Positions 1 through 64,000 of a DNA stretch of 64,000 bases are shown one piece after another; positions within the stretch are counted from its first letter, which is position 1, and each line of letters begins with the position of its first letter. A model generated the notes under the pieces. It had not been told where the DNA came from. It made no database searches and was given only the letters and a program-made list of their open reading frames with translations. The position numbers were made by a program, and so were the translations under genes. The stretch is from Bryobacteraceae bacterium (lineage in GTDB: Bacteria; Acidobacteriota; Terriglobia; Bryobacterales; Bryobacteraceae), in NCBI GenBank assembly GCA_036557345.1, contig DATBHS010000098.1, positions 8,605 through 72,604 of the forward strand. The letters are read 5' to 3'.

Positions 1-469
1 CTACATTGTTAACGAGCGAGAGCTTGAAAGGCTCCAGCTCGATGGCCAGCTCTAGTCCAAGGCCGCCCGCATACTCGGCCAGCTCCCGCACATGCTCGAC
101 TGCCCATTTCCACTGGTCCCGCGGCGCGATGACCTGCTGTTCCCAAATATATTCGCCGAGCACCAGCAGCAGGTTCCTGGCTTCCAGGTCGTAGCCGAAG
201 TCCAGGTATTGCTTTGCCCGCGCTACGTGAAAATCGCGAACCGGCTTATTGAAATCGGCGATGCCCAAAGCGCAGCAGACCGTAGACACCACGGGCAGGT
301 GACACGCTTCGCACGTTTTCCGGATCAAGCGGCGCTCGGCAGGATCGATTTCGAGAGGATCTGCGAAAATGTCTATGGTGTCGAAGCCGATCTCTTTTGT
401 TAGCTCGATCCCCCGCCGGGTACCTACCGGCGTGCCCAGCCATGCGGAACTGATCAGCCCCAGCTTCAA
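1..469 (-). CDS. Sugar phosphate isomerase/epimerase (xylose isomerase-like TIM barrel); C-terminal part runs off the left edge
   Basis: Not in the ORF track because it runs off the edge. Own minus-strand translation from TTG at 467-469, preceded by AAAGAGGAGG: MKLGLISSAWLGTPVGTRRGIELTKEIGFDTIDIFADPLEIDPAERRLIRKTCEA...LELAIELEPF. Confidence 0.7.
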   Translation of the reverse strand, partial: MKLGLISSAWLGTPVGTRRGIELTKEIGFDTIDIFADPLEIDPAERRLIRKTCEACHLPVVSTVCCALGIADFNKPVRDFHVARAKQYLDFGYDLEARNLLLVLGEYIWEQQVIAPRDQWKWAVEHVRELAEYAGGLGLELAIELEPFKLSLVNNV

Positions 470-578
470 GGCGTAGACCTCCTCTTTAACTCGTTGCCGC
501 TTCTTGTTATTGACCTTCTTCGGCCCGCAGCGATAATATCATAAACGTTCATCATTAAATTCATGGCGGGAGCCTTCG

Positions 579-1700
579 TTGGATCTGGATCTCAATTACC
601 CGGTTTCTAAGCCGCTTCGCAGCGATTTCGGCATCGGCGCCGTGGGTGCGGGCTTCATCATGCGGGATGTGCAACTGAAGGCGTACGCGGACGCAGGTTT
701 TAACGTGGCTGCGATTACGTCGAGAACCCCGGAAATCGCGCGCGAGGTGTCCGATCTGCGGAGCATACCGCGAGTATACGAGACGATCGAGGAGATGGTG
801 CAGGATCCGGCCATCGAGATTCTCGACATCGCCGTTCCGCCCGATAGGCAACTCGACATGGTGCGCCGCGCTCTCCAGCATGGCCGGCGGTTAAAGGGCA
901 TTCTGGCGCAAAAACCTCTGGCCGTTACGCTCGAAGACGCCGCCGAAATCGTTCGTGTCTGTGAGGAAACGCATGTGGTCCTTGCTGTGAATCAAAACAT
1001 GCGCTACGACCAGTCGATTCGAGCTCTCAAGAAGCTGCTGAACCGCGGCGATCTCGGTACGCCGGTACTGGCCACCATCGAGATGCGCGCGGTGCCGCAC
1101 TGGCAGGCGTGGCTGCGCGAATACGGCCGGCTCACGCTGCTGAACATGAGCATCCATCACCTGGACAGCTTCCGTTACCTGTTCGGCGACCCTGAATCGA
1201 TCTTCGTCAGCGTGCGTAAAGATCCTCGCACGCGCTTCCCTCATGAAGACGGGATCTGCTTGTACATACTTGAATACGCAGACGGATTCAGGGCGGCCGG
1301 ATGGGATGACGTGTGGGCCGGACCACGCACCGAACGCGACGATCTGCGCCCGTACATTAAGTGGCGCGTAGAGGGTACCGATGGCTTGGCGGAAGGAACC
1401 CTTGGCTGGCCGCAGTATCCGAATCGCTCGCCTAGCACTCTGACCTTCACCAGCGTTATGAAGCCGGGCGTCTGGATCACGCCTCGTTGGCCCGAAGTGT
1501 GGTTCCCGGATGCGTTTCAAGGCCCCATGGCCGATCTCATGAATGCGATCGCAGCTCATACGGAGCCGCCAACCTGCGGGCGGGAGAACCTGGGAACGAT
1601 GGCGCTGATCGAAGCCGGATACCGATCGATAAAGGAGCGGAGACCGGTGGACATTTCTGAGATCGCGAACGGGTCTCCGGCGCTTGCTTCGAAGGAATAG
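579..1700 (+). CDS. Gfo/Idh/MocA family oxidoreductase
   Basis: 373-aa ORF with TTG start. N-terminal Rossmann segment GIGAVGAGFIMRDVQLKAYADAGFNVAAITSR, followed by a Gfo/Idh/MocA-type C-terminal domain. Confidence 0.85.
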   Translation: MDLDLNYPVSKPLRSDFGIGAVGAGFIMRDVQLKAYADAGFNVAAITSRTPEIAREVSDLRSIPRVYETIEEMVQDPAIEILDIAVPPDRQLDMVRRALQHGRRLKGILAQKPLAVTLEDAAEIVRVCEETHVVLAVNQNMRYDQSIRALKKLLNRGDLGTPVLATIEMRAVPHWQAWLREYGRLTLLNMSIHHLDSFRYLFGDPESIFVSVRKDPRTRFPHEDGICLYILEYADGFRAAGWDDVWAGPRTERDDLRPYIKWRVEGTDGLAEGTLGWPQYPNRSPSTLTFTSVMKPGVWITPRWPEVWFPDAFQGPMADLMNAIAAHTEPPTCGRENLGTMALIEAGYRSIKERRPVDISEIANGSPALASKE

Positions 1701-1703
1701 CCG

Positions 1704-2768
1704 ATGCCGCGCCGCTCCTCGTCTCCCACCATGAAGGATGTCGCCGCGCGCGCCAATGTCTCTATCGGTACGGTTTCGCGCGTGCTGAACCGGTATGACG
1801 ATGTCGATGAAAAACTTCGCATCCGCGTGGAGACCGTGGTCCGCAAGCTGGGATACCGGTTGAACTCACGGACCCGAAGCGTCGTCCACACGAAATCCCG
1901 CATCATCGGCCTGGTGCTGTGCAACGATTTCGGCCTGAGCTCCGATCAGTCCCTGCTGTTGCTCGGTATTGAAGAACATTGCGCCAAGGCGGGGTACTAC
2001 CTGCTATTCGCGCGGCATCAGTTTCCGCCCGAGCTGAGCGCGCAGGATATACAGATTCCAAGCGTTATCGAAACGCCCGGACTTGCCGATTGCGTCATCA
2101 TCGCGGGTACCGTCTATCGCAATATCCTGACCGCGTTTGCCAACCATGGCTTCAAATATGTCCTTCTGGGCAATCACGTAGTCGATCCGGGCGAGGACGA
2201 GATCGAGAGCAGCCGGGTGCAATACAACGATGAAGCAGGTTGCTACGAAGCAACGCACTACCTGGCTCAACTTGGCCATACTCATATCTGGTATATCGGC
2301 GATGCATCCCGGCCGTGGCACAAAAACCGGTATCGAGGATATGCGCGCGCCATGGCCGATCTGGGATTGGAGCCGCACGTTCACACCATCGCGCTCTCGG
2401 ATGACGAATTCGAAAATGGGCAGTCGGCTGTTACCTACATTCTCGAAGAGCAGTGGCCCGTGACAGCCATTCTGGCCGGCTCCGACGAATTGGCCTTCGG
2501 CGCGCGTGAAGGGCTCAGGCAGCACCGTCGCGACGTTCCCAAAGACGTGAGCCTCATCGGCTTCGAGCATCAACTAGGACATTCGCGCGGCTCCAATCTG
2601 ACCAGCGTTTGCGTAGACATGGTGGAGGTGGGGCGGCAGCTTGCCAAACTGGCCATCGCGCAGATCGAATCGGGAGACGCCGAAAACCGCGAAGTAGCGG
2701 TTCCGACCGTAGTTGCCCGCCGGAGTACCTGCCGGCCGCTGCGCAAAGAAGAACACATGCTTCTCTAG
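1704..2768 (+). CDS. LacI family transcriptional regulator
   Basis: 354 aa. HTH MKDVAARANVSIGTVSRVLN plus a periplasmic-binding-fold sensor domain. Starts 4 nt after the upstream stop. Confidence 0.9.
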   Translation: MPRRSSSPTMKDVAARANVSIGTVSRVLNRYDDVDEKLRIRVETVVRKLGYRLNSRTRSVVHTKSRIIGLVLCNDFGLSSDQSLLLLGIEEHCAKAGYYLLFARHQFPPELSAQDIQIPSVIETPGLADCVIIAGTVYRNILTAFANHGFKYVLLGNHVVDPGEDEIESSRVQYNDEAGCYEATHYLAQLGHTHIWYIGDASRPWHKNRYRGYARAMADLGLEPHVHTIALSDDEFENGQSAVTYILEEQWPVTAILAGSDELAFGAREGLRQHRRDVPKDVSLIGFEHQLGHSRGSNLTSVCVDMVEVGRQLAKLAIAQIESGDAENREVAVPTVVARRSTCRPLRKEEHMLL

Positions 2769-2789
2769 CCCGATCATCTCTCGAAATCT

Positions 2790-3803
2790 ATGTTTCAATC
2801 ACGATTCGTTCTACCGGTGCTGCTGCTGGTCACAGCGGCCCAGATGCAAGCCGCTGGCGTCACATATGAAGGTAAGCACGGTCCTGGGCATGGCAAATAT
2901 GTCGTGCTGATCGCGGGCGACGACGCCGAATATCATTCCGAGGAAGCGCTGCCGCAGCTCGCCAAGATTCTTGCCGTCCATCACGGATTCAAATGTACGG
3001 TCCTGTTTCCAATCAACCCGGCCGACGGTACGATCGACCCGAAATATAACCGCAACACGCCCGGTCTCGAGGCGCTACGCAAAGCGGACCTCATGGTGCT
3101 GTTCATGCGGTGGCGCGATCTACCCGACGACCAGATGAAGGAGATAATCGATTACGCGCAATCGGGCCGGCCGATTATCGCTATTCGCACCGGCACGCAT
3201 CCATTCGAGGTGAAGACCAGCAAGACCTACGAAAAATACAACTGGAACAGCAAGATTCCGGGATGGGAAGGCGGCTTCGGCCGCAAGGTGGTAGGCGAAA
3301 CATGGGTCGCCCATCACGGCCAGCACGGAAAACAAAGCACTCGCGCGTTCTATGCACCCGGCGCGGCGCGGAATCCCATTCTGCGCGGCATAGGGACCGG
3401 CGAGATCTGGGTTCCTACAGAAGTGTATGAAGTTACCTTGCCCATGCTTCCCACGTGTCGGCCTTTGTTGCTGGGACAGGTGCTTTCCGGCTTGCATCGG
3501 GACGATCCGCCAGTTGCTGGCAAGGTGAACGATCCGATGATGCCCGTCGCATGGACGAACCGTTTCAAGGCCGAGTCCGGCAACACGGCCCGTGTTTTCA
3601 CGTCCACCATGGGCGCAGCCGACGACCTGGAGAGCGAGGGCCTGCGGCGCCTTCTGGTGAACGCAACCTACTGGGCTGTAGGCCTCGAGAACAAGATTCC
3701 GGCAAAAGCCGATGTCGATCTGGTGGGCGACTATCATCCGCACTCGTATACATCAGAGATGTATACGAAAGGCGTCAAGCCGTCCGATCTGGCGCTGAGG
3801 TAG
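2790..3803 (+). CDS. Secreted ThuA-like / class I glutamine amidotransferase-like domain protein
   Basis: 337 aa. N-terminal signal peptide MFQSRFVLPVLLLVTAAQMQA. Core KYVVLIAGDDAEYHSEEALPQLAKILAVHHGFKCTVLF...ADLMVLFMRWRDLPDDQM resembles ThuA-domain proteins. Family call is from memory of the motif pattern. Confidence 0.6.
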   Translation: MFQSRFVLPVLLLVTAAQMQAAGVTYEGKHGPGHGKYVVLIAGDDAEYHSEEALPQLAKILAVHHGFKCTVLFPINPADGTIDPKYNRNTPGLEALRKADLMVLFMRWRDLPDDQMKEIIDYAQSGRPIIAIRTGTHPFEVKTSKTYEKYNWNSKIPGWEGGFGRKVVGETWVAHHGQHGKQSTRAFYAPGAARNPILRGIGTGEIWVPTEVYEVTLPMLPTCRPLLLGQVLSGLHRDDPPVAGKVNDPMMPVAWTNRFKAESGNTARVFTSTMGAADDLESEGLRRLLVNATYWAVGLENKIPAKADVDLVGDYHPHSYTSEMYTKGVKPSDLALR

Positions 3804-3844
3804 GGGCGAGGCATACCTCGCCCGATGCGTGCCTCGTCTCTTCT

Positions 3845-4465
3845 CTACAGCGCGAGCGGCTCGCCCCAATGCCCGCCGAACGCAAGCTCATGTAGCGGTC
3901 TGCGGACGCGTTTGGCCACTTCCGCCTGCCTCTGCTGCTCGTTGGTGAGCTTGTCCGGGGTATCGAGATAGCCGAGCGCAACGGCAGCGCCGAGATCGTA
4001 ATCGTCTGGGATCCCGAGAACCTCGCGCGCCCGCGCGCGATCAAAGCCCGCCATGCCATGGGCGTACAGGCCCAGCGCGTGCGCCTGCAACATGAAGTGC
4101 GCAAGAGCAGCCCCGGTATCGTGCAGCGCGTAGGAATTCGGCGAGCCGTTATGGCTGAAGGTCCGTTTGGCAGCCATGATCATGAGGACCGGTGCGGTCT
4201 TCGCCCATTCCTGATTGCGCGGCACCAGTAGACTGAGCATCCGGTCATACACCTCGCCATCGGATTTTCTGGCGATCAAGAAGCGCCACGGCTGCTCATT
4301 GAAGGAGGAAGCCGCCCAGCGTGCGGCTTCAAGGATGGTTCTCAGGTCTTCGTTGGAAATCGGCCTTTCCGAAAACGATCGCGGGCTCCAACGCGTACGA
4401 ATCAACTCGTGAACCGTGGGAAGAGTATCTGCGTGTTTGGCGGGGTTATTTGACAGCAGTGTCAA
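3845..4465 (-). CDS. Nitroreductase family protein
   Basis: TVHELIRTRWSPRSFSERPISNEDLRTILEAARWAASSFNEQPWRF is a classic nitroreductase N-terminus. The ORF is open to 4510, but that would overlap the upstream kinase by 65 nt. The in-frame TTG at 4465 is a more plausible start, though uncertain. Confidence 0.75.
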   Translation of the reverse strand: MTLLSNNPAKHADTLPTVHELIRTRWSPRSFSERPISNEDLRTILEAARWAASSFNEQPWRFLIARKSDGEVYDRMLSLLVPRNQEWAKTAPVLMIMAAKRTFSHNGSPNSYALHDTGAALAHFMLQAHALGLYAHGMAGFDRARAREVLGIPDDYDLGAAVALGYLDTPDKLTNEQQRQAEVAKRVRRPLHELAFGGHWGEPLAL

Positions 4466-5615
4466 CGGGAACGCCTTCCTCGTCCGCGGCAGGGGGCAGA
4501 GCGGCTTCAAGCTCGGCAGTTTCTGGGGCGTAGTAATAATCGTGGTAGTAGTTGTACTTGCTATAGAGCTCGCTCCGGCGCGCTCCGTTCACGACCACAC
4601 CCAACACGTTATTTTCACAAAGCGACTGCATGGCGCGGGTCACCGAATCGAAGGTCGTGGTCCCGATCCGCACAACCAGTATGGTGCCATCGCACATGGT
4701 GGCGAGAAGGTTGCCGTCGGCTGCAAATAGCAGGGGCGGGCTATCGAGAATGACCCAGTCGAAATGGTTACGCAAGCCCTCGATCAACGCGCCGCACTCT
4801 TTGAGGTTTAGGAGTTCGAGAGGATTCGTAACCACCTCTCCGGCGGTAATCGTGTAAAGGTTGGTGTCGCCCACCTTGATAATGATCTCGCCCACGCGAG
4901 CTTTTCCTTGGAGGTAGTCGGTGATACCTGGCGAAGCGGGCAGGCGAAAGATTTTATCGACCGTCGGACGCCTGAAATCGAAGTCGGCAAGCAGAACTCG
5001 CTTCCCGGTAAGCTGTGACTGGGTGATGGCCAGATTCGATGCCGTAAACGACTTCCCCTCGGCCGGGGAAGCGCTGGTCACAACGAGCGTTCGAAGAGGC
5101 TGCAAAGTCTGCAGATGGTTCAGACGCGTGCGTAGCGAGCGAAACTCCTCAGAGGGCGCCTCACGAGGCTTGGATGGATTGACGACCAAGGCTTCGGGAA
5201 TGGGATCGTAGGGCGCTTGCCGGGCGTTCTGGATGAACTGTTCCAGCGTCTCGAGATCGTTTCCTGCTTCGGCCAGCCATGTGTGGGCCGCCGCAAGAAC
5301 CGCCGAAGCCGGACCGGCCGGGGGAGGCGGAGCAGTTGGCGGCTGAACAGCTACGAGTTCATCCGCAGCATCGGAAGGCGCGGCGGGAGCGAAGACGGCT
5401 GCGGGCGTAAACGAGGCCTCGGGTGCAGATGTAAAGGAAGCTGCTGCGGGTGCTGGCGCCGCCTCGGGAGAAGGCGCAGCCGCCTCGACGTTGGCAGCGA
5501 AAACAGGATTACGCTGAATCGGCGGCCGCGGGGGCCGGATCTGTTCTTGCGCCGCTTTTCGCGATGCGTCTTTCTCTTGTGCCGCTTTTCGCAAAGCGTC
5601 GTGGACACGACTCAT
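4446..5615 (-). CDS. Bacterial tyrosine (BY) kinase-type P-loop ATPase (CpsD/CapB/EpsG-like), polysaccharide biosynthesis
   Basis: 389 aa. C-terminal domain has Walker A VVTSASPAEGKSFTASNLAITQ, then LLADFDFRRP and VILDSPPLL. The first approx 115 aa are an Ala/Pro-rich low-complexity stretch. Confidence 0.8.
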   Translation of the reverse strand: MSRVHDALRKAAQEKDASRKAAQEQIRPPRPPIQRNPVFAANVEAAAPSPEAAPAPAAASFTSAPEASFTPAAVFAPAAPSDAADELVAVQPPTAPPPPAGPASAVLAAAHTWLAEAGNDLETLEQFIQNARQAPYDPIPEALVVNPSKPREAPSEEFRSLRTRLNHLQTLQPLRTLVVTSASPAEGKSFTASNLAITQSQLTGKRVLLADFDFRRPTVDKIFRLPASPGITDYLQGKARVGEIIIKVGDTNLYTITAGEVVTNPLELLNLKECGALIEGLRNHFDWVILDSPPLLFAADGNLLATMCDGTILVVRIGTTTFDSVTRAMQSLCENNVLGVVVNGARRSELYSKYNYYHDYYYAPETAELEAALPPAADEEGVPVDTAVK

Positions 5616-5625
5616 TCGTTATGCC

Positions 5626-7269
5626 TTAGCTCCAATAATGATGCGCGACGGATCCTGCCGCGATAGCTAGCCCGAGAAACGTCGCTGCAGCCCAACTGAC
5701 CCACATCATCTGCTTACGGCGTTGCACGACAACGTCATTTTCTAGCAGTGGAATGCTTCCAAGGATCGATAACTGGGTGTACAGACGCGCATCCTTCAAG
5801 TTCTTCAATGACGTGTCCTTGACTTCCCGCATACCGACCAGAACCACGCCGAGAGCGAGGCCCACGCCTCCGCCGATCGGAATAATCATGGATCGCTTGG
5901 GGGCAGAGGGCGCCGGTGGCAGAGATGCGGAATCAATTAGCTCCAGCGTCTCGCCTTGCTTGCGCCGTTCGAGCTCCAGCGAGACGCCCGACTTCTCACG
6001 CTTGATCTGATAGTTGATGTATCGCTGCTTAGCGAGATCACGCTCGCGCAGCAGGTCATTGTAGTCTTTCTCGCTGGCGGGCATACTCTGAAGGCGGGTG
6101 GAGTAAGCGTTCAACGTGGCATTCAGCTTGGCTAGCTGATCGTTGTATCTCTTGCGTTCCATTTCGTTCGCCTTCAATTGCGTCTCAATTTGCTGGACGG
6201 CGGCTTCGGCGTTCATACGTTCGCGGGTCTGGCCTGGATTATAGGTGGGCGGCTCTTTGGAGGGATTGTCCTTTGCCGCTTGTTCCTTAGCCGCCTGCTC
6301 CTTGGCGGTCCTCTCACGCTGGGTTTTCAAAAAAGCCAGACGGTCCCGGGCAGCCTGCAGATTGGGATAGTCATCCGTGTACCGGGTCTTCATGCTTTCG
6401 ATGTTGTCTTGCAGTTGCTCGATTTCCTTATCCAGCGCAGCAACTTTCTGATTTTGGCTGAGCGCCTGCGGCGAGTTCATCTGGTAGGTCGACAGGCGAT
6501 CTTTGGCGATGCCGAGTTCGGACTCCAGCATCATGCGCTGCTCGCTGTTGCGGGTCAGGGCATCGGAAAAACTGCCGGCGCGATTCTCGAGCGCATTCAT
6601 CTGCGCAAGGTTCGTTTGCATCTCATCCGGCAGGCGGCCAGCATTCTTTTCGCGATAGGCAGCCAGCTTCTGTTCCACTTCGTCCAGGTCGCGCTTGGCC
6701 CGCTCGCCTTCATCGGTCAAGAAATCGCTGGTGGCCTGCTGAAACTGCCTGTTCAGCTCGCTGTTTGCCGTCATGAAGCGTGATACTAGCTCGTTGCATA
6801 CTTTCTGAGCCGTGTACTTATCGCTGTAGGCAAAAGTCACCTCCATGGCGGGCAGCGATTTGCCTGCGAGATTGGTCCAGCCGTTAAGAGGCTTGATTCC
6901 GATGGCAGCTTTCATCTTTGTGATGACGTCTTCCATGGGCGCGCCCTTCAGTTCATCCTTGTAGAGCCCGTAGGTGTTAATGATCGACGTTAATGTGTCG
7001 CGGCTTTGAATGTTCTGCGCCATGCCGTTGATCCGGTCGACAATATCCTGGGCGCTTACGTTCTGAATCAGTTCAGGGGAAATTTGCTGCGGTACGATGC
7101 GGATCCTGGCCTGCGAGACGTACTTATCGCTCAGCACAAATGCAACGACGGTGGAAACGACGAGCCCGGCGAACACGGGCCCGATAAGCCAGCCCACATT
7201 CCGGCGCACCATATCGATGTAATCTTCGAAATCCAGTGCGCGCCTGGGTACGGATAGTCGATCAAGCAT
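5626..7269 (-). CDS. Polysaccharide chain-length determinant (Wzz/GumC/EpsF-like PCP) protein
   Basis: 547 aa. N-terminal TM helix (WLIGPVFAGLVVSTVVAFVL), a long coiled-coil periplasmic region, and a C-terminal TM helix. Sits between the Wza-like gene and the BY kinase. Confidence 0.8.
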   Translation of the reverse strand: MLDRLSVPRRALDFEDYIDMVRRNVGWLIGPVFAGLVVSTVVAFVLSDKYVSQARIRIVPQQISPELIQNVSAQDIVDRINGMAQNIQSRDTLTSIINTYGLYKDELKGAPMEDVITKMKAAIGIKPLNGWTNLAGKSLPAMEVTFAYSDKYTAQKVCNELVSRFMTANSELNRQFQQATSDFLTDEGERAKRDLDEVEQKLAAYREKNAGRLPDEMQTNLAQMNALENRAGSFSDALTRNSEQRMMLESELGIAKDRLSTYQMNSPQALSQNQKVAALDKEIEQLQDNIESMKTRYTDDYPNLQAARDRLAFLKTQRERTAKEQAAKEQAAKDNPSKEPPTYNPGQTRERMNAEAAVQQIETQLKANEMERKRYNDQLAKLNATLNAYSTRLQSMPASEKDYNDLLRERDLAKQRYINYQIKREKSGVSLELERRKQGETLELIDSASLPPAPSAPKRSMIIPIGGGVGLALGVVLVGMREVKDTSLKNLKDARLYTQLSILGSIPLLENDVVVQRRKQMMWVSWAAATFLGLAIAAGSVAHHYWS

Positions 7270-7295
7270 GGCAGTCTAATTCCTGTGCAACACTC

Positions 7296-7991
7296 TTATG
7301 GAACGACGACGTGGTCGCCCGGTTTCAGTTCTATGTTCTGATCCATATGCTTGCCGCGTACCACATCTTTATAGTTGAAGGGAATGCGCTTGTCTCCGCG
7401 CAAAATATAGATTTTTTTCTGGTTGCCAAATTCCATAACGCCCCCGGCTTTGCTGATTGCCTCGAGCACGGTAATCGGCACAACCAACGGATATTCACCA
7501 CGGCGGGCGATGTACCCATCCATGTAATATTTCTTGCTTCCTACTGCTTGAACCGTAACTGTTACCAGCGGCTTCACCACGTATTTCCCGAGCGCCTTCG
7601 TGACCGTCTGCTCCACCTGTACAGGAGTGTTTCCGCCGGCTTGCAAATCGCCAACCAGCGGGAGGGTGATCTTGCCGTCTTGGTGAACGGCCACCGGTCC
7701 GGAAAATTCCGGCTCGTTCCACACGCGAATGTGCAGAATATCAGCCGGACCGATCTTGTAAGCATTTGAATCTACAGGGGCTCCAGCCGTCGAGGGCGCC
7801 GGAACGTTCTTTCCGTCATTCGACTGATCAACCGGCGCCTGCTCGGTATTTGACTGGGGAGTTTCCTCCTGCGCCGGGGGAACAGCCGGCGGGGCGACCG
7901 GAGTCTGCTGAGCGGCCGCGCTAAAACAGACGCTAAACAGCGTCCAAAAGGCTAAGATGGCGGAACGATGTCCGGAAGTGAATGAAATCAT
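7296..7991 (-). CDS. Polysaccharide export protein (Wza/EpsE-like)
   Basis: YKIGPADILHIRVWNEPEFSGPVAVHQDGKITLPLVGDLQAGGNTPVQVEQ is the Poly_export/SLBB signature. ATG at 7991 gives a signal peptide. The ORF is open to 8054. Confidence 0.8.
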   Translation of the reverse strand: MISFTSGHRSAILAFWTLFSVCFSAAAQQTPVAPPAVPPAQEETPQSNTEQAPVDQSNDGKNVPAPSTAGAPVDSNAYKIGPADILHIRVWNEPEFSGPVAVHQDGKITLPLVGDLQAGGNTPVQVEQTVTKALGKYVVKPLVTVTVQAVGSKKYYMDGYIARRGEYPLVVPITVLEAISKAGGVMEFGNQKKIYILRGDKRIPFNYKDVVRGKHMDQNIELKPGDHVVVP

Positions 7992-8072
7992 GAGAGAGTA
8001 GAACACTGCCGGGAGGGGCCGGACAACCATGATTCTCGCATGTTGCTGCTCCAATAGAGAAATGAGGCGCGT

Positions 8073-10121
8073 TTATCGAATCTCGGTGTGCCGGTCCAGG
8101 CTGGCCGCCGAAGCCGACGCCGTGGCCGCATCGAATTTCGAAATAGGCACCCATACTTCCATAGGTGTGGGCTCCCGGTTTCCGATCGCATAATACGGTA
8201 TAAATGTCAGATTTACAGGCCTTTTCGCTTGATTCAATACCACTGATAAAGGCTCGTATAAAGGCTCCTCCCCAAGTGGTTTTTCGGCAGCTTGACCGGA
8301 AACCTTTAGAACCGTAATTCCTCCGAGTAAATCCTTGCGAATTTCAGGTGTAATTAAAGTACTAGTACGATAAAAAATATCAGGAAGTGCGGCGCCGCTC
8401 TGGTCAATTTGTTCAAGAGCATACACAAGCGGTCCCCGCAGTAGTGCAATACGGCCATACTCGTCCGCAACGCGAGGATTCGCCACCGTGACCACAGGCT
8501 GCATCGGAAAATTCACCATGACCGTATCGCCCGGCTTCCAGTTTCGCGAGATCGGAACGTATAGCCCGCGCTGGCTTGCCGTCAGGGTCACGGGCTGGCC
8601 GTTGACCTGGACATCCGCCAAGCTCGCCCACGCTGGCCAACGAATGTATAGTGTGAAATCGGAAGCGCGCGTGGGCGTTACCGTGAACGTGATTTCCCCG
8701 CTCCAGGGATACGATGTCGTTTGCGCCAGCTTCAATGGCGTGCCGTCTTCCAGATGCCAGTCGAGCTCGGAAGTATGGTAAAGGTTCACGTACACTCCCG
8801 CGCGGCTGGTGGCGTAGAAGTATCCAGGCAGAGATTCGAACAGGCGCTCCAGGTTCGGGGGGCAGCAGGTCGTGTCATACCACGGGTTCCGCAGCCTCTC
8901 GCCGGATGAGGCCAAGGGATTGCGATAGCAATACAGAGTTCCGGAGAGCGACATTCCCGAATTCGCGCCGTTGTAAAGCGCTCGTTCGAGCACGTCGGCA
9001 TAGCGTCCATCGCCGGTAAGCGCTAGCAGCCGGAAGTTCCACATCACGTTGGCAACCGCTGCGCACGTCTCGGCGTACGCTTGTTCCGCAGGAAGTTCGT
9101 AAGGGTCGCCGAAGGTTTCGCCGGCTGATCGCGATCCCACGCCGCCCGTGATGTACATCTTGCGCATCGTGAGATCGGTCCACAATAAGTCAAGAGTTCG
9201 TTTATAGGCCTGGTCGCCCGCTTCCGTGAAATAATCGGTGGCGCCGGAGGCGGCATACAGCGCGCGGACGGCATGACCCTCGAACTCGGTGCGCGAAGTA
9301 AAAGGTTTACCGCTAAAGGCATAGCGAATATCCGAATCCTTCAGCTTTAAGCGGTCCTTCTCGACTCCGCTGAAAAGATAGCGGGCAAATTCCAGATACT
9401 TCGTCTGACCGGTAGTGCGATACAACTCCACCAGCGCCATTTCGAGCTCAGGATGGCCGGTCACGAAAGGCCGCTTGGCAGGTCCGAAATTATCGATCAC
9501 ATAATCGGCGAACCGAATACCGGCATCGAGCAGCTTGCGGCTTCCGGTGGCTCGGTAATAGGCGATGCCCGCCTGGATGAGATGCCCGAGGCAATAATCC
9601 TCGTGAGAATGGAGTAGATCGGTGAAGCGCAAGCGCGCTTTATCGCCCACAAAGTAAGTGTTGAGATAGCCGCTCGGCTCCTGCGCGGCGATGATGTGGG
9701 AAGCGAGCGACTCGACGTCCCCGCGCAACTTCTGCTTCTCGGCCTCTGATGTCTCGTTCGAAGCAAGAGCCCAGGACGCCGCTTCTATCCATTTATAGAG
9801 GTCGGAATCGGTGTAGAGAGGGCCCTTGCGCGGCAGATCGGGACGTCCCGACAAGCGCCGGAAATTGTCCACAACGCCGTGCTCTTCGAGCAGATCAAGC
9901 AGCGTTGGCAGACTTCGCTCGGTAGTGATTCTGCGGCGAGCGCTCCAGAATCCATCGCCCAGGCGTACCGCCTGTACTGGAACCGGGTGCAAGCGGGCGT
10001 TCAACGAGTGATCGAGATAGAGAATGCCCTCGTCCTTCCACTCGTCGCCGTGCGGTGTTTGCGCACCCAGAACCAGGATCGCGCCACTCGCGGCGGCAGC
10101 GGCAAACAGCCATTGCTTCAT
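8073..10121 (-). CDS. Glycoside hydrolase family 127 (beta-L-arabinofuranosidase-like, DUF1680)
   Basis: About 680 aa. Motifs HSHEDYCLGHLIQAGIAYYRATG and TCCPPNLERL. ATG at 10121 gives the signal peptide MKQWLFAAAAASGAILVLGA and overlaps the Maf stop by 4 nt (ATGA). Confidence 0.85.
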   Translation of the reverse strand: MKQWLFAAAAASGAILVLGAQTPHGDEWKDEGILYLDHSLNARLHPVPVQAVRLGDGFWSARRRITTERSLPTLLDLLEEHGVVDNFRRLSGRPDLPRKGPLYTDSDLYKWIEAASWALASNETSEAEKQKLRGDVESLASHIIAAQEPSGYLNTYFVGDKARLRFTDLLHSHEDYCLGHLIQAGIAYYRATGSRKLLDAGIRFADYVIDNFGPAKRPFVTGHPELEMALVELYRTTGQTKYLEFARYLFSGVEKDRLKLKDSDIRYAFSGKPFTSRTEFEGHAVRALYAASGATDYFTEAGDQAYKRTLDLLWTDLTMRKMYITGGVGSRSAGETFGDPYELPAEQAYAETCAAVANVMWNFRLLALTGDGRYADVLERALYNGANSGMSLSGTLYCYRNPLASSGERLRNPWYDTTCCPPNLERLFESLPGYFYATSRAGVYVNLYHTSELDWHLEDGTPLKLAQTTSYPWSGEITFTVTPTRASDFTLYIRWPAWASLADVQVNGQPVTLTASQRGLYVPISRNWKPGDTVMVNFPMQPVVTVANPRVADEYGRIALLRGPLVYALEQIDQSGAALPDIFYRTSTLITPEIRKDLLGGITVLKVSGQAAEKPLGEEPLYEPLSVVLNQAKRPVNLTFIPYYAIGNREPTPMEVWVPISKFDAATASASAASLDRHTEIR

Positions 10122-10663
10122 AGCGCCTTCAAATGACGATAGACGAGCGAAACAGGTAATCCGACCACGTTGTGATAACAACCTGTAATAGAGGTCACGA
10201 ATTTAGAGGCCAGCCCCTGGATGGCATACGCTCCGGCCTTGTCCCGTGGCTCACCAGTGCGTACGTACTCTTGAATCTCTTCCTCGGAAAGTTCCGCGAA
10301 CTGCACCCCCGTGCTTGCAACATCGGCAGTCGAGCCGTCCCCACGCAAGATACAGATACCAGTGTAAACCGAATGTTCGCGGCCTGACAGGAGGCGGAGC
10401 ATTCGGCAAGCGTCTTCATCGCTGGCTGGCTTGCCTAAGATTTCGTCGCCTAAGCAAACGACCGTATCCGCACCGAGAACGACATCGCCGGCCCTGCAGT
10501 TCACTGCCCGAGCCTTTTCTTCCGCCAGCCGTCGAACAAAGGCCGGAGGCGGTTCGTCCGCAAGACGGTCCTCGACGATCGATGCAGCCCTGACCCGGTG
10601 AGGGATTCCGGCCGCCAGCAGTAATTCATGACGGCGCGGCGAGGCGGAAGCCAGAATCAGCAC
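10118..10663 (-). CDS. maf: Maf family nucleoside triphosphate pyrophosphatase
   Basis: 181 aa. MLILASASPRRHELL...GKP...DKAGAYAIQG are canonical Maf motifs. Confidence 0.9.
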   Translation of the reverse strand: MLILASASPRRHELLLAAGIPHRVRAASIVEDRLADEPPPAFVRRLAEEKARAVNCRAGDVVLGADTVVCLGDEILGKPASDEDACRMLRLLSGREHSVYTGICILRGDGSTADVASTGVQFAELSEEEIQEYVRTGEPRDKAGAYAIQGLASKFVTSITGCYHNVVGLPVSLVYRHLKAL

Positions 10664-10768
10664 TCATTCAAGAAGATATCGAACTCATCCATGTTCTTGG
10701 AAAGTAAATCCGCCCGTGGGTGTCGCTAGTATAGCGATAGAGATGGTATTGGACTTCTTCTACATCGC

Positions 10769-11359
10769 ATGAGCGCGCGTGATACCCTCTCCTTTCTTCG
10801 CGCCTGGGTCGCGGATCCCGGGGCGGTCGGTGCTCTGGCGCCCTCCGGCGGGGCGCTGGCGAAACTGATGGCCAGCGAAATAACAGCCGCTTCGAGGCCC
10901 ATTATCGAACTCGGGCCCGGTACCGGGGTCTTTACGCGGGCGCTTCTCGATCGCGGGCTCACACAGCAGGACCTTACGCTCGTTGAGTACCAGTCTGATT
11001 TTGTCGCGTTGCTTCAACGTCGATTTCCGCAAGCACGGGTGCTCTCCATGGACGCTGCGGGTCTCCGCCACCATGAATTGTTTCCGAATGCCCCGGTCGG
11101 CGCTGTAGTCAGCGGGCTGCCGCTGCTCAATATACCGCCCGGAAAGGCCCTGGCGATTCTCTCGGGATCGTTTAGCTACATGCGTCCTGGCGGCGCGTTT
11201 TATCAATTCACCTACGGCCCACGCTGCCCCGTTCCCAGGCTTTTTCTCGACCGGTTAGGTCTTCACGCGACGTGCGTAGGCCGCGCGCTCTTAAATGTCC
11301 CGCCGGCTGCTGTCTATCGAATCACGCGCCGGCGGCCATCGAGGCTCCTGCGAGTCTGA
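10769..11359 (+). CDS. Class I SAM-dependent methyltransferase (phospholipid N-methyltransferase-like)
   Basis: 196 aa. SAM motif I is IIELGPGTGVFTRALLDRG. N-terminus LRAWVADPGAVGALAPSGGALAKLMA is typical of the PmtA-like small methyltransferases. Confidence 0.7.
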   Translation: MSARDTLSFLRAWVADPGAVGALAPSGGALAKLMASEITAASRPIIELGPGTGVFTRALLDRGLTQQDLTLVEYQSDFVALLQRRFPQARVLSMDAAGLRHHELFPNAPVGAVVSGLPLLNIPPGKALAILSGSFSYMRPGGAFYQFTYGPRCPVPRLFLDRLGLHATCVGRALLNVPPAAVYRITRRRPSRLLRV

Positions 11360-11406
11360 GCCTCGACGTTTCTAGGCCTCGCGAGTTATCGCGGCTACTC
11401 ACAGTC

Positions 11407-12330
11407 TCACGCGGTCGCGAGGCTTGCGACGTATTCCATAGGACAGCCGAAACCTTCGACATTTACTCCCAGGCATCGCAGTGCGTCGATCGCCATCATC
11501 CGCCTATAGGCGTTGAAGGTAATCACGTGCGCGAACATACCACCAAACGTGAAGGTCTCCGGCGGCTCACAGAGCGCGTCAACAAACGTGTCATCCCAAG
11601 CGCTTCGGTTCCGGACCTCCGTGAGGACCTGATGGAACTTTGCGTCCGCTCTTTCAAGGCGCGCCAGCATGGCCGAAGGAGTGCGGTCCGCCGGCGAGGT
11701 ATTGTTCATGGGAGGCATGCTGCTACCAGTGAGTGCTGCGGCCCATGCTTCCTTGGTTTGCACCATTCGGTCCAGAATCTGCCGCAGCGTCTGATCGGGT
11801 CCGTCCCAGGGAAAGAAGACCTTGACTTCGTTTTTCAAGGGACGATCAAGCTGTCCGTCGTTTAACGTCTTTGCCAGATCCAGAAGACGTCGGGTGTGCC
11901 AGGACTCCTGGCCGGAGAAAATATCAAAAAGGTCCATGAATTGATCAGCTCCTTTCGTTTCGTCCTTACCGGAATAGTGATGAATACCATTCGTCGCATG
12001 CAGGTAAGTGGATGTCACTCCCATGCGGCGATATACGCTCGGCGAAACACCAAATGCCTTTCGGAACGCCCTTGTGAATGCTTCGAGCGATCCATAATTT
12101 GCATTCAAACTGATGTCTGTCACTGAGCGTTGGGTACGAGATAACTGCCATGCTGCTCTTTCCAAAAGCAGCCTTCGGCGCATGGCAACCGGCGTCTCCT
12201 CGATCATGGCCCGGAACACCCTATAGAACTGTGTGCGGCTTCGATAAGCGTGTCGGGCAAGGGTGGTTGCGTTCTGCTCTCGATCAAGCGAATCAACAAC
12301 CACTCCGCACAGCCGTTGCACTTCGTCCAC
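11407..12330 (-). CDS. AraC family transcriptional regulator with C-terminal ligand/other domain
   Basis: 307 aa. N-terminal AraC HTH pair (ARHAYRSRTQFYRVFRAMIEETP ... SLEAFTRAFRKAFGVSPSVYRR). The C-terminal half is helical and of unassigned family. Confidence 0.75.
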   Translation of the reverse strand: MDEVQRLCGVVVDSLDREQNATTLARHAYRSRTQFYRVFRAMIEETPVAMRRRLLLERAAWQLSRTQRSVTDISLNANYGSLEAFTRAFRKAFGVSPSVYRRMGVTSTYLHATNGIHHYSGKDETKGADQFMDLFDIFSGQESWHTRRLLDLAKTLNDGQLDRPLKNEVKVFFPWDGPDQTLRQILDRMVQTKEAWAAALTGSSMPPMNNTSPADRTPSAMLARLERADAKFHQVLTEVRNRSAWDDTFVDALCEPPETFTFGGMFAHVITFNAYRRMMAIDALRCLGVNVEGFGCPMEYVASLATA

Positions 12331-12535
12331 GCAAGGAAAATATCACTTCAAGGTCCACGCTTGCCTGATCGGGAGTCCCAAAATTGCGAGTTTCGAGTGC
12401 CTCACAATGCGTCTATATTGAAGTATTGGGACGGTGATTAGGACGGCTTAGCAGAAGATTCGGCTAGCGCGAACCATCCTTTGAAGAGAGCATGCCGAAT
12501 TGGCGGCGTGTTTCACCCGTAAAGGTTGCGAAGTT

Positions 12536-13900
12536 ATGACAAGGCGGCTGAAGCGAAGGGCACCTTCACTGCTGATTGCCTGCCTGATTTTGAGTCGGGC
12601 AGCACTTCCGGCGAGCTTGGCCTTTGGGGTCAATGAGGGCGGAGCCGAGTTTCGCGGCGGAAATACTCCGAATCCAGGTCTCAATCCCGCTAAGCCGAAG
12701 ATGTGGAAAGTGACCGTACGTTCATTAGGGCCGAACGAGCTGGCGCAAGCAGTGATCGGCCCCGCGAACTGCCTGGGAAAGCCTGTGACGCTGCATGCAA
12801 ATATCGCGCCCGCTGCCGGACGGATGATTCAATACGCATGGACGGTGAATGGTCAGCCGCAGGGCAGCAACACGCCAGCCTTCACCTTCACGCCTAACAA
12901 TGTCGGCACGTTTACCGTGCAGGTGACGATTTCGGACGTGACTCCGCCTCCTCCGCCCATGCAGCGCCCGAAACATTTTCCCGTACGCTGCTGGAATCCG
13001 CCGCCCCCGCCGCCTCCACCGGCTCCCGTGACGGCTACGACGACGATCACGATTAGCGAAACGGCGCCCGCGATCACGAGTGTCACGGCTGATCCGACCA
13101 CCTTGGCTTGCGCTGCCAACACAGCAAGTACGCATACAGCCAATCTGACGGTTCACGCGACAGGTTCCGCTTGCGGCGGCAACTTGAGCTACAAGTGGAC
13201 TGCCAGCGAAGGCGCCGTAACCAATGATACAAACCAGAACGCGACCTTCGATGCCTCCACCGTAAGCTTCGAACCGGGCGCGACCGGTCAGACGAAGACC
13301 ATTACTGCTATGGTCACTATTACCGATGAGACTGGGAAGACAGCATCGCAATCCACTCCCCTTACGGTGAACTGCCAGCCGGTATGGCAGCGACTCGACG
13401 ACGTGGTCTTCACGAAGAACAACGCTCGCGTGAACAACTGCGGTAAGCGCATTCTGATCGATGACTTGGCTCCCCGACTGGCGAGCGGCGATTACGATAT
13501 CGTGCTCGTCGGTCACCGCGCAGCGGATGAACAGACAAACGCGCTGCCGGTACCTGGTCGCCGTTCTGGACCCCCGGTTCCGCTCGATGAGCAGCGCACG
13601 CTGAACTGCGCTGCCGTGTTAAGCGGCGGTACAGGAACCTGCGCTAGGGTCGATCCATCCCGCATTAGGGTGGATTGGGTTGGCACTGACCAGACTTCGG
13701 AACCGAGGCCAGGCATCTGCGGGACGTCGGGTCGCGCTGATCAGGAGGAGCGCAGAGGCTCGCAGACCAGCGAGGCGGATCATGACCGCCGCGTCGAAAT
13801 CTATCTTGTCCCGAGGGGCACGACGACACTGCCTCCAGCAGTGAAGCAAATCAAACCGCTGCCGGAGGCTCAGGTCAAGGCGCTCGGCTGTCCAAGATAG
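12536..13900 (+). CDS. Secreted protein with Ig/PKD-like repeats, poly-Pro linkers and OmpA-like C-terminal domain
   Basis: ATG at 12536 gives the signal peptide MTRRLKRRAPSLLIACLILSRAALPASLAFG. Two beta-rich modules are present (YAWTVNGQPQG...FTVQVTISD and LSYKWTASEGAV...AMVTITDE). Proline runs are PPPPP and PPPPPPPPAP. The C-terminal end is DIVLVGHRAADE...DHDRRVEIYLVP. Confidence 0.6.
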   Translation: MTRRLKRRAPSLLIACLILSRAALPASLAFGVNEGGAEFRGGNTPNPGLNPAKPKMWKVTVRSLGPNELAQAVIGPANCLGKPVTLHANIAPAAGRMIQYAWTVNGQPQGSNTPAFTFTPNNVGTFTVQVTISDVTPPPPPMQRPKHFPVRCWNPPPPPPPPAPVTATTTITISETAPAITSVTADPTTLACAANTASTHTANLTVHATGSACGGNLSYKWTASEGAVTNDTNQNATFDASTVSFEPGATGQTKTITAMVTITDETGKTASQSTPLTVNCQPVWQRLDDVVFTKNNARVNNCGKRILIDDLAPRLASGDYDIVLVGHRAADEQTNALPVPGRRSGPPVPLDEQRTLNCAAVLSGGTGTCARVDPSRIRVDWVGTDQTSEPRPGICGTSGRADQEERRGSQTSEADHDRRVEIYLVPRGTTTLPPAVKQIKPLPEAQVKALGCPR

Positions 13901-13959
13901 TCAGCAGTCGAGTGAACGCAGCAAACCCACAATCAATATGAGCCACGGAACGCGGCGGG

Positions 13960-14420
13960 CGCCGGTCAGAGGCTGCTTGCGCAATTTACGGGCGACTGGG
14001 ATGTCGTCAAGAGTTTCTTTCCGGGGAACGGCAAGCCGATCGTGACGGAAGGTACTCGTAAGCAGTACGTGATCCAGGAGGCAAGTTTTACAGTCGGATT
14101 TCACCTTCTTCAATCCTGACGTAACGAAGAGCACCGGCACCGAAATCTCCGGCTTCGATCCCAAAACGAATCGCTTCACCACCGTGTGGTATGACTCGCG
14201 GCAGACGACGATGTCAATTCGCCAGAGCGACGGCACGTTCGACGGCAAGAACATTGTCCTGTGGGCTACGCTCCTCGGTCCTGACCATCCGGGGCACAAG
14301 ACCGTCGCGCGCGCACCTTGAGGAAGACGGCCGCCTTCTCCTTCATCGCCATTTCACGATCGATGACAAAGGGGACGAGCGGATGGTGATCGAGCTGCGG
14401 ATGACGCGAGGTACTTGGAG
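13960..14420 (+). pseudogene. Frameshifted DUF1579-like gene remnant
   Basis: Own translation gives three frames that join into one DUF1579-like protein. The pieces are LLAQFTGDWDVVKSFFPGNGKPIVTEGTRKQYVIQ / VLQSDFTFFNPDVTKSTGTEISGFDPKTNRFTTVWYDSRQTTMSIRQSDGTFDGKNIVLWA / HLEEDGRLLLHRHFTIDDKGDERMVIELRMTR. There are frame breaks near 14075 and 14310. Confidence 0.45.
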
Positions 14421-14501
14421 TCGGATATCGTCCCTCGTGCAGGTCCCGCTCGCCAAGCACCTTTGTCCCGTCATATCGCCGGATGGGAATATGAAACGTA
14501 C

Positions 14502-14714
14502 CTAAGTCAGAATCTCTTCAATAATGCCGAAATCGTCTAAAACCTCGAGGCTTCGCCGTTGCAAGCCCTTGCCTCTCGAGCCTGCAAAGTACTGCTGGGC
14601 CCTATCGAAAATTCTGAATCGCACTCCACGACGCGCAAGATCGGACGCCAATGACAATCCGGTAGGTCCAGCTCCAGCAATTAGAACTTCCACATTCTGC
14701 CTGCTCATAAACAC
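14502..14714 (-). pseudogene. N-terminal fragment of an FAD-dependent monooxygenase
   Basis: 70-aa ORF NVEVLIAGAGPTGLSLASDLARRGVRFRIFDR is only the GxGxxG FAD-binding start of a protein family that normally has 400 aa or more. It stops at 14502. Some homology-like sequence continues out of frame. Confidence 0.55.
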
Positions 14715-14734
14715 TGGAGATATGGTACAGACTG

Positions 14735-15937
14735 TTAGGGCTTCGCCGTGGCCAGCTTACAGAGGGCGCGCCATTTTTTCGAGAGGTACCGGTTCCAATA
14801 CATCAGCACTCCGGTAATCGCGAGCAGGGGCAGCAGCGTTCCTAAGACCGCCCACAGTATCTTGACGGTCATACCCCAAGCGGTGCCGAAATGCAGCGGC
14901 GCGAGCAGCCAGACGAACCAGTCACCGACGGTCTCGTTCTTTCCGACGCGCCAGAGCCCGATGATGTTGCCACTTGCCGGATCGAGGTAAACCCAGGTCG
15001 TGTGGAGAAATTCCGTTACATCAGTACGGGCGAGCATTACGGCAAAAGGCTGGTTTCGGGAAGCGTAATTGATGCCCTGCAGCTTTGCGCCGGGTTCGGC
15101 TGCCATCGCATTGGCCACGAGCGTGGTAACTGGCAAGCGTGCGGCATAGGAGCGCTCGGAAAGGTGAAAAGTGGGCGGCGCAGCATTCGGCGATTTGCTG
15201 ATGGCATTGACCGCCGCGACAAAAGGCTCCGGCCAGACAAAGTAAATGCCGGAGATAGCCCAGATCGACATAAGGCCGAGCGTCCAGAAGCCGATCGCGC
15301 TGTGCAGATCGAAGTTGATGCGCTTCCAGCGCCGGCGGAAATCGACAATCAGCGCGTGCTTCCAGGTCTTCACGCCCGGCCACCAGATAACCACGCCCGT
15401 GATACACAAGAGCAACAAACAAGCCGCGCCGATGCCGTTTACGATGAATCCAACTGTCCCGCCGAGCAGCCGGAAATGAAGGTCGGCGACCCAATTGAGC
15501 CATCCCTGGTCGAGCGCCTGCTCTCCTACAAGATGCTCGTCGACCTCCGAGGCGAAAGCATACCGATACTTGCCTGCTTGTGAGAGGAGCGCGGCATACT
15601 TGCTGCCGCGAACACCGGGCGAGTAAATCGCTTCCAGCCTCCACTTAGGATACGTGCGCTCGACGACACGCGAGATACGCTCGAAAGCGGCGCCCGTAAC
15701 CGGTTCTGCGACGCCGGTTTGCGGCTGCATCAGCGCGGGATCACTCCAGCGGCCAAGCTCGTCCTCAAAGACGAGGACCGAGCCGGAAAATCCGATCACG
15801 AGAGCGTATAGGCAGAGCAGTACTCCGGCCCAGAGATGGATCTGAAACATCGCGCGGCGCAGCCAGACGCGGCGGGGATGTCTCCAGAACCCCCTATGTA
15901 CATGTACGACCGGCTGTTGTGCTTCTACTTCTACCAT
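14735..15937 (-). CDS. PepSY-associated TM helix protein (PiuB-like iron-regulated membrane protein)
   Basis: 400 aa. Repeated TM segments with the pattern HLWAGVLLCLYALVIGFSGSVLVF ... LHFG. Overlaps the 3-prime end of the upstream TonB-dependent receptor by 7 nt. Confidence 0.8.
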   Translation of the reverse strand: MVEVEAQQPVVHVHRGFWRHPRRVWLRRAMFQIHLWAGVLLCLYALVIGFSGSVLVFEDELGRWSDPALMQPQTGVAEPVTGAAFERISRVVERTYPKWRLEAIYSPGVRGSKYAALLSQAGKYRYAFASEVDEHLVGEQALDQGWLNWVADLHFRLLGGTVGFIVNGIGAACLLLLCITGVVIWWPGVKTWKHALIVDFRRRWKRINFDLHSAIGFWTLGLMSIWAISGIYFVWPEPFVAAVNAISKSPNAAPPTFHLSERSYAARLPVTTLVANAMAAEPGAKLQGINYASRNQPFAVMLARTDVTEFLHTTWVYLDPASGNIIGLWRVGKNETVGDWFVWLLAPLHFGTAWGMTVKILWAVLGTLLPLLAITGVLMYWNRYLSKKWRALCKLATAKP

Positions 15938-18318
15938 CGGAAAGAGATGCCGCCAATAACGCGCCTGGCGAATCCGTAATTACAATACGAGAGCGAGTTA
16001 CAGACGCCGACGTATCGCCTATCGCCGACGTTGGTTGCATTCAGGCTGAAGCGCGTGTATTTCCAGTCGTAATGCAGCCAGCCATCGAAAAGCGTATAGC
16101 CGGGAAGCTCGAGCGTATTGTCCGGGCTGCCGGCCTGGATGCCGACATAGCGGACTCCGGCGCCCACGCCTAAGCCGAGCAGCGGCCCTTGGGGAAACGA
16201 ATATTCGAGAAACGAAGATGCAGTCTGCCGCGGAACCGAAACCAGATATTTTCCCAACTGATCCGCATCAGTAGTATCGGTTACTCTCGCGTTGCCATGG
16301 GAATATGCAGCGTGAAAAACGAGACCGTGATGAAGGTTGGACACGGCTTCCAGTTCCGCGCCGCGTGAGCGTACCTGACCCACCTGAATCGTATTGAGCG
16401 AATTGTTCGGATCCGTCGTCTGTACATGGCTCTGGTCGATGTTGTAAAAGGAGGCGGTGATAAAGCTGTTCCAACCAACGGGCTGGAACTTGAGACCGGC
16501 CTCGAACTGCTTTCCGGTGGTCGGTACGAAGGGACTGCCGTAGTAATTCACTCCGAGCACCGGCAGAAAGGAAGTTGAATAACTGACGTAAGGAGCAAGA
16601 CCGAACGGCGCGGAGTACGAGATGCCGGCGCGGCCGGAAAAATGGTTGTTGCTCGATGGCGTCACAGAGCCGGCGATCAGGTCGTGCGTTCTCGTGGTGA
16701 CGAAGTCCTCGCGCCCGCTCAGCAGAATCGTCCAATGTTCGGCTATCTTCATTTGATCCTGCAGGTAAATACCGGACTGCCGCTGCCACTGGCGTTGGTT
16801 GAGATAGGGAGTGAGCGGGGGAGCCGTCGTGTTGTACTGCGGAGCAAAGACATCTATGCCCTCTACCGGAGCAAACCCACCGGTCGGGTAATCACCCGAG
16901 CGCGAGAAGTCGTAGCCTACCAGCACGGAATGCCGGATCGAGCCCGTTCGCAAGTCCGCCTCTGCTTGGTTATCGACTGCATACAACGTGTCGGTGTCGC
17001 GAAATGAGTAAGCAGCGCGGTCTAAGGTGCGCAGATCCGGCTCCAACCCGATTCCGTACGCGGTTCTCCCGTCGTAAAAGACGTTGTAAGAGCGAAATGC
17101 CTGATGGAAGGTCCACGTGTCATTGAAGCGGTGGTCAAAGATATAACCGATCGACCACTGTGTCCGGTGGACGCCGTCGAAACCCGGAATGCCGGTGAAG
17201 AAATCGACCGGGATCGTACCGTACGGATTCGCGAGCAGCGTGCCTTGCGCGGGCAGAAATTGCGCCCAACCAGAGTGGTCCCGCTGATAAAAGGACAGCA
17301 GGGTGATGCTGGTTTTGTCAGTCGGAGCCCAAGTCAGACCAGGCATGACAAACCAGCGATCGTCCGGGCTGTAATTCACCTGCGTACCGCTATCACGGTA
17401 CAGAGACGTCAGCCGGTAGCGCCAATGGCCAGCCCGGTCGAATAAGCCGCCGAAATCGCCCGACACTTGTTTGCGGTCATAACTTCCGAAATCGACTCCG
17501 ACCTCGTGCACGCTGCCAACCGGCGGCCGCTTGCTCGTTATATTGACTAGTCCGCCCGGCGCGCTTTGACCGTAGAGGACCGACGACGGCCCTTTCAGCA
17601 CGGTCACATTTTCGGCCATATACGGATCGGTCTGCCCCAGGTAGCCAGGAAAGCGAAGACCGTCCACAAAGAATCCATTGGTATCGTCCCCGAAGCCGCG
17701 GATCAGAAAGGAATCGTAGCGCGGATCGACGCCGTACGATTCAACAGCCACGCCCGGAGTAAAACGCAGAGCCTCATTCAGTGTCTGCGCGCCACGTTGT
17801 TCGAGTTGCTCGTTTGTAATGACGGAAATAGATTGCGGCGTGTCGAGGATCAAAGAGTCGCCCTTGGTAGCAGCAGCCGAACTCTCGGCAATATAGCCTT
17901 CCGATGCATTCACCGAGACGTTCGCAACCGCGCGCGCCACGGGGAGGACGAAGTCTTCCACCTTTGCGGTTTGTCCGAGTTGAACGTCACGGCTCACCGG
18001 TTCGAAACCCGCTCTGCTTACCTGAAGGGTGTAGCCGGCGGCCGGTAAGCGTAGCGAATAGGTGCCATCTCCGCGAGTTTGGGTTTCCCGATCAAGATCG
18101 CCGCAGCGAGCCAGAACACGTGCGGAGGTTATCACTCCGCCGGACTGGTCCCGAACCGTGCCCTTCAAAGTGATCTCGTTTGCTGAGCGGTCTACCGCGC
18201 AGGAACCGGGAGACGTGGCAGATCCGGCCGAAAGACAAACGCATAATGTGCCTACGAGAACGGGTAAGACTCTGATTCTATTACTCTTCACACATCTTCC
18301 GCACCAAGAAAATGACAT
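15931..18318 (-). CDS. TonB-dependent siderophore receptor with N-terminal carboxypeptidase-regulatory-like domain
   Basis: 795 aa. Has a signal peptide, a TLKGTVRDQSGGVITSARV beta-sandwich, a plug (DTPQSISVITNEQLEQRGAQTLNEALRFTPGV), a 22-strand barrel and a terminal aromatic (ISFRW). Confidence 0.9.
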   Translation of the reverse strand: MSFSWCGRCVKSNRIRVLPVLVGTLCVCLSAGSATSPGSCAVDRSANEITLKGTVRDQSGGVITSARVLARCGDLDRETQTRGDGTYSLRLPAAGYTLQVSRAGFEPVSRDVQLGQTAKVEDFVLPVARAVANVSVNASEGYIAESSAAATKGDSLILDTPQSISVITNEQLEQRGAQTLNEALRFTPGVAVESYGVDPRYDSFLIRGFGDDTNGFFVDGLRFPGYLGQTDPYMAENVTVLKGPSSVLYGQSAPGGLVNITSKRPPVGSVHEVGVDFGSYDRKQVSGDFGGLFDRAGHWRYRLTSLYRDSGTQVNYSPDDRWFVMPGLTWAPTDKTSITLLSFYQRDHSGWAQFLPAQGTLLANPYGTIPVDFFTGIPGFDGVHRTQWSIGYIFDHRFNDTWTFHQAFRSYNVFYDGRTAYGIGLEPDLRTLDRAAYSFRDTDTLYAVDNQAEADLRTGSIRHSVLVGYDFSRSGDYPTGGFAPVEGIDVFAPQYNTTAPPLTPYLNQRQWQRQSGIYLQDQMKIAEHWTILLSGREDFVTTRTHDLIAGSVTPSSNNHFSGRAGISYSAPFGLAPYVSYSTSFLPVLGVNYYGSPFVPTTGKQFEAGLKFQPVGWNSFITASFYNIDQSHVQTTDPNNSLNTIQVGQVRSRGAELEAVSNLHHGLVFHAAYSHGNARVTDTTDADQLGKYLVSVPRQTASSFLEYSFPQGPLLGLGVGAGVRYVGIQAGSPDNTLELPGYTLFDGWLHYDWKYTRFSLNATNVGDRRYVGVCNSLSYCNYGFARRVIGGISFRW

Positions 18319-18425
18319 CTAGGACCGTTATAGTCTTATATCACGACACAGATCACGTCTCTCTGGCTGAGTGGTGCTCTATTGATGCCGAACGGGGAAA
18401 ATTGCGGTGTGCGCCGAACGGGCGG

Positions 18426-19568
18426 TCACACCTTCTCCCACATGCCGCTTCTGGCCGAGTTCAAAACCGCATCCGTCACGTGCTCCGTTTGCAACGCGTC
18501 GCGAAAGCTGGGCGTAGCCGGAGTCCCTTCTGCCAGGCTCATCAAAAAATCCGCGACCTGGTGCACGAACGTGTGCTCATACCCGATCTGTAATCCGGGA
18601 ACCCACCAGCGATTCATATAAGGGTGATCGCCATCGGTTATATGGATGGACCGCCAGCCCCGCAGTTTGCCCTCATCGCGATGATCGAACCATTCCAGCC
18701 GATGGAGGTCGTGCAGGTCCCAGGCCAGCGACGCTTTCTCGCCGTTTACTTCGAATGTGTACAGCGCCTTGTGGCCGCGAGCATAGCGAGTGGCTTCAAA
18801 TGTTCCGAGCGAACCGTTCTCGAACCGCGCCAGAAACGCGCTTGCATCGTCGATTCGTACGGGCTGCACGTCTCCGGTCTCCTGATGCCGCCGCTCTTTG
18901 ATGAATGTCTCTGTCATGGCCGTTACTTGCGCGATCGGTCCGTTCAGCCAAAGAGCGGTATCGATGCAATGAGCCAGTAGATCGCCTGTGACCCCGCTGC
19001 CCGCTGCCTCGGCATCCAAACGCCATAGCGCGGCGCCGCCCTGCGGCAAGGAAGGAGACATGGTCCAGTCCTGCAGGAATTTTGCGCGGTAGTGAAAGAC
19101 GCGGCCCAGCAGCCCTTCATCGATCAACTGCTTCGCCAGCGTTACGGCCGGAACGCGGCGGTAGTTGTACCAGACCATGTTCGGCACGCCCGCTTTCTCA
19201 ACGGCTTCCACCATGCTCCCCGCTTCCGCCAGGCTGCGCGCCAGCGGTTTCTCGCAGAAAACGGTCTTTCCGGCAAAAGCTGCGGCAATGGCGATTTCCG
19301 CGTGCATGTTATTCGGGACGGCGATATCGATCGCATCAATGTCCTGCCGCTGTACAAGCATTCTCCAGTCGGTTTCCGTGGATTCGTATCCCCACTTGAT
19401 TGCGAACTCTTTCACCTTCTCGTGATTCCGCCCGCAGACTGCCTTCAGAACCGGACGAAATGCCAGCGGAAAGAAATCATTCACGCGCTTGTATGCGTTC
19501 GTGTGCGCCCGGCCCATGAAGCCGTAGCCGACCAGCCCGATACGCAACTCCCGTTCTTTGGCAGACAT
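18426..19568 (-). CDS. Gfo/Idh/MocA family oxidoreductase
   Basis: 380 aa. [22 protein letters not shown] Rossmann start, then EKPLA. Confidence 0.85.
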
Positions 19569-19580
19569 CAGAATTATTTT

Positions 19581-20630
19581 CTATTCCGCCCAGCCATGCG
19601 CCTGGCGCACTGAGATCATAGTCGAGAGAATCTTGTTCCACGTCTCGGGTTGCTGCATGACGCTGTTCGGAAACATGCAGCCGTCCCAGCAGGTATGCCG
19701 GAACGCCTTTAGCAGCCTTCCGTCCTCGTCGCGCATCCACAGGCCGGCTGCTTCGACGATATTCAATTTGCCGTTCGGATCGTCGGGCAGGCAGTGGTGG
19801 CCCGTCTTATCGTGAAGCCCGGAGCCTTTTACTGTTGCGTCGTTCTGCGCCACGTGGAAATCGATCGTCAAGGGGCGCAGGGCAGCGGTAAGCGCCTTCA
19901 GTGCAGAACGGAATGTTTCAGCATCCTTCCAGTCGAAATTCTCCGAAAGCAACCGGTCTTCCGGCGCATTGTATCCGAGCGCATATAAAAGCGTATGCGC
20001 CATGTCGGCTTGGAAGCCGATCGTCCGGCGTCGGTCAACCAGTTCCAGCAGTTCGATTGTTTTTCTCCAACTGTGAATCCCACCCCAACAGATTTCGCCT
20101 TCGACGGCGAGCCTCTCGCCGAAATCTTCGGCAATGGCGCACGCATCGCGAAAAGTTTGAGCAATCCGCGCGGAATTCCGCAACGGATCTTTGGCCCATT
20201 CCATCGGGCTGCAAGCCGAATCGATCCGGATTACGCCATACGTGCGAATGCCAAGCTCGCGCAAAGCGCTCCCGATGTGGCAAGCTTTTCTGACCTGAGT
20301 CAAAAAGCGGCTGCGCTCGTCTTCGCTCCCCATGGCGCTTCCGCCATCGGTGTTGGGCCAAACAGGCGCAACCAATGATCCCACCACCAGTTCTTTGGCG
20401 GCAATCCGGTCCGCCAGTCGCGTAAGGTCCTCTTTGCCGGAGTCGATATCGATGTGGGGCGCAAACAGAAAAAGATCTACGCCATCGAAACGCGCCCCGT
20501 CCGCTCGCGCGTTTGCGGTGAATTCGAGCATCGTATCGAGTCCGATATAGGGCTCCGAGCCCGGTCCTTTCCCGACCAGACCCGGCCACATCGCGTTGTG
20601 GATTTTTGGAAAGTTATTGTGAGTTGGCAT
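19581..20630 (-). CDS. Sugar phosphate isomerase/epimerase (TIM barrel)
   Basis: 349 aa. AP-endo-2/xylose-isomerase-like pattern. Lies 12 nt upstream of the Gfo/Idh/MocA gene and overlaps the PQQ dehydrogenase stop. Confidence 0.7.
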   Translation of the reverse strand: MPTHNNFPKIHNAMWPGLVGKGPGSEPYIGLDTMLEFTANARADGARFDGVDLFLFAPHIDIDSGKEDLTRLADRIAAKELVVGSLVAPVWPNTDGGSAMGSEDERSRFLTQVRKACHIGSALRELGIRTYGVIRIDSACSPMEWAKDPLRNSARIAQTFRDACAIAEDFGERLAVEGEICWGGIHSWRKTIELLELVDRRRTIGFQADMAHTLLYALGYNAPEDRLLSENFDWKDAETFRSALKALTAALRPLTIDFHVAQNDATVKGSGLHDKTGHHCLPDDPNGKLNIVEAAGLWMRDEDGRLLKAFRHTCWDGCMFPNSVMQQPETWNKILSTMISVRQAHGWAE

Positions 20631-22185
20631 GCGTTGAATGAATGGGCAATGCCCATGCGAACAAAACTCCGCCGCTTCCAGTCACCACGTATTGCCGGCC
20701 ATCGAGCTCATAGGTGATAGGAGAACTCTCCATCGGTGCGCCCGCGCCCGCATGCCAGAGAGTCCGGCCGTCGCTCGTTGCCAGCGCGAGAGTATTGCCC
20801 TCGGCGTCACCGGTAAAGATCAATCCCGAATCGGTCGTCAGCACTCCCGCGCCCGACCCGCCCGGGCCGAGTTCGTGTGTCCAGCAGATCTTCCCGGTTC
20901 TGTAGTCGATCGCATCCAGTACACCCTTCCCCCAGATGTCGTAATCAGCTCCAGCCCAACCGAATGCGCCATCTGCCGGCTTCGCGAAGTAGATGCCGTA
21001 GCTGGGATGTGCGTCAACGATGAACAGGCCGGCCTTTGGATCGAAGCTGGGCGAGCGATAATTTGTGAGGCCGCCTTCGTCAGGAGCGATCAGCCGCCCG
21101 TCTCGCGCGGGTTCCTTGGCCGGATTGGGAACTGGTTCGCCATGTTCATTCACTCCGAGCGCCCAGTTCACCGGCCCGAAGGGAACGGTGAGAAGATTCT
21201 TTCCATCCGTGCGGTCGAGAACGAAGAAATAACCGTTGCGTGACGTCTGCATCAGCATCTTGCGCGGTTTCCCATTGAACTCCGCATCCACGAGTACGGG
21301 TGTCTCGACCGCATCCCAATCGTGCGTGTCGTGCGGCGAAGGCTGAAAGGCCCAGGCCAGCTTGCCCGTGTCGGGATTGATCGCTACGATACTGCACGTA
21401 TAAAGATTTGCGCCCGGGCGCGGCTTGCCATTCAGAACCGGCGTCGGATTCCCGGTCCCCCAAAAGACAAGGTTCAAGTCGGGATCGTACGTTCCCGTCA
21501 TCCATGTCATGCCTCCGGAGGTCGTATCCGGCGTTCCCACCGGTGGGGTGCTGTACCAGTCCCACTGCGTCTTGCCTGTTTCGGGGTTGACAGATCGCAA
21601 GAAGCCGCGAAGGTTGTCGAAGTCGCCCGAAACGCCGACTATGACGTGATCGCGCACAACCAGAGGCGACATAGTCGTCCAGTAGCCTTGGCGCGAATCG
21701 GCAATTACAACGTTCCAACGCACGCTGCCATCTTTAGCGTTCAGAGACACCAGGTGCGCGTCCGGAGTGGTGAAGTAAAGCCAGTCCCTGTACATCGCGA
21801 CGCCGCGCTGGCCGATATAAAAGCCCTTATTCTCCGTATACGTGTAGTGCCAGATCTGATGGCCCGAGCGCGCATCCACCGCCCAGACATTGTTCGGAAC
21901 CGTGAAATATAAGATGCCGTTGACCAGCAGGGGCGAGCATTTCAGCGCGGCGCTCTGCCCGGTCTGGAACTCCCAGGCCAAAGCCAACCCGCCCACGTTT
22001 TGCGGCGTAATTTGCATTAGCTTGCTGTGACGCCTGCCGGAATAGTCGCCGTGGTATCCCGGCCAACTATCGGCCGGCGGATCGAGAAGCATAGCGGGAT
22101 CCAATCCCTGCGCGAGCAGCGGCGGCCCCAGGATGAATGTAATTTGGACGAATGCAAGTTGCACGACTGCGGACGCAAGTTTCAT
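20614..22185 (-). CDS. PQQ-dependent dehydrogenase (quinoprotein beta-propeller)
   Basis: WPGYHGDYSGRRHSKLMQITPQNVGGLALAWEFQTG...SPLLVNGILYFTVPNNVWAVDARSGHQIWHY shows repeated W-motif propeller blades. ATG at 22185 gives a signal peptide and avoids overlap with the upstream gene. Confidence 0.8.
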   Translation of the reverse strand: MKLASAVVQLAFVQITFILGPPLLAQGLDPAMLLDPPADSWPGYHGDYSGRRHSKLMQITPQNVGGLALAWEFQTGQSAALKCSPLLVNGILYFTVPNNVWAVDARSGHQIWHYTYTENKGFYIGQRGVAMYRDWLYFTTPDAHLVSLNAKDGSVRWNVVIADSRQGYWTTMSPLVVRDHVIVGVSGDFDNLRGFLRSVNPETGKTQWDWYSTPPVGTPDTTSGGMTWMTGTYDPDLNLVFWGTGNPTPVLNGKPRPGANLYTCSIVAINPDTGKLAWAFQPSPHDTHDWDAVETPVLVDAEFNGKPRKMLMQTSRNGYFFVLDRTDGKNLLTVPFGPVNWALGVNEHGEPVPNPAKEPARDGRLIAPDEGGLTNYRSPSFDPKAGLFIVDAHPSYGIYFAKPADGAFGWAGADYDIWGKGVLDAIDYRTGKICWTHELGPGGSGAGVLTTDSGLIFTGDAEGNTLALATSDGRTLWHAGAGAPMESSPITYELDGRQYVVTGSGGVLFAWALPIHSTHANSQ

Positions 22186-22210
22186 TCGGTTGTCGGTGCA
22201 ATCCAGGGTA

Positions 22211-23206
22211 TCAACTACCTGAAACTGAGGCGGAACGTGAGCGACCTTGAACCAGCGGCTCAATAGCCGCCCGCAACGATGCTTCCTCCATTGCTCCGGG
22301 ATGGTAAAGTCTCACGATGCCCTGGCGGTCTACCAGGACAATCGTCGGCGTGGTGCTCGCGCCGAACCGCTCAAAATTGCCCGCATCCACCGGAACCTGC
22401 GCGTTTGGAATATCTGAATAGTACTTCTGATAAACCTTTTCAACAAAAGGCAGCTCCACGGCAGGCGCCGCGTGTTCCTCCTGCGCGGTGTAGCCGTATA
22501 AGCGAGTCGGCGCGATGACAGCTAATCCCTTCGGTTCAAACTCCGTTGCCAGCTTGGCAATAATGGGGGCCTCGGCTTTGCAATCCGCGCACCAGTGAGC
22601 CCAGAAGAACAGTAAGAGCACCTTACCGCGCCGCATGTTTTCCGGCTGCGGCTTTACACCAATCCACTTCGTCTCACGCAGCAGGGGCATGGGCTTGCCC
22701 TGCAGAGTCATCAAGTTGATGTTTTTCTGGAGGCGGTCAACTAGCGATGTTCCTCTCCATGTCTTCAGAGCAGTTTGCAAAAGTTGTAGCGCCTCTGCGC
22801 GTCGCTGCGTCTGAGCGAGCGCTTCGGCCTGTACTTCGTAGGCTGCTCCCAGCGCAAGCGGCAGATGCGGCTCCGCGTCCAGTTTCCGTGTTGCAAGCGT
22901 TGTGCGCGAGATGCGCTCGATCTCTTCGGCGTCCTTCACGGCCTGGTCCCTGTGCCCAAAGATCAGTTCACCGCGAGCCAGCCAGGAGAACGCCTCAAGC
23001 GCTTCCGGCGTGTCACCGTATAATTTCCGGTACTGCGCAACCATCGCCGCGGCCGACTGCAAGTCGCCCTGTTGAAGCGCCATTTGCACGTAGGCAACCA
23101 CCTTGGGTGTAGCTGGCTGCCCGTAACTCTGCTCTCCCGTGGAAACAGGGCTCAACAATGCCAGAATGGCGACGGCGGGAAGCCAGGTCATGATTGCTGG
23201 ACGCAC
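22211..23206 (-). CDS. TlpA-like thiol:disulfide oxidoreductase with N-terminal TPR-like region
   Basis: 331 aa. Has a signal peptide, a helical repeat region, and a thioredoxin fold with LLFFWAHWCADCKAE (CxxC). Confidence 0.75.
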   Translation of the reverse strand: MRPAIMTWLPAVAILALLSPVSTGEQSYGQPATPKVVAYVQMALQQGDLQSAAAMVAQYRKLYGDTPEALEAFSWLARGELIFGHRDQAVKDAEEIERISRTTLATRKLDAEPHLPLALGAAYEVQAEALAQTQRRAEALQLLQTALKTWRGTSLVDRLQKNINLMTLQGKPMPLLRETKWIGVKPQPENMRRGKVLLLFFWAHWCADCKAEAPIIAKLATEFEPKGLAVIAPTRLYGYTAQEEHAAPAVELPFVEKVYQKYYSDIPNAQVPVDAGNFERFGASTTPTIVLVDRQGIVRLYHPGAMEEASLRAAIEPLVQGRSRSASVSGS

Positions 23207-24081
23207 AGATTCTTCAGATAGTCGCGGAATTGAGTTCCCAGGTCGTGCCGGTTCAACGCAAACTCGACGGTAGCTTTCAGGAAACCGAGCTTGTCGCCGG
23301 CATCGTAGCGCGTTCCTTCGAACTTCAGGCCATAGATAGGCCGGTTCCGCAGCATGTACTTCAACGCATCGGTGAGCTGAATTTCCCCGCCGCTGCCCGG
23401 CTCAATTGATTCGATGCAGGTGAAGATTTCCGGTGTGAGGACGTAGCGTCCGATAATCGCCAGGTTCGACGGCGCATCCGCCGGCTTGGGCTTCTCCACC
23501 ATGTTGCGAATCCGGAACAGGCGGTTCTCGCGGCCGTTGTCGGAAACCAGTTCCGCATCCACGACGCCATAAGCCGAAATATGGTCGCTCGGCACTTCCA
23601 TCAGCGCAAGTACAGATGCGCCGTAGTATTCATACACATCCAGCAACTGCCGGATGCACGGAGTTTCGGAGGCGATGATATCGTCCGACAGGACGACCGT
23701 GAACGGCTCGTTTCCCACCAGCTCCTTGACGCGGAGCACTGCGTGACCTAATCCCAGAGCTTCTTTCTGCCGAACATACGCTACGTCGATCATGTCCGAA
23801 ATCGCCCGTACCATAGACAGCATGTCCGTCTTCTGCTTCGATTCGAGTAATTGCTCCAGCTCGAAGCTGACGTCGAAATGGTCCTCGATCGACGATTTCC
23901 CTCGCCCGGTAACGATGATGATGTTCTGGATTCCGGAATGCATCGCCTCTTCCACGCCATACTGAATCAGAGGCTTGTCCACAATCGGAAGCATTTCCTT
24001 CGGCTGGGCCTTCGTCGCCGGCAGAAACCTGGTCCCCAGCCCCGCGGCCGGAAATACTGCTTTGCGCACCTTTGGAATCAT
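23188..24081 (-). CDS. galU: UTP--glucose-1-phosphate uridylyltransferase
   Basis: KAVFPAAGLGTRFLPATKAQPKEMLPIVDKPLIQYGVEEA. ATG at 24081 (MIPKVRKAVFPAAG) matches the usual GalU N-terminus. The ORF is open to 24141. Confidence 0.85.
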   Translation of the reverse strand: MIPKVRKAVFPAAGLGTRFLPATKAQPKEMLPIVDKPLIQYGVEEAMHSGIQNIIIVTGRGKSSIEDHFDVSFELEQLLESKQKTDMLSMVRAISDMIDVAYVRQKEALGLGHAVLRVKELVGNEPFTVVLSDDIIASETPCIRQLLDVYEYYGASVLALMEVPSDHISAYGVVDAELVSDNGRENRLFRIRNMVEKPKPADAPSNLAIIGRYVLTPEIFTCIESIEPGSGGEIQLTDALKYMLRNRPIYGLKFEGTRYDAGDKLGFLKATVEFALNRHDLGTQFRDYLKNLCVQQS

Positions 24082-24237
24082 CACTCGCCATTTTAGGGGA
24101 TCGGCGTAATCGCCGCTTTTCCCTGTCTTTCCAACGCTCACGGCGTGAATTCCACCGCTCGCTGAACCCTCTTTGTTTCTCGATTCGGCGGTGTGCTAAT
24201 CGTAGATTTAAGGTTTAGTTGTGAACCGGAATATAGA

Positions 24238-24498
24238 ATGGCTTACGTAATTGCCGAACCCTGCATCGGAACAAAAGATAGCTCCTGCGTCGATGCCTGC
24301 CCTGTGGATTGCATTCACCCTAAGAAGGATGAAGAGAAGTTCGAAGGTGAAGAAATGCTGTATATCGACCCGGTTGAATGCATCGATTGCGGAGCCTGTG
24401 TCCCGGTGTGCCCGGTCTCAGCTATCTTCGCTCTCGACGATCTGCCCGATAAATGGGCCGACTTTGCCCAGCGGAACGCAGCCTTCTTCGGACGCTAA
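24238..24498 (+). CDS. fdxA: Ferredoxin (7Fe type, 3Fe-4S + 4Fe-4S)
   Basis: [28 protein letters not shown]...[20 protein letters not shown] at 24238 lies inside the longer ORF-track entry. Confidence 0.85.
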
Positions 24499-24531
24499 CG
24501 GAACCGCGGGCGTGAGGCAGCGGATCACCCA

Positions 24532-24894
24532 TCAAGGCCGGTACACGGCATATGATGTGTCCGTCTCCCAAACCCGTACAAACGCGATTGATGCCGGTGC
24601 CACTCCGCTCTTCAGTTCTTCGTAAAAGAACTTTGCGATGTTTTCCGCCGAAGGATTGATCTGGTCGAACGGTTTCAGATCGTTAATGAACTGGTGATCC
24701 AGGTACTCGCTGGTGGCACGCAGCCGTTTCTTCAGCTCCGAAAAGTCAAAGAGCAGCCCGTTCGCATCCAATTCCGGGCCCGCTACTCCTATCTGCACGC
24801 GATAGTTGTGGCCATGCACATTCTCACACTTGCCGTGATAGTTTCGAAGCGCATGCCCTGCAGCGAATGTGTGCTCTACGCAAACCTCAAACAT
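24532..24894 (-). CDS. queD: 6-carboxy-5,6,7,8-tetrahydropterin synthase
   Basis: 120 aa. FAAGHALRNYHGKCENVHGHNYRV is the PTPS/QueD His-triad motif. Confidence 0.85.
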   Translation of the reverse strand: MFEVCVEHTFAAGHALRNYHGKCENVHGHNYRVQIGVAGPELDANGLLFDFSELKKRLRATSEYLDHQFINDLKPFDQINPSAENIAKFFYEELKSGVAPASIAFVRVWETDTSYAVYRP

Positions 24895-26836
24895 GGAAAA
24901 ATTCTTGGATGTCCCTCAGCTCTCTGGTGAAGCGGTACGGAGGGAGACTGTCAAGAAACACTCGCCCGTACGGCAGCTTGATAATCCTATTATCCAGTAG
25001 AACGAGCACGCCGCGATCTGCAGTTCCGCGAATCAGCCGTCCAAAACCCTGTTTCAGCGCCAGCGCTGCCTGCGGAATCTGGTATTCGTAGAACGCATTG
25101 CCGCCATTTTGCCTGACCGCTTCAGTCCTCGCTGCCACCACCGGATCGGTCGGCACGGCGAACGGCAGGCGGTCGACGATCACGCAGCTTAACTGCTCGC
25201 CTTGCACGTCCACGCCTTGCCAGAAACTCGATGTTCCAAACAGGACGGCGCCGGGCGTAACACGGAACGTCTCGATCAATGCCGTCCGGGGCGCATCGCC
25301 CTGCAGCAGCAACGGGTAGTCGAGCCGCTTTCTCAGCAACTCGTGCAACTGTCGCATCTGCTGATAGCTGGTAAACAGGATAAAGGCTCTGCCGCGCGAA
25401 GCGTCGATCACTTTCTCGATCTCATCGGCGGCTTTCAGCGTGAACGCCTGCTGGCGCGGATCCGGCAGGTGGGGCGGTACATAGAACAGCACCTGTTTCG
25501 CGTAGTCGTACGGGCTGTCTACATGCAGAGTTCTGGCGGTCTCCAATCCCAGCCGTCCTTGTGAATATTCGAAGCTGCCCGCGACCGTCAGTGTCGCCGA
25601 CGTAAGAATCACCGATTCAACGCGGTCGAACAGGCGGGCGCGCAAGGTGGGTGCGACGTCGATCGGAGTTGCCTGCAAATACAATCCGCGTCCGCGCCGC
25701 TCCACCCAATAGACGAAGCTGGTATCGCTGCTCTCCATGAAAAACCTGAGTCCTTGCTGAATCAGCTTCGCGCGCCGGACCAGCGGGAGAGTGTCCTCTA
25801 CAGCGCCTTGCACCAATTCCAGACGTGCGCACAATGCCTCGAGTGCCAGCAGCAGCTCATGATAGGCGTCCTCGTGGCTTTCGAGAAATTTTTCCTGATC
25901 TCGAAATCCTTGCCTACCTTCTTGAGGGAAGAGCCGGAAGAAGCCCTCGGCCCGGTCCCCGATATGGACCAGCGCCCGGTCAAGCTCCGGGCCGCCAAAC
26001 TGCTTCTGCTGCGCGACCCGCCCGATATCTTTTGCCAGTTCCTGGACCTGGAGATTGCTAATGCTCATCCCGAAGTACTGGCCGGCCACATCTTCAATTT
26101 CGTGTGCTTCGTCAAAGATCACCGCTGAATAGTCCGGCAAAATGGGGAACGCCTGGTCCCGCATCGCCAGGTCCGCGAAAAACAGATGATGATTCACGAT
26201 AATGATGTCGCTCTTTGCGGCCCGTCGATGCATCTCCGTGATAAAACATCGCTCGAACTGCTGGCACTGCTGGCCGGCGCAATTGTCGGCTCGCGCGTCG
26301 AATTTCCACCACACAGCGCTGTTCTCCGGAATGGTCCGCAGTTCGCTGCGGTCGCCCGTCACTGTCGTCCTCTCCCATTCCCGGATAATCTGAAACTCGC
26401 GATGCTCGTCCAGGCCCGCGAGCACGGGTTCTCTCTCGGCGTCGTACACCTTCTGCCGGCAAAGATAGTTGGCCCGTCCTTTCATGTAGCAGACGGACAG
26501 CGAACGCTCGACGAGCGACTGAAGAAACGGCACATCCTTAAAGAAGAGCTGCTCTTGCAGATTCTTGGTCCCGGTTGAAATGACCACGCGCTTGCCCGAC
26601 AGAATGGACGGAACCAGGTATGCCAGCGTTTTTCCCGTTCCCGTCCCGGCTTCGACGATCAGATGTCGGTGGTCTGCCAGCGCGCCTGCAACCGCCTCAG
26701 CCATATCCAGTTGCCCGCGCCGGTACTCATATTGGGGATGCGAGCGCGAAAGAATCCCGTTGCGTGCGAAAAACTGCTTCGGCGTCAGCTTGGGCGTATG
26801 CTGGCCCGCCTTCTCAAACTTTACTTTGTTCTTCAC
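24887..26836 (-). CDS. DinG/XPD-like ATP-dependent DNA helicase with Fe-S domain
   Basis: YEYRRGQLDMAEAVAGAL...LIVEAGTGTGKTLAYLVP (Walker A) and DEAH box IFDEAHE. Four Cys lie in CYMKGRANYLC...NCAGQQCQQFERC. Start is uncertain. GTG at 26836 is chosen because the ORF-track start at 27094 overlaps the divergent iorA-like gene and encodes non-protein-like sequence. Confidence 0.8.
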   Translation of the reverse strand: MKNKVKFEKAGQHTPKLTPKQFFARNGILSRSHPQYEYRRGQLDMAEAVAGALADHRHLIVEAGTGTGKTLAYLVPSILSGKRVVISTGTKNLQEQLFFKDVPFLQSLVERSLSVCYMKGRANYLCRQKVYDAEREPVLAGLDEHREFQIIREWERTTVTGDRSELRTIPENSAVWWKFDARADNCAGQQCQQFERCFITEMHRRAAKSDIIIVNHHLFFADLAMRDQAFPILPDYSAVIFDEAHEIEDVAGQYFGMSISNLQVQELAKDIGRVAQQKQFGGPELDRALVHIGDRAEGFFRLFPQEGRQGFRDQEKFLESHEDAYHELLLALEALCARLELVQGAVEDTLPLVRRAKLIQQGLRFFMESSDTSFVYWVERRGRGLYLQATPIDVAPTLRARLFDRVESVILTSATLTVAGSFEYSQGRLGLETARTLHVDSPYDYAKQVLFYVPPHLPDPRQQAFTLKAADEIEKVIDASRGRAFILFTSYQQMRQLHELLRKRLDYPLLLQGDAPRTALIETFRVTPGAVLFGTSSFWQGVDVQGEQLSCVIVDRLPFAVPTDPVVAARTEAVRQNGGNAFYEYQIPQAALALKQGFGRLIRGTADRGVLVLLDNRIIKLPYGRVFLDSLPPYRFTRELRDIQEFFHV

Positions 26837-27074
26837 TCGAAACTGCTCACGGCGGGCCCAAGGAAACTTTGAGTGTAGTACGCGTGAGCAGTGGGGCAGA
26901 AGGTCTTGCCGTCTGCCGCAGGACTTGTTTAGTCCGGCGTGAATCGACTCAACCGGGACTGAGCCGCGACGGCAAGGGAGCGGTCTTTTCGACGCAGACC
27001 GTGAGAACCCCAAAATATGAAATTCTGGAGGGTAAGATAGAACACCGGGCAGACGACACTCAAAGGAGATCGCT

Positions 27075-27602
27075 ATGGCCACTATCCTCGTCAACGGAAT
27101 AAAACGCGAAGTTCAGGCGTCAACTGATACGCCTTTGCTCTACGTCTTGCGAAACGACCTCGAGCTTTCAGGCCCCCAGTTTGGTTGTGGGCTTGCCCAA
27201 TGCGGAGCGTGTTCCGTACTGCTCAACGGCAAGGAGATTCGATCCTGCATTACGCCGCTGTCCGCCGTCGGCGATAAGGAGGTCACGACGCTTGAGGGTC
27301 TTCCGGCGCGATGGGCCAAACAAAAGGGCCTGACTGCGGAACAGGCAGCGAAAACTCTTCATCCGGTCCAGGAGGCGTGGATCGCCGAGCAGACGCCGCA
27401 GTGCGGGTTCTGTCAGAACGGGATGATGATCAAGGCTACAGAGCTGCTGGAGCATATTCCGTCACCTGCCGTCGCGGAGATCAAGGAGGCGTTTACTTCC
27501 GGCGTCTCTCCGCACCTTTGTCGTTGTGGAACCTATACGGCGATCATCCAGGCTGTACAGCGGGCCGCCACTCAAATGGCGAAAGGGGCTAAAGTACTAT
27601 GA
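27075..27602 (+). CDS. (2Fe-2S)-binding small subunit of an aldehyde oxidase/isoquinoline oxidoreductase-type molybdoenzyme
   Basis: 175 aa. GCGLAQCGACSVLLNG and CGFCQNGMM...CRCGTY are the two [2Fe-2S] motifs. Confidence 0.85.
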   Translation: MATILVNGIKREVQASTDTPLLYVLRNDLELSGPQFGCGLAQCGACSVLLNGKEIRSCITPLSAVGDKEVTTLEGLPARWAKQKGLTAEQAAKTLHPVQEAWIAEQTPQCGFCQNGMMIKATELLEHIPSPAVAEIKEAFTSGVSPHLCRCGTYTAIIQAVQRAATQMAKGAKVL

Positions 27603-29944
27603 TCGCGAGCCAGAAAGAATCGCCAAGTAATGTGACTGATGTGTTCGGGGCATCGCTTTCGCGCCGCGGCTTCGTGAAGACTGGTGGAGCGCTGCTGGTG
27701 GGCTTCGGCATAGCGGGGGCGAACGGTACCTCGAAGGTCGCTGCAGCCGTGACCGGCCACACGCTGAATCCCGGTTTATCGGAGTCCTGGATCGAGATCC
27801 ATGCCGACAACACGATGTTGATCCGCGTGGGCAAACCGGATTTCGGCACGGGAAGTGTGTTTACCGCGTATCGGCAGATTGTGGCGGAAGAGCTCAATGT
27901 GCCGTTTGAAGCCATCACGAGGGTTATTTCTGGCGATACCGATCGTACGCCGGATGGCAGCGGGGCATTCGATTTTCTCGGAGGCGGCATGCCGAATGTC
28001 CGCAAAGCTGCCGCGTATGTTCATCAGGCGCTGCTCGACTTGGCGTCCGAAAGGCTCGGTGTGCCAAAAGACCAGCTTTCAGTAAGGGACGGTATTGTTT
28101 CGGGCGGCGGTACGCGCGTGTCCTACGGCGAGCTTGTCAGAAACCGGAAGTTGAACCTTACGATTCCGGTGAAGGGCGATGTGACCAGTATGGATGGATT
28201 GACGGTAGACGGAGATCCTCCCCTTAAGCCCGTCAGTCAATACGCGATCATCGGCAAATCCTTCTCTAACCCGGTCACCGTTTCAAAAGTGACTGCCAGG
28301 GAAACATGGGTTACCGACGTGCGTCTCCCCGGCATGTTGCATGCCCGCATGGTGCATCCGAAGACGCTGGGCTCCAAGCTCGTCTCTGTAGGTCCTCTCG
28401 ATAAGGCTCGCTTTCCGAATACGCAAGTCGTTGTCAAAGGAAATCTGGTCGGCGTGGTTGCACCCACAGAATGGGAAGCCATCAAGGCGGCGCAACAGGT
28501 TGCCGCAGGCACAAAGTGGACGGACTGGAAAGGGCTTCCCGGAGATGGACGTCTGTTCCAATTTCTGAAAGAGGATGCGGACTGGAAAACCACCCCCACC
28601 CAGACGAGTAAAAAATCGACCGGCGATGTGGCTTCGGTACTTGCGAAATCCTCAAAGAAGCTTTCGGCGACATACCAGCTTCCCTTTCTGAAGCATGCGC
28701 CCATTGGCCCGGCGATGGCGGTAGGGGACGTTCGCTCTGACGGGACCGTATATGTGTACACGCACACCCAGAACCCCCAAGCGCTGCGATCCGGGATCGC
28801 GCGCATGCTTTCCACTTCTGTAGACCGCGTCATCGTGCGTTCTTTCGCAGGGCCCGGACACTACGGCCGGTCGAACGGGGGCAATGCCGGGGCGGAAGAT
28901 GAAGCAGTCATTCTGTCGCAGGTGGTGGGCAAGCCCGTTCGCGTGCAGTGGATGCGCCAGGAAGACTTCCAGTGGTCGACGCAATCCTCCGCCGCTTTCT
29001 CGGATGTTGAGATCGGCCTTGATACTCAAGGCAATTTAGCCGGTCTTCAAATCGATCACTACATGCCTGCGATGCAGGACGACCGCCTCGTTGGTGCGAT
29101 CCTGGCCGGGCTTCCCACCATTCCCGCGCCCAATGAGAAAGGCGCTGTCATCGGCGTCGAGAATGATTCGCAGGATCCCTGGATCTATGACGGCACGCCT
29201 GCTGTGCTGGAACGTGGTCACGGAACATTTCAGATCGGGCAGAACTCTTCGCCCGTTAGTATCGGGCTGCGCGATCACAGCATGAGGACGCCAGGGCAGT
29301 ATCAGCAGAACTTCCCGCGCGAGCTGGCCGTCACGGAGGCGGCTGTGCTTGCCGGAGCGGACCCGCTTCAGTTTCGGATTCAACACACCCGCGAGAAACG
29401 GCTGATAGCCGTACTGGAATCCGTTCGCGATACTTCCGGGTGGAAGACGCATTCGGAGACCGCGAGCACTACCGGCGGTGTGAGTCGAGGCCAGGGCGTA
29501 TCGGCCCTGTTCCGTGGCGGAAGTTATTGGGCGTGTGTGGCCAACATCGCAGTCGATATGACCAGTGGCGCCATCAAGGTTGAAAAGATGACGGTCGCGG
29601 TGGACCCGGGCATTGTCATCAATCCGTTGCAGTTGAAGCGCCAGGTGGAGGGCGGCACGGTCATGGGGCTCAGCATGACGTTGCTGGAGGAACTACGCTT
29701 CGACGAGAGCGGCATCGTCACGAGTGACTGGAGGAGCTACCCGATTGCGACCATGGGGGATCTCCCCGAAATCAAGGTTGTTCTCATAAACCGGCCCGAG
29801 GTCGGGAAATACGGCCAGGGCTCTGAGGCTGCCAATGCTCTCGCTGCCTCCGCTATCGCCGGAGCTCTTTTCGATGCCACCGGGAAGGTCGCGCGCCGTC
29901 TTCCTCTCAAGCCAGCTTATGTCCAGGCGCTACTGAAGGCCTGA
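27599..29944 (+). CDS. Molybdopterin-binding large subunit (IorB-like aldehyde oxidase/xanthine dehydrogenase family)
   Basis: 781 aa. Tat-like signal SRRGFVKTGGALLVGFG. Overlaps the small-subunit stop by 4 nt. Confidence 0.85.
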   Translation: MIASQKESPSNVTDVFGASLSRRGFVKTGGALLVGFGIAGANGTSKVAAAVTGHTLNPGLSESWIEIHADNTMLIRVGKPDFGTGSVFTAYRQIVAEELNVPFEAITRVISGDTDRTPDGSGAFDFLGGGMPNVRKAAAYVHQALLDLASERLGVPKDQLSVRDGIVSGGGTRVSYGELVRNRKLNLTIPVKGDVTSMDGLTVDGDPPLKPVSQYAIIGKSFSNPVTVSKVTARETWVTDVRLPGMLHARMVHPKTLGSKLVSVGPLDKARFPNTQVVVKGNLVGVVAPTEWEAIKAAQQVAAGTKWTDWKGLPGDGRLFQFLKEDADWKTTPTQTSKKSTGDVASVLAKSSKKLSATYQLPFLKHAPIGPAMAVGDVRSDGTVYVYTHTQNPQALRSGIARMLSTSVDRVIVRSFAGPGHYGRSNGGNAGAEDEAVILSQVVGKPVRVQWMRQEDFQWSTQSSAAFSDVEIGLDTQGNLAGLQIDHYMPAMQDDRLVGAILAGLPTIPAPNEKGAVIGVENDSQDPWIYDGTPAVLERGHGTFQIGQNSSPVSIGLRDHSMRTPGQYQQNFPRELAVTEAAVLAGADPLQFRIQHTREKRLIAVLESVRDTSGWKTHSETASTTGGVSRGQGVSALFRGGSYWACVANIAVDMTSGAIKVEKMTVAVDPGIVINPLQLKRQVEGGTVMGLSMTLLEELRFDESGIVTSDWRSYPIATMGDLPEIKVVLINRPEVGKYGQGSEAANALAASAIAGALFDATGKVARRLPLKPAYVQALLKA

Positions 29945-29996
29945 GCGGTTACTCTCGTTTCATGAAGCAGCACGCCGACAGTGGTAGTGTGCTTCC

Positions 29997-31538
29997 GTGA
30001 CCTTTTTTGAAAGCCTTCTAGTGCTTCTGCTCGCGGCAGTCGTATTGCTGCAGGTTTCGCGACGGCTTTCGCTTCCCTATCCGGCCATGCTGGCGGCTGC
30101 CGGAGTGGCTGTTGCCCTTATTCCCGGATCGCCGGCCATCGCTTTCGAGCCTGATACGGCGCTGGCTCTCTTCATGGCGCCTGTCGTCCTCGATGCTGCT
30201 TTTGATTTCCCGATTGGCGCGGCGCGGCGCATGCAGCGGCAATTGATTGTCTTTGCGGTGTTCGCAGTTATAGCCACGGCTGCCCTGGTGGCTTGGATCG
30301 GGTGGAAGCTGATCGGCCTGCCAGTCGCTGCTGCCGTCGCGCTTGGAGCCATTGTGGCGCCGCCCGATGCCGCAGCGGCCACAGCCGTACTCCGGTCTGT
30401 GTCCATTCCGAGACACGCCGACGCTGTTCTGAAAGGCGAGAGCCTCTTCAATGACGCAACGGCTTTGCTTCTCTTTAGCGCTGCTTTGGCCGTGCTCTCG
30501 AGTGGCCATCTCACGCCTGGTGTGGGACTCCGAATTTCCCTTGCAGTTCCCGGAGGCTTATTGTTCGGTATCGTTTGCGCATTATTTTTTCGCCGAATCT
30601 ACCGGTTCGTGACAAACACATTGGGCGGCAATCTCCTCCAGTTTGTTGTTGCGTACCTGATCTGGATTTTGGCGGAGCACTTGCGGTTGTCTGCAGTGCT
30701 GAGCACCATCGCGTTTGCGATGACGGCTGCGCGCACTGTGGCGGTGAGTGAGGGAACGCGGATGCGAGTACAGTCTTTCGCTGTATGGAGTGCAGTTGTC
30801 TTCACGCTCAATGTTTTTGCATTTCTGTTGATGGGACTGCAGGGTAGGAGCATCATTACCCGAATGGAATCCAGGCATCTGAAAGAAGCGCTCCTGTTTG
30901 CGGGTTTGGTCGTGCTGGCGGTCGTGGTTGCGCGGCTTGCGATTGTCATTGGCTTCGATCGGCTGAACGCTTGGTGGGAATTCCTCCGTGGTCGCCAGCA
31001 GCCCGCTTCTTGGCGTCAAGCCGTCCTCGAATCCTGGACCGGCATGCGAGGATTCGTTACACTGGCAACCGCGATTGCGCTGCCCGCCTCGTTTCCACAG
31101 CGCGATCTGGTTGTCTTGACAGCCTTCTTCGTGGTGCTTGCCACGCTTGTTGTACAGGGCCTCACGCTGCCTCCGCTCGTTCGCCTCCTGAAGTTGGATG
31201 AAGGCGAAGCTCTCAATCGGGAAGTTGCGAGAGGCAGGTGCCGCCTGGCGAACGCGGCTTTGACCGCTCTGGAACCACAGACCGGAGTGGAAGCAGATAA
31301 CGTGCGGTACGGTTACGAGATTCAGCGGGATGCGATAAAAGACGCATCAGGAGCTGGCTCACTCCACAAAAGACGCGAACTCGGATTGTCGGCGGTACGA
31401 GAGCAGCGGCGAGAATTGGAGCGGATGCGAACAGATGACATGATCGGAGCCGATACCTACCTCTTGTTGCAAGAGGAACTCGACTGGACCGAACTCACAT
31501 TGCTTTGTGACGATGAGCGGCGCATCGAGGAGAGTTGA
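29997..31538 (+). CDS. Na+/H+ antiporter (CPA1/NhaP-like)
   Basis: 513 aa with about 11-12 TM helices. Motifs VAPPDAAAATAVL and ESLFNDATAL. Cytoplasmic C-terminal tail. Confidence 0.8.
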   Translation: MTFFESLLVLLLAAVVLLQVSRRLSLPYPAMLAAAGVAVALIPGSPAIAFEPDTALALFMAPVVLDAAFDFPIGAARRMQRQLIVFAVFAVIATAALVAWIGWKLIGLPVAAAVALGAIVAPPDAAAATAVLRSVSIPRHADAVLKGESLFNDATALLLFSAALAVLSSGHLTPGVGLRISLAVPGGLLFGIVCALFFRRIYRFVTNTLGGNLLQFVVAYLIWILAEHLRLSAVLSTIAFAMTAARTVAVSEGTRMRVQSFAVWSAVVFTLNVFAFLLMGLQGRSIITRMESRHLKEALLFAGLVVLAVVVARLAIVIGFDRLNAWWEFLRGRQQPASWRQAVLESWTGMRGFVTLATAIALPASFPQRDLVVLTAFFVVLATLVVQGLTLPPLVRLLKLDEGEALNREVARGRCRLANAALTALEPQTGVEADNVRYGYEIQRDAIKDASGAGSLHKRRELGLSAVREQRRELERMRTDDMIGADTYLLLQEELDWTELTLLCDDERRIEES

Positions 31539-31676
31539 GTTAAGAAGTATTAGATAGGGCAGACCCTTGGCCTGCTCGGGATGGCCATGTCCGGCTTGAA
31601 GCTGAGCCGCGCGGGAGTGCCCTCTCGGCCAAGCGGTTCGCATCAGTCATGTTAACGAGGTCACTGGGGCACGTCA

Positions 31677-33566
31677 CTAATCGGCCAGGATCGCGGGCGC
31701 AATCCCGAGTGTGCGGGCAATGTCAGACCACCCGGTATCCAAAAGAAGCATCTTCGACAAGTACGCGCGCACCAGACCCGTGAATAGAATCATCTTCGTA
31801 TCGCGTTGCTCGATTGCTCTTGCGGCCCAGTCCGCTGCCTGCCGCATTTCCGAGCAGCCCACATGGAACAATAACAGGCCCATCGGTGTCCCATACTGAT
31901 CTTCAGTGAGGAGCCCGTCACGCAATTCACTGGCACGATTTACTTCGCCCGTAGATCTCAGAATGCCTCCGAGAAGTCCTCTCGTCGTTGTGCTCCAAGG
32001 GGCGAGGGAGTAAGCTCTTTCGGCTGCGGTTAGTGCCTCTTTGTGCAAGCCTCGTACTGCCTGGCTCAAGGACAGCAGATAATAGGGCTGGTAAAGGCTC
32101 GGGTAAAGCTCTGAGAGCTGTCGTAGCTGAGCCTCCCCAGCCTCCGCCTTGCCTCCCGCGAGGAGCCCGCCCGCATAATGGAATCCGCCCATGAAGTTTA
32201 ACGGGTCGTCTTGCATGCCGCACATACACTGTCGCACTGATTCTCCGGTTCGACCCATCGGTAAAAGATAGGAGAAGCTGTAATACCAGCGAACGTACGC
32301 CGGAATGGGCTCGCGAGCCATGGCCAGGCGAAACCGGCGTTCTGCCTCGTTGTAATCGTAATCGTAAAGCGCGGCAACCATTCCAAGCACAGCGTGCGCT
32401 TCTTGCGACGTTGGATCGAGATCCAGCGTGGTTTTTGCGGCCGAGCGTGCCAGCGGCATGGCGCTGTGGGCGGCCGTGATCCCGGGAAGAACAAGGGAGA
32501 CCAGGGCCATGGCCAGTCCGCTGTGCGCCAAAGCAAACCCGGCATCTAGCGCAATCGCCTGCTCATAGAAATCCCTGCTTCGTGGCAGGGATTCGCGTGT
32601 GAATGCGGCCATACAATGCCGCGCCTTGAGGTACGCCTCGTAAGCTGGCAACTGAGGAATGTACTGCCTGGAGGTACCGGTGAGGTGTACCCGTAGTGCT
32701 GTGGCGACTGCTTGGGCGATCTCACCCTGAACGGCGAATATATCTGCCATCTCCCGGTCGTACCGCTCGGACCAAAGATGGCATCCATCAATAGCTGCGA
32801 TGAGCTCCGCGGTTACACGGACACGGGTGCCTGCTCTCCGCACACTGCCTTCGACAATGTTTGCGACTCCCAGTGCGCTGGCAATAACTCGGATGTCGTC
32901 CTGCTTGCCTTTAAAGGCAAACGCGGAGGTGCGCGCGATCACCTTAAGGCCAGGCACGTGCGCCAGCTCGTTTATGATCTCTTCTGCCAAGCCGTCAGAG
33001 AAATATTCGTTCTCCGGTTCGCCGCTCGTGTTAGCGAAGGGCAGTACGGCGACGGAAGCACGCTGCTCCGGGCGCCCCCAAGTTGCACCTGCCAAAGAGC
33101 TTGCGGCAGCGGGAGCGAAAGGAGCAACTCCCTGCTGAGATGGTTTCTCCGGCTCTCGCGACACTGGCGCGATAAAGCGGTACCCGCGTCGCGCCAGCGT
33201 CTCTATATATCGCGGGTTTTCCGCCGAGTCCTGCAGCGAATCGCGCAGCCGTTTCACGGCCGCATTGATACTGTGCTCAAACTCTACAACCGTGTTGTTG
33301 GGCCACAATTTTCTTCGGATTTCTTCCCGCAAGACCACTTCGCCTGGACATGCCAGCAGTTCGACGAGTATTTGAAAGGGCTGCTCTTGGAGCCTGATTT
33401 TGTGACCGTTCTTGCGCAGCTCTGCTGCTCGAAGATCGAGTTCAAAGACGCCAAAACGCACTGTCGAAGGCACGGAGGCGTCCGGACCGGACTGAGCTTT
33501 CTGTTCCACCTTCGGATTTTGCCTGTCGTGGCTAGGACGAAAGTCTATCATCTTTTCGGTTCTCAA
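31677..33566 (-). CDS. Winged-helix (OmpR/CadC-type) DNA-binding protein with TolB-N-like and TPR-like C-terminal region
   Basis: FGVFELDLRAAELRKNGHKIRLQEQPFQILVELL...ARRGYRF is a trans_reg_C domain. It is followed by VAVLPFANTSGEPENEYFSDGLAEEIINEL and helical repeats. Confidence 0.7.
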   Translation of the reverse strand: MRTEKMIDFRPSHDRQNPKVEQKAQSGPDASVPSTVRFGVFELDLRAAELRKNGHKIRLQEQPFQILVELLACPGEVVLREEIRRKLWPNNTVVEFEHSINAAVKRLRDSLQDSAENPRYIETLARRGYRFIAPVSREPEKPSQQGVAPFAPAAASSLAGATWGRPEQRASVAVLPFANTSGEPENEYFSDGLAEEIINELAHVPGLKVIARTSAFAFKGKQDDIRVIASALGVANIVEGSVRRAGTRVRVTAELIAAIDGCHLWSERYDREMADIFAVQGEIAQAVATALRVHLTGTSRQYIPQLPAYEAYLKARHCMAAFTRESLPRSRDFYEQAIALDAGFALAHSGLAMALVSLVLPGITAAHSAMPLARSAAKTTLDLDPTSQEAHAVLGMVAALYDYDYNEAERRFRLAMAREPIPAYVRWYYSFSYLLPMGRTGESVRQCMCGMQDDPLNFMGGFHYAGGLLAGGKAEAGEAQLRQLSELYPSLYQPYYLLSLSQAVRGLHKEALTAAERAYSLAPWSTTTRGLLGGILRSTGEVNRASELRDGLLTEDQYGTPMGLLLFHVGCSEMRQAADWAARAIEQRDTKMILFTGLVRAYLSKMLLLDTGWSDIARTLGIAPAILAD

Positions 33567-33735
33567 TCGGATACGTCACTTAAGTTCCCAAACAGTAATC
33601 ACATGGCTCGTGACTAACCCGTGATCTGCATATCAGTGCCGTTGCATCGACAAATCGGTTCCGCCGGCCTAACTTGACCTCACCTGTACCCGAGTTGGGT
33701 AACTGGGACTTCAAGTTCGAAAGGGGAAACAGCCG

Positions 33736-34770
33736 ATGGCGGTTCTTAGAAGCGGAAAAGCCATGAAACGCAAAGTCGGAACGCTTGTGCGCGCAGCTCT
33801 CTGTGCTTTCGCTATCGGGCTGACTGCTCTCTCCGCTGAAGCGCAGTCCAGACATGAATCCCAGGAAGCTGAGGCAGTATCCGAGCAGCAGCTACTTGCG
33901 GCACGTAGCAAGCAGCACGCCGGTGAATACAATGCTGCCCGGGACCTTCTGCTGCAAGCGCTACCCAATGCCCCGAATTCGGCCGCCCTGCTCGATGCAC
34001 TCGGTTCAGTGCAACAGGATTTGGGAGAATACCTCGAAGCAGAGCGCTCCTATCTCCATGCGCTCAGCGCTTCTGCACAAAGCGAGGGCGATCCCGAGCG
34101 CGTTGCTATTCTACATAATCTCGGAACTCTATACCTCGACACCGGTCAACACTCGAAAGGAGAGCGAGTACGCGAGCAGCTCAAAAAGTTGCGGCCTCAA
34201 ACGCTGCATGACCATCCTGCCGAGACAGCAGCGTTGCTGAACGTCATTGCGTGCCTGGAGCATGCACGGAATCGAGACGACGAGGCCGAGCGCTATTATT
34301 CAGAATCCCTGCGCTTCTTTCACCAGGCGCACGGACCTGTCAGTGTAGATGCTGCACTCGTGAAGGCCAATCTCGGATTCCTGCGCTTCGAGGACCGCCG
34401 ATACGAATCCGCTGCCGGCCTTTTCCGGCAGGCTATCCGCGAAATTGAGGTCGCCTCCGGTCCTGAGAATCCCGCACTGATCCGACTATTGGTGAACCTG
34501 GCCAGATGCGAAAACATGAGTGGTCATATGAATGACGCAGAGCCAGCGGCTCGGCGCGCTGTCAGACTCTCAGTTAAGATCTTCGGCGAAGGACACTTGG
34601 TGACTGCAACCGCGATGCTCGAACAGGCAACCACATTACACCAGCTCGGACACAAAAAGATGGCACGTGATCTGGAAAAACGCGCTAAAGCCTGGCTGCG
34701 AGATAATCCCACGAGAAATCCGGCGGGCTACACGGTCAGCGTGCGCGATCTGGCGGCCCTTTCTCGATGA
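33736..34770 (+). CDS. Secreted tetratricopeptide repeat protein
   Basis: 344 aa. Has a signal peptide and repeated TPR_12-like units (LHNLGTLYLDTGQHSKGE, LLNVIACLEHARNRDDEAERYY). Confidence 0.7.
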   Translation: MAVLRSGKAMKRKVGTLVRAALCAFAIGLTALSAEAQSRHESQEAEAVSEQQLLAARSKQHAGEYNAARDLLLQALPNAPNSAALLDALGSVQQDLGEYLEAERSYLHALSASAQSEGDPERVAILHNLGTLYLDTGQHSKGERVREQLKKLRPQTLHDHPAETAALLNVIACLEHARNRDDEAERYYSESLRFFHQAHGPVSVDAALVKANLGFLRFEDRRYESAAGLFRQAIREIEVASGPENPALIRLLVNLARCENMSGHMNDAEPAARRAVRLSVKIFGEGHLVTATAMLEQATTLHQLGHKKMARDLEKRAKAWLRDNPTRNPAGYTVSVRDLAALSR

Positions 34771-34825
34771 AGTATGTCTTTACGAAACGGACCGCGTGCC
34801 GGATTTGAACGTTAATCGGTAAGTG

Positions 34826-36736
34826 CTACTCTTCCAAGGTAGAAATATCCCCAAGCTCCCTTCCCAATTCCTGAGCCTTTAGCAGGCGCCGCATGATTTT
34901 TCCGCTGCGCGTCTTGGGCAGCTTCTCTGGGAATGCGATTTCGGCAGGGACTGCGATTGCCCCCAAAACGTGGCGCACGTGATCTTTGAGTTTCGCTTCC
35001 AGCTCCAGTGATGCCGTGTGTCCAATTCTCAAAATCACGAACGCCTTAATGTTTTCCCCTTTGATCTCATCCGGACGCCCGATGACTGCCGCCTCCGCAA
35101 CCGCCGGATGGCTTACCAGCGCGCCCTCTACATCGGCCGTACCAATGCGATGGCCCGCTACGTTCAGCACGTCATCTGCTCGTCCCACAACAGTGAAGTA
35201 ACCATTTTCATCGCAAACAGCTACGTCTCCAGTCCAATATGCATTGCGTATTTTGCTCCAGTCTTCCGCATAGCGTTCTGGGTCGCCATACACAGTGCGG
35301 AACATGTGTGGAAACGGGCGTCGCAGCACTAGCAGGCCGCCTTTGTTGGGCGGCAGCGAGTTGCCTTGTGCATCCACCACGTCTGCTATTACACCGGGCA
35401 GCGGCTTGCCCGCCTTTGCCGGGCGTGCCGCGAAGACGGGCAGCGTTCCGAGGCAGGGGCCGCCCGTCTCTGTCTGCCACCAGTTGTCGGCCACAAACCC
35501 CCATTGACCATTGCCGCAGAGCACGCGATGAGCCCACAGCATGGCCTCCGGGTTGAGCGGTTCGCCCGCACAGGTGAACAGGCGGATGCTCCGCAGATCA
35601 TAACCCTGTGGGAGCTGATCGCCATGACGCATGAACATGCGCACCGCCGTGGGTGCGGTAAAAATCACGGAAGCGCGGTAGCGCTCGACCAGTTCCCACG
35701 CAATTGCCGGGTGCGGAAAATCGATCGCGCCCTCGCGAAACAGCGTTGTCGCTCCCGCCAGCAGCGGTGCATACACGATGTAAGAATGTCCCACGGCCCA
35801 CCCGATGTCTGACGTGCAGAAGAACACGTCGTCATCGCGGATGTCCCAAAAGCGGGTCATATGGTAATAGATGCCGACCATGTACCCACCATGGACGTGC
35901 ACCACGCCCTTGGGCTTCCCAGTAGTCCCACTGGTGTAAAGGATGTAGAGAGGATCCTCGGCATCCATGACCGCGGGTGCGCAATCGGTGGACTGTTTGC
36001 TCACCAAGTCGTAGAAATCCGTCTCGTGCAGCTCAAGCTCCAGAGGAGGCTGCGTGCGCCGCAGTACCACTACCTTGTCGATCGCCTCCAGTCCAGAGAT
36101 AGCCTCCTGCACAATGGACCGCAATCCCACGCGCTTGCCTCGGCGGTTGCATACATCGGCCGTAAGGATCACTCGCGCCTGCGCGTCCTGAATGCGACTG
36201 CGCAACGCTTGCACGCTGAATCCTGCGTACACTACCGAATGTATTGCGCCGATACGGGCGCACGCGAGCATCGAGACTACGCCTTCCAGCATGACCGGCA
36301 TGTAGATGACGACTCGATCACCCTTCCTTACGCCCAGCGAAAGTAGGCCGTTGGCGGTGCGCGACACGAAGTCCAGCAACTGACCATAGGTGATTTGCCG
36401 CTCGGTTCCGTCTTCCGTAGTCCAGATGTACGCAACCTTGTTCTTGCGTTTCTCGATTTGGCGATCCAGACAGTTATGGGTGATGTTGCACTTCGCACCC
36501 TGGAACCACTCAAAGATCGGGTACTTCCAATCAAAAGCCTTGTGCCAGGGTTGGAACCATTCCAATTCCTGCGCCACTCCAGCCCAAAAGCCTTCGGCAT
36601 CTTCAACTGAACGCCTGTACTCGGCTGTATAATCCTTGAGACGAGCCTGCGAAACCAGCGAGGCGGGCGCATGAAACTCGGCTTCAGCCCGTAAGAGCTG
36701 CTCGATTCCTTCGCTCCGTACGGCGTGAAGTGACAT
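34826..36736 (-). CDS. acs: Acetyl-CoA synthetase-type AMP-forming acyl-CoA ligase
   Basis: 636 aa. AMP-binding motif YTSGTTGKPKGV and WWQTETGG. The C-terminal end PKTRSGKIMRRLL is typical of Acs. Confidence 0.8.
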   Translation of the reverse strand: MSLHAVRSEGIEQLLRAEAEFHAPASLVSQARLKDYTAEYRRSVEDAEGFWAGVAQELEWFQPWHKAFDWKYPIFEWFQGAKCNITHNCLDRQIEKRKNKVAYIWTTEDGTERQITYGQLLDFVSRTANGLLSLGVRKGDRVVIYMPVMLEGVVSMLACARIGAIHSVVYAGFSVQALRSRIQDAQARVILTADVCNRRGKRVGLRSIVQEAISGLEAIDKVVVLRRTQPPLELELHETDFYDLVSKQSTDCAPAVMDAEDPLYILYTSGTTGKPKGVVHVHGGYMVGIYYHMTRFWDIRDDDVFFCTSDIGWAVGHSYIVYAPLLAGATTLFREGAIDFPHPAIAWELVERYRASVIFTAPTAVRMFMRHGDQLPQGYDLRSIRLFTCAGEPLNPEAMLWAHRVLCGNGQWGFVADNWWQTETGGPCLGTLPVFAARPAKAGKPLPGVIADVVDAQGNSLPPNKGGLLVLRRPFPHMFRTVYGDPERYAEDWSKIRNAYWTGDVAVCDENGYFTVVGRADDVLNVAGHRIGTADVEGALVSHPAVAEAAVIGRPDEIKGENIKAFVILRIGHTASLELEAKLKDHVRHVLGAIAVPAEIAFPEKLPKTRSGKIMRRLLKAQELGRELGDISTLEE

Positions 36737-36951
36737 AGCTCTCCGTTCGCCTTGTGACTATACCAGCAATTCGCAAATCATGCGCGGATACAATCAGCGC
36801 TCGTAAACCAGTAAACATTTGAAAGGGGCGTTTGGACATCGCGCGTTGACCATTCGCCCCTACACGCCGATATGTGGAGTTTATCCGCAGCCCCGGTTAT
36901 TCTCAAAGAGGGCAAGCCGGGCTAACGTCGGAGTTGCCGGTTTCTGTGGGT

Positions 36952-38199
36952 ATGGCGGAAGAGCAAGAAATCCTATACCTCTCGGAACTACTGAAGGTCG
37001 AAGTGTACGACCTGAAGGGCCGTCGCATCGGAACTCTGCGCGACGCGGCTCTCGTCCCGCTCATTGACCCCGTTCGCCTCGATCGCTTCCTGGTCGGCGC
37101 CGGGCCCGGCTGGTTGAGCATCCGTTACGATCAGATCCAAACCATCGGTACGGATGGCATTCATCTTAAAGATGAGCGTCTGACGCCTTATCATTCCGAC
37201 GAGTACATGCTGCGCATGGTTCGCGATCTGCTCGACCAGCAGATCATCGACGCGCAGGGGCGGAAGGTTGTGCGCGTCAACGACATCACGTTCCTGAAGG
37301 AGCGCGAAAACGGAAGCGAGGTCCTGCATATCCTCGAAGTCGATATCGGGCTGCGCTCCATCGTCCGCCGTCTCCTCCGTGGCATCGTATCTCCCGCCAC
37401 GATACGAACCGTGCAGAGCCGCATACCCACGCACTCCATTCGTTGGGAGTTCTGCAACATCTTGGAATCTGATCCGCAGCGCCGGGTGCGACTGAACATC
37501 TCGAACAAGCTGCTTGAAAACATGCATCCGGCGGACCTGGCCGATATTGTTGAGGAACTCAGCCACGAAGATCGTGCGGCCATCTTCAACACTATGGACA
37601 GCGAGACCGCGGCCGAACTGCTGAGCGAAGTCGATCCCGACCTTCAGACGCGCATTATCGAATCGCTCAAAACCGATAAAGCGGCCGAGATTCTCGAAGA
37701 AATGGAGCCGTCCGAAGCCGCCGACCTGCTTAACGAGCTCGAAGAAGAGCGTTCGGAAGAAATCCTCGAGGAGATGGAGCCCGAGGACAAGGAAGAGGTC
37801 GAGGAGTTGCTGGATTTTCGAGACGACAGCGCGGGCGGCATCATGGACACCGGTTACTTGGCCTTAATTGATACCGCTACCGTGGCTGAAGCAATGCAGG
37901 ACCTCCGTAAGGACGAGGAAGCGCTCGAAAATCTGCACACTATCTTTCTCGTCGATTCCGATCATCATTTACGGCACAGCGTTCCTCTTGCGAAGTTGCT
38001 CTTTGCCCAAGGCGATACTCTATTGAAGAATCTGGCCTCCGATCCTCTGTTGTACGTTCAGGCCGATGAAAGACAGGATCGCGTAGCCGAGATGTTCGAC
38101 AAATACAACCTCCTCACGTTACCCGTCGTCGATGAACACGAACGGCTCATCGGGGTTATCACAGTTGATGACGTCGTTGCGCTCCTGCGCGAAACCTGA
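36952..38199 (+). CDS. PRC-barrel + MgtE-N + CBS-pair protein lacking the MgtE membrane domain
   Basis: ATG at 36952. Has an acidic MgtE_N helical region (ADIVEELSHEDRAAIFNTMDSETAAELLSEV...) and tandem CBS (LTLPVVDEHERLIGVITVDDVV). It ends right after CBS with no TM segment. Confidence 0.7.
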   Translation: MAEEQEILYLSELLKVEVYDLKGRRIGTLRDAALVPLIDPVRLDRFLVGAGPGWLSIRYDQIQTIGTDGIHLKDERLTPYHSDEYMLRMVRDLLDQQIIDAQGRKVVRVNDITFLKERENGSEVLHILEVDIGLRSIVRRLLRGIVSPATIRTVQSRIPTHSIRWEFCNILESDPQRRVRLNISNKLLENMHPADLADIVEELSHEDRAAIFNTMDSETAAELLSEVDPDLQTRIIESLKTDKAAEILEEMEPSEAADLLNELEEERSEEILEEMEPEDKEEVEELLDFRDDSAGGIMDTGYLALIDTATVAEAMQDLRKDEEALENLHTIFLVDSDHHLRHSVPLAKLLFAQGDTLLKNLASDPLLYVQADERQDRVAEMFDKYNLLTLPVVDEHERLIGVITVDDVVALLRET

Positions 38200-38314
38200 A
38201 TTCTTGTCAGGCTTCGAAGATTTTGGTGGCGCAGAGCTGTGCCCTGCGCCGCGAGCGTCGGCCAGCTCTTCGAGCTTGCGCTGCCACGTGGCGTGAGCCG
38301 CGCCGCAACTCCTG

Positions 38315-39658
38315 CTACAACGACCGCAAAAAGTTTAAGAGGCTCTGCTTGTCGCTAAAGCTTAAGGAGTTGTAATTCGAGATGACCCGGTTTGCTTCAG
38401 ACGAGGGGAACTGTGAGTTCCCCGAACTCGAATGTGCTTGGATTGCTTGCACCAGGTCCGTTGTACGGCCATCATGCAACAGAAACAGGCGTTCACCGAG
38501 CCCCCATAACGGAGCGGTGCGGAACTGATCTCCCTTTGCGGCCCCCTGACTGATCCGGTCGGCTAAACCCGGCCCCATATGGTGCAGGGCAAAATCCGAA
38601 TAGGGGTGAATCGTTTTATTGCTGAGCGCGGCGAACCGGCTTGGACCAGTTTGAAGTGTCGTGGCGTGGCACATCGCGCATCCGATATTGGAGAATACAT
38701 TCGATCCGTTGACGACGGAGTTCGTTAACGGTCCGCGGCCTGGCGGCGCCAGAAAGCGCGCAAACACGGAGAATCCGCTGACATCATCGAATTCTGCAAG
38801 GCCGGCCCCGGCGAGATTTACGTCATCGTTCGGGGTCCCCGCTTTGTTGCAGTTTAGAAGATCGTTTATGCTTGCCATGCTCCTCTCATTGGGAAACATG
38901 AGGTTGCTGATGCCCATCTCCACGTTATAGGCTTCTCCGGAAAAGATTTCCAGCGATTTGTTCTGAGCCTTCCAGCCGAAGCGCGTGTAAGTTGTGTCAT
39001 TTCCGCTCACGTTGTATGATCCTCCGATCCCTAGGCTCGCTCGGGAGCGAGCCGTATTGTTCAGGTTATTTAGCAGATAGGCATCTGGGATTGCTTCTAT
39101 CAGCCCTAAACCAAAGAGAGGCGTGGGAATGCGAAGTGAAATGTTGCTCAAATTCGAAAAGTTCTCTTGACTGATTTTGCAGGCGGACGGTGCGTCGGAA
39201 CGGCCGGTAATCACAAACAAGGCATGCACACTGCCGTCCGGAGTGCCATTCGAATTATTGATAAAGCGTGCTTCCCGAGCCGGCCCGTTCGGTGTAATGA
39301 AAGACGGTAAAGAATTACGAGAATTAGCAAAATTAGTTTGTGGATTTACTGCCGGGCTGGTGCCGCCTGCAGCCGGTTGCGAGTGGCACGAAACACAAGA
39401 ATTGGAATTGAAGTGCGGCCCTAAGCCGCCATTTGGGACATCCTCCACGTCATTGAATCGCTCCTGACCATCGAGAAATGCCTGAGTCTGATTCGGATCT
39501 AGTCCTGCGACAGGGCCGCCTGTTACCGAGGGACCATTGCGCGGACCAGGATCGGTTTGGGCCGTTGTAAGTGCCGGAAAGACCGTCATGCAGCATGCTG
39601 CTGCAAGAGCAAACATAGAGCGGCTGAAAAGCCAACGGTTAAGTAAGTTTGTGACCAT
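38315..39658 (-). CDS. Di-haem cytochrome c oxidoreductase/peroxidase-like protein (DUF1111 type)
   Basis: 447 aa. Has a signal peptide and two CxxCH motifs (CVSCHSQPAAGG and CAMCHAT). Confidence 0.75.
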   Translation of the reverse strand: MVTNLLNRWLFSRSMFALAAACCMTVFPALTTAQTDPGPRNGPSVTGGPVAGLDPNQTQAFLDGQERFNDVEDVPNGGLGPHFNSNSCVSCHSQPAAGGTSPAVNPQTNFANSRNSLPSFITPNGPAREARFINNSNGTPDGSVHALFVITGRSDAPSACKISQENFSNLSNISLRIPTPLFGLGLIEAIPDAYLLNNLNNTARSRASLGIGGSYNVSGNDTTYTRFGWKAQNKSLEIFSGEAYNVEMGISNLMFPNERSMASINDLLNCNKAGTPNDDVNLAGAGLAEFDDVSGFSVFARFLAPPGRGPLTNSVVNGSNVFSNIGCAMCHATTLQTGPSRFAALSNKTIHPYSDFALHHMGPGLADRISQGAAKGDQFRTAPLWGLGERLFLLHDGRTTDLVQAIQAHSSSGNSQFPSSEANRVISNYNSLSFSDKQSLLNFLRSL

Positions 39659-39935
39659 GCGAAACTCCCCATCTCGAAAGACACTTAGCCTGCTAACGCG
39701 AGTTACGAGAACATGCTGGCCGGCTACAGCTTAGCCACAGACACAATCACCTCCGCGGACAAGTGAGGCGACCGGTCCGTGTGCCCGGCCTGCAAAAACA
39801 ACCTGGCCGCTATGGATTACCGAATCGAGCCTGAATCAACTGGCCAGGCCATGACAACGCTTGTACTCGGCATTAGAACCGATGTAGGTGCTTCGTGCAA
39901 TGTCCTTGATAGGGCATGTCACTGTTCGACTCTCT

Positions 39936-40193
39936 TCACCGCATGCCTACCGCTGCGCGATAGACCAGCTCTGCGGTTGAGTGTGTATCTAATTTGCGGC
40001 AGAGGCCTTTCCTATGGTTGCCAATCGTGCCCGTACTGAGATTGAGAATCCCGGCAATTTCCTTCGTGGTTTTTCCTTTCCCGATAAGATCGAGAATCTG
40101 TTGTTCTCTAGGAGTTAACCTGGAAGGGACGGCTGTCTCGTCGCGCTCCCAGTCTGGTATTTTCCGAAATGAAGTCGCGGTTTGCCTTGGCAT
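39936..40193 (-). CDS. Small LuxR-type HTH protein
   Basis: LTPREQQILDLIGKGKTTKEIAGILNLSTGTIGNHRKGLCRKL. ATG at 40193 is preferred, because the longer ORF to 40397 adds Cys/Arg/Pro-rich non-protein-like sequence. Confidence 0.6.
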   Translation of the reverse strand: MPRQTATSFRKIPDWERDETAVPSRLTPREQQILDLIGKGKTTKEIAGILNLSTGTIGNHRKGLCRKLDTHSTAELVYRAAVGMR

Positions 40194-40501
40194 TTGCTCC
40201 TCTGTGTATGAAGGAATGGGCGTAAAGAGACGCAGGGGATCACGTCCGCCCGGGCGGACGCAAGCAACCTGGCGCGTTTTGGACACAAAGCACCCATTTC
40301 CAGCGCGCTGTAAATATCCCTCCGCTTCCCTGTAAGACAAGGACGGATTCGATGGACAGTCCCCCGACGGCCGGAAGCCGCATCGTGTCTCGCGCACGGC
40401 CTCAGTTGTTGTTATCGAAAGTACGTATTAATATTTCTTATCTTTGCCACAAACCTTGAAAGGTTTCAAGAGAAAACGAAGGGTCAGTCTAAGATGACAG
40501 C

Positions 40502-41356
40502 ATGCGAATTATTACGTATGAAGATGCTGGGCGTGTGCATCCTGGTCTCGTCAAAGATGGCATAGTCCTGAATCTCGAGACCGTCGGATTTCGGTCGGTA
40601 ATTGAACTGATTGAAGCCGGGCCCCAAGGACTCGCGAAAGCGAAACAGCTCGCCTCCGATTCGCCTCCCACCGCGCAACGTGCTCTGCCGGACGTGAAGT
40701 TGCACGCGCCGATTCCGAAGCCCGGCAAACTCATCTGCGTCGGCCTCAATTATCTGGACCACGCCAAAGAGACGGGCGCAGAGATTCCGAAAGTACCGAC
40801 CATCTTCAATAAATTCAACACCGCCGTTATCGGACCCGGAGAGAATATCGTGCTGCCGAAAGCTTCAAAAGCACCCGATTTCGAAGCCGAGTTTGCCTTC
40901 GTCATCGGACGGGGTGGCCGGTATATCGCGAAGGACGACTGGAAAAATCACGTTTTTGGATATACGATCGTCAACGACGTCACCGCGCGCGATTATCAGC
41001 GCGCCACGACGCAATGGCTGATGGGTAAGACGTTCGACACCTTTGCTCCCATGGGCCCCTGGATTGTTACTGCGGATGAAATCGCAGATCCTCACAATCT
41101 GGATATCGAGCTGGAAATCGACGGCGAGACCTTACAGGATTCGAATACTCGCGAGCTGATCTTCAAAGTTCCCGACCTGATCGCGTTCCTCTCCAGCGTC
41201 TTTACGCTCGAACCGGGAGATGTGGTCTCAACCGGCACTCCCTCGGGTGTCGGCTTCGCCCGCAAGCCGCCGCGCTATCTCCGTGCCGGTGAAGAAATCA
41301 CGGTCCGTATTCCGGCGATCGGCGAGTTGAAGAACCGCGTCGTCGCCGAAGCCTGA
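40502..41356 (+). CDS. Fumarylacetoacetate hydrolase family protein
   Basis: 284 aa. KLICVGLNYLDHAKE...PDFEAEFAFVIGR...GDVVSTGTPSGVG. Confidence 0.85.
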   Translation: MRIITYEDAGRVHPGLVKDGIVLNLETVGFRSVIELIEAGPQGLAKAKQLASDSPPTAQRALPDVKLHAPIPKPGKLICVGLNYLDHAKETGAEIPKVPTIFNKFNTAVIGPGENIVLPKASKAPDFEAEFAFVIGRGGRYIAKDDWKNHVFGYTIVNDVTARDYQRATTQWLMGKTFDTFAPMGPWIVTADEIADPHNLDIELEIDGETLQDSNTRELIFKVPDLIAFLSSVFTLEPGDVVSTGTPSGVGFARKPPRYLRAGEEITVRIPAIGELKNRVVAEA

Positions 41357-42393
41357 TGCCCTCGTTTACGCTCGGTCAGCTGGCGAACTTTCTCGATTGC
41401 GCCCTCGCCGGCGACTCCCAGGTCGAAATCACTGGCGTTTCGACCATCGAACGGGCTAGTCCGAACGAAGTCACCTTCCTGGCGAACATGAAGTACGCGC
41501 CGAAAGCGAGGGCCACAAGAGCGGCTGCCATTATTGCCGCGGAACCGTTGTCCGAGACCAGAGCCGCAACACTCGTCTCGACGAATCCCTACTACGATTT
41601 CGCCCGGGCGCTTGCGCTGTTCTACGAGCCTCCCAAGCCCGCACCCGGCGTCCACCCCACCGCGTCCATCGCTCCTGATGCGGTGATCGGGCCGCATCCC
41701 TCCGTTGGACCGTATGCCGTAGTCGGGAAAGGAACCCGTATCGGCGCCAACGCTGTACTTTACCCTCATGCAGTGGTCTACGAAGGCTGTGCCATCGGTG
41801 ACGATTTCACGGCCCATTCGCATGTCGCCGTTCGCGAGTACTGCCGTATCGGAAATCGCGTTACCCTCCACAATGGTGTTGTGATCGGCGGCGATGGTTT
41901 CGGTTTCGCCAGGGATAACCAGGGAAGGCAATTCAAAATCGTTCAGTCCGGAATCACCGTCCTGGAAGACGACGTCGAGATCCAGACTCTGACCTCCGTC
42001 GATCGCGCGACCATTGGAGAAACGCGCGTGAAGCGCGGCGCTAAAATTGACAGCCTGTGCCAGATTGGTCACGCCTGCGTGGTCGGCGAAGATAACATCA
42101 TCTGCGGCCAGACCGGCTTGGCGGGAAGTACGATTTTGGAAGAGAACGTCGTGATGGCCGGGCAGACCGGCTCAGCCGGCCACCTGACGATTCATAAGGG
42201 TGCGGTCGTCTGGGCACAATCCGGAGTAGGTCACGACGTGCCTCCCAGCTCAATTGTCAGCGGGTCGCCGGCGTTCGACTCCCGCGACTGGCTGCGGGCA
42301 TCGGCGGCCTACACAAGGCTGCCGGAAATGTTGCGAACCATCCGCGCCCTGGAGCGTCGCGTGGCTGAATTGGAAGAGCGGCTGAATCGGTAA
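41356..42393 (+). CDS. lpxD: UDP-3-O-acylglucosamine N-acyltransferase
   Basis: 345 aa. N-terminal LGQLANFL...VSTIERASPNEVTFLANMKY, left-handed beta-helix hexapeptide repeats, and a C-terminal coiled helix. Confidence 0.9.
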   Translation: MPSFTLGQLANFLDCALAGDSQVEITGVSTIERASPNEVTFLANMKYAPKARATRAAAIIAAEPLSETRAATLVSTNPYYDFARALALFYEPPKPAPGVHPTASIAPDAVIGPHPSVGPYAVVGKGTRIGANAVLYPHAVVYEGCAIGDDFTAHSHVAVREYCRIGNRVTLHNGVVIGGDGFGFARDNQGRQFKIVQSGITVLEDDVEIQTLTSVDRATIGETRVKRGAKIDSLCQIGHACVVGEDNIICGQTGLAGSTILEENVVMAGQTGSAGHLTIHKGAVVWAQSGVGHDVPPSSIVSGSPAFDSRDWLRASAAYTRLPEMLRTIRALERRVAELEERLNR

Positions 42394-42397
42394 CCAC

Positions 42398-42955
42398 ATG
42401 CGGCTGGTCGTTGGGATCACCGGAGCCTCGGGTGCCATCTTTGGCGTGCGCACGCTCGAGGCGCTGCGGGAACTTGCCGTGGAAACGCATTTGATCCTAA
42501 GTAAGTGGTCCCGTTCCACACTGGTGCACGAGACGCACTACACAGTCGAACAAGTAGAGAAGCTTGCGTCGTCCGTTCATCGCCCCGACAACCAGGCAGC
42601 CATTCTTTCGAGCGGCTCTTTCAAAACGGACGGCATGATCGTCGCGCCCTGCAGCATGAAAACGCTCGCTGCCATTCGCGCAGGCTACGGGGAGACCTTA
42701 ATGTGCCGCGCCGCGGATGTAATCCTCAAAGAGCGGCGCAAATTAGTCCTCCTGGCCCGCGAGAGTCCGTTCAGCGAGATTCACCTGGAAAACATGCTCG
42801 CCCTCACGCGCATGGGCGCCGTAATCTTCCCGCCAGTCCCCGCCTTCTATAATCGGCCGCAGAACATCGAGGATCTCGTAAATCACATCGTCGGCCGGTT
42901 GCTCGACCAGTTCGGATTGGAAATGCCCGGCCTGAAGCGCTGGACCGGCTTCTAG
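42398..42955 (+). CDS. ubiX: Flavin prenyltransferase
   Basis: 185 aa. MRLVVGITGASGAIFGVR...VAPCSMKTLAAIRAGYGETL. Confidence 0.9.
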   Translation: MRLVVGITGASGAIFGVRTLEALRELAVETHLILSKWSRSTLVHETHYTVEQVEKLASSVHRPDNQAAILSSGSFKTDGMIVAPCSMKTLAAIRAGYGETLMCRAADVILKERRKLVLLARESPFSEIHLENMLALTRMGAVIFPPVPAFYNRPQNIEDLVNHIVGRLLDQFGLEMPGLKRWTGF

Positions 42956-42974
42956 CCTGTTAGGGTTGGTCTTA

Positions 42975-43208
42975 ATGGCGGGAAAGCCGGACAAGTCCCT
43001 TTTCTGGCTAGGTAAATACCTTTCCTTGGCTCTTACGCTGCCCGCTTGCGTGGTCGCCGGATACATTCTCGGTGCGCTCGCGGATCGTTGGCTCCGGGCC
43101 CCGTTCCTCCGGCCGGTCGGGATCATTCTGGGAATGGCCGCGGGCCTGATCCAGATCCTCCGTGAGCTTGGGCGCGAAACGAAGCCGACCGGTGGCCCCA
43201 AGCCATGA
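42975..43208 (+). CDS. AtpZ/AtpI-family small membrane protein
   Basis: About 77 aa with two TM helices. Sits immediately upstream of the atp genes. TTG at 42966 is an alternative start. Confidence 0.55.
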   Translation: MAGKPDKSLFWLGKYLSLALTLPACVVAGYILGALADRWLRAPFLRPVGIILGMAAGLIQILRELGRETKPTGGPKP

Positions 43209-43579
43209 CCGTTCGCCGCCTCTACTGGCTGACCGCAGCCTTCGGGTTGATTGGGTTCGTTTCGTATTTTGCACTGCTCGGCCCTGTTCCGGCCGTCGCT
43301 TTCCTGCTGGGCGCGACGGGTTCGTTTGGTAATTTGTGGCTTTTCGATTGGCTCAGCCGGGCCATCGCTCCCGGAACGACATCGCGTAAGCCGTGGCAGG
43401 CGGGCGTCTTCGTTACTCGCTATCTGCTATTTTTCGCTACCGGCTATGTTATAGTCAAAGCTTTAGATGTCAATCCTTTGCCGGTGATTTTCGGCCTTCT
43501 CGCCAGCACCGCCGCTGTTCTGATGTCCTCAATCCTAGAACTGTTTGCAAGCTTACTTGGAAGTCGATCTTCACGCTGA
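43205..43579 (+). CDS. ATP synthase protein I-like membrane protein
   Basis: 124 aa with 4 predicted TM helices. Stop/start coupled to both neighbours (ATGA at 43205; atpB starts at 43580). Confidence 0.55.
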   Translation: MTVRRLYWLTAAFGLIGFVSYFALLGPVPAVAFLLGATGSFGNLWLFDWLSRAIAPGTTSRKPWQAGVFVTRYLLFFATGYVIVKALDVNPLPVIFGLLASTAAVLMSSILELFASLLGSRSSR

Positions 43580-44311
43580 ATGACACACGAACTCTGGATT
43601 ACCAGGATCTTCAACAATTTATTCGCCGGTCCGGCTAACGCCGTTCTGAACGCGGTGCATCGCCCGGCTCACGACCCGGCAAGCCCCTGGAGCGACTGGA
43701 TGGTCTGCGAAATCGTCGTGGTCGCGTTCATTCTCATCTTCTTCGCCATCTTACGCACGCGGCTTTCCGTCGACCGGCCCGGTAAGGCTCAGCACGTCAT
43801 GGAACTGGCATACGATTTCTTCTACGCCTCGGCCGAAGAAGTTGTCGGCCACCAGGGTCCGAAATACATCGCCTTCTTCGGGACGATTTTTCTCTTTATC
43901 CTGCTGCTGAACGTGGTCGGTCTCATCCCGGGCTTCGACTCACCGACGATGTACACCATGGTCCCGTTCGGATTCGCCGTTTCGACGTTCCTTTTCTATC
44001 ACTACACCGGTCTGCGTGAGCACGGCCCCAAATACATCAAGCAATTCATGGGACCGTTCTGGTGGCTCGCCTTTCTGATGCTGCCGATTGAAGTCATCAG
44101 TCACTTCGCGCGTCCGCTTTCGCTCACTGTCCGTCTTTTTGCTAATATGTTCGCCGGTGAGCAGGTCTACCTTACATTCATTTCACTGACGAAGCTCATT
44201 GTTCCGGTTATTTTCCTTGGCCTGCATTTATTCGTTTCATTTCTACAGGCCTACATATTCATGCTGCTTGCGATGGTCTACGTCGGCGGAGCCGTCTCGC
44301 ACGAGCATTAA
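43580..44311 (+). CDS. atpB: F0F1 ATP synthase subunit a
   Basis: 243 aa. Conserved stator arginine region LSLTVRLFANMFAGE. Confidence 0.9.
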   Translation: MTHELWITRIFNNLFAGPANAVLNAVHRPAHDPASPWSDWMVCEIVVVAFILIFFAILRTRLSVDRPGKAQHVMELAYDFFYASAEEVVGHQGPKYIAFFGTIFLFILLLNVVGLIPGFDSPTMYTMVPFGFAVSTFLFYHYTGLREHGPKYIKQFMGPFWWLAFLMLPIEVISHFARPLSLTVRLFANMFAGEQVYLTFISLTKLIVPVIFLGLHLFVSFLQAYIFMLLAMVYVGGAVSHEH

Positions 44312-44397
44312 GGCATAATCCGCTTCCAGCGTGAGCGCCCGGCGTCCCAACGTACGGTGTCGAACCACCTCCTGGAAGCAACTTCATAGGAGAAAGC

Positions 44398-44700
44398 ATG
44401 AAAAGCAAACTGATTTTCCTCGTTACGAGCCTCATGGCTATGGCGAGTCCGATGCTGGCGCAGGGTACAACGGGCGGCGAACCCTCGAATGCAACACGCC
44501 TTGCGGCAGCATACATCGCAATGGGTATCGCTTCCGGACTTTGTGGTCTCGGCCAGGGCAGGGCGACGGCTTCGGCCGCCGAAGCCATGGCGCGCAATCC
44601 CGGTGCCGTTGCCGCCATTCGCGTGGCCCTAATACTTGGCCTGGTTCTGATCGAATCGCTGGCGTTGTATACGCTGGTGATCACCTTCATCGCCAAGTAA
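44398..44700 (+). CDS. atpE: F0F1 ATP synthase subunit c, with N-terminal signal-like extension
   Basis: 100 aa. Hairpin core GLGQGRATASAAEAMARNPG...LGLVLIESLALYTLVITF, preceded by MKSKLIFLVTSLMAMASPMLAQG. Confidence 0.9.
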   Translation: MKSKLIFLVTSLMAMASPMLAQGTTGGEPSNATRLAAAYIAMGIASGLCGLGQGRATASAAEAMARNPGAVAAIRVALILGLVLIESLALYTLVITFIAK

Positions 44701-44722
44701 ACAAAACCTGTAAACTCGAATA

Positions 44723-44752
44723 GGCCTGCTAGCACCCAAGTGCCGGCAGGCC
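44723..44752 (+). terminator. Hairpin after atpE (possible terminator or attenuator)
   Basis: GGCCTGC-16 nt-GCAGGCC followed by CTTTGC. The stem is read directly. The U-tract is weak. Confidence 0.35.
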
Positions 44753-44763
44753 CTTTGCAATAT

Positions 44764-45648
44764 ATGAAGCTGCAAGGAATCTTTCCCGCTCTAACTAGTT
44801 CCTTCGACCATCAAGGCGCTCTTTACAAGGCGAAGGTCTTTCACAATATCGAGAAGCTGAACCAAGTCGCTCTCAGCGGATACGTTGTCTGCGGCTCGAC
44901 GGGCGAAACACCGCTGCTGAGCGTGGCAGAACGCCTGCAGTTAATGGAGTGGGTGCGCGCAGCGGCTGCTGAAGGAAAAACGCTCATCGCCGGCGTAGGC
45001 GCGGAGAGCGTACACGAAACGGTTCATCTCGCAAACTGCGCGGCCGAACTCGGCTATCACGCCGCGCTCGCGCTCACCCCGTTTTACTACCGCAACCAGA
45101 TGCACCGCCCGGACACCCAAGCGCTCTATTTTCGAGCCGTAGCAGATCGTTCCAAGATTCCGGTTCTCATTTACAACATCCCGCAAGTAACCGGCTACGA
45201 TGTGCCCGTCGACGTAGTCGCCGAACTCTCGCATCACCCGAACATCATCGGCATGAAGGACAGCTCGGGCAATCTCGAACGGATGGAGCAAGTATGTCGC
45301 GCGGTTCAGCCGGGCTTTCAGACGCTTTCGGGTTCGGGTCTGAATTTTCCGCAGGCTCTGAAACTGGGCGCAAGTGGCGCGATTCTCGCCATAGCCAACC
45401 CACTTCCCTATGCCTGCGTCACCATCTGGGAAGCGTTCCGGACACGCGAGCAGGAAGCGGTCGAAGACTGGCAGAACCGCATCGTTCCCGCCGGCCGCCT
45501 GATCGCGACGAAGTACGGCATACCGGGCCTTAAATATGCGATGGATCTTAACGGCTATTACGGCGGGCCGCCACGTTTGCCCATGATTCCTCCCTCGTCT
45601 GAAGGGAAAGCCGAACTTGAGGCGGCCTTCGACGGCCTGCGCAGTTAA
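44764..45648 (+). CDS. Dihydrodipicolinate synthase family (DapA-like) lyase
   Basis: MKLQGIFPALTSSF...VVCGSTGETPLLS...IGMKDSSGN has the Schiff-base Lys context. ATG at 44764. Confidence 0.8.
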   Translation: MKLQGIFPALTSSFDHQGALYKAKVFHNIEKLNQVALSGYVVCGSTGETPLLSVAERLQLMEWVRAAAAEGKTLIAGVGAESVHETVHLANCAAELGYHAALALTPFYYRNQMHRPDTQALYFRAVADRSKIPVLIYNIPQVTGYDVPVDVVAELSHHPNIIGMKDSSGNLERMEQVCRAVQPGFQTLSGSGLNFPQALKLGASGAILAIANPLPYACVTIWEAFRTREQEAVEDWQNRIVPAGRLIATKYGIPGLKYAMDLNGYYGGPPRLPMIPPSSEGKAELEAAFDGLRS

Positions 45649-45744
45649 TATACCCGGGCCAGCAGGCGTCTCTGTGCTAGCCTGTTAGCGTTCTCGCTGA
45701 ACACGCTAAGCCCGCGGGTGTGCGGGTCGCTACGACCTTTCGCC

Positions 45745-47217
45745 ATGTCGCTGCAAGTTTTTTTGCAAGCTCAACTGCTTGGTACCGAGGATTTCCTGAT
45801 CTTTCAAACTTCTGGGCTCCAGGAGCAGGCGAAAGAGCTATATGGCCGCTGTGCTTGGCTCACATTGTTCTGTGAAGTACTCCCCCGCGCTCTTTTGGCA
45901 GAACTGAAGCTCTCTCGAATGCTTCTCGGCTCCAGCAGCGCCGAGCAGTTTCTCCTGGTCCTCGCCGAAGAGGAGATCCCGCACGCAAATGCCTTTCTCG
46001 AGCGCGCGGCGAAATCGATTGCGGACCTTTCGCATGGGACATTGCGTTTGGTCTGGGCGAGCACGGAAAACCTGGGCGCCTGGCCGGTCGCCCGAAAACG
46101 GTTGGATGACGCCCTGGATGCCCGAATTTCGACGCCTCTGGCCTCGGGCACTGAGCCTGCGGTTGCGTTTTTGCCGTTTCTCGCGTCCTCTCCGCCTGAC
46201 AGAGATTCTTATTTTGGGGAGTTCGCCGAGAGGTTGGTGTCTGCCCAACGCGTCGGCTGGTCAAGCGATCAGCCCGCGCGCCTGGCCTGGGACGAGGGGC
46301 AGTACACATGGGCGCTGAAGGAGCAGTCCGGTTTCGATGATGACGGCATCTTGTTTCCGCGTTGCCTGGCGCTGGACGAGTCCGGCAAGCACTTCGCTCT
46401 GCCCGAAGATCTGGCGCAGCGAGCGGACGGTGCTCCGAAGTGGGGTATTTTGCGCGGTGACGTGGATCACTTCGATCTGCAGTTGCGCAGGGCGGCGACG
46501 ATCGAGGATCATCTGCACCTTTCAGTCGCCTTTAAGGACTTCTTCGCGGGCGAACTATCGCTCCTTTTCGCCCGGCTTCCTGATCTCTGGCGTAAAGTTA
46601 GTATCCTCTACCGGGGAGGGGACGGTTTCACGGTAGTGGGGGCTTGGGACGGGCTCATCGTTCTCGCCCGCGAGTTGCAGCGGCTGTTCGACAAGTTTAT
46701 AGAGCACAATTTCGAATCGCTGCCCGGCGTGGAGGCGAAGACTTTGAGTGTGGCCCTCTCGATCGCTACCGAGCCAGATATACCGTCCGCGGCGGTGCTG
46801 CAGGAAGCGAGCGCGCTCCTGCGTGCGGCTAAGTCCAGCGAACTCGGCTCCTTTCATCTTTTCGGACGCGCACTGGAATGGAAACGCCTGGATGACGCCG
46901 AGGAGCTCAAAGACAGTCTGATGCGGCTGGTTGCCAGGTTTGGTTATCGTGCCGACTACATACACGATCTGGCCTCGGTATATCGCGAAGCGTTTTCGAC
47001 ACGCCACGGCCGGCGGGGTAAGGCGTTTCGGGTTGATAAACCGTGGCGAACACACATGCGTGTCTCCCGAGTGATTCCGCAGGCACGCAGCAAGGAATCG
47101 AGTAATCTACGGGATGCCGTCATTACGAACCTGGTCGGGAAGCGGACTGCTGGCATGAAGCTGCGCCCGTCGGCGCGGGTAGGTTTGGAGTGGGCGCGCT
47201 TGGCAGCGGGAAGCTGA
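45745..47217 (+). CDS. cas10: Minimal Cas10-like large subunit (Csm1-like; no HD domain, no Zn finger, GGDG motif)
   Basis: About 490 aa. It starts directly with the post-HD Cas10 signature (GTEDFLIF..LYGRCAWL, compare GIQdFIf..LRGRSfyL). Palm motifs are GILRGDVDHFD and ILYRGGDGFTVVGAWD, then SVALSIATEPD...LLRAAK. It is first in a csm2-csm5 operon. Confidence 0.75.
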   Translation: MSLQVFLQAQLLGTEDFLIFQTSGLQEQAKELYGRCAWLTLFCEVLPRALLAELKLSRMLLGSSSAEQFLLVLAEEEIPHANAFLERAAKSIADLSHGTLRLVWASTENLGAWPVARKRLDDALDARISTPLASGTEPAVAFLPFLASSPPDRDSYFGEFAERLVSAQRVGWSSDQPARLAWDEGQYTWALKEQSGFDDDGILFPRCLALDESGKHFALPEDLAQRADGAPKWGILRGDVDHFDLQLRRAATIEDHLHLSVAFKDFFAGELSLLFARLPDLWRKVSILYRGGDGFTVVGAWDGLIVLARELQRLFDKFIEHNFESLPGVEAKTLSVALSIATEPDIPSAAVLQEASALLRAAKSSELGSFHLFGRALEWKRLDDAEELKDSLMRLVARFGYRADYIHDLASVYREAFSTRHGRRGKAFRVDKPWRTHMRVSRVIPQARSKESSNLRDAVITNLVGKRTAGMKLRPSARVGLEWARLAAGS

Positions 47218-47278
47218 CGGCTGATATCTGACAGGTGATTGCTGAAGTCTGATTGCTCATTCGCTGAAAGGAACTTGC

Positions 47279-47809
47279 ATGGCTGAAGTAGAGGAAAAAA
47301 AGACGGAAGAACGCCGCAGTGACAGCCGGCCTCCTCGCGAGAATCGCGGCCCCGGAGGAAAGCCGAACGAGAGAGGGGAGCGTGGTTCGGGTGATCGCGG
47401 GTCCGACCGCGGCCGTGAGCGGGGCGGTCCGGGCGCAGGCCGGCCTGGCGAGCGCCGCGGCGAAGGACCGCCGGAAATCGACCTCGATAAGTTGGTCAGC
47501 GATAGTCTTTACCTGGACAACCAGGCACACGTCGTAGTCAGCCGGATGCGCGACATGGATTCGGGTACGAAGAGCCAGTTACGGCGGCTTTATAATGCCG
47601 TGCGCCGCGCAACGCGAGCTCCAGAAAATGAGCGGCAGCACGAGTTCGTCATGGTACGGGCGCGCCTTGCATACACAATCGCGCGCCATTCTCTGCGCAG
47701 CCTGGATGCACTCGAGCGATTGCTGCTGCAGGTTACCCGGAAGAATGATACCCGCGGATACGAGCGCTTCCGCGATTTATTTGAAGCAATTATTGCTTAC
47801 AACGAATAG
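47279..47809 (+). CDS. csm2: Cas11/Csm2-like small subunit with Arg/Gly-rich N-terminal extension
   Basis: 176 aa. The C-terminal approx 110 aa are helical with KSQLRRLYNAVRRA...RARLAYTIARH. Its position between cas10 and csm3 is the basis for the call. The first approx 66 aa are low complexity. Confidence 0.65.
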   Translation: MAEVEEKKTEERRSDSRPPRENRGPGGKPNERGERGSGDRGSDRGRERGGPGAGRPGERRGEGPPEIDLDKLVSDSLYLDNQAHVVVSRMRDMDSGTKSQLRRLYNAVRRATRAPENERQHEFVMVRARLAYTIARHSLRSLDALERLLLQVTRKNDTRGYERFRDLFEAIIAYNE

Positions 47810-47820
47810 GACATTGAAGC

Positions 47821-48654
47821 ATGAGTTCTCATACTCAAGAAACCGAGCTTACCTTTCTCGGCAAGCTGGTGCTCGAAGGCGAAATCCAATGCCAGACCGG
47901 TTTGCACATCGGCGCGGGTAAGGGCTCACTCGAAATCGGCGGCGCAGACAATCCGGTCGTAAAGGATGCCTTCGGGATTCCCTATATTCCGGGCAGTTCC
48001 TTGCGCGGCCGGCTTCGCTCGCTGCTCGAGCAGGCGCTCGGTCTTGCAGTTCCGAGTGAGTTGGTCTATCTTTCGAAGCGCAAGGGCCAAGAAGTTCGCA
48101 TTCACCAGAGCGATCGCCCCGATGACGAGGTCTGCATTCTCTTCGGGCGTAATCCCGGACGTGTGGAAAAGGTGAACGGCGATGCCATTGAAGCTCCGAC
48201 CGCAACACCCGCGCGTCTGACCGTGTATGATGCGCCTCTTCTTGTTGATAGCATCACAACCCAGATGCGCGAAAATCTGGACGACGAATTGACCGAGGTC
48301 AAGAGTGAAAATGCGGTCGATCGCATCACCTCGCAAGCGAATCCTCGAACCCTCGAGCGTGTGCCAGCCAGCGCACGCTTCCGGTTTCGCATGGTGCTCG
48401 ATGTGCTCTGTGCGGAAGACAAGCCGCTTCTCGCGCGCGTCGCAGAAGGTTTACGCCTGCTCGAAGATGATGCCCTCGGCGGTGGCGGCAGCCGCGGCAG
48501 CGGCCGTGTGAGTTTCACGGGCTTGACGCTCACTTGGCGCAGCAAGGATTATTACGCGAAAGGCACCCCCGAAAGCAACCTGCTCTCGGATGCCGGACTT
48601 CAGGCCTTACAGCAGCTTGCCAGTTCCGACGACTTCGCAGAGAAACTTGCCTAA
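47821..48654 (+). CDS. csm3: Type III RAMP protein Csm3 (Cas7)
   Basis: 277 aa. QTGLHIGAGKGSLEIGGADNPVVKDAFGIPYIPGSSLRGRLRSLLEQ and the G-rich loop LGGGGSRGSGRV. Confidence 0.9.
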   Translation: MSSHTQETELTFLGKLVLEGEIQCQTGLHIGAGKGSLEIGGADNPVVKDAFGIPYIPGSSLRGRLRSLLEQALGLAVPSELVYLSKRKGQEVRIHQSDRPDDEVCILFGRNPGRVEKVNGDAIEAPTATPARLTVYDAPLLVDSITTQMRENLDDELTEVKSENAVDRITSQANPRTLERVPASARFRFRMVLDVLCAEDKPLLARVAEGLRLLEDDALGGGGSRGSGRVSFTGLTLTWRSKDYYAKGTPESNLLSDAGLQALQQLASSDDFAEKLA

Positions 48655-49830
48655 ATGCAGCAGGCGCTTTTGATTCGACTCCGGCCTGCCGGTCCGTGGC
48701 GCTACGGTCCCGGGGATGGAGGCCAGGATCGTGTCGACACGCTGTACCGCAGTGATCGGCTCTACTCAGCGGTTACTGTGGCTATGCGCGACTTAGGCTT
48801 TTTGCAGGACTGGCTCAGCGCGACGGCTAAAGCGCCGCCGTCCATCGCATTCAGTTCCTTATTCCCATTTCAAGGCGACTCTTTATTTGCGATTCCGCCC
48901 GCCACTGCGTGGCCGCCTTTGCCCACGCTGGTGAGCACACCAAGCCCTGTGTTTTTAAGCAAGATCCGCTGGAAAGCTGCGCAGTTCGTTCCCGTCGCGC
49001 TGATTGACTCTTTGCTAACGGGACACTCCATTCTCGCAGATCAATGGCTTCCCGATCCCGAGAGCGGATGCTTGTTGCGGCGTGATCGCCCGAGCTCGAG
49101 CCCTTTCCGCATTACTACGCGGCGGGCTGCTGCCGTCGACCGCCTGGCCCAGAATTCGTTTGAGATCCGCTCGACCGCCTGTGTCGAGTTTGAAGCGGCG
49201 TCCGGCCTGTGGAGTGTTGTGCGTTTTTCCGATGAGTCGACTGAATCCGAGTGGACTGGCCGGATCCAGGCAGCTTTTCGCCTCCTCTCGGATACCGGGT
49301 TCGGCGGCCGGCGCACAAGCGGGTGGGGGCAGACGCAGCCGCCGGAGTTCCAACGGGCGCCATGGCCCGGTCTGCTATTCCCGAAGGTAGCCCAAAGTCT
49401 TGCGCAGCGGAACGGATTCGCGAACGGCAATCATGCCGGCTCGCAGTTTTGGCTGCTATCTCTGTACTCGCCCGCAACAAATGACGAGGTCGATTGGGCG
49501 AGCGGAGATTACCAGTTGACCCTGCGCGCAGGTGGAAACACGAAGCTGTTGCAAATGGTAGCGGAGGGCTCCGTCATGGCAGCCCGTTCGGAACCGGTGG
49601 GCACGATTATGGATATCGCGGCAGACGGGTTTTCTCATCCCGTTTATCGATCGGGAATCGCACTCGCGTTGGAACTGCCTGCTATCGAGCAACAGGGCTT
49701 GGAAGAACCGGTTGAACAGCCTTCGACCGAAGAGGCGGTCGACGCGCAGCCCTGCGAAGAGCCGCCATCATCGAGAACGGAAAGTCCGGGAACGGGAATT
49801 CCATCAGAGGAGCCAGTCGATGATTTTTAA
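48655..49830 (+). CDS. csm4: Type III RAMP protein Csm4 (Cas5)
   Basis: 391 aa. Motifs YRSDRLYSAVTVAM, SSLFPF and DTGFGGRRTSGWG. Starts at the nucleotide after the csm3 stop. Confidence 0.8.
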   Translation: MQQALLIRLRPAGPWRYGPGDGGQDRVDTLYRSDRLYSAVTVAMRDLGFLQDWLSATAKAPPSIAFSSLFPFQGDSLFAIPPATAWPPLPTLVSTPSPVFLSKIRWKAAQFVPVALIDSLLTGHSILADQWLPDPESGCLLRRDRPSSSPFRITTRRAAAVDRLAQNSFEIRSTACVEFEAASGLWSVVRFSDESTESEWTGRIQAAFRLLSDTGFGGRRTSGWGQTQPPEFQRAPWPGLLFPKVAQSLAQRNGFANGNHAGSQFWLLSLYSPATNDEVDWASGDYQLTLRAGGNTKLLQMVAEGSVMAARSEPVGTIMDIAADGFSHPVYRSGIALALELPAIEQQGLEEPVEQPSTEEAVDAQPCEEPPSSRTESPGTGIPSEEPVDDF

Positions 49831-50962
49831 ACTGACTGCGCTCACTCCGCTCCTGGTCGGCGATGGGCGTGAACTCGCACCTATCGATTACATGGTTTGG
49901 AAGGACCAGGTGAATGTCCTCGATCAGGCGCGCATCTTTAAGCTGCTGGCGCGGGGTCCGCGGCTGGACGGGTACCTGGCACAGCTACGCAAGGCCACAA
50001 AACTCGATTTCGCTTCTTGGGGCGGCTTTGCCCAAAACTTCTCGCAGCGGCGCATTCCCTTCGAGGATCCCAGCTCAACCGCAATTTGGAACGCAGCGCC
50101 TTCGGAGTCGCTCTTCATTCAGACTTTCGCGGCTAACCTGAACGGACCGTACCTGCCCGCTTCGGCTCTCAAGGGAGCGCTTCGCAGCGGGCTCATTTTC
50201 ACGCGCTGGTCCGCGGCCACGCTGGAGCGTGCGGCCTCTTCAATGGACGGCGAGCGCGTTGCCAGACGCATCGCCGAAACAGCCGAGGCGAATGCGGGTG
50301 CATCGCAGATGAAGATCGTGAGTATTGCGGACGGCCAGCCGGCGCCCGGCTCATCGTTCAAGGTCTATCTCACACGTGTGGCATCGCTCGATACACGGCA
50401 ACCTGGAAAACCGCAACTGACCTGGAAGGTGGCTGGACGCGGGAGCGTTCTTCCGCAGCGGGTCTCCGACGCAACGCCTATATTTGTGGAAATGGCAGCC
50501 CCCGGTACGACGTTTAGCGGTTCCTGGGAGGAACGGAGCTTCTTTGAAAATCAGGAGCTGTCACGCGCTCTTGGATGGCGCTCTATCCCCGAGCCGCGCA
50601 TGGTAACCGATGCTGCGAATCAATATGCGTCGGCTCAACTGAATGTGCATTCGCAGTTCGCCGATGCTTCCGGACTTGCCAGCCTTCAGAACGGCATTCA
50701 GAGATTGAAAAACGAACTGGACGCGGCACAGTCATCGCCGCTCACCTGCCTTTTGTCGCTCGGTTGGGGAGGTGGGTTCGTTTCGAAAAGCGCCTTCCTC
50801 GACACCAACCTGGACTCCTATCGTAAGCTTCTACGTTCGGTCCCCGCCTTAGGCAGGAGCATCAGGGAAAATGTACCATTTCCCAAAACCCGCCGCGTCA
50901 TTTTCACAGGCGGCCAACCCACCGCCCTTCCGGGGTGGGTCAAGGTCGAGCTTCAAAAGTAG
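49820..50962 (+). CDS. csm5: Type III RAMP protein Csm5 (Cas7 family)
   Basis: ATG at 49820 (MIFKLTALTPLLVGDG) overlaps the csm4 stop by 11 nt. Motifs PYLPASALKGALRS, LSLGWGGGF and FPKTRR. Confidence 0.85.
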   Translation: MIFKLTALTPLLVGDGRELAPIDYMVWKDQVNVLDQARIFKLLARGPRLDGYLAQLRKATKLDFASWGGFAQNFSQRRIPFEDPSSTAIWNAAPSESLFIQTFAANLNGPYLPASALKGALRSGLIFTRWSAATLERAASSMDGERVARRIAETAEANAGASQMKIVSIADGQPAPGSSFKVYLTRVASLDTRQPGKPQLTWKVAGRGSVLPQRVSDATPIFVEMAAPGTTFSGSWEERSFFENQELSRALGWRSIPEPRMVTDAANQYASAQLNVHSQFADASGLASLQNGIQRLKNELDAAQSSPLTCLLSLGWGGGFVSKSAFLDTNLDSYRKLLRSVPALGRSIRENVPFPKTRRVIFTGGQPTALPGWVKVELQK

Positions 50963-51120
50963 CCGTCCTGTAGGTACTATTTTCGGCATTTTCTTGGGTG
51001 AAGTGTAAGGGTTGGCAGTGGAATTGCCGATATTTCAGTATGATGGGAGAGTGCCGGTATCCGCAGGCCCATACGGCTGCTGATCGCCCGTCGTCCTCCG
51101 ATCTGGAGTAGACCTTAACA

Positions 51121-52026
51121 ATGCAGAGCGCGATCTACAATGCGTACTTTGGGTTTTCGGAAAACCCCTTTAATATCAGTCCCGATCCGGGATTTCTGTA
51201 TCGTAGCCCACAGCACGAAGAAGCTCTGGCCAATCTGATCTACGGTGTCCGTGGCCGCAAGGGATTCATCGTACTCAGCGGTGAAGTGGGTACCGGTAAG
51301 ACGACGATGTTGGAGTGTCTGCGGGACTATCTCGATAACCAGCGCATCGAATTTGCCTTCCTTTTCAATTCCCGGCTTACTCCCGAGCAGTTCTTCGACA
51401 TGGTCGCTTATGATTTCGATCTGCAGTGCGATCGAAAATCGAAGACGGACGTCCTGTTCGCTCTGAACGCCCTGCTTCTCCGGCAGGCGGAACGGGGCCG
51501 CACGTCCGTGCTGATTGTGGATGAGGCGCATAACCTCGACTGGGACGTCCTGGAGGAGATTCGTCTCCTCGGCAACTTGGAGAACCGCCAAGGCAAGCTC
51601 CTGCAAATTATTCTCGCCGGGCAGCCGGAACTCGACCGCAAGCTGGACGCACCGAACCTCCGGCAATTGAAGCAGCGGATTGTGCTCCGATGCACGCTGA
51701 ACCCGCTCACGCCGGAAGAGTGCGCGGCGTATGTCGAAAGCCGGCTTGCGCACGCCGGAATGACAAGACAAACGGTGTTTCCGCCGGAAGTGCTCGAGGA
51801 AGTGGCAACCCGCGCGCGGGGCATTCCCCGGCTGATCAATCTGCTCTGCGATAACCTTCTGGTCACCACCTTTGCGATGGAGCAGCGCACCGCAACTCTC
51901 GACATGCTCGATGAAGTGTGCCACGATCTCCGGCTTGAATGGCCCGGCAGCCATCGGGGCCGCGGTCGCCATCGTTACAGCGTGGATGACGAGCTTCCGA
52001 AGACTCCCTACGCTGTCGGGGACTAA
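51121..52026 (+). CDS. ExeA/AAA_22-type AAA+ ATPase (resembles PEP-CTERM-locus secretion ATPase family)
   Basis: 301 aa. FGFSENPFNISPDPGFLYRSPQHEEAL...FIVLSGEVGTGKTTML (Walker A), LIVDEAHNL (Walker B) and ILAGQPEL. Confidence 0.85.
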   Translation: MQSAIYNAYFGFSENPFNISPDPGFLYRSPQHEEALANLIYGVRGRKGFIVLSGEVGTGKTTMLECLRDYLDNQRIEFAFLFNSRLTPEQFFDMVAYDFDLQCDRKSKTDVLFALNALLLRQAERGRTSVLIVDEAHNLDWDVLEEIRLLGNLENRQGKLLQIILAGQPELDRKLDAPNLRQLKQRIVLRCTLNPLTPEECAAYVESRLAHAGMTRQTVFPPEVLEEVATRARGIPRLINLLCDNLLVTTFAMEQRTATLDMLDEVCHDLRLEWPGSHRGRGRHRYSVDDELPKTPYAVGD

Positions 52027-52040
52027 CATTCTCTTAGGGC

Positions 52041-52065
52041 GAGCGTAGCTAAACCGCTAACGCTC
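52041..52065 (+). terminator. Hairpin 15 nt after the ATPase stop
   Basis: GAGCGTAGC-TAAACC-GCT(A)ACGCTC is 9 bp with one bulge, followed by GAAGAATTTCG. The U-tract is weak. Confidence 0.35.
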
Positions 52066-52591
52066 GAAGAATTTCGCGCGCTATAGCGGCAAGAAGCCGT
52101 ATTTCGAGGTTTGACCGGATGATGCAAGTGCTCCAGAAATGCCGCCACTACTCGCGCATTGATTGAGAAGATATTTGTTCTGGATCCAGACGGAAAACAG
52201 GGATAGGAATAGAATTCCGGCTGTCTTCAGCTCACCGCCCTCAAGCTGACGAATGGGGAAGTGATCAGTCTGATTGAGGTGTGGCGGGAGCTTGCTGAGC
52301 CTGATTGCCAAAGGTCCATTCTCAGCGCACTGCTTAGTGGTATATAGAACAGGTCTTGAATCTGAGAAACCGGTCGGGGCTTCAGCAGCGCTAGCGAGAG
52401 CAGGATTCGAGCTTTCTGCGGATTCAGCTCATCGGCAGGGATTTTTCAGCGAGCGTGCCAAGGAACGGACCGGTTACTGCCGCGAGCCTCTTCATAGGTT
52501 ATGTCAGCAAACAAGCTGACAATCTCAACTGTGACGACAAACACCAGCACGGAAATGCTTTAGAGCTATTTGTCTTTGCTTGTTCACGTAA

Positions 52592-52849
52592 TGTTCAGCT
52601 CTGTTCATAGTCAGAATTCGTCAACGAAGTGTGATATCCTTCATACCGCTGGCTGTCATGGCTGCCATTGCAACGACCAAAATTGTGATGCTGCCAAACG
52701 TCGGGTTTTGGGCTGTGGCCCGTGACGCCCGCACGGATTATTTCACGCTGATGGGGCTACTGTTCGTGTTGGCGTCTGGCGCGAGGCCGCTTTCGTTCGA
52801 TTCCATCATCAACTGCACCCTGAGCACGAGCCATACACGTGGAAGATAA
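52592..52849 (+). pseudogene. C-terminal fragment of a DoxX-like membrane protein
   Basis: SFIPLAVMAAIATTKIVMLPNVGFWAVARDARTDYFTLMGLLFVLASGARPLSFD resembles only the last two helices of DoxX-family proteins. The frame is closed by TAA at 52589-52591 and no N-terminal half lies upstream. Confidence 0.45.
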
Positions 52850-53144
52850 AGACCTCTATTCAGGATTGATTCGGCTGCATGTATTGCACCATGCCTGCCA
52901 AGAAGAAGTGTTTGGACTTGACATGATCGAGGAACTTGCGCGCCATGGATATAAGTTGAGCCCTGGAACGATGTACCCCGTTTTGCATGGGCTCGAGAAG
53001 CGCGGCTACCTCAAGTCTGAGGAGTTTCGTTCCGGGAAGATCAGGCGCCGTTTGTACCGTGCCACGCCAGCGGGGCGGAAGGCGCTGAAAGCGGCCAAAC
53101 AGAAGGTCCGCGAATTGTTCGGCGAACTGATCCAAGGCAAATGA
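52839..53144 (+). CDS. PadR family transcriptional regulator
   Basis: 101 aa. LIRLHVLHHACQEEVFGLDMIEELARHGYKLSPGTMYPVLHGLEKRGYL. Confidence 0.9.
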   Translation: MEDKDLYSGLIRLHVLHHACQEEVFGLDMIEELARHGYKLSPGTMYPVLHGLEKRGYLKSEEFRSGKIRRRLYRATPAGRKALKAAKQKVRELFGELIQGK

Positions 53145-54523
53145 CGGCGAATCGGCGGAATTTGTCCCTTCTCGTCCTGTTCAGTCGCACCCTATTCGCC
53201 CAGCAATCAAATCAGACGTTGTTGAATATCGAGCAGGCGGTGAATCAGGCTGACCAGTTTCCTTCCATTGCTGCTGCGCAAGAACAAGTGAACGCTGCAG
53301 CCGCTGGCATCCGTCTCGCGCGAACCAATTACCTTCCTAGTCTGAACGCAATAGGGCAAGTGAATCGCGCGACGCGAAATAACGTGTTCGGGCTCCTTTT
53401 TCCACAGACGGTCATACCGAGCATGTCTGGCCCTGTATTAGGCACCAATGACGGAACCAGCGTGTGGGGTAGCGCTGCTGGTGTTCTTGTATCGTGGGAG
53501 CCCTTTGATTTCGGTCGCAGGCGCGCTTTAGTTCGGTCTGCTCAAGTCACTCAAGACCGGACTCAGCTTTCAGCCGAAAGAGCTCGATTTGAAATTCAGG
53601 CGAGCACTGCTGCCGCGTTCTTGACGCTTTTGGCAAGTGAAGAGACGGTGCGAGTTGCGCAAGCGTCAGTGGACAGGGCGCAGATTGTCGTCAAATCCGT
53701 TAAGGCGCTCGTTGACGCGAAGCTGCGTCCTGGAGCGGACTTGTCTCGGGCCGATATGGAACTCGATGCCGCAATGACACAGTTACTGCAGGCGCAGCAA
53801 TCAAGCGAAGTGGCGAGGACATCAGTTGCCGAGTTTACAGGAACGGACGCTAAGACGTTTGCAGCAGTTCCGGGTCACCTGCTGGAACGATTACCGGAGA
53901 CGACTGGCGAGGATGCGGCCGATCTGTCGAACAATCCTGCAGCCCGGGAACAGGCGGGTGCGATTGCGGAATCTAGATCGAAAGTAGACGTCTTGCAACA
54001 TACCTATCGTCCGACCTTCGAATTGCAGGCAGCAGGATACGGACGTGGGACCGGTGCTCTGACGAACGGGCAAACATTGGGTGGGACCGGCGGCCTTGTT
54101 CCGAATTATTTCAATGTCGGTATCGGGTTTACAGTCAACTTTCCTCTTTTGAGTTTGCCGTCGATTCACGCGCAAGAGGCACAGGCAGCAGCGGTGGAGC
54201 GGTCTGCTACCGCGACCTATAAACAAGTCTTGGCCGAACTCCAGGCCCAATCGAACGCTGCTCAAGCGACGCTGGGTCAGGCTCGTCGCATCGCGGCAGT
54301 AACACCGAAAGAAGTAGTGGACGCCCGAACTAGTTTCGCGCAGGCGAATGCTCAGTATCGGGCAGGACTCACGACCATTGTTGCCTTAGCCGAAGCGCAG
54401 AGAATGTTAGCTCAGGCAGAGATTGATGACTCGCTCGCCAAACTTGCGGTCTGGCGGGCCTGGTTGCAGCTCCAGACCGCCGAGGGAGATATCTCTTCTT
54501 TTCTGAAGGAAGCCAGCAGATAG
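53141..54523 (+). CDS. TolC-family outer membrane efflux protein
   Basis: 460 aa. Duplicated OEP repeat architecture. Overlaps the padR stop by 4 nt. Confidence 0.85.
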   Translation: MTANRRNLSLLVLFSRTLFAQQSNQTLLNIEQAVNQADQFPSIAAAQEQVNAAAAGIRLARTNYLPSLNAIGQVNRATRNNVFGLLFPQTVIPSMSGPVLGTNDGTSVWGSAAGVLVSWEPFDFGRRRALVRSAQVTQDRTQLSAERARFEIQASTAAAFLTLLASEETVRVAQASVDRAQIVVKSVKALVDAKLRPGADLSRADMELDAAMTQLLQAQQSSEVARTSVAEFTGTDAKTFAAVPGHLLERLPETTGEDAADLSNNPAAREQAGAIAESRSKVDVLQHTYRPTFELQAAGYGRGTGALTNGQTLGGTGGLVPNYFNVGIGFTVNFPLLSLPSIHAQEAQAAAVERSATATYKQVLAELQAQSNAAQATLGQARRIAAVTPKEVVDARTSFAQANAQYRAGLTTIVALAEAQRMLAQAEIDDSLAKLAVWRAWLQLQTAEGDISSFLKEASR

Positions 54524-54526
54524 AAC

Positions 54527-57500
54527 ATGCGATTGGTTTTAGCGGCACTGAGCAGACCTCTGACGGTCATTGTCTTCATGATTGCCATTGCACTCTGCGC
54601 CGTACTGGCCGTTGAGCGCATGCAGGTCGATATCTTTCCGACGGTAGGGGAGAAAGCGATCTACGTTGCCCAGCCATATAGCGGCATGGACCCCGCACAA
54701 ATGGAAGGATTCCTGAACTATTACTTCGAGTATCACTTCCTCTACATCAACGGTATTCAATACATCGAGAGCCGGAATATCCAAGGGGCTTCGCTGATGA
54801 AGCTCGTTTTTCAGCCGGACACAGATATGGCGGATGCAATGGCGCAAACGGTGGGCTATGTTAACCGCGCGCGCTCATTCATGCCGCCTGGCACAGTGCC
54901 ACCATTCATCACGCGTTTCGATGCAGGGAGTGTTCCTGTCGGACAACTCACTTTCCTGGGTCGAAATCGCAGCCAGGCTGAGATTCAGAATCTGGCGCTG
55001 AATCGCGTGCGACCGGTCTTTGCTACTTTGCCCGGAGTCTCCGCGCCCCCTCCGTTTGGTGGCAACCAGAGGTCCATCGTCGTAACGCTTGATCCGAACA
55101 AACTGAGAGAGTATGGCGTTTCGCCCGAGGAAGCAACCGCCGCCGTAAATAAGGCGAGTGTGGTTATGCCATCTGGCAATATCCGGATCGGCAATTTCAA
55201 TTTGTTCGCGACGAGTAACAGCATTCTCGGCGCTAACCTTGACGCGCTCATGGGCACTCCGGTTCGAACGATCGAAGGCCCAACTGTGTACTTGCGGGAC
55301 ATCGGAACGGTTGCTGATGCGACCGATATTCTCACCGCCTACGCGCACGTAAATGGAAAGCGCACCGTGTACATCCCGGTCACTAAGCGTGCCAGTGCGT
55401 CCACGTTGGCAGTGATTAACGAAATCAAGGCGGCGCTTCCCGATCTAAAGAAGCTGTTGCCGGAGGACATGGATATTCGCTTTGACTTTGATCAGTCGCC
55501 GTACGTTACGAATTCGTTGCGAGGCCTCCTGTTCGAGGCAGCGCTGGGAGCGGTCTTGACCGGCGTGATGGTGCTCTTGTTCTTGCGTGACTGGCGCAGC
55601 GCCATCATCGTTATCCTGAACATTCCGTTTGCCATTCTCAGTTCCGTGGTTTTGCTTTGGGCTGCGAGGCAGACGATCAACATTATGACTTTGGGAGGAC
55701 TGGCCCTAGCTGTCGGCGTCCTCGTCGACGAGTCGACCGTCGAGATTGAGAATTTACACTCTCATATGGCCTCTGGCGTTCCGCGGGCCAGAGCCGTTGT
55801 GGAAGCCACGCGGCTTACGGTTGTTCCGCGCTTCCTATCCATGCTGTGTATTCTGGCAGTCTTTCTGCCGTCGTTCTTCCTCGCTGGAGTCGGCCGTCAG
55901 CTTTTCGTGCCTCTATCACTTGCGGTGGCATTCGCGATGATCGCTTCGTTTCTGTTATCAAGCAGCCTCGTTCCCGTCTTATCCACCTGGATCATGAAAG
56001 AGAAGCGGCAAGGCGAAGAGCACGTCGGAGTGTTTGGAAGATTGCATGCAGGTTATTCGCGATATCTCAAATCCGCCTTGCGCTTTCGTTGGCCCCTGAC
56101 GCTTATCTATCTTGGCGCTTCTCTCGTGTTCCTCTGGGTATTCCTTCCCCGTATGGGAACGGAAATTTTTCCTGAAGTTGCAGCCCCGCTACTTCAAATC
56201 CGTTTGCGGGCTCCTACAGGCACTCGTATTGAGCAAACCGAACCCCGGGTTCTAAAGGCAATCGACGTGATCACGCAGACGGTCGGGCCTGATAACGTGA
56301 CGATCACAAGCGATTATGTCGGTACACAGCCGGCCAGCTATCCCGTCGATCTGATCTACCTTTTCACCGCCGGCCCCCAAGAGGCGGTAATCCGGGTCGG
56401 ATTGAAAGAAAACGTGAAGGGCGATGAAGCGCTTCGGGAACATATTCGATCGGCTCTGCGGCAAAGTGTCCCCGATCTTCAGATCTCGTTCGAAGCCGGC
56501 GACATCATCAGCCAAGTGATGAGTTTCGGGTCACCCACTCCGGTCAATATCGCCGTGCAAGGGCCGGCTCTCGAAGATGATTACACCTTCGCGAAGAAGA
56601 TCGAGAGTGAACTCGCGAAGTTGACGTTCTTGCGGGACCTTCAGTTTGCACAGGCGATGGACTACCCGACCGCGCATGCCGAGATCGATCGCGACCGCGC
56701 CGGCCAGTTTGGGTTGACTATGTCGAATATCGCGCAATCGTACGTGACTGCGACAGGGTCAAGCCGCTTTACATCGCCGAACTATTGGCGTGATCCGAGG
56801 TCAGGCAACGCGTTTCAGATCCAGGTGCAATACCCACCGGATCGGATGCAGTCATTACAGCAGATGCAGTCGATTCCACTCATGCTCCCGGGACATAGCC
56901 AGCCTTACTTGAGCGATATCGCGACGATTACTACGCCGAAAGTTCCAGGTGAGATTGATCGTTACAACGGTCAGCGAGTCATTGCACTAACGGCCAACCT
57001 GCATGAAGTCCCGCTTGGGAAAGCTCTCACTCCGATTCAGCAAGCGATTCAGCGAGCGGGCACGCCTCCGCGCGGGGTCAGCGTGCACTTGCATGGCGAG
57101 GCTCCCGGGTTGGAGGAAACGATTCGGGGTTTGCGTATAGGCCTTCTGCTTGCCGTTGTCGTTATCTTTCTTTTGTTGAGTGCCAATTTTCAATCATTTC
57201 GGCTCTCATTGGCAGTGATCCTAACAACGCCCGCCGTGCCGTGCGGAGTGTTGATTATACTGTGGCTCACCGGAACCACCCTTAACGTGCAATCTTTTAT
57301 CGGGGCCATTATGGCGATTGGAATCGCTGTCGCGAATTCGATTCTGCTGATCTCTTTCGCCGAGCGCCACCGATTAGAACAGAAGAGCTCGTCTACGGAT
57401 GCGGCGCACCACGGTGCTAGTTCTCGCCTCAGGGCAATATTGATGACCGCTGCCGCCATGATCTGCGGAATGCTTCCAATGGCGCTTGGCCTGAGCGAGG

Positions 57501-57682
57501 GTGGGAATCAAACGGCTCCGCTGAGTCGAGCGGTGATCGGGGGGTTATTGCTTTCCACATTCGCCACGCTCACCGTTCTGCCCGCAATCTATTCGATTCT
57601 TCAGCAGAAAGCCGCTGTCACTTCCGCATCCCTGAATCCAGATGATCCATCGAGCCGATACTATGGACCACAGCATTCGTAA
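54527..57682 (+). CDS. Efflux RND transporter permease subunit
   Basis: 1051 aa with 12 TM helices and two large periplasmic loops. AcrB/CzcA pattern (LGGLALAVGVLVDESTVEIEN). Confidence 0.9.
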   Translation: MRLVLAALSRPLTVIVFMIAIALCAVLAVERMQVDIFPTVGEKAIYVAQPYSGMDPAQMEGFLNYYFEYHFLYINGIQYIESRNIQGASLMKLVFQPDTDMADAMAQTVGYVNRARSFMPPGTVPPFITRFDAGSVPVGQLTFLGRNRSQAEIQNLALNRVRPVFATLPGVSAPPPFGGNQRSIVVTLDPNKLREYGVSPEEATAAVNKASVVMPSGNIRIGNFNLFATSNSILGANLDALMGTPVRTIEGPTVYLRDIGTVADATDILTAYAHVNGKRTVYIPVTKRASASTLAVINEIKAALPDLKKLLPEDMDIRFDFDQSPYVTNSLRGLLFEAALGAVLTGVMVLLFLRDWRSAIIVILNIPFAILSSVVLLWAARQTINIMTLGGLALAVGVLVDESTVEIENLHSHMASGVPRARAVVEATRLTVVPRFLSMLCILAVFLPSFFLAGVGRQLFVPLSLAVAFAMIASFLLSSSLVPVLSTWIMKEKRQGEEHVGVFGRLHAGYSRYLKSALRFRWPLTLIYLGASLVFLWVFLPRMGTEIFPEVAAPLLQIRLRAPTGTRIEQTEPRVLKAIDVITQTVGPDNVTITSDYVGTQPASYPVDLIYLFTAGPQEAVIRVGLKENVKGDEALREHIRSALRQSVPDLQISFEAGDIISQVMSFGSPTPVNIAVQGPALEDDYTFAKKIESELAKLTFLRDLQFAQAMDYPTAHAEIDRDRAGQFGLTMSNIAQSYVTATGSSRFTSPNYWRDPRSGNAFQIQVQYPPDRMQSLQQMQSIPLMLPGHSQPYLSDIATITTPKVPGEIDRYNGQRVIALTANLHEVPLGKALTPIQQAIQRAGTPPRGVSVHLHGEAPGLEETIRGLRIGLLLAVVVIFLLLSANFQSFRLSLAVILTTPAVPCGVLIILWLTGTTLNVQSFIGAIMAIGIAVANSILLISFAERHRLEQKSSSTDAAHHGASSRLRAILMTAAAMICGMLPMALGLSEGGNQTAPLSRAVIGGLLLSTFATLTVLPAIYSILQQKAAVTSASLNPDDPSSRYYGPQHS

Positions 57683-58763
57683 TCTGATTTCTGTTTTCGT
57701 CTTGCTGGTCAGTGCGCAAGCATTTGAGTCAGCGCAGACAATAAAACTCGCAAGAGTGGCATCGAAGCGGATTGTGCGCACGACGGAGCTGCGCGGTGAG
57801 TTCTATCCATTTCTCAGCGTCGAGTTGCATGCGAAGGTATCCGGATATGTCGATAAAGTACTGGTCGATCGCGGAACCGTAGTCAGGCAAGGAGAGTTGG
57901 TAGTTCAACTCAGCGCTCCAGAACTCGAAGCCCATATCGTGCAGGCGCGGGCACAGGTAACTTCGGCCAGGTCGGATGAAACGCAGGCCGAAGCACAGTT
58001 GTCTGCATCGCAAAGCAATTACGAGAAGCTCCAGGAAGCCGCAAAGACACCCGGTGCCGTTGCTGAAAACGATCTCATCCAGGCGAAACAGCAGACAGAT
58101 GCTGCGCAAGCGGTCGTCCGATCTCGCCAAAAAACGGTCGAATCACTCAAGGCCAGCTTAAAATCTCAACAGGATCTGGCCGCCTACCTTCGTGTAACCG
58201 CGCCCTTCGATGGGGTGATCACCACGCGCTACGTCCATCCGGGAGCGCTCGTAGGACCGGGTTCAGACGTCCCGCTCTTGCAACTTGATCAAATCTCGCA
58301 TTTGCGACTCGCCGTTGCGGTACCTGAGGCAGACGTCGCCGGTATCGAAAAGGGGTTGACAGTGGACTTCAAGGTGCCGGCACACCCGGAGCGCGCCTTT
58401 TCCGGTGTGATCGCAAGGCCAGCGCGTGCGCTGGACATGAAGACGCGTACCATGCCGGTGGAACTCGACGTTCGCAATCAGGATGGGCTGCTTGCTCCTG
58501 GTATGTATCCATCAGTGCTGTGGCCCGTCCAGAGTTCCCGAGCTGCTTTACTCGTACCGCCAACTAGTATTGTGACCACCACGGAGCGGGTCTTCGTCAT
58601 CCGCGACAACAATGGTCGTGCTCAGTGGGTAAACGTTCGTAAAGGACCGGCGGTCGGTAATTTCGTCGAAGTTCAGGGCGATCTGAAACCCGGCGATGAA
58701 ATAGTCGAGCATGCAACCGACGAGATCCGTGAGGGCGCCGTACTTAAAAGCACGAAGTCATAG
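57663..58763 (+). CDS. Efflux RND periplasmic adaptor (MFP) subunit
   Basis: ATG at 57663 overlaps the RND gene end. Has lipoyl/hairpin/beta-barrel motifs (VSGYVDKVLVDRGTVVRQGELVVQLSAPEL ... VTAPFDGVITTRYVHPGALV). Confidence 0.85.
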   Translation: MDHSIRNLISVFVLLVSAQAFESAQTIKLARVASKRIVRTTELRGEFYPFLSVELHAKVSGYVDKVLVDRGTVVRQGELVVQLSAPELEAHIVQARAQVTSARSDETQAEAQLSASQSNYEKLQEAAKTPGAVAENDLIQAKQQTDAAQAVVRSRQKTVESLKASLKSQQDLAAYLRVTAPFDGVITTRYVHPGALVGPGSDVPLLQLDQISHLRLAVAVPEADVAGIEKGLTVDFKVPAHPERAFSGVIARPARALDMKTRTMPVELDVRNQDGLLAPGMYPSVLWPVQSSRAALLVPPTSIVTTTERVFVIRDNNGRAQWVNVRKGPAVGNFVEVQGDLKPGDEIVEHATDEIREGAVLKSTKS

Positions 58764-58771
58764 GCGACAAT

Positions 58772-60280
58772 ATGCGGACATCCACAGACCTATCAAAACG
58801 CACTTTCCTGAAAACAATGGTGGGCGGCGCTGCCGGGCTACTTGCAGGAATTCCAACCAGCCCCGCGCAAATGTTGTCGATGAAATCCGCCTCAGAAGGT
58901 GAGCAGAACAGCGGGACGGCCAACTATACACTACACATTGCTGCTACACCGATCGAGATTGCTCCGAAGAAGATCATTTCAGCGGTAACGTACAACGGAC
59001 AGTTTCCGGGTCCCTTGCTGCGCTTTAAAGAAGATCAGCAAGTGACAATCGACGTTTTCAATGGCACCGACACTCCCGAGCAACTACACTGGCACGGGCA
59101 GTTAGTGCCAACTTCTGTGGACGGCGCTGCCGAAGAAGGTACGCCATTCATTCCCGCTCACGGAAAGCGACGCCTGGTTTTTACGCCTCGTCCAGCGGGT
59201 TTCCGCTGCTATCACACACACGACCGTGCTGGGGCAAACCTAGCGGCGGGGCAATACAGCGGACAAGTAGGGCCAGTGTATATAGAGCCGAAGCACGAGC
59301 CCGGGAGGTACGACCGCGAAGTCTTCCTTGTTCTGAAAGAATTTGAGCCCTCCTTCAGCCAGGGTGGCGATATGGCGCAGGATTTCCTGACACCTGCGAC
59401 GACGATCCTGGAACTGAAGGACCAGGGAGAGGCTGCTATGAAGGCATCGCTCGCAAAAGGCACGCCGCATGGCTATGAGGTTGGATACGACTCCTTTACA
59501 ATCAACGGCCGCAAACTGCACCACGGTCAACCGATAAAAGTGAAGCAGGGCGAGCGTGTGCTCTTCCACATCCTGAACGGAAGCGCGACCGAGATCCGAA
59601 GCCTTGGCTTGCCGGGACATACGTTCGAAATAGTCAGCATGGACGGCAATCCTGTTCCAACTGCGAAGCGAGTTCCTGTCTTATGGATTGGCACGGCAGA
59701 ACGTATTTCGGCGATCGTCGAGATGAACCATCCCGGTGTCTGGATTATGGGCGACATGGCCGACGACGACCGCAATCACGGAATGGGCATTGTTGTGGAG
59801 TATGCTCATCGCGCTGGCAAGCCAGTATGGCTTCCACCGCCGCACGGGAAGTGGAATTACACGTGGTTCGGTTCTGCGAAGCCTGCACAAGAGCCCGATG
59901 AAACCTTCGACATGACGTTCACCAAGGTCAATGCGGCCGATCAGGGGTTTAACCGATGGGAAATCAACGGTGTTGCGTATCCGAATACGATGGCTCCGGT
60001 TGCCGCAACTTTCCAAGTCCGAGAAGGCAAACGGTACCGACTACGCATGCGTAACGCGAGCGACGACATCCACCCTATCCATCTACACCGACACGTCTTC
60101 GAACTGACCAGAGTCGCTGGCCAGGCCACCTCCGGGATCATGAAGGATGTTGTGATGGTGGGCGGGTATCAGTCGGTCGAGGTTGATTTCGTTGCCAACA
60201 ACCCAGGCCTCACTCTGTTTCACTGCCATCAGCAGTTGCATATGGACTACGGCTTCATGACACTGTTCAACTATATGTAA
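58772..60280 (+). CDS. Multicopper oxidase (Tat-exported)
   Basis: 502 aa. Tat-like KRTFLKTMVGGAAGLLAG. Copper motifs HWHG, CYHTHD, HPIHLHRH and HCHQQLHMDYGFM. Confidence 0.85.
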   Translation: MRTSTDLSKRTFLKTMVGGAAGLLAGIPTSPAQMLSMKSASEGEQNSGTANYTLHIAATPIEIAPKKIISAVTYNGQFPGPLLRFKEDQQVTIDVFNGTDTPEQLHWHGQLVPTSVDGAAEEGTPFIPAHGKRRLVFTPRPAGFRCYHTHDRAGANLAAGQYSGQVGPVYIEPKHEPGRYDREVFLVLKEFEPSFSQGGDMAQDFLTPATTILELKDQGEAAMKASLAKGTPHGYEVGYDSFTINGRKLHHGQPIKVKQGERVLFHILNGSATEIRSLGLPGHTFEIVSMDGNPVPTAKRVPVLWIGTAERISAIVEMNHPGVWIMGDMADDDRNHGMGIVVEYAHRAGKPVWLPPPHGKWNYTWFGSAKPAQEPDETFDMTFTKVNAADQGFNRWEINGVAYPNTMAPVAATFQVREGKRYRLRMRNASDDIHPIHLHRHVFELTRVAGQATSGIMKDVVMVGGYQSVEVDFVANNPGLTLFHCHQQLHMDYGFMTLFNYM

Positions 60281-60410
60281 CTGCCTTATGTCACTAATTG
60301 TTGTGCCATGAGCTTCTACGCTGTACGGCTTTTGTACGGCGCGAATCTCTCGGCCGACAAGGACCAGGTTCTACGTGAGGCGTTCTGAGCGCTCAAGCCT
60401 CTCTCCGACC

Positions 60411-61601
60411 TCAATGCACCGCTTCAAACAGTCCCGCTGCGCCCTGGCCGCCCCCCACGCACATGGTCACGACTCCATAATGAGAGCTCGGGCGGCGCGC
60501 CATTTCATTCGCCAGGGTTCCGACGAGCCGTGAGCCAGTGACTCCGAACGGGTGCCCGATAGAAATCGACCCACCGTTGACGTTCAGCTTTTCCATCGGA
60601 ACGCCCAGCCGGTCGCGGCAGTAGACCACTTGAACAGCGAAGGCTTCGTTCAATTCCCAAAGGTCTATATCTTCGATTTTCAGGTTGTGGCGACTCAGTA
60701 GCTTCGGTACGGCAAAGACCGGCCCGATTCCCATTTCATCCGGCTCGCAGCCAGCCACCACGAAGCCGCGAAAAATCAATTTGTAGGGGATGCCAAGCCG
60801 GTCGGCTCGGTCGCGCGACATCACAAGCGTTGCAGAAGCGCCATCGGAAAGTTGGGAGGAGTTGCCAGCCGTTACAGAACCTTTGCCGCTGGTCGTATCG
60901 AACACGGGCTTCAGTGCGAGCAAGCCTTCCAGTGTTGTGTCGGGCCGGTTGCATTCATCGCGATCGCAGCAGACTTCCTGGGTACCAACTTTCTCGCCGG
61001 TTTTCTTGTCGAGGATCGCCATTGTGACCTTGATCGGAGCGATCTCATCTGTGAAAAAACCTTCCTGCTGAGCGCGAGCTGTACGCTGCTGGCTGGCGAG
61101 TGAATATTCGTCCTGCGACCCGCGGCTGACGTCATAGCGTTTCGCGACAACCTCTGCTGTGACACCCATCTGCATGTAGAGTCCTGGCTTGCTCTCAATC
61201 TGCAACGGGTGTGGGTCCACGTCCCGCGGCACCAGGCTGATGCTCTCGATACCTCCGCCGATAGCGGCCTCCGCTCCTTCGTGCATGATTTCATGGGCCG
61301 CCATGGCGATCGACTGCAGACCCGAAGAACAAAATCGGTTCACAGTCATTCCCGGAACCGAAACTGGAAAACCTGCCAGCACCGCGGCCCGGCGCCCAAC
61401 ATTCAGGCCCTGCGGGCCATTTGGCTGGGCGCAACCGAGAATGACGTCCTCGATCTCAGTGACCTCCAGCTGAGGCGTTTTGCGCAGGACATCCTTCAGA
61501 CAGTGTGCTGCCAGGTCTTCTGGCCGTGTCATGTTAAACGAGCCGCGAAACGATTTCGCCAGGCCGGTCCGTGAGCTTGCAACGATGACAGCTTCTCTCA
61601 T
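60411..61601 (-). CDS. fadA: Acetyl-CoA C-acyltransferase (thiolase)
   Basis: ATG at 61601 ([13 protein letters not shown]). Active-site contexts are [11 protein letters not shown] and [11 protein letters not shown]. Confidence 0.9.
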
Positions 61602-61658
61602 TCCCAATATTCTCTGACGCTGGAGCATCGACAGTATATACCTACAGAAGAGGATTCC

Positions 61659-63779
61659 ATGCCCGAACTGGTCCGAATCACGCGACACGACGATGTAGCG
61701 GTAATCACGATCGACAATCCGCCGGTAAATGCGCTCAGCCCGGGCGTGCCGGAAGGCATTCAGGCTGCGATTCAGTCCATCGCGTCCCAGCCGGACATAC
61801 AGGCGATTGTCCTGATCGGCGCTGGGCAGACCTTCATAGCCGGCGCCGATATCCGCGAGTTCGGCAAGATCGTCTCCGGCGCGCGCCCGCGTTTGAGCTT
61901 ACTTCCGTATCTGCAGAGCATCGAAGATTCTCTAAAACCGGTTGTCGTGGCTATTCACGGCACTGCTTTCGGTGGCGGGCTTGAAACAGCAATGTCCGGA
62001 CATTATCGGGTTATTGCTCCCACGGCTCAGGTGGGCCAGCCCGAAGTGAAACTGGGCCTGATTCCGGGGGCGGGCGGGACACAACGGCTACCGCGTTTGG
62101 CGGGAGTCGCCAAAGCCGTCGAGATGTGCGCTTCCGGCGAACCCGTTACAGCGCAGGAAGCCGTCGCGCTAGGCATCGCTGACCGGGTTATCGAGGGCGA
62201 TCTGCTCGAAGGTGGGCTTGCGTTCGCGCGTGAGATCACCGGTAAACCGGCACCCAAAACGCGAGAGCGTAACGATAAGCTCCGCGATGCGAATCCCGCG
62301 ATTTTTGCTTATGCGCGCGAGCAGGCAAAAAAGCGCGCGCGAGGTATGACTGCTCCGCTGGCCGCAATCGAAGCGGTCGAAGCGGCCACCAGGCTGCCCT
62401 TTGACGAGGGCTGCAAGCGCGAGTCAGAGTTATTCAACCAGTGTCTCTACGGATCTCAATCCAGAGCATTGATCCATGCATTTTTCGGCGAACGAGCCGT
62501 AGGCAAGATCCCAGGCATTCCGAAAGATACGAAGACATACGACGTCAAACGCGCCGCTGTCATCGGCGCGGGCACGATGGGCGGCGGCATCGCGATGACA
62601 TTTGCCAATGCCAGAATCCCGGTGATCATCAAAGAAGCTGCCCAGGACGCGCTGGATCGCGGCCTGGCGACGATCCGAAAGAACTATGCCAACACGGTCT
62701 CAAAAGGCAGGTTATCCCAGGCGGATATGGATACGCGCCTCGCGCTGATTACTCCGCAACTCGACTATAAGAAGTTTGATCAGGCCGACATCATCGTCGA
62801 AGCCGTTTTCGAAAACATGGACGTGAAGAAGACCGTGTTCCGGGAAATCGACAAAATCGCGAAACCGGATTGCATTCTGGCCTCGAATACATCCAGTCTG
62901 GATGTCGACGAAATCGCAGCGGCGACCAGCCGCCCGCAGATGGTCATCGGGAACCACTTCTTCAGCCCGGCACACGTCATGCGGTTGCTCGAAGTCGTGC
63001 GCGGCAAACTTACCAGCAACGAAGTCATCGCGACGTCGATGGCGCTTGGCAAAAAGCTCGGCAAAGTGGCGGTGCTGGCCCGAAACTGCCACGGCTTCAT
63101 CGGAAACCGGATGGTCGGGCCGTATCTTCGTGAAGCTCAGTTCCTCGTGGAAGAGGGTGCATCCGTCGAACAAGTTAATCAGGCTCTATACGATTTCGGG
63201 ATGCCTATGGGCCCGCTCGCAATGGACGATCTTGCCGGATTGGATGTCGGATGGGCGATTCGGAAGGAGTTCGCACGATTTCAAAAACCGGGCGTTCGCA
63301 AACCACTGGTTCCCGATTTACTCTGCGAGATGGGGCGCTTCGGGCAGAAGACCGGGCACGGATGGTCGCAGTACGACGAAAAACGCAAACCGTCACCGGA
63401 TCCGGAAACGGCTGCTTTAATTGAAAAGACTGCGAGCGAAGCGCGCATCAAACGCCACCCGGTTGCGTCCGAAGAAATCGTCGACCGGTGCATCTACGCC
63501 CTCGTGAACGAAGGCGCACGCATACTGGAAGACGGCATCGCCTTGCGAGCGGTGGATATCGATATCACCTATCTGTTCGGGTATGGTTTCCCTGCGTGGC
63601 GGGGCGGTCCGATGTTTTACGCGGGTACTATCGGCCTGAAAAAAGTCCTTGAGCGGATTGCAGAATTTGAGCGGCAGCATGGGTCGGATCTCTGGTCGCC
63701 CGCGCCGCTGTTGAAGCGACTGGCGGAAGAAGGCAAGACCTTCGAAACGTTCGATCAGGAGAGAGAACGCCAAATTTGA
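61659..63779 (+). CDS. FadB/FadJ-type bifunctional enoyl-CoA hydratase / 3-hydroxyacyl-CoA dehydrogenase
   Basis: 706 aa. N-terminal crotonase ([18 protein letters not shown]), then the NAD-binding [13 protein letters not shown] dehydrogenase part. Confidence 0.9.
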
Positions 63780-64000
63780 CTTCACGCCGCGTAACTCGAC
63801 AGCAGCTTGAACGCGAACTCGTCCTCTTGGCTGATCCAAAACGCGCCGAAAGTTCGGCTTGGTTTTTTAAGACCGGCAAGGGTCAATACGGCGAGGGCGA
63901 TCGTTTCCTGGGCATCCGGGTCCCGGTGCAGCGGCGGATTGCGCGCAAATACCTCGGCTTGCCCCTACGGGACATCGCGCGGCTGCTTGTGTCACCCATT
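63776..64000 (+). CDS. DNA alkylation repair (AlkD-like HEAT repeat) protein, N-terminal part; runs off the right edge
   Basis: Own translation from TTG at 63776, which overlaps the fadB stop: ..LERELVLLADPKRAESSAWFFKTGKGQYGEGDRFLGIRVPVQRRIARKY. This matches the family N-terminus from memory. Confidence 0.65.
   Translation, partial: MTSRRVTRQQLERELVLLADPKRAESSAWFFKTGKGQYGEGDRFLGIRVPVQRRIARKYLGLPLRDIARLLVSPI

Follow-up and report, generated by a model that had tools for sequence, protein, structure and literature searches.

The locus considered here raises the question of where a type III effector module obtains its RNA when no CRISPR array lies beside it. The window, by which the whole 64-kb stretch of analysed DNA is meant, comes from a soil Acidobacterium and carries a short Cas10, Csm2, Csm3, Csm4 and Csm5 together with an ExeA-like AAA+ ATPase (Table 1). 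A preliminary description of this DNA had recognized a type III effector module and offered three options for its guide: an array and cas6 located elsewhere, a lost array whose former site might be the 0.8-kb tract downstream, or a non-canonical RNA.

Table 1. Features of the module and its intergenic spaces, in window coordinates.
Feature	Position	Strand	Basis
cas10 promoter-like motif and leader	45671..45756	+	conserved non-coding
Short Cas10/Csm1, 490 aa	45745..47217	+	Pfam Cas10-Cmr2_palm2, 1.5e-15
cas10-csm2 spacer, 7-8 imperfect heptads nnCTGAn	47213..47265	+	TRF period 14, 3.2 copies
Csm2 (Cas11, small subunit)	47279..47809	+	Pfam Csm2_III-A and TIGR01870, both above cutoff
Csm3 (Cas7 backbone)	47821..48654	+	TIGR02582, 199 bits (cutoff 90)
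Csm4 (Cas5)	48655..49830	+	TIGR01903, 107.5 bits (cutoff 55); Pfam Csm4_C
Csm5, 380 aa	49820..50962	+	TIGR01899, 64 bits (cutoff 38)
csm5-ATPase gap: T-rich terminator-like stretch, promoter-like core, 5'UTR	50963..51120	+	conserved non-coding
ExeA/GspA-like AAA+ ATPase (AAA_22)	51121..52026	+	Pfam AAA_22, 2.4e-27
Lineage-specific spacer before padR-efflux operon, outside the module	52027..52838	.	no repeats above chance

Composition of the cassette

The assignment to type III was right, as Pfam, NCBIfam and PADLOC models all indicate; the PADLOC Csm models agree with the individual assignments of Csm2, Csm3, Csm4 and Csm5. The gene order Cas10/Csm1-Csm2-Csm3-Csm4-Csm5 is that of type III-A (Csm), with Csm2 to Csm5 above the curated NCBIfam III-A cutoffs, and it is kept in relatives wherever their DNA reaches; neither the ORF map nor the gene calls place an extra subunit gene within the operon. 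With the csm5 start set by the source-contig gene call, csm4 and csm5 share 11 nt. The heptads between cas10 and csm2 put TGA in all three frames and are followed by the csm2 ribosome-binding site GAAAGGAA; they are confined to the clade of the window (L001-L004, L009-L011, L014). Csm3 also shares with type III-A the catalytic-loop aspartate, and the loop (LEIGGADNPV) is identical in 65 of 65 relatives, with a csm3 dN/dS of 0.03-0.05. We take the Asp of GGADNPV to be the catalytic residue for target RNA cleavage, after published work on Csm3 D32/D33.

Unlike in type III-A, the window has no cas6, csm6/CARF, cas1-cas2 or array, the ATPase has been added, and Cas10 is short, without HD domain, below the TIGR02578 cutoff (123.7 bits against 170) and degenerate in its cyclase motif. 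The only recognizable parts of this protein are the second palm domain and the C-terminal domain: TIGR02578 aligns over model positions 492-730 only, canonical Cas10 chains in the PDB align to query residues ~210-340 only, and canonical proteins in the representative search match residues ~200-485 only. The N-terminal 200 aa are unrelated in sequence to the canonical forms (~750 aa), domain and family profile searches returned no match to the HD nuclease domain, and the predicted structure (pLDDT 55) is too poor for use. The family to which this Cas10 belongs is a discrete clade of more than 2266 clusters, all ~490 aa, whose named members come solely from Acidobacteriota; canonical Cas10 proteins (740-800 aa) match it in the C-terminal half only, at ~1e-13. 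Its cyclase motif is eroding across the family. The window has GGDG in place of GGDD, the 84 motifs read comprise GGDD (58), GGED (12), GGDG (9), EGDG (2), GGDN (2) and GGND (1), and distant representatives show GGQD, SNDG, GVAG, GASD and GIEG; as GGDD is intact in 58 of the 84, some members may still be capable of signalling.

The AAA+ ATPase downstream of csm5, which the preliminary description had overlooked as a module member, is a sixth, conserved member of the cassette. Both its Walker A (GEVGTGKT) and Walker B (VLIVDEAH) motifs are intact, it is 76-93% identical among main-clade loci with a dN/dS of 0.03. In 28 of 34 informative loci, among them members with 34-43% Cas10 identity, its gene comes after csm5; since the other six have no adjacent ATPase, the association is strong without being obligatory in cis. 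Source databases name the protein 'general secretion pathway protein A' or 'ExeA family protein'. It also resembles the XrtA/PEP-CTERM-associated ATPase (TIGR03015), to which it aligns end to end (positions 1-268 of 269) at 286.2 bits, below the curated equivalog cutoff of 324.5; however, it is linked to csm genes rather than to an exopolysaccharide/PEP-CTERM locus, and its distance from the polysaccharide-export genes of the window is 43 kb.

Absence of an array in the window and its relatives

The preliminary description had seen no repeat-spacer structure around the effector genes, and four scans (direct repeats, TRF, our own scan and dot-plots) confirm this. The four gaps of the region (45649-45744, 47218-47278, 50963-51120 and 52027-52838) are true intergenic spaces by the ORF map and source-contig gene calls. 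No array came out of a search of the whole 64-kb window for direct repeats (20 nt or longer, within 200 nt of each other): its two hits, at 5545 and 42105, are two-copy pairs attributable to chance. A TRF run with the threshold at its lowest returned 13 tiny repeats of 2-3 copies, none CRISPR-like. In the custom scan, not one 8-mer was seen three times at a regular spacing of 35-130 nt, and 24-nt windows matching at 19/24 positions or better at offsets of 40-130 numbered just two. Degenerate repeats that the eye had missed, named beforehand as the finding that would count against the observation, did not appear in a self dot-plot of 52027-52838 with shuffle control: its best 24-nt window had 15 matches, and shuffled sequence reached 15.4 on average and 18 at most. 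The other gaps were equally unremarkable. The Rfam search matched zero families. Pfam annotation of the window ORFs included no cas1, cas2, cas6, CARF or SAVED gene, nor did the precomputed Pfam gene tables of loci L089-L094. The earlier reading that the locus shows no source of guide RNA of its own holds, and no candidate guide RNA was identified in the analysed DNA.

Relatives that keep an array at this site had been proposed as a further check, and none was found: a repeat-spacer array is absent from all 97 related loci (995 kb in total, reaching at least 5 kb upstream in 37 and at least 5 kb downstream in 21), and cas6 is near the cassette in 0 of 97. As ~90 relatives are also without an array, the cassette looks old and faithfully inherited. 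The flanking genes are housekeeping in kind and vary from locus to locus; a divergently oriented SDR gene lies upstream in 22 of 61 loci, with SDR and Cas10 pairwise identities co-varying (rho 0.68 over 275 non-independent pairs), and two distant members have AspRS and HisRS genes downstream. All six ORFs are intact across dozens of lineages, and dN/dS is 0.03-0.12 for the six genes compared to 0.03-0.07 for dapA and atpB, with dS saturated. Within Acidobacteriota the cassette has been passed on vertically, and purifying selection constrains it as strongly as it does housekeeping genes; in this it behaves as a housekeeping-grade cluster, not a defence island.

The alternative that survives best is an ordinary type III module acting in trans, in which a distant array and Cas6 (of a type I system, for example) give the crRNAs for anti-phage RNA targeting. 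Borrowing of crRNA is how most array-less type III loci are generally explained: most III-B, III-C, III-E and III-F loci and the whole of III-G have no array and are assumed to take their crRNAs from elsewhere (PMC12669027). The intact Csm3 catalytic loop and the presence of all five Csm subunits under selection agree with it, and the view of this genome spans 64 kb. The idea of an array and cas6 elsewhere is nevertheless weakened, because neither is within reach in any of the 97 loci and because the cassette is housekeeping-like; dependence on patchy, fast-turnover CRISPR loci is an unlikely fit to such constraint and to synteny conserved over class-level divergence. It also sits poorly with the missing HD nuclease and eroding cyclase, with the absence of a CARF effector from the window and the five other distinct annotated loci, and with a dedicated ATPase, for which canonical type III interference provides no role. 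Supply in trans is regarded as possible, but less likely.

Reduced type III systems offer a partial parallel. [quoted passage not shown] 2025, PMC12669027); III-G is array-less, Sulfolobales-specific and equipped with Csx26, whereas in III-H Cas11 is fused into Cas10, replacing its C-terminal domain (PMC12669027). As the HD domain of both is apparently active and the Cas7 catalytic aspartates are lost, they are predicted to cut DNA (PMC12669027). The window is reversed in this respect, with no HD domain and an invariant Csm3 loop; it also has a separate Csm2/Cas11 gene, and neither III-G nor III-H has an AAA+ ATPase. Another parallel is the Streptomyces I-E derivative, from which nuclease, adaptation module and array are absent and which is linked to a STAND NTPase (PMC8730458); both are derived class 1 sets, stably linked to a P-loop NTPase and widespread within one lineage, but the Streptomyces system keeps cas6 and has a large STAND NTPase, while the window's cassette is of type III-A origin with a 300-aa ExeA-like AAA+ protein. 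HRAMP of Haloarchaea, to the extent that it is described in PMC6702361 as cited through PMC8730458, comprises array-less Cas5 and Cas7 homologues nearest to type III within a single lineage; its proteins are, by that account, diverged almost beyond recognition and nuclease-linked, in contrast to the window's clearly type III-A-like Csm proteins and retained Cas10 remnant.

Intergenic spaces of the cassette

Short hairpins had been given as the sole structured elements of the gaps, but two of these carry strongly conserved non-coding elements. The cas10 leader opens with TGTGCTAGCCT, of the form TRTG-n-TAnnnT and like an extended -10, followed by a weak hairpin (P1), a second hairpin (P2, GCCCGC/GCGGGT) and CGCUACGACC, in which CGAC is able to pair with a GUCG at the cas10 start codon; no Shine-Dalgarno sequence precedes cas10. 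The leader aligns in ~70 loci and keeps 89-92% identity to relatives in which synonymous sites have reached saturation. P2 is 93% paired with compensatory changes in 5 of 6 pairs, and as G-U pairs outnumber A-C pairs 28 to 3, the helix forms on + strand RNA. Covariance model R1 gave one match per locus, always the cas10 leader, in 41 of 44 sources; no Rfam family matches the leader. Its hairpins are missing in the deepest branch, L092. Synonymous variation is suppressed in the first 10 cas10 codons (entropy 0.89 vs 1.55).

The csm5-ATPase gap measures 113-209 nt in 27 of 28 loci and has a promoter-like core, GAAtTGCCGAT-N7-TATGATGG (51022-51046), which is conserved in 26 loci and still recognizable in the distant L092. 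Positions 51006-51115 are 91-95% identical to relatives despite dS >1, and 51060-51099 are invariant within the window's clade save for one C/T site, 51089; the part downstream of the core differs between clades. A CCUCC...GGAG pairing in the ATPase 5'UTR could mask the ribosome-binding site. The motif UA(C)GACC stands just upstream of AUG at both the cas10 and ATPase starts, and the folding energies of both elements are ordinary. Both read as promoter plus 5'UTR, neither being repeat-like and each present as a single copy per locus.

These elements bear on a second alternative, in which transcripts of the cassette itself (the cas10 leader or the ATPase 5'UTR) would be loaded into the complex, giving autoregulation or co-regulation of the two units. 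The leader hairpin followed by GCUACGAC would resemble the 3' part of a hairpin-type CRISPR repeat, the hairpin covaries and forms on the sense strand, and the two elements, 89-95% identical at saturated dS, lie far above neutral sites; the suppressed variation at the cas10 start and the motif shared by both start regions point the same way. Regulatory crRNA-like RNAs (CreR, mini-arrays) are established for type I and V systems, but conserved mini-arrays have not been found for type III (PMC10120712). An RNA of the CreR or CreA type combines a degenerate repeat, similar to the CRISPR repeat of its system, with a spacer that has a partial match to a cas promoter. With its extended -10-like motif, a 12-mer of which recurs upstream of the atp operon, the leader may instead be simply promoter and 5'UTR. 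Neither a second copy nor a complementary target of it occurs in the window, and the loss of the hairpins in L092, UTR sequence unconserved between clades and ordinary folding energies further make loading from own transcripts improbable.

Loss of a local array, with 52027-52838 as its decayed remnant, is more doubtful still. The tract is long and its G+C is low (0.515 vs ~0.58); because the gene caller places a 63-aa ORF at 52658-52849, its ORF-free stretch is ~630 nt. Stops occur in every frame, an ATPase terminator-like hairpin lies at ~52040-52068, and a weak tblastx match is made to L002 only. The earlier suggestion that this is the former array site does not stand, as no periodic or degenerate repeat rises above shuffle expectation, merely 29-152 nt resemble any relative, in L007 and L008 the following gene begins within 1-7 nt of the end of the ATPase gene, and every relative down to 34% identity is array-less; the tract is unrelated spacer DNA. 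A non-functional relic of a dead CRISPR-Cas locus, which the lack of array and adaptation genes, the truncated Cas10 and GGDG for GGDD might suggest, is scarcely credible for six ORFs intact in dozens of lineages, with dN/dS of 0.03-0.12 at saturated dS, an invariant Csm3 loop and conserved regulatory elements.

Relatives being array-less down to 34-43% Cas10 identity, the absence of an array is an ancestral condition and not local decay; that it is the ancestral state of the family, that the cassette has six genes and that the tract is not a former array can be stated with high confidence.

Proposed working of the cassette

The full reading, in which this ancestral array-less six-gene cassette also loads its RNA independently of an array, is given a probability of roughly 0.5. 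Going by their conserved sequences, the five Csm proteins would still assemble a Csm-type ribonucleoprotein on RNA, and the complex may still cut complementary RNA via the invariant Csm3 active-site loop, with Cas10 probably serving as scaffold only. The ATPase, presumably transcribed from its own conserved promoter-like element, would act as functional partner or output. A neighbouring CRISPR would not be the source of the RNA that loads the complex; crRNAs from a distant array appear less likely than an RNA of non-CRISPR origin, perhaps a fixed one, encoded at another place in the genome. The non-canonical RNA that the preliminary description listed as its third option is the likelier direction. 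The favoured view, preferred over crRNA supplied in trans, is of the cassette as an exapted, array-independent Csm derivative, possibly with a role other than defence.

Composition and constraint of the cassette

The csm genes belong to a discrete six-gene cassette (cas10, csm2, csm3, csm4, csm5 and an ExeA-like ATPase gene) which has no array or cas6, is vertically inherited and strongly constrained, and encodes a Cas10 whose enzymatic functions are eroded. Cas10 structures in the PDB align only with residues ~210–340 of the window protein and canonical full-length Cas10 (740–800 aa) match only its C-terminal half; the HD nuclease domain is therefore absent, and the first 200 residues are, by alignment, family-specific. 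Its cyclase motif is GGDG, and the predicted structure (pLDDT 55) is of too low a quality to search for related folds. Csm2, Csm3, Csm4 and Csm5, encoded downstream, all score above the curated type III-A cutoffs, and PADLOC concurs. The ATPase aligns end to end with the model for PEP-CTERM-associated ATPases, with a score below the model cutoff. No cas1, cas2, cas6 or CARF gene is found within the 64-kb window, the rest of which carries ordinary genes for metabolism, transport and regulation.

Features of the window and of related loci carrying Cas10 homologues (L handles)
Feature	Position	Strand	Description
Polysaccharide export cluster	4446-8054	-	Wzc-like AAA_31 protein, Wzz chain-length determinant, Wza-like Poly_export protein; 43 kb from the ExeA/PEP-CTERM-like ATPase
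12-mer TGCTAGCCTGTT	42952-42963	+	Identical to part of the cas10 promoter-like motif; end of the flavoprotein gene, directly upstream of ATP synthase genes
cas10 leader	45671-45756	+	Extended -10-like TGTGyTAGCCT, then covarying 6-bp hairpin (P2), then CGCUACGACC
Cas10	45745-47217		490 aa; second palm domain alone recognisable; score below curated Csm1 cutoff
cas10-csm2 spacer	47213-47265	+	7-8 heptads nnCTGAn, giving TGA in all three frames
Conserved part of csm5-ATPase gap	51006-51115		91-95% identity in the window's clade although dS >1
Part of ATPase 5'UTR	51060-51099	+	40 nt, clade-invariant save a C/T site at 51089
ExeA/GspA-like AAA+ ATPase	158 nt after csm5		301 aa; Walker motifs intact
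0.8-kb tract	52027-52838		First 40 nt, ATPase terminator-like hairpin; last 190 nt, called small ORF upstream of padR
Stretch within the tract	52149-52295	+	~150 nt, 72% identical to L002 16536-16687, downstream of the ATPase gene
csm2 5' part, L006	3039-3605		Long N-terminal Arg/Gly-rich low-complexity extension; also in L020, L087 and many other relatives
Gene upstream of cas10, L094	7793-8947	-	CAP12/PCTIR TIR-domain gene, one gene from cas10 (GCA_963703035.1)
Tandem repeat, L091	15407-15612		Purine-rich 27-nt repeat, 7.7 copies; csm5-ATPase gap expanded to 666 nt

Cas10 relatives number more than 2266 at 90% clustering, all of ~490 aa, and those with a name come only from Acidobacteriota (Bryobacteraceae, Acidobacteriaceae, Terriglobia). 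Related loci were collected from genomes (8), metagenomes (80) and exact look-up (9), giving 97 loci and 995 kb; three of the loci are the window's own sequence. Genomes with the cassette include OY969780.1 (GCA_963703035.1), contigs of 5.6 and 6.9 Mb in ERZ26858887, GCA_025056455.1, CAWJUL01 and CAWCIF01. The order of the five csm genes is constant, the ATPase follows csm5 directly in 28 of the 34 loci whose sequence runs 1.2 kb or more past csm5 (gap of 113–209 nt; 690 nt in one locus), and all six genes are shared by members at only 34–43% Cas10 identity. Flanking genes are housekeeping genes that vary between loci; as a trace of old synteny, a divergently transcribed SDR gene nevertheless lies upstream in 22/61 loci, its divergence following that of Cas10 (rho 0.68, pairs being non-independent). 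In two distant members the downstream genes include AspRS and HisRS. L094 has no adjacent ATPase, ribosomal protein genes following its csm5, and is the only locus in which a TIR-domain gene was seen near cas10.

Between the window and its six closest relatives, for which synonymous sites are saturated, dN/dS is 0.03–0.12 for all six cassette genes and 0.03–0.07 for the neighbouring dapA and atpB; the chance that the cassette is a dead relic is negligible. The Csm3 loop LEIGGADNPV is identical in 65/65 loci, and its Asp would be the residue with which the Csm3 proteins studied so far cleave target RNA. The Cas10 cyclase motif varies (GGDD 58, GGED 12, GGDG 9, EGDG 2, GGDN 2 and GGND 1; GGQD, SNDG, GVAG, GASD and GIEG in distant representatives), and as it drifts, cyclic-oligoadenylate synthesis is not required by the family, which also has no HD DNase. 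Judged from these sequences, the parts that the family conserves are the ATPase and a backbone predicted to bind and cut RNA.

Judged by its subunits, the cassette derives from type III-A, but it differs from that subtype in its Cas10 score below the model cutoff and in lacking an HD domain, a GGDD motif, cas6, an array, adaptation genes and a CARF effector. [quoted passage not shown]

Search for a repeat-spacer array

The preliminary description had reported no repeat-spacer structure around the csm genes, and this holds: the four non-coding stretches it named are true intergenic spaces by ORF map and gene calls, and the repeat scan, TRF, a custom scan and dot-plot agree that none contains such structure. 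Over the whole window, the direct-repeat search gave only two chance two-copy pairs, both distant from the module, TRF, with the score threshold set to its minimum, reported 13 trivial repeats of 2–3 copies, and the custom scan (regularly spaced 8-mers; 24-nt windows matching at 19 or more positions, offsets 40–130) gave no array-like signal; Rfam returned no credible match at gathering or permissive thresholds.

Among the 97 related loci (995 kb) there is likewise no repeat-spacer array. Periodic signals are few, and come from low-complexity repeats in coding sequence or from minisatellites arranged head to tail. One source is the N-terminal extension of Csm2 in many relatives, of the form EEKK...RGGENRPPRE...GGGPRGE, of which the window's Csm2 has a short version only. 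The 27-nt tandem repeat of the deep-branching L091 was considered as a CRISPR and rejected, being head-to-tail, without spacers and confined to a single locus. In no lineage is a guide made beside the cassette.

The description had also offered the 0.8-kb tract between the ATPase gene and the padR-efflux operon as a possible former array site, and had named degenerate repeats in a dot-plot, there or elsewhere in the window, as what would refute the absence of repeats. None are seen: the best comparison within the tract reaches 15/24 matches (shuffle mean 15.4, maximum 18), and in the related loci L007 and L008 the next gene begins 1–7 nt past the ATPase gene. The suggestion fails, and local loss of an array is a negligible explanation. 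The tract has stops in every reading frame; a pseudogene was considered and rejected, six-frame translation and tblastx giving a weak match to L002 only. The stretch shared with L002 has no intact ORF in either locus; it may be a remnant, or else a non-coding element of small size.

Conserved non-coding elements of the cassette

Two gaps, upstream of cas10 and between csm5 and the ATPase gene, are conserved far above neutral sites. The cas10 leader is alignable in ~70 loci and has no Shine-Dalgarno sequence; the CGAC of CGCUACGACC is able to pair with GUCG at the cas10 start codon, and synonymous variation is suppressed in the first 10 cas10 codons. Hairpin P2 is 93% paired with compensatory changes in 5/6 pairs, and since G-U outnumbers A-C in it (28 vs 3) the structure lies on the sense RNA. 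The same counts led to rejection of an antisense reading of the leader, in which minus-strand GCGAGAAC resembles the type III-A 5′ tag. A second, repeat-like copy of the leader was also rejected, as pattern searches and R1, a covariance model built on the leader (787 kb, both strands), find one per locus and none elsewhere. In L092, the deepest branch, the leader hairpins are missing and a -10-like motif stands 17 nt from the ATG. With no match in Rfam, the leader may be a new cis-regulatory RNA motif. The occurrence of TGCTAGCCTGTT near the ATP synthase genes would fit a promoter form in general use in the organism.

The csm5–ATPase gap holds a core, GAAnTGCCGAT-N7-13-TATGATGG, that is kept across clades, and the ATPase UTR sequence differs from clade to clade. 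A candidate CCUCC/GGAG pairing could mask the ATPase ribosome-binding site. The 40 nt of this UTR, clade-invariant save the C/T site, are of about crRNA length, lack a tag-like motif and have no target within the window. A small ORF from an ATG within TATGATGG runs for 9–31 codons in nearly all loci, but its peptides are unrelated between clades; in the window's clade its changes are all non-synonymous and the remainder is invariant at every codon position, and it is probably non-coding. A sigma-54 reading of TGGCAG-N5-TTGCC was rejected: it matches in the window's clade but not in L006–L008, and so is not a family feature.

Folding energies are ordinary for both leaders, and complementarity of the conserved elements within the window is limited to chance 9–14-mers. 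Both elements are read as putative promoters, recognized by consensus, with regulatory 5′UTRs, and not as repeats. Transcription is predicted to start ~7 nt past TAGCCT (45678–45683) and TATGAT (51039–51044). In a survey of repeat-like regulatory elements, no conserved mini-arrays turned up in type III loci (PMC10120712). The heptads of the cas10–csm2 spacer are limited to close relatives of the window (L001–L004, L009–L011 and L014).

Guide source and possible function

Type III loci without an array are common and are usually put down to crRNA borrowing, and crRNA supplied from elsewhere is the default explanation for them (PMC12669027). For this cassette such supply in trans is the less likely account: phylum-wide vertical retention at housekeeping-level constraint ill suits reliance on patchy CRISPR loci, and canonical type III interference has no role for a conserved, dedicated ATPase. 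For these two reasons an exapted, array-independent cassette is preferred, with a probability of about 0.5; the figure includes the improbable variant in which the complex is loaded by the cassette's own leader transcripts. In the exapted cassette, the Csm proteins would still assemble into a ribonucleoprotein able to bind RNA and cut it, with Cas10 as scaffold and the ATPase as a partner of the complex. A fuller version, tentatively proposed, is a domesticated type III effector outside adaptive immunity, in which a fixed non-CRISPR genomic RNA or the cassette's own leader transcripts would guide cleavage of endogenous RNA with the ExeA-like ATPase as dedicated partner.

In its logic the cassette comes closest to the Streptomyces I-E derivative with a STAND NTPase and to haloarchaeal HRAMP (PMC8730458). 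No paper was found that couples an ExeA-like ATPase with Cas10 or describes the acidobacterial family, and a type III module of this kind in Acidobacteria is undescribed in PMC12669027, PMC10120712, PMC10910872 and PMC8730458. Array-anchored discovery pipelines would overlook the family, and that of PMC10910872 makes no mention of it. The cassette is set apart by forming a discrete family of thousands of sequence variants with named members only in Acidobacteriota, by chromosomal retention at housekeeping-level constraint, and by the apparent erosion or loss of both Cas10 effector activities beside a retained, predicted RNA-cutting backbone and an ATPase for which no CRISPR-Cas link was found in the literature. 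If array-independent, it would be a type III counterpart of the few known exapted class 1 derivatives and a natural example of a Csm complex carrying non-CRISPR RNA, which bears on the choice of RNA by effector complexes and on roles of CRISPR machinery beyond defence. If the domesticated reading is true, it would represent a machine guided by RNA, with a housekeeping or regulatory role, that is conserved through a major soil phylum.

Follow-up and report, generated by a model that had tools for sequence, protein, structure and literature searches.

The window, the whole 64 kb stretch of DNA analysed, encodes homologues of Cas10/Csm1, Csm2, Csm3, Csm4 and Csm5 at positions 45745–50962 of its forward strand, as identified from open reading frames (ORFs) and profile searches. 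A cas10/csm1-like gene (45745..47217; 490 aa) is followed by csm2 for the Cas11 small subunit (47279..47809; 176 aa), csm3 for the Cas7 backbone RNase (47821..48654; 277 aa), csm4 for the Cas5 subunit (48655..49830; 391 aa) and csm5 for the Cas7-like cap subunit (49820..50962; 380 aa), all on the + strand. These five genes make up the full set of Csm subunits. ORFs and profile matches bear out the co-directional order cas10-csm2-csm3-csm4-csm5 proposed in an initial annotation; the spacings of 61, 11, 0 and -11 nt given there were reproduced from the ORF coordinates, and the motifs it had named (e.g. SDRLYSAV and GFGGRRTSGWG in Csm4, LGWGGGF and FPKTRR in Csm5) could all be read in the translations. 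The cas10 ORF opens with a GTG at 45718; its homologues all begin with MSLQVF, which corresponds to the ATG at 45745. csm5 overlaps csm4 by 11 nt, and Csm5 homologues begin with MIFKLTAL.

The flank upstream of the module is of housekeeping type, as had been claimed, with the start of an atp operon and a DHDPS gene. Downstream, the AAA+ ATPase reported earlier is present as an ExeA-family gene with an AAA_22 domain (51121..52026, + strand; 301 aa; PF13401, E = 2.4e-27), but the 'decayed DNA' said to accompany it could not be demonstrated to be a pseudogene; positions 52027–52838 are about 810 nt with no recognisable gene.

Alignment across loci revealed a conserved element directly upstream of cas10 (45673..45744, + strand). 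It begins with an extended -10-like TGTGCTAGCCT (45673–45683), followed by two hairpins in the 5′ leader, TTAGCGT/ACGCTAA (45685–45709) and GCCCGC-GGGTGT-GCGGGT (45710–45727), and by a conserved CGCTACGACC directly 5′ of the cas10 start codon. The stretch is 78–93% identical among loci with differing upstream genes, and it was aligned in 24 loci. Pairing in the second hairpin is preserved via a few two-sided changes. More distant loci of the family do not have the element. It is a putative promoter and leader.

Csm2 to Csm5 all exceed the NCBIfam equivalog cut-offs for type III-A. Csm3 scored 199 bits against TIGR02582 (cut-off 90), Csm4 107.5 bits against TIGR01903 (cut-off 55; also Pfam Csm4_C), Csm5 64 bits against TIGR01899 (cut-off 38; also PADLOC Csm5 models) and Csm2 41 bits against TIGR01870 (cut-off 30.6), with PF03750 likewise above cut-off. 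The putative catalytic Asp43 of Csm3 lies within EIGGADNPV, which aligns with EIGGIDNPV in T. onnurineus Csm3 and EIGGTDNPV in 4qts, and is identical in 87 of 87 related sequences. Gene order, the Csm2–Csm5 equivalogs and the Csm3 catalytic Asp are thus shared with the type III-A Csm systems of S. thermophilus, S. epidermidis and T. onnurineus. Csm2 consists of an R/G/E/P-rich N-terminal tail of ~66 aa and an almost invariant C-terminal core; the RG-rich tail occurs in all 35 family ORFs examined and is an extra feature relative to type III-A (176 aa in total, vs 126 aa in a Rhodothermus plasmid locus). Csm4 carries an acidic C-terminal tail, compared across loci, whose last residues are DDF.

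Cas10 is a reduced large subunit. Its 490 aa comprise Palm1, Palm2 and a C-terminal helical domain, with the N-terminus at Palm1; both Palm domains of a Csm1-type large subunit are present according to Pfam Cas10-Cmr2_palm2 (PF22335; 57.9 bits, cut-off 27), Foldseek and the Palm1 alignment. Against TIGR02578, the equivalog model for III-A Csm1, it reaches 123.7 bits, under the cut-off of 170, and this match covers only model positions 492–730 of 753. The alignment opens at Csm1 residue ~252–273, the start of Palm1 matching the GIQDFI region of Csm1. Since Cas10 profile positions 9–87 align with Csm1 residues ~252–351, the first ~250 residues of canonical Csm1, which form the HD domain, are missing. 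Cas10 therefore has no HD nuclease domain (490 aa vs ~750 aa), nor is there a separate HD gene in the locus. An AF2 model (pLDDT 85) superposes on the type III-A Csm1 fold from Palm1 to the C-terminus; its best Foldseek matches were type III-A Csm1 structures of 630–780 aa, with query-normalised TM scores of 0.70–0.75.

The cyclase motif is GGDG (residues 291–294) in place of GGDD, and the DxD motif reads GDVD (residues 238–241). Among 184 family members, the cyclase motif was GGDDF in 97, GGEDF in 27, GGDGF in 17 and GIEGF in 15, with GVAGF, SNDGF and others as rarer forms; members with GIEGF also carry VAVDA where others have GDVDH. Two acidic residues at the GGDD position (GGDD or GGED) are hence found in ~70% of the sampled members, and the motif is degraded in the rest. 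Judged from these motifs, cyclase signalling may survive in many lineages, via a sensor of some kind. With its sub-cut-off score, missing HD domain and GGDG motif, the Cas10 of the window fits type III-A only imperfectly, in line with the earlier suspicion that the module is no clean fit to a known subtype.

The initial annotation had noted the absence of an array, cas6, cas1/cas2 and a cyclic-oligoadenylate (cOA) effector, which was upheld across the 64 kb. Searches of the window for direct-repeat and tandem arrays, Rfam families and tRNAs found none, Pfam searches of its large ORFs returned no Cas6, Cas1, Cas2, CARF or SAVED, and the CARF, SAVED and HEPN families were also missing from the window ORFs and from the annotated neighbourhoods of two relatives (L088 and L089). 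Nor does the window hold the array, cas6 and cas1/2 that would make this an ordinary split locus. Across 789 kb of related loci, about 35 of them long, arrays within 10 kb were restricted to one lineage (L054/L056), which has a normal 14-repeat CRISPR array ~7 kb upstream of cas10 with a type III-style repeat ending in ACTGAAAC. The nearest locus to L056 that spans the matching upstream region, L061, has no array there. In the window and in almost all its relatives, the module stands without array, cas6, cas1/2 and cOA-sensing effector.

The ATPase is a conserved sixth gene, usually directly downstream of csm5. It lies 43–500 nt 3′ of csm5 in 20 of the 32 loci with room for it and at 2.9 kb in one more (21/32); the other 11 have no ATPase within the available sequence. 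Walker A (GEVGTGKT) and Walker B (LIVDEAH) motifs are present, identity across loci is 67–92% and dN/dS is ~0.03. The protein scored 286.2 bits over the full length of TIGR03015 (XrtA/PEP-CTERM-associated ATPase), under the cut-off of 324.5, and is a close relative of that family and no certified member. Source annotations name the protein either 'ExeA family' or, alternatively, 'general secretion pathway protein A'. We rejected an ExeA/GspA secretion ATPase: those proteins combine the AAA_22 domain with a transmembrane segment and a periplasmic peptidoglycan-binding domain, whereas the 301-aa protein of the window is the ATPase part alone, with no further Pfam domain.

The family to which the module belongs is distinct and large, counting more than 2,200 Cas10 clusters; its members come from Acidobacteriota (Terriglobia-type MAGs), and the six-gene order recurs among genome and metagenome loci. 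Identity across loci reaches 75–92% for Csm3 and 85–99% for the Csm2 core, and 39–80% for Cas10. Between the window and locus L002, dN was 0.067 for csm3, 0.059 for atpB and 0.061 for dapA, with dN/dS of 0.03–0.05. Strong purifying selection acts on all six genes, whose rates resemble those of core metabolic genes, and Csm3 is better conserved than the adjoining thiolase and fadB. The module co-diverges with its chromosomal flanks, which are the atp/dapA block in L002, thiolase-fadB in L001, L012 and L089, and a pair of genes for a 1129-aa and a VWA protein in 15 loci. No family member was found in the viral, phage and plasmid collections IMG/VR, INPHARED and PLSDB, and Csm3 matches on plasmids reached at most 43% identity, compared with at least 75% within the family.

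With no HD domain, no array, no cas6, neither adaptation genes nor a CARF effector, and GGDG as its cyclase motif, the module might be read as a decaying, non-functional III-A remnant that has lost its array and accessory genes. This is very improbable: a module dN/dS of 0.03–0.15 with saturated synonymous sites already contradicts decay, as do the near-constant Cas10 length (~488–493 aa across the >2,200 clusters) and the intact reading frames in dozens of loci, where the only frameshift seen was in cas10 of L007.

The initial annotation had offered two possibilities, a trans-acting effector with borrowed crRNA and a type III derivative that has been reduced or exapted. This reading is supported, and the comparative data favour the second option through housekeeping-level conservation, chromosomal synteny, the ~35 array-less long loci and the absence of the family from mobile elements. 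The HD-less Cas10, the ATPase as a conserved partner and the large lineage-specific family had not featured in it. Under the first option, the module would be an ordinary defence effector without its own array, using crRNAs supplied in trans from CRISPR arrays at other sites of the genome, with either host RNases or another system's Cas6 to process them; interference would proceed by Csm3 cutting RNA and, in members with an intact GGDD, by a signal to an unlinked effector. We regard this as a serious but minority possibility. Type III loci that have no array and are served by crRNAs in trans are common, many III-B, III-C and III-F loci among them; III-B, III-C, III-E and III-F loci mostly have no arrays, and III-G has been proposed to recruit crRNAs in trans (PMC12669027). 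The array 7 kb from cas10 in L054/L056, the retained Csm3 catalytic Asp and the GGDD or GGED motif in most members point the same way. Against it stand the housekeeping-level conservation and stable chromosomal position, which are not usual for defence islands, and the lack of cas6, cas1/2, CARF and SAVED genes in the window and annotated neighbourhoods. The array-less L061 and the absence from phage, plasmid and viral collections also argue against it, and the VAVDA/GIEGF lineage still retains Cas10 with both cyclase motifs destroyed.

Our best reading, held at about even confidence, is that the module derives from type III-A (Csm) by reduction, is specific to its lineage, vertically inherited and chromosomally fixed, keeps RNA-guided RNA cleavage together with an ATPase and is probably an exaptation for a host function; MAG taxon labels are coarse, and 'vertical' denotes co-divergence with neighbouring genes, not a species tree. 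The ATP-synthase-like slow rate of change suggests a CRISPR machine that does a fixed job for the host and not ordinary adaptive immunity. More tentatively, and somewhat short of even confidence, we propose that Terriglobia-type Acidobacteriota have domesticated a whole type III effector as a chromosomal RNA-cleaving ribonucleoprotein (RNP) with a fixed non-CRISPR guide or target and an ExeA-type ATPase, in a housekeeping or regulatory and not an immune role, and held to the constraint typical of core genes over deep divergences. Observations that run counter to the best reading include the ~70% of members with two acidic residues at the GGDD position, the L054/L056 array, the frequency of array-less type III loci served in trans and the 11 of 32 loci lacking the ATPase. 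Because no guide RNA was found and no intergenic stretch is conserved family-wide, the RNA-guided part of the reading is drawn from homology.

That there is no conserved guide locus in cis would also suit a guide-independent RNA-binding particle, in which the Csm backbone coats or holds heterogeneous or structured cellular RNAs with no sequence programming and serves in RNA chaperoning, storage or decay through the RG-rich Csm2 tail and the AAA+ ATPase. A precedent exists in type IV-B, whose backbone is reported on heterogeneous or structured RNAs without sequence programming (PMC8730458). The RG-rich tail occurs in every member, and the filaments in contact with RNA, Csm2 and Csm3, show far higher conservation than the foot of Cas10 and Csm4, which reads the crRNA tag. 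We nevertheless consider such a particle unlikely: all loci retain, under purifying selection, both Csm4 and Csm5, the subunits that form the caps at either end of a defined crRNA in known complexes, and the invariance of the Csm3 Asp speaks for cleavage of a paired target at specific sites.

In the favoured reading of a reduced, exapted derivative, the subunits would assemble into a Csm-like RNP with Cas10–Csm4 as its foot, Csm3 as its backbone, Csm2 as a filament and Csm5 as the cap. The RNA carried by this RNP would either come from elsewhere, with host RNases maturing it, or be borrowed from another locus; the RNP would pair with complementary RNA, which Csm3 would cut. Cas10 would be chiefly structural, with no DNase and a doubtful or dispensable cyclic-oligoadenylate output, and the ATPase may be a working partner that serves as loader, remodeller or downstream effector. 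The host role would be constant, with particular transcripts controlled or surveyed under RNA guidance, or with innate defence of fixed specificity; the conservation pattern argues for such a constant function and makes spacer-driven adaptive immunity less likely.

Compared with type III-A, the module differs in its Cas10, in having no cas6, array, cas1/2 or Csm6/CARF gene, and in being fixed in the chromosome with an ExeA-type ATPase partner. Reductive evolution is shared with III-G, III-H as well as III-I, which have a degraded cyclase, have lost cOA-sensing ancillary genes and contain no adaptation modules, III-G having no array; in these subtypes the HD domain is apparently active and DNA cutting is predicted (PMC12669027). 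III-G, like III-H, has lost the Cas7 catalytic Asp and keeps an apparently active HD domain on Cas10 (PMC12669027), a pattern reversed here, where the HD domain is gone and the Csm3 Asp invariant. On these grounds, and with no Csx26 in the module, III-G was rejected. III-H does not fit, as Cas11 (csm2) is a separate gene that does not replace the Cas10 C-terminus, and III-I does not, as the Cas7 and Cas5 genes are separate with no Cas7-11i fusion.

Array-less exaptations on record include type IV-B (with a CysH-like protein), a Streptomyces I-E derivative with a STAND NTPase, and HRAMP (PMC8730458). The module resembles these in lacking array and adaptation genes, in being confined to one group of organisms and in having a non-Cas NTPase or enzyme as partner. 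Their ancestry is type I, type IV or unclear, whereas the module is plainly III-A-like with five subunits including Cas10; its partner is an ExeA/AAA_22 ATPase, unlike theirs, and it is chromosomal and syntenic where type IV-B resides on plasmids. CRISPR-associated transposons (TnsC/TniB) likewise place a nuclease-poor class 1 effector beside an AAA+ ATPase of the AAA_22 kind. They are mobile, however, whereas the module is syntenic and its ATPase is nearest to the ExeA/PEP-CTERM-associated family, not TniB. Pfam searches returned no transposase (TnsB/TniA) or TniQ in the window or in the effector context of annotated relatives, which excludes this assignment; the sole transposase in a relative, a DDE_3 gene in L089, is an isolated insertion.

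Exapted CRISPR effectors are mostly found on mobile elements (type IV, CRISPR-associated transposons) or in a handful of little-understood modules confined to particular lineages. A complete Csm complex stripped of DNase, array and adaptation genes would be a different case from these, and we found no description of an array-less Acidobacteria Csm module in the searchable literature. It would offer a tractable system for asking what RNA a type III complex carries without an array and what an AAA_22 ATPase does for it, and it bears on the behaviour of a Cas10 whose two enzymatic outputs have been lost or become optional. A compact, RNA-only type III effector could also have technical use. Even if crRNAs are supplied in trans, the degree of conservation would be out of the ordinary for a defence system and would call for an explanation. 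If our reading is true, an RNA-guided immune effector has been turned into a stable cellular component, conserved like ATP synthase, in abundant soil bacteria.

The five genes cas10, csm2, csm3, csm4 and csm5 are closely spaced at 45745–50962 on the forward strand, with intergenic distances of 61, 11, 0 and −11 nt, and the operon is a real feature. Curated profiles identified Csm2 (TIGR01870, 41 bits; cut-off 30.6), Csm3 (TIGR02582, 199 bits; cut-off 90), Csm4 (TIGR01903, 107.5 bits; cut-off 55) and Csm5 (TIGR01899, 64 bits; cut-off 38), and the Pfam second palm domain was recovered in Cas10 (57.9 bits; cut-off 27). The start codon of cas10 is ATG 45745; its homologues all open with MSLQVF and measure 488–493 aa. 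ORF coordinates and profiles thus bear out the Csm operon and spacings described in the initial annotation, and every RAMP motif quoted there was found in the translations. Its statement that nothing else CRISPR-related is present in the 64 kb also held. Searches of the window for CRISPR arrays, tRNAs and Rfam families were negative, and a Pfam scan of every large ORF returned no Cas6, Cas1, Cas2, CARF, SAVED or transposase. The neighbours are ordinary chromosomal genes, with lpxD, a flavoprotein gene, atpI, atpB and a DHDPS gene upstream, in agreement with the housekeeping flank already proposed from atpB and the dapA-like gene, and an efflux cluster, multicopper oxidase, thiolase and fadB downstream. 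In the cas10–csm2 spacer, at 47213–47257, a 14-nt unit, GCTGACAGCTGATT, is repeated imperfectly in tandem (3.2 copies), with only weak conservation in close relatives. A DinG/XPD-type helicase of 735 aa (DEAD and Helicase_C_2 domains) is encoded at 24887–27094 (−). Type IV-A systems have DinG as an accessory; the helicase in the window is probably a housekeeping DinG.

With 490 aa, the window Cas10 is much shorter than Csm1 (~750 aa). The III-A equivalog model covers it only at model positions 492–730 (123.7 bits; cut-off 170), and the family profile alignment starts at Csm1 residue ~252–273, where Palm1 begins, and runs onward from there. An AlphaFold2 model (pLDDT 85, pTM 0.85) superposed on type III-A Csm1 structures with TM-scores of 0.70–0.75 when normalised to the query and ~0.5 when normalised to the target. 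The window Cas10 is therefore a Csm1 without its HD nuclease domain, and no separate HD gene was found near the operon.

The cyclase motif of this protein reads GGDG. Among 184 full-length family members, which are not phylogenetically independent, GGDDF occurs 97 times, GGEDF 27 times and GGDGF 17 times, followed by GIEGF (15), GGDEF (8), GGDNF (5) and the rarer GVAGF, SNDGF and GASDF. In the lineage with GIEGF, the DxD motif is damaged as well, reading VAVDA without its first acidic residue. Comparison across the family shows GGDD as the ancestral state, and shows several lineages, that of the window included, in which the whole module is still under selection after damage to the cyclase site. 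Because GGDD-to-GGAA mutation of Cas10 abolishes the synthesis of cyclic oligoadenylate (cOA), the cyclase of the window Cas10 is, judging by its motif, probably impaired. The cas10-like gene of one related locus, L007, was recovered in two tblastn segments (L007:10318–10320), indicating a frameshift or a sequencing error; this is the sole disrupted module gene seen among the loci.

The remaining subunits retain features that look functional. All 87 sequences compared have the Csm3 aspartate whose counterpart in solved Csm3 proteins is the catalytic residue (EIGGADNPV versus EIGGIDNPV), and Csm4 and Csm5 are never missing. All Csm2 members examined carry a disordered N-terminal tail of 50–90 aa, rich in R, G, E and P (window 47279–47476), which a conserved EGPPEIDLDK connects to the core. 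A long acidic tail with a DDEF-like tip forms the C-terminus of many Csm4 proteins (window 49690–49830). The opposite charges of the two tails suggest that they may make a contact within the complex or with a binding partner. Canonical Csm2 proteins have a shorter chain; that of a Rhodothermus plasmid locus, for example, measures 126 aa. This locus also has the customary ring nuclease and CARF genes, both of which are missing from the module.

A sixth gene, at 51121–52026 (+), encodes an AAA_22 ATPase of 301 aa with intact Walker motifs. Its best model is the XrtA/PEP-CTERM-associated ATPase (286 bits with the whole model covered, below the cut-off of 324.5); database names place it in the ExeA or GspA family. 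Of ExeA, it has neither the membrane part nor the peptidoglycan-binding part. A profile search by sequence found no relative in the PDB, and the AlphaFold2 model (pLDDT 54) was too poor for a structure search. Of the 32 related loci with enough downstream sequence, 21 have the gene after csm5 in the same orientation, at a distance of 43–500 nt in 20 of these and 2.9 kb in one. This linkage reaches the most divergent branches, in which Cas10 identity is only 39–46%, and the ATPase itself is 67–92% identical across loci, with dN/dS of ~0.03. As no copy lies within reach in the other 11 loci, linkage in cis is common but not obligatory. No gene can be recognised in the ~810 nt 3′ of the ATPase gene (52027–52838), initially described as decayed DNA; the only ORFs there, of 81 and 72 aa, match no family. 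This stretch shows no similarity to genes downstream of the ATPase in relatives, and 150 nt of it match locus L001 at 72% identity.

Elsewhere in the window, at 4446–8054 (−), lie genes for a Wza-like polysaccharide export protein, a Wzz/GNVR chain-length determinant and an AAA_31 tyrosine-kinase-like protein. Genes of this type accompany PEP-CTERM systems. Together with the resemblance of the ATPase to that of PEP-CTERM/exopolysaccharide loci, they give only a lead to what the ATPase may do.

The module is like type III-A in gene content but lacks three of the defining features tested, namely the HD domain, an array with cas6 and an ancillary cOA effector, and the GGDD of III-A is damaged in the window. 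Types III-G and III-H, as well as III-I, either keep an active HD domain and have lost the Cas7 aspartate, or have fused subunits (PMC12669027), and do not match the module. III-A2 lacks Cas11, which the module has. The suggestion that the operon would not fit the classic subtypes is supported. The closest conceptual parallels are derivatives that have no array and are restricted to particular lineages, namely type IV-B, the Streptomyces I-E module with its STAND NTPase, and HRAMP (PMC8730458). Surveys of type III accessory genes give several ATPases, and that of the module is not among them. The literature searched, whose coverage is partial so that an earlier description is possible, contained no account of an acidobacterial Csm module, an ExeA–CRISPR link or a matching subtype. 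JGI already labels the proteins ‘Csm1’, so annotations of the module's genes exist, but the genes seem not to have been discussed.

When the window and the related loci, 789 kb together, were scanned for k-mer chains, real arrays were detected only in a single hot-spring lineage. There, 13–14 copies of a 37-nt repeat, GTCGCGCGCGACACCCCGAAGAGAAGGGGACTGAAAC, lie ~7 kb upstream of cas10 (L056:39–1020; L054:34–1008), separated from it by non-cas genes and by no cas gene. Among loci that extend over the corresponding upstream region, L061 is the closest to L056, and it has no array there. A second signal from the scan, in L080 (17426–17595), was rejected as a perfect 60-nt coding tandem repeat with IGPYPPPDPDSGSFA units at a contig end. 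The module may draw its crRNAs in trans from distant arrays, a reading that we regard as possible but clearly second to that of a reduced derivative. Many type III loci normally use crRNAs in trans (PMC12669027), and the array near cas10 in one lineage and the retention of GGDD by most members favour such use here.

Guide candidates closer to the operon were sought and rejected. Low-threshold scans for direct and inverted repeats, TRF and Rfam (at gathering thresholds and at E ≤ 5) gave nothing CRISPR-like that could serve as a mini-array or solitary repeat. No intergenic stretch is conserved family-wide: the csm5–ATPase spacer is not conserved and shrinks to 43 nt in some loci, the region 3′ of the ATPase is not conserved, and the cas10 leader (70 nt) is common to the closer loci only. 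This leader element (45673–45744, +) comprises an extended −10-like TGTGCTAGCCT followed by ~60 nt with two hairpins, the second of which shows a few compensatory changes across 24 loci. A conserved CGCTACGACC after the hairpins is able to pair with the AUGUCG start region, and the element may be one of autoregulatory or translational control. Its hairpin followed by CGCTACGAC loosely resembles a repeat hairpin with an 8-nt tag; we do not propose it as a guide, because the window contains no further copy of it and distant relatives do not have it. A third reading, which we consider improbable, is a complex that binds RNA independently of any guide.

A Cas10 search returned at least 2,266 clusters at the 90% identity level among 8,000 candidates scored. 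The best 120 clusters are 64–100% identical and constant in length, and the named sources are all Acidobacteriota (Bryobacteraceae, Acidobacteriaceae, Terriglobia or Acidobacteriota MAGs). Clustering at 50% left only ~20 full-length representatives. Beyond the family, the nearest proteins are canonical Cas10 of 737–800 aa, aligned over Palm2 and D4 only (E ~1e-13 to 1e-15), a remoteness by which the family is well separated. Across the 89 related loci collected, identity to the window is 75–92% for Csm3, 85–99% for the Csm2 core, 39–80% for Cas10, 40–76% for Csm4 and 47–83% for Csm5. For the window and L002, the one genome pair with a common upstream block, dN was 0.067 (csm3), 0.059 (atpB) and 0.061 (dapA); synonymous sites were saturated and dN/dS was 0.03–0.15 for all six module genes. 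These selection data rule out decay of the module. Against L001, L012 and L089, Csm3 is 92, 88 and ~86% identical, and the adjacent thiolase is lower, at 84, 78 and 74%.

The chromosomal setting is also stable. The block shared upstream with L002 is lpxD–flavoprotein–atpZ–atpI–atpB–dapA, and in L001, L012 and L089 the ATPase is followed directly by thiolase (−) and fadB (+). In the window this pair lies at 60.4–63.8 kb, away from the ATPase. Between them, a PadR regulator, a TolC-like OEP, an AcrB-type RND pump, a HlyD-type fusion protein and a multicopper oxidase (52839–60280, +) apparently form an inserted metal or efflux cluster. In 15 loci from close and distant branches, genes for a 1,129-aa signal-peptide protein and a 341-aa VWA protein lie directly 5′ of cas10 on the same strand (L012:2615–7039; also L019, L022, L028, L038, L039, L046, L054–56, L061, L077–80 and L089), with identities that drop in parallel with those of the module. 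The larger protein contains no Pfam domain, and the pair is absent from the whole window. On closed contigs of 5.6 and 6.9 Mb, tRNA synthetase and metabolic genes surround the module. Peptide patterns of the module matched at least 549 metagenome stretches and none in IMG/VR, tblastn against phage gave no match, and the best plasmid Csm3 was 43% identical (72,556 plasmids). A CAST-like reading was rejected because transposition genes are absent. Synteny and absence from mobile collections form the pattern that would be expected of a vertically inherited chromosomal gene set.

The cautious proposal of the initial annotation, a trans-acting or a reduced or exapted effector, is supported and can be sharpened towards the latter. 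The most economical reading, to which we give about an even chance, is a reduced type III-A derivative that would have kept the RNA-targeting arm only and gained a constant partner ATPase. Because its evolution is slow, syntenic, lineage-wide and absent from mobile elements, the module would suit a fixed host function better than a typical defence island.

Follow-up and report, generated by a model that had tools for sequence, protein, structure and literature searches.

The gene at 45745–47217 on the + strand of the window (the whole 64-kb stretch of DNA that was analysed), here termed cas10s, encodes a reduced Cas10/Csm1 of 490 aa that has neither an HD domain nor a zinc finger. Homology, structural modelling and family-wide conservation indicate that it is a genuine reduced Cas10, predicted to be functional and to serve as large subunit in a Csm ribonucleoprotein complex that derives from type III-A. 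The type III CRISPR-Cas signature protein, Cas10, normally provides two of the three immune outputs of these systems, namely cleavage of ssDNA and cyclic-oligoadenylate (cOA) signalling. cas10s belongs to a very large, soil-abundant family in which the DNase is gone, in some lineages the cyclase site too, and the Cas7 RNase is kept. The original prediction of a Cas10 of about 490 aa without HD nuclease domain or CxxC zinc finger was borne out by phmmer, hhalign and a cysteine survey of 98 homologues. Its interpretation is incomplete, not wrong: that a CRISPR-less csm operon is conserved across Acidobacteriota is more interesting than the truncation itself.

Domain architecture of cas10s

The ORF runs on the + strand from a GTG at 45718 or an ATG at 45745 to 47217. 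The ATG is the true start, as MS(L/V/F)Q aligns to residue 1 in every full-length homologue. Palm1 (aa 1–130; 45745–46134, +) has its first strand, beta-1 (MSLQVFLQAQLLGTEDFL), at the very beginning, with LYGRCAWLTLF inside, and folds as beta-alpha-beta-beta-alpha-beta in the AF2 model (pLDDT about 90). It had been proposed that the protein opens directly with the motif that follows HD in canonical Cas10, and phmmer indeed places residues 15–86 on residues 254–340 of Csm1, with hhalign aligning Palm1 from residue 270 onward. Since cas10s thus starts at the equivalent of Csm1 residue 254–270 or so, the whole HD region of Csm1 (about 250–270 aa) is without a counterpart.

The linker between the palm domains (aa 131–230; 46135–46434, +) is a remnant of the zinc-finger/domain-B region from which the metal ligands are absent, and over aa 131–160 its pLDDT falls to 62–77. 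No CxxC is present in cas10s, no Cys pair is conserved across the 98 homologues and the linker carries no conserved Cys/His pairs; in the hhalign alignment the canonical Csm1 zinc finger (CEVC...CSLC) falls in an insertion that only the template has. Three cysteines follow the ATG (positions 36, 43 and 207) and not four as first counted, the fourth being located in the 9-codon GTG extension. Palm2 (aa 231–378; 46435–46878, +) is recognized by the Pfam Cas10-Cmr2_palm2 profile PF22335 (1.5e-15, residues 242–374 of the 499-aa ORF). The D4 helical domain (aa 379–490; 46879–47214, +) had been described as short, but it is full length: both phmmer and hhalign carry it to the last residues of Csm1 (795 of 800 in hhalign), and the model shows five helices.

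Over the whole protein, hhalign aligns family residues 6–488 to residues 270–795 of the 800-aa Csm1 with 99.7% probability, and the 267-aa shortfall is made up of the HD region and about 46 aa of the inter-palm region. Against TIGR02578 (Csm1) the score of 123.7 bits is under the 170-bit equivalog cut-off, in a match covering just the C-terminal half and a short N-terminal stretch. The AF2 model is compact (pLDDT 86.7, pTM 0.87) and shows two palm folds. Its best 50 Foldseek matches are Csm1 without exception (E down to 1e-17, TMq 0.73–0.77), the Csm1 chains matching along the whole length of the model, although sequence identity in the structural alignments is only 14–17%. The Palm1-Palm2-D4 core is common to cas10s and canonical III-A Csm1 proteins from S. 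epidermidis, S. thermophilus, L. lactis, E. italicus and T. onnurineus (e.g. PDB 9g9a, 7uzw, 6ifn and 6o73), from which cas10s differs in lacking HD and the treble-clef zinc finger and, in the window lineage, in having GGDG for GGDD. Assignment to the III-A (Csm1) lineage is supported, as is loss of the HD nuclease domain together with the treble-clef zinc finger. Going by Cas10 biochemistry (PMC6013697), loss of HD can soundly be expected to remove the ssDNase activity of the protein.

Within Palm2, the upstream GDVD (46456–46467) is intact, and the second motif is translated as YRGGDGF, with GGDG in place of GGDD at 46615–46626. GGDDF is retained in 62/98 and 84/96 sampled relatives, GGDG is confined to the clade of the window, and decay of GGDD has occurred independently in several sublineages. 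In the window lineage, oligoadenylate synthesis is probably reduced or lost through the GGDG substitution, though a single Asp-to-Gly change may leave the enzyme partly active. Because most relatives keep GGDD, cyclase activity is probably still under selection in the family. Neither the GGDG motif nor the array-less, cas6-less context of the csm operon featured in the original prediction.

The csm operon and its ATPase neighbour

The operon follows the canonical III-A order, cas10s-csm2-csm3-csm4-csm5, and Csm2, Csm3, Csm4 and Csm5 all pass their NCBIfam equivalog cut-offs, whereas Cas10 does not. csm2 (Cas11, 176 aa; 47279–47809, +) matches PF03750 and TIGR01870 above cut-offs (41 bits against 30.6 for the latter), and consists of a disordered RG/acidic N-terminal tail of 66 aa (47279–47476, +) followed by a folded C-terminal domain. 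The RG-rich tail, which is not a feature of the canonical III-A locus, is found in all 12 loci examined. csm3 (Cas7, 277 aa; 47821–48654, +) scores 199 bits against the cut-off of 90 for TIGR02582. Its catalytic Asp43 (47947–47949), shared with canonical III-A systems, lies inside IGGADNPVV (47935–47961), which aligns with the catalytic loop of solved Csm3 structures in the PDB; GGADNPV is invariant in 17/17 loci. csm4 (Cas5, 391 aa; 48655–49830, +) has an acidic/Pro-rich C-terminal tail and matches PF17953 and TIGR01903 (107.5 bits, cut-off 55). csm5 (380 aa; 49820–50962, +) shares its first 11 nt with the end of csm4, matches TIGR01899 (64 bits, cut-off 38.3) and starts with MIFKL, in agreement with the gene calls in three relative loci.

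An ExeA/GspA-like AAA+ ATPase of 301 aa (51121–52026, +) follows csm5, with both Walker A (GEVGTGKT) and Walker B (IVDEAH) intact. It matches PF13401 (AAA_22, 2.4e-27) and PHROG 296, a MuB-like family (4e-24), and reaches 286 bits against TIGR03015, the XrtA/PEP-CTERM-associated ATPase, under the cut-off of 324.5. No exosortase or secretion genes adjoin it; its context is the csm operon instead. Sources name the ATPase ‘general secretion pathway protein A’ or ‘ExeA family’. Its AF2 model is poor (pLDDT 56), and a profile search against PDB sequences gave P-loop noise only. The ATPase is adjacent in 12/12 loci of clade 1, the clade of the window, but in only 21 of the 40 loci overall that have enough downstream sequence. 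A role as universal sixth subunit, suggested by the first 13 loci, was undone by this wider sample; as the gene is missing from 19 of the 40, the ATPase is a clade-dependent partner, not an obligate one. No consistent replacement follows csm5 in the ATPase-less loci, where the genes are heterogeneous and housekeeping-like. Likewise, an association between loss of GGDD and loss of the ATPase is true of one subclade only (L015 and L019), and other ATPase-less loci keep GGDD.

Functional readings and related systems

It is considered probable that cas10s acts as scaffold subunit in an RNase-only complex, derived from type III-A and inherited with the chromosome. In such a complex Cas10s and Csm4 would cap the 5′ end of a guide RNA, the Csm3 filament, with Csm2 lining it and Csm5 capping it, would pair the guide with complementary RNA, and the target RNA would be cut through the invariant Asp43 of Csm3. 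Without HD the complex would be unable to degrade ssDNA, cyclase output is probably weakened or lost in the window lineage, and the neighbouring genes include no sensor for its signal. Given these three points, the output would be RNA binding and cleavage, in the window clade possibly coupled to the adjoining ExeA-like ATPase. The guide would be encoded elsewhere, by CRISPR arrays in trans or as a non-CRISPR RNA. Rfam gave no meaningful match that would place a guide or ncRNA gene within the locus; because a guide RNA was not found, it is homology that points to RNA-guided action. At about 490 aa, the protein is a naturally minimal Cas10, which helps to define what a large subunit needs for Csm scaffolding, and the operon is a candidate, open to testing, for a type III effector that works with no CRISPR array of its own, perhaps without CRISPR altogether.

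A conventional III-A interference module, borrowing crRNAs and Cas6 from other genomic loci and sending cOA to unlinked CARF/SAVED effectors, with HD loss dropping just one of three outputs, is judged unlikely. The canonical III-A gene order, the intact catalytic Asp of Csm3 and the GGDD and GDVD kept by most family members fit this explanation, as does the fact that arrays and adaptation genes are missing from many type III loci, which presumably rely on those of other systems in the same genome (PMC6013697, PMC12669027). An adjacent array is commonly absent in subtypes III-B, III-C and III-F (PMC12669027); array absence alone is therefore no argument against ordinary defence. Compared with a canonical III-A locus, however, the window operon has no array, cas6, csm6 or cas1/2 nearby, and the same holds more widely. 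No CRISPR array was found in the window or across 96 loci (1.03 Mb; TRF, repeat search and 11-mer spacing scan), every seed hit being a tandem repeat, either coding or a 48-nt one without spacers. Likewise, neither the Pfam domain calls for 14 loci nor 30 other ORFs of the window revealed cas6, cas1/2 or a Csm6-type CARF effector, a survey that covers the loci, so that cOA sensors could lie elsewhere in the genome.

Conservation also argues against ordinary immunity, being far above that usual for defence genes. Across the family, identity is 71–92% for Csm3, 84–95% for the C-terminal domain of Csm2 and 40–80% for Cas10, and between clades in which Cas10 is 40–47% identical Csm3 and Csm2 together still span 71–95%, with Csm2 (Cas11) at 84–95%. 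dN/dS is 0.02–0.12 for all six genes (operon and ATPase), with 0.07–0.08 for cas10s, where dS is saturated, and 0.03 for the ATPase; all genes of the operon are under strong purifying selection. The operon has diverged in step with neighbouring housekeeping genes (thiolase 74–84%, dapA 90% and LpxD 93% identity), and residual synteny is seen in a thiolase gene downstream of the module in the window and in two relative loci. It is chromosomal and restricted to Acidobacteriota, family members were not found in plasmid and phage collections, and the loci are surrounded by metabolic genes, not by defence islands or mobile elements. The independent decay of GGDD in several sublineages likewise weighs against an ordinary immune module. 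The label ‘Bryobacteraceae’ occurs in both deep clades, and some paralogy or transfer within the phylum is therefore possible.

Array-less and conserved like a housekeeping locus, the operon may thus no longer act as ordinary adaptive immunity. Tentatively, it could be a type III effector that Acidobacteriota have domesticated, inherited vertically and working as a ribonucleoprotein independently of CRISPR. It would use a host-encoded, non-CRISPR RNA to bind or cut particular cellular RNAs in the service of regulation or housekeeping. Lineage-specific additions would then be the RG-rich tail of Cas11, the acidic tail of Csm4 and, in many lineages, the ATPase. If true, this would be the first exaptation of a type III system outside defence; exaptation of CRISPR-Cas systems was named an open field by the 2025 classification (PMC12669027).

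A parallel is seen in a derived I-E variant, which is nuclease-less (no Cas3), linked to a P-loop NTPase and proposed to have a non-canonical role (Koonin & Makarova 2019, PMC6452270). It differs in CRISPR type and in its NTPase (STAND as opposed to ExeA-like AAA_22), and the window system has retained the Cas7 RNase. A theme of reductive evolution is shared with III-G, III-H, III-I and III-A2, described in 2025 (PMC12669027), among which III-G lacks an array and has been suggested to draw on crRNAs in trans. For III-G and III-H, DNA cleavage is predicted, with HD apparently active and the Cas7 catalytic Asp lost (PMC12669027), the opposite of the window system, in which HD is lost and the Asp is kept. 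Unlike cas10s, III-I has no N-terminal palm domain, and unlike the window system, III-A2 has no Cas11 and uses NucC (PMC12669027). A search of that paper and its supplements for Acidobacteria-related terms gave none, and III-G, III-H, III-I and III-A2 are not reported there from Acidobacteriota. Likewise, an HD-less Acidobacteriota csm variant is not described in the full-text literature searched or in the 2025 classification with its supplements.

That cas10s is a mislabelled member of a known HD-less subtype, either III-D or an HD-less III-B Cmr2, is very improbable. The Cas10 of III-D is much larger than the 490-aa cas10s. It is usually without HD, like cas10s (PMC6013697), and the PADLOC Cas10 matches are to generic CAS-III large-subunit profiles, both of which would fit a mislabelling. 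However, all five subunits best match III-A families, four of them above NCBIfam cut-offs, and every top structural match is Csm1. Csx10, Csx19 and Cmr genes are absent; the III-D partners are Csx10, Csx19 and multi-Cas7, whereas those in the window are of the Csm2–5 families. The PADLOC profiles themselves reach Palm2 only, with no score above 69 bits. The cas10s family is therefore not represented by any existing NCBIfam or PADLOC profile, and pipelines consequently label the protein ‘hypothetical’ or only ‘second palm domain-containing’.

The last explanation, an artefact or pseudogene (a frameshift, misassembly or wrong start call behind the missing HD, or a decaying relic), might appeal to a protein about 270 aa under canonical Csm1 with a TIGR02578 score below cut-off, but is refuted by a confident, compact model, a dN/dS of 0.07 with saturated dS, a complete dapA-like gene just 96 nt upstream (DHDPS profile 2–285 of 289; stop at 45648), and the same length and MS.Q start in thousands of homologues behind unrelated upstream genes. 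The claim that there is no room for HD upstream accordingly holds. No HD motifs occur in-frame upstream of the ATG in 93 loci, where the stretches are short or low-complexity, and no HD exon was found in about 96 loci, so that neither an HD exon, a frameshift nor a wrong start can account for the truncation. A check for orthologues with the same truncation had been suggested; homologues of 450–506 aa number in the thousands in Acidobacteriota. Two homologue searches returned >1,900 and >2,200 clusters of 470–500 aa. The representatives, of 450–506 aa, all begin at residue 1, and canonical Csm1 proteins of 737–800 aa appear only from E about 1e-13.

Conserved non-coding elements

All-versus-all comparison of flanks and spacers returned the cas10 leader and the csm5-ATPase spacer only. 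Upstream of cas10s, an extended -10-like box (TGTGCTAGCCT, consensus TGTGyTAGyCT; 45673–45683, +) is conserved among clade-1 loci despite unrelated upstream genes and is a putative promoter. The conserved 5′ leader (45685–45744, +) contains hairpin 1 (45685–45709), hairpin 2 (45711–45726) and CGCyNNGACC (45728–45737), as well as a GAC(C) able to pair with the GTCG right after the ATG. Hairpin 2 shows compensatory changes in 4 pairs (RNAalifold, 10 and 27 clade-1 leaders). Each locus has one copy of the leader element, which clade 2 does not conserve. With a single copy per locus, the idea that the leader hairpin and its 3′ tail form a solo CRISPR repeat finds no support. The csm5-ATPase spacer holds a second conserved element (51013–51046, +), with a sigma-54-like TGGCAG-N5-TTGCC and the core GCCGAT-N8-GTATGATGG. 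The core, GCCGAT...TATGMTGG, is the only part common to the more distant clade-1 loci.

A Cas10 core without HD domain or zinc finger

The cas10 ORF (+ strand, ending at 47217) could start at GTG 45718 or ATG 45745; as all full-length homologues open with MS(L/V/F)Q and align to residue 1, ATG 45745 is the true start, giving a product of 490 aa. The family's 98-member profile matches, over residues 6–488, positions 270–795 of an 800-aa canonical Csm1 (99.7% probability), and phmmer against PDB sequences pairs residues 15–86 with Csm1 254–340 and residues 234–423 with Csm1 518–696. The reference Csm1 has an HD motif (LLHDIGK) at its N-terminal end and a zinc finger (CEVC...CSLC), neither of which has a counterpart in the family; the alignment begins only at Csm1 residue 270, and the finger sits in a template-only insertion. 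The window Cas10 has three Cys (positions 36, 43 and 207) and no CxxC, and no Cys or His pair is conserved across its homologues.

An AlphaFold2 model from the 98-sequence alignment (mean pLDDT 86.7, pTM 0.87) recovers the Cas10 core fold; in a Foldseek search of the PDB, type III-A Cas10/Csm1 chains make up the whole of its top 50 (E down to 1e-17, query-normalised TM-score 0.73–0.77, identity 14–17%). The core fold is present without HD domain or zinc finger, and comprises Palm1 (aa 1–130), a linker of ~100 aa with no metal ligands (aa 131–230), Palm2 (aa 231–378) and D4 (aa 379–490). The original prediction of a reduced, 490-aa Cas10 lacking both HD domain and CxxC finger is thus upheld by alignment and fold, but it was inaccurate in two details: the C-terminal helical domain, described as short, is a full-length D4, and the Cys count after the ATG is three, not four. 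Its interpretation is supported, though incomplete.

The prediction had also held that no HD-encoding segment lies upstream, and this is the case. The preceding dihydrodipicolinate-synthase-family gene is complete (Pfam DHDPS 2–285/289) and stops at 45648, 96 nt from the cas10 ATG. In 93 loci an ATG opens the Cas10 frame at the position aligned with residue 1, and the longest open stretches upstream are low-complexity and devoid of HD motifs.

The reduced length is shared by relatives. A word-indexed search with the window Cas10 returned 1,967 related clusters; apart from two partial sequences of only 432 and 392 aa, the best 120 measure 487–518 aa. Another search, started from a member at 41% identity, gave 2,269 further clusters of 470–520 aa. 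When 1.84 billion representatives were scanned exhaustively with HMMER, full-length members measured 450–506 aa and all aligned from query residue 1, with canonical 737–800-aa Csm1 only at E ~1e-13 to 1e-15 and only over residues ~202–484. Source names are all Acidobacteriota (Bryobacteraceae, Acidobacteriaceae, Terriglobia). The dN/dS of cas10 is 0.07–0.08 (Nei–Gojobori, against three relatives). Purifying selection, shared length and start, and the lack of an upstream HD together refute a truncation artefact or pseudogene. At one homologous locus, L007, the tblastn match to Cas10 is broken in two between residues 93 and 94, the segments being offset by one base (10318–10320), possibly a frameshift or sequencing error in a metagenome-assembled genome.

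HD-less Cas10 proteins are already known, notably in subtype III-D (PMC6013697). The III-G and III-H subtypes keep the HD domain and have lost the Cas7 Asp (PMC12669027), the opposite of the window system, in which HD is lost and the Cas7 Asp kept; the window subunit families are those of III-A. This Cas10 family is not covered end to end by any NCBIfam or PADLOC profile, and no description of it was found in the literature searched, including the 2025 classification and its supplements, although an earlier brief mention is possible.

An orphan csm operon and its possible activity

The operon headed by cas10 follows canonical III-A gene order: csm2 (47279–47809), csm3 (47821–48654), csm4 (48655–49830) and csm5 (49820–50962). 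The four csm products all exceed NCBIfam cut-offs; Cas10 falls below that for Csm1 (124 bits versus 170). The operon is complete, all module genes are under purifying selection, and the Cas7 active site is intact, the catalytic loop IGGADNPVV (Asp43) of Csm3 being unchanged in 17 loci. The module's proteins would be expected to form a guide-RNA-bound, Csm-like complex and to cut complementary RNA; such a complex would be incapable of ssDNA cutting.

The cyclase site reads YRGGDGF in translation (46609–46629, + strand), with GGDG replacing the usual GGDD and GDVD intact. GGDG is confined to the window and four related loci (L001–L004), while GGDDF persists in 62/98 relatives of one sample and 84/96 of another; scattered sublineages carry GGEDF, GGAEF, GGQDF, GGNDF, GGDNF, EGDGF, GVAGF or SASGF. 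Most of the family therefore probably still has the motif under selection, despite its repeated decay. Analogy to mutagenesis of GGDEF and Cas10 makes an impaired GGDG likely, and cOA signalling by the window-lineage complex would probably be weak or nil.

The module is an orphan locus on the chromosome. No CRISPR array was found within the 64-kb window or across 96 independent loci (1.03 Mb in total), and no cas6, cas1, cas2 or Csm6-type CARF effector in the Pfam tables of 14 loci and 30 further window ORFs. Neighbours are metabolic or housekeeping genes (ATP synthase subunits, LpxD, acetyl-CoA synthetase, efflux pumps). As to where the guide comes from, exaptation with a non-CRISPR RNA and conventional defence with crRNAs supplied in trans are each somewhat unlikely taken singly, the former slightly less so, and the remaining weight goes to neither. 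In another homologous locus (L091:7908–8150) a GC-rich 48-nt unit is repeated perfectly and in tandem, six times and without spacers, downstream of the ATPase; this block is not a CRISPR array. Type IV CRISPR systems are accompanied by DinG helicases; the DinG/XPD-like helicase of the window (DEAD + Helicase_C_2; 24887–27094, − strand), whose gene stands 20 kb away, is probably a chromosomal DinG with no tie to the csm operon.

Descent of the module

Identity to the window proteins is 40–80% for Cas10 (40–47% in clade 2, the more distant deep clade), 71–92% for Csm3 (71–77% in clade 2) and 84–95% for the folded C-terminal domain of Csm2 (84–90% in clade 2); Csm4 spans 41–81% and Csm5 43–83%, clade 2 not being separated for either. 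Such conservation of Cas11 is anomalous, as this subunit normally evolves fastest.

Neighbouring housekeeping genes served as the divergence yardstick. Between the window and L002, dapA (90%), ATP synthase a (90%) and LpxD (93%) compare with Cas10 at 79% and Csm3 at 89%; the thiolase gene, downstream of the module in the window, L001 and L009, is 84% identical in L001 (Cas10 80%, Csm3 92%) and 74% in L009 (Cas10 65%, Csm3 86%). This residual synteny and matching divergence point to a module passed down vertically with the chromosome, not one carried in a mobile defence island. No family member was found in plasmid and phage collections.

In the window a PadR-efflux block of 8 kb (52027–60410: a 63-aa ORF, PadR, outer-membrane factor, RND pump, HlyD-like protein and 502-aa ORF) lies between the ATPase and thiolase genes. 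In L001 the thiolase lies ~0.5 kb past the ATPase (L001:16522–17043), so the window lineage seems to have gained the block by insertion.

Adjacent ATPase, protein tails and cas10 leader

An ExeA/GspA-like AAA+ ATPase of 301 aa is encoded 3′ of csm5 (51121–52026, + strand; AAA_22 2.4e-27; TIGR03015 286 bits, below the 324-bit cut-off). It matches a MuB-like PHROG (4e-24), and relatives are named ‘general secretion pathway protein A’ or ‘ExeA family’ at source. Within clade 1, the loci grouping with the window, its identity is 80–92%; its dN/dS is 0.03. Among the first 13 loci the module looked like a fixed set of six genes; in the wider sample the ATPase adjoins it in 12/12 loci of clade 1, in 9/26 of the more distant clades (L020, the most divergent, among them) and in 21/40 loci overall. 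Where it is absent, downstream genes are unrelated. The linkage is probably ancestral, but the ATPase is dispensable or relocatable; a functional tie in the window's clade is plausible. Its AF2 model (pLDDT 56) was too poor for use.

In the window clade the csm5–ATPase spacer (window 51013–51046) contains TGGCAG-N5-TTGCC, which is sigma-54-like, together with a core, GCCGAT-N8-GTATGMTGG, that more distant clade-1 loci share; these elements suggest that the ATPase may have its own regulated promoter. In L017, a clade 2 locus, csm5 and the ATPase are separated by a gene (15237–16073) whose product has PG_binding_1 and GH19 domains. In classical ExeA the AAA domain is joined to a peptidoglycan-binding domain, and this neighbour would point to an ExeA-type ancestry of the ATPase.

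Csm2 carries an N-terminal disordered tail of 51–86 aa (L001–L020; window aa 1–66, 47279–47476), rich in Arg/Gly and Asp/Glu and RG/RGG-like. Its start (MAEVEEKKTEERR..NRPPRENR) and GPPE junction are kept in 12/12 loci; a comparable tail is not known from any other Cas11. In most loci Csm4 has a variable, acidic/Pro-rich C-terminal tail of 0–150 aa (window 49660–49830), composed of 13-aa tandem repeats in L001 (14030–14340) and missing in L013, L017 and L018. Its tip is acidic-hydrophobic (PVDDF, PDDEF, DTDDV, QSDEL and similar), resembling the interaction tips of SSB-type tails.

Upstream of cas10 (45673–45750) an extended −10-like box is conserved, together with a leader of 60 nt that has two hairpins and is single-copy per locus. 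The GAC(C) of the leader's CGCyNNGACC motif can pair with GTCG directly past the ATG. Conservation is absent in clade 2; in 27 clade-1 loci the leader is kept despite unrelated upstream genes and hairpin 2 shows compensatory changes. The leader may be autoregulatory.
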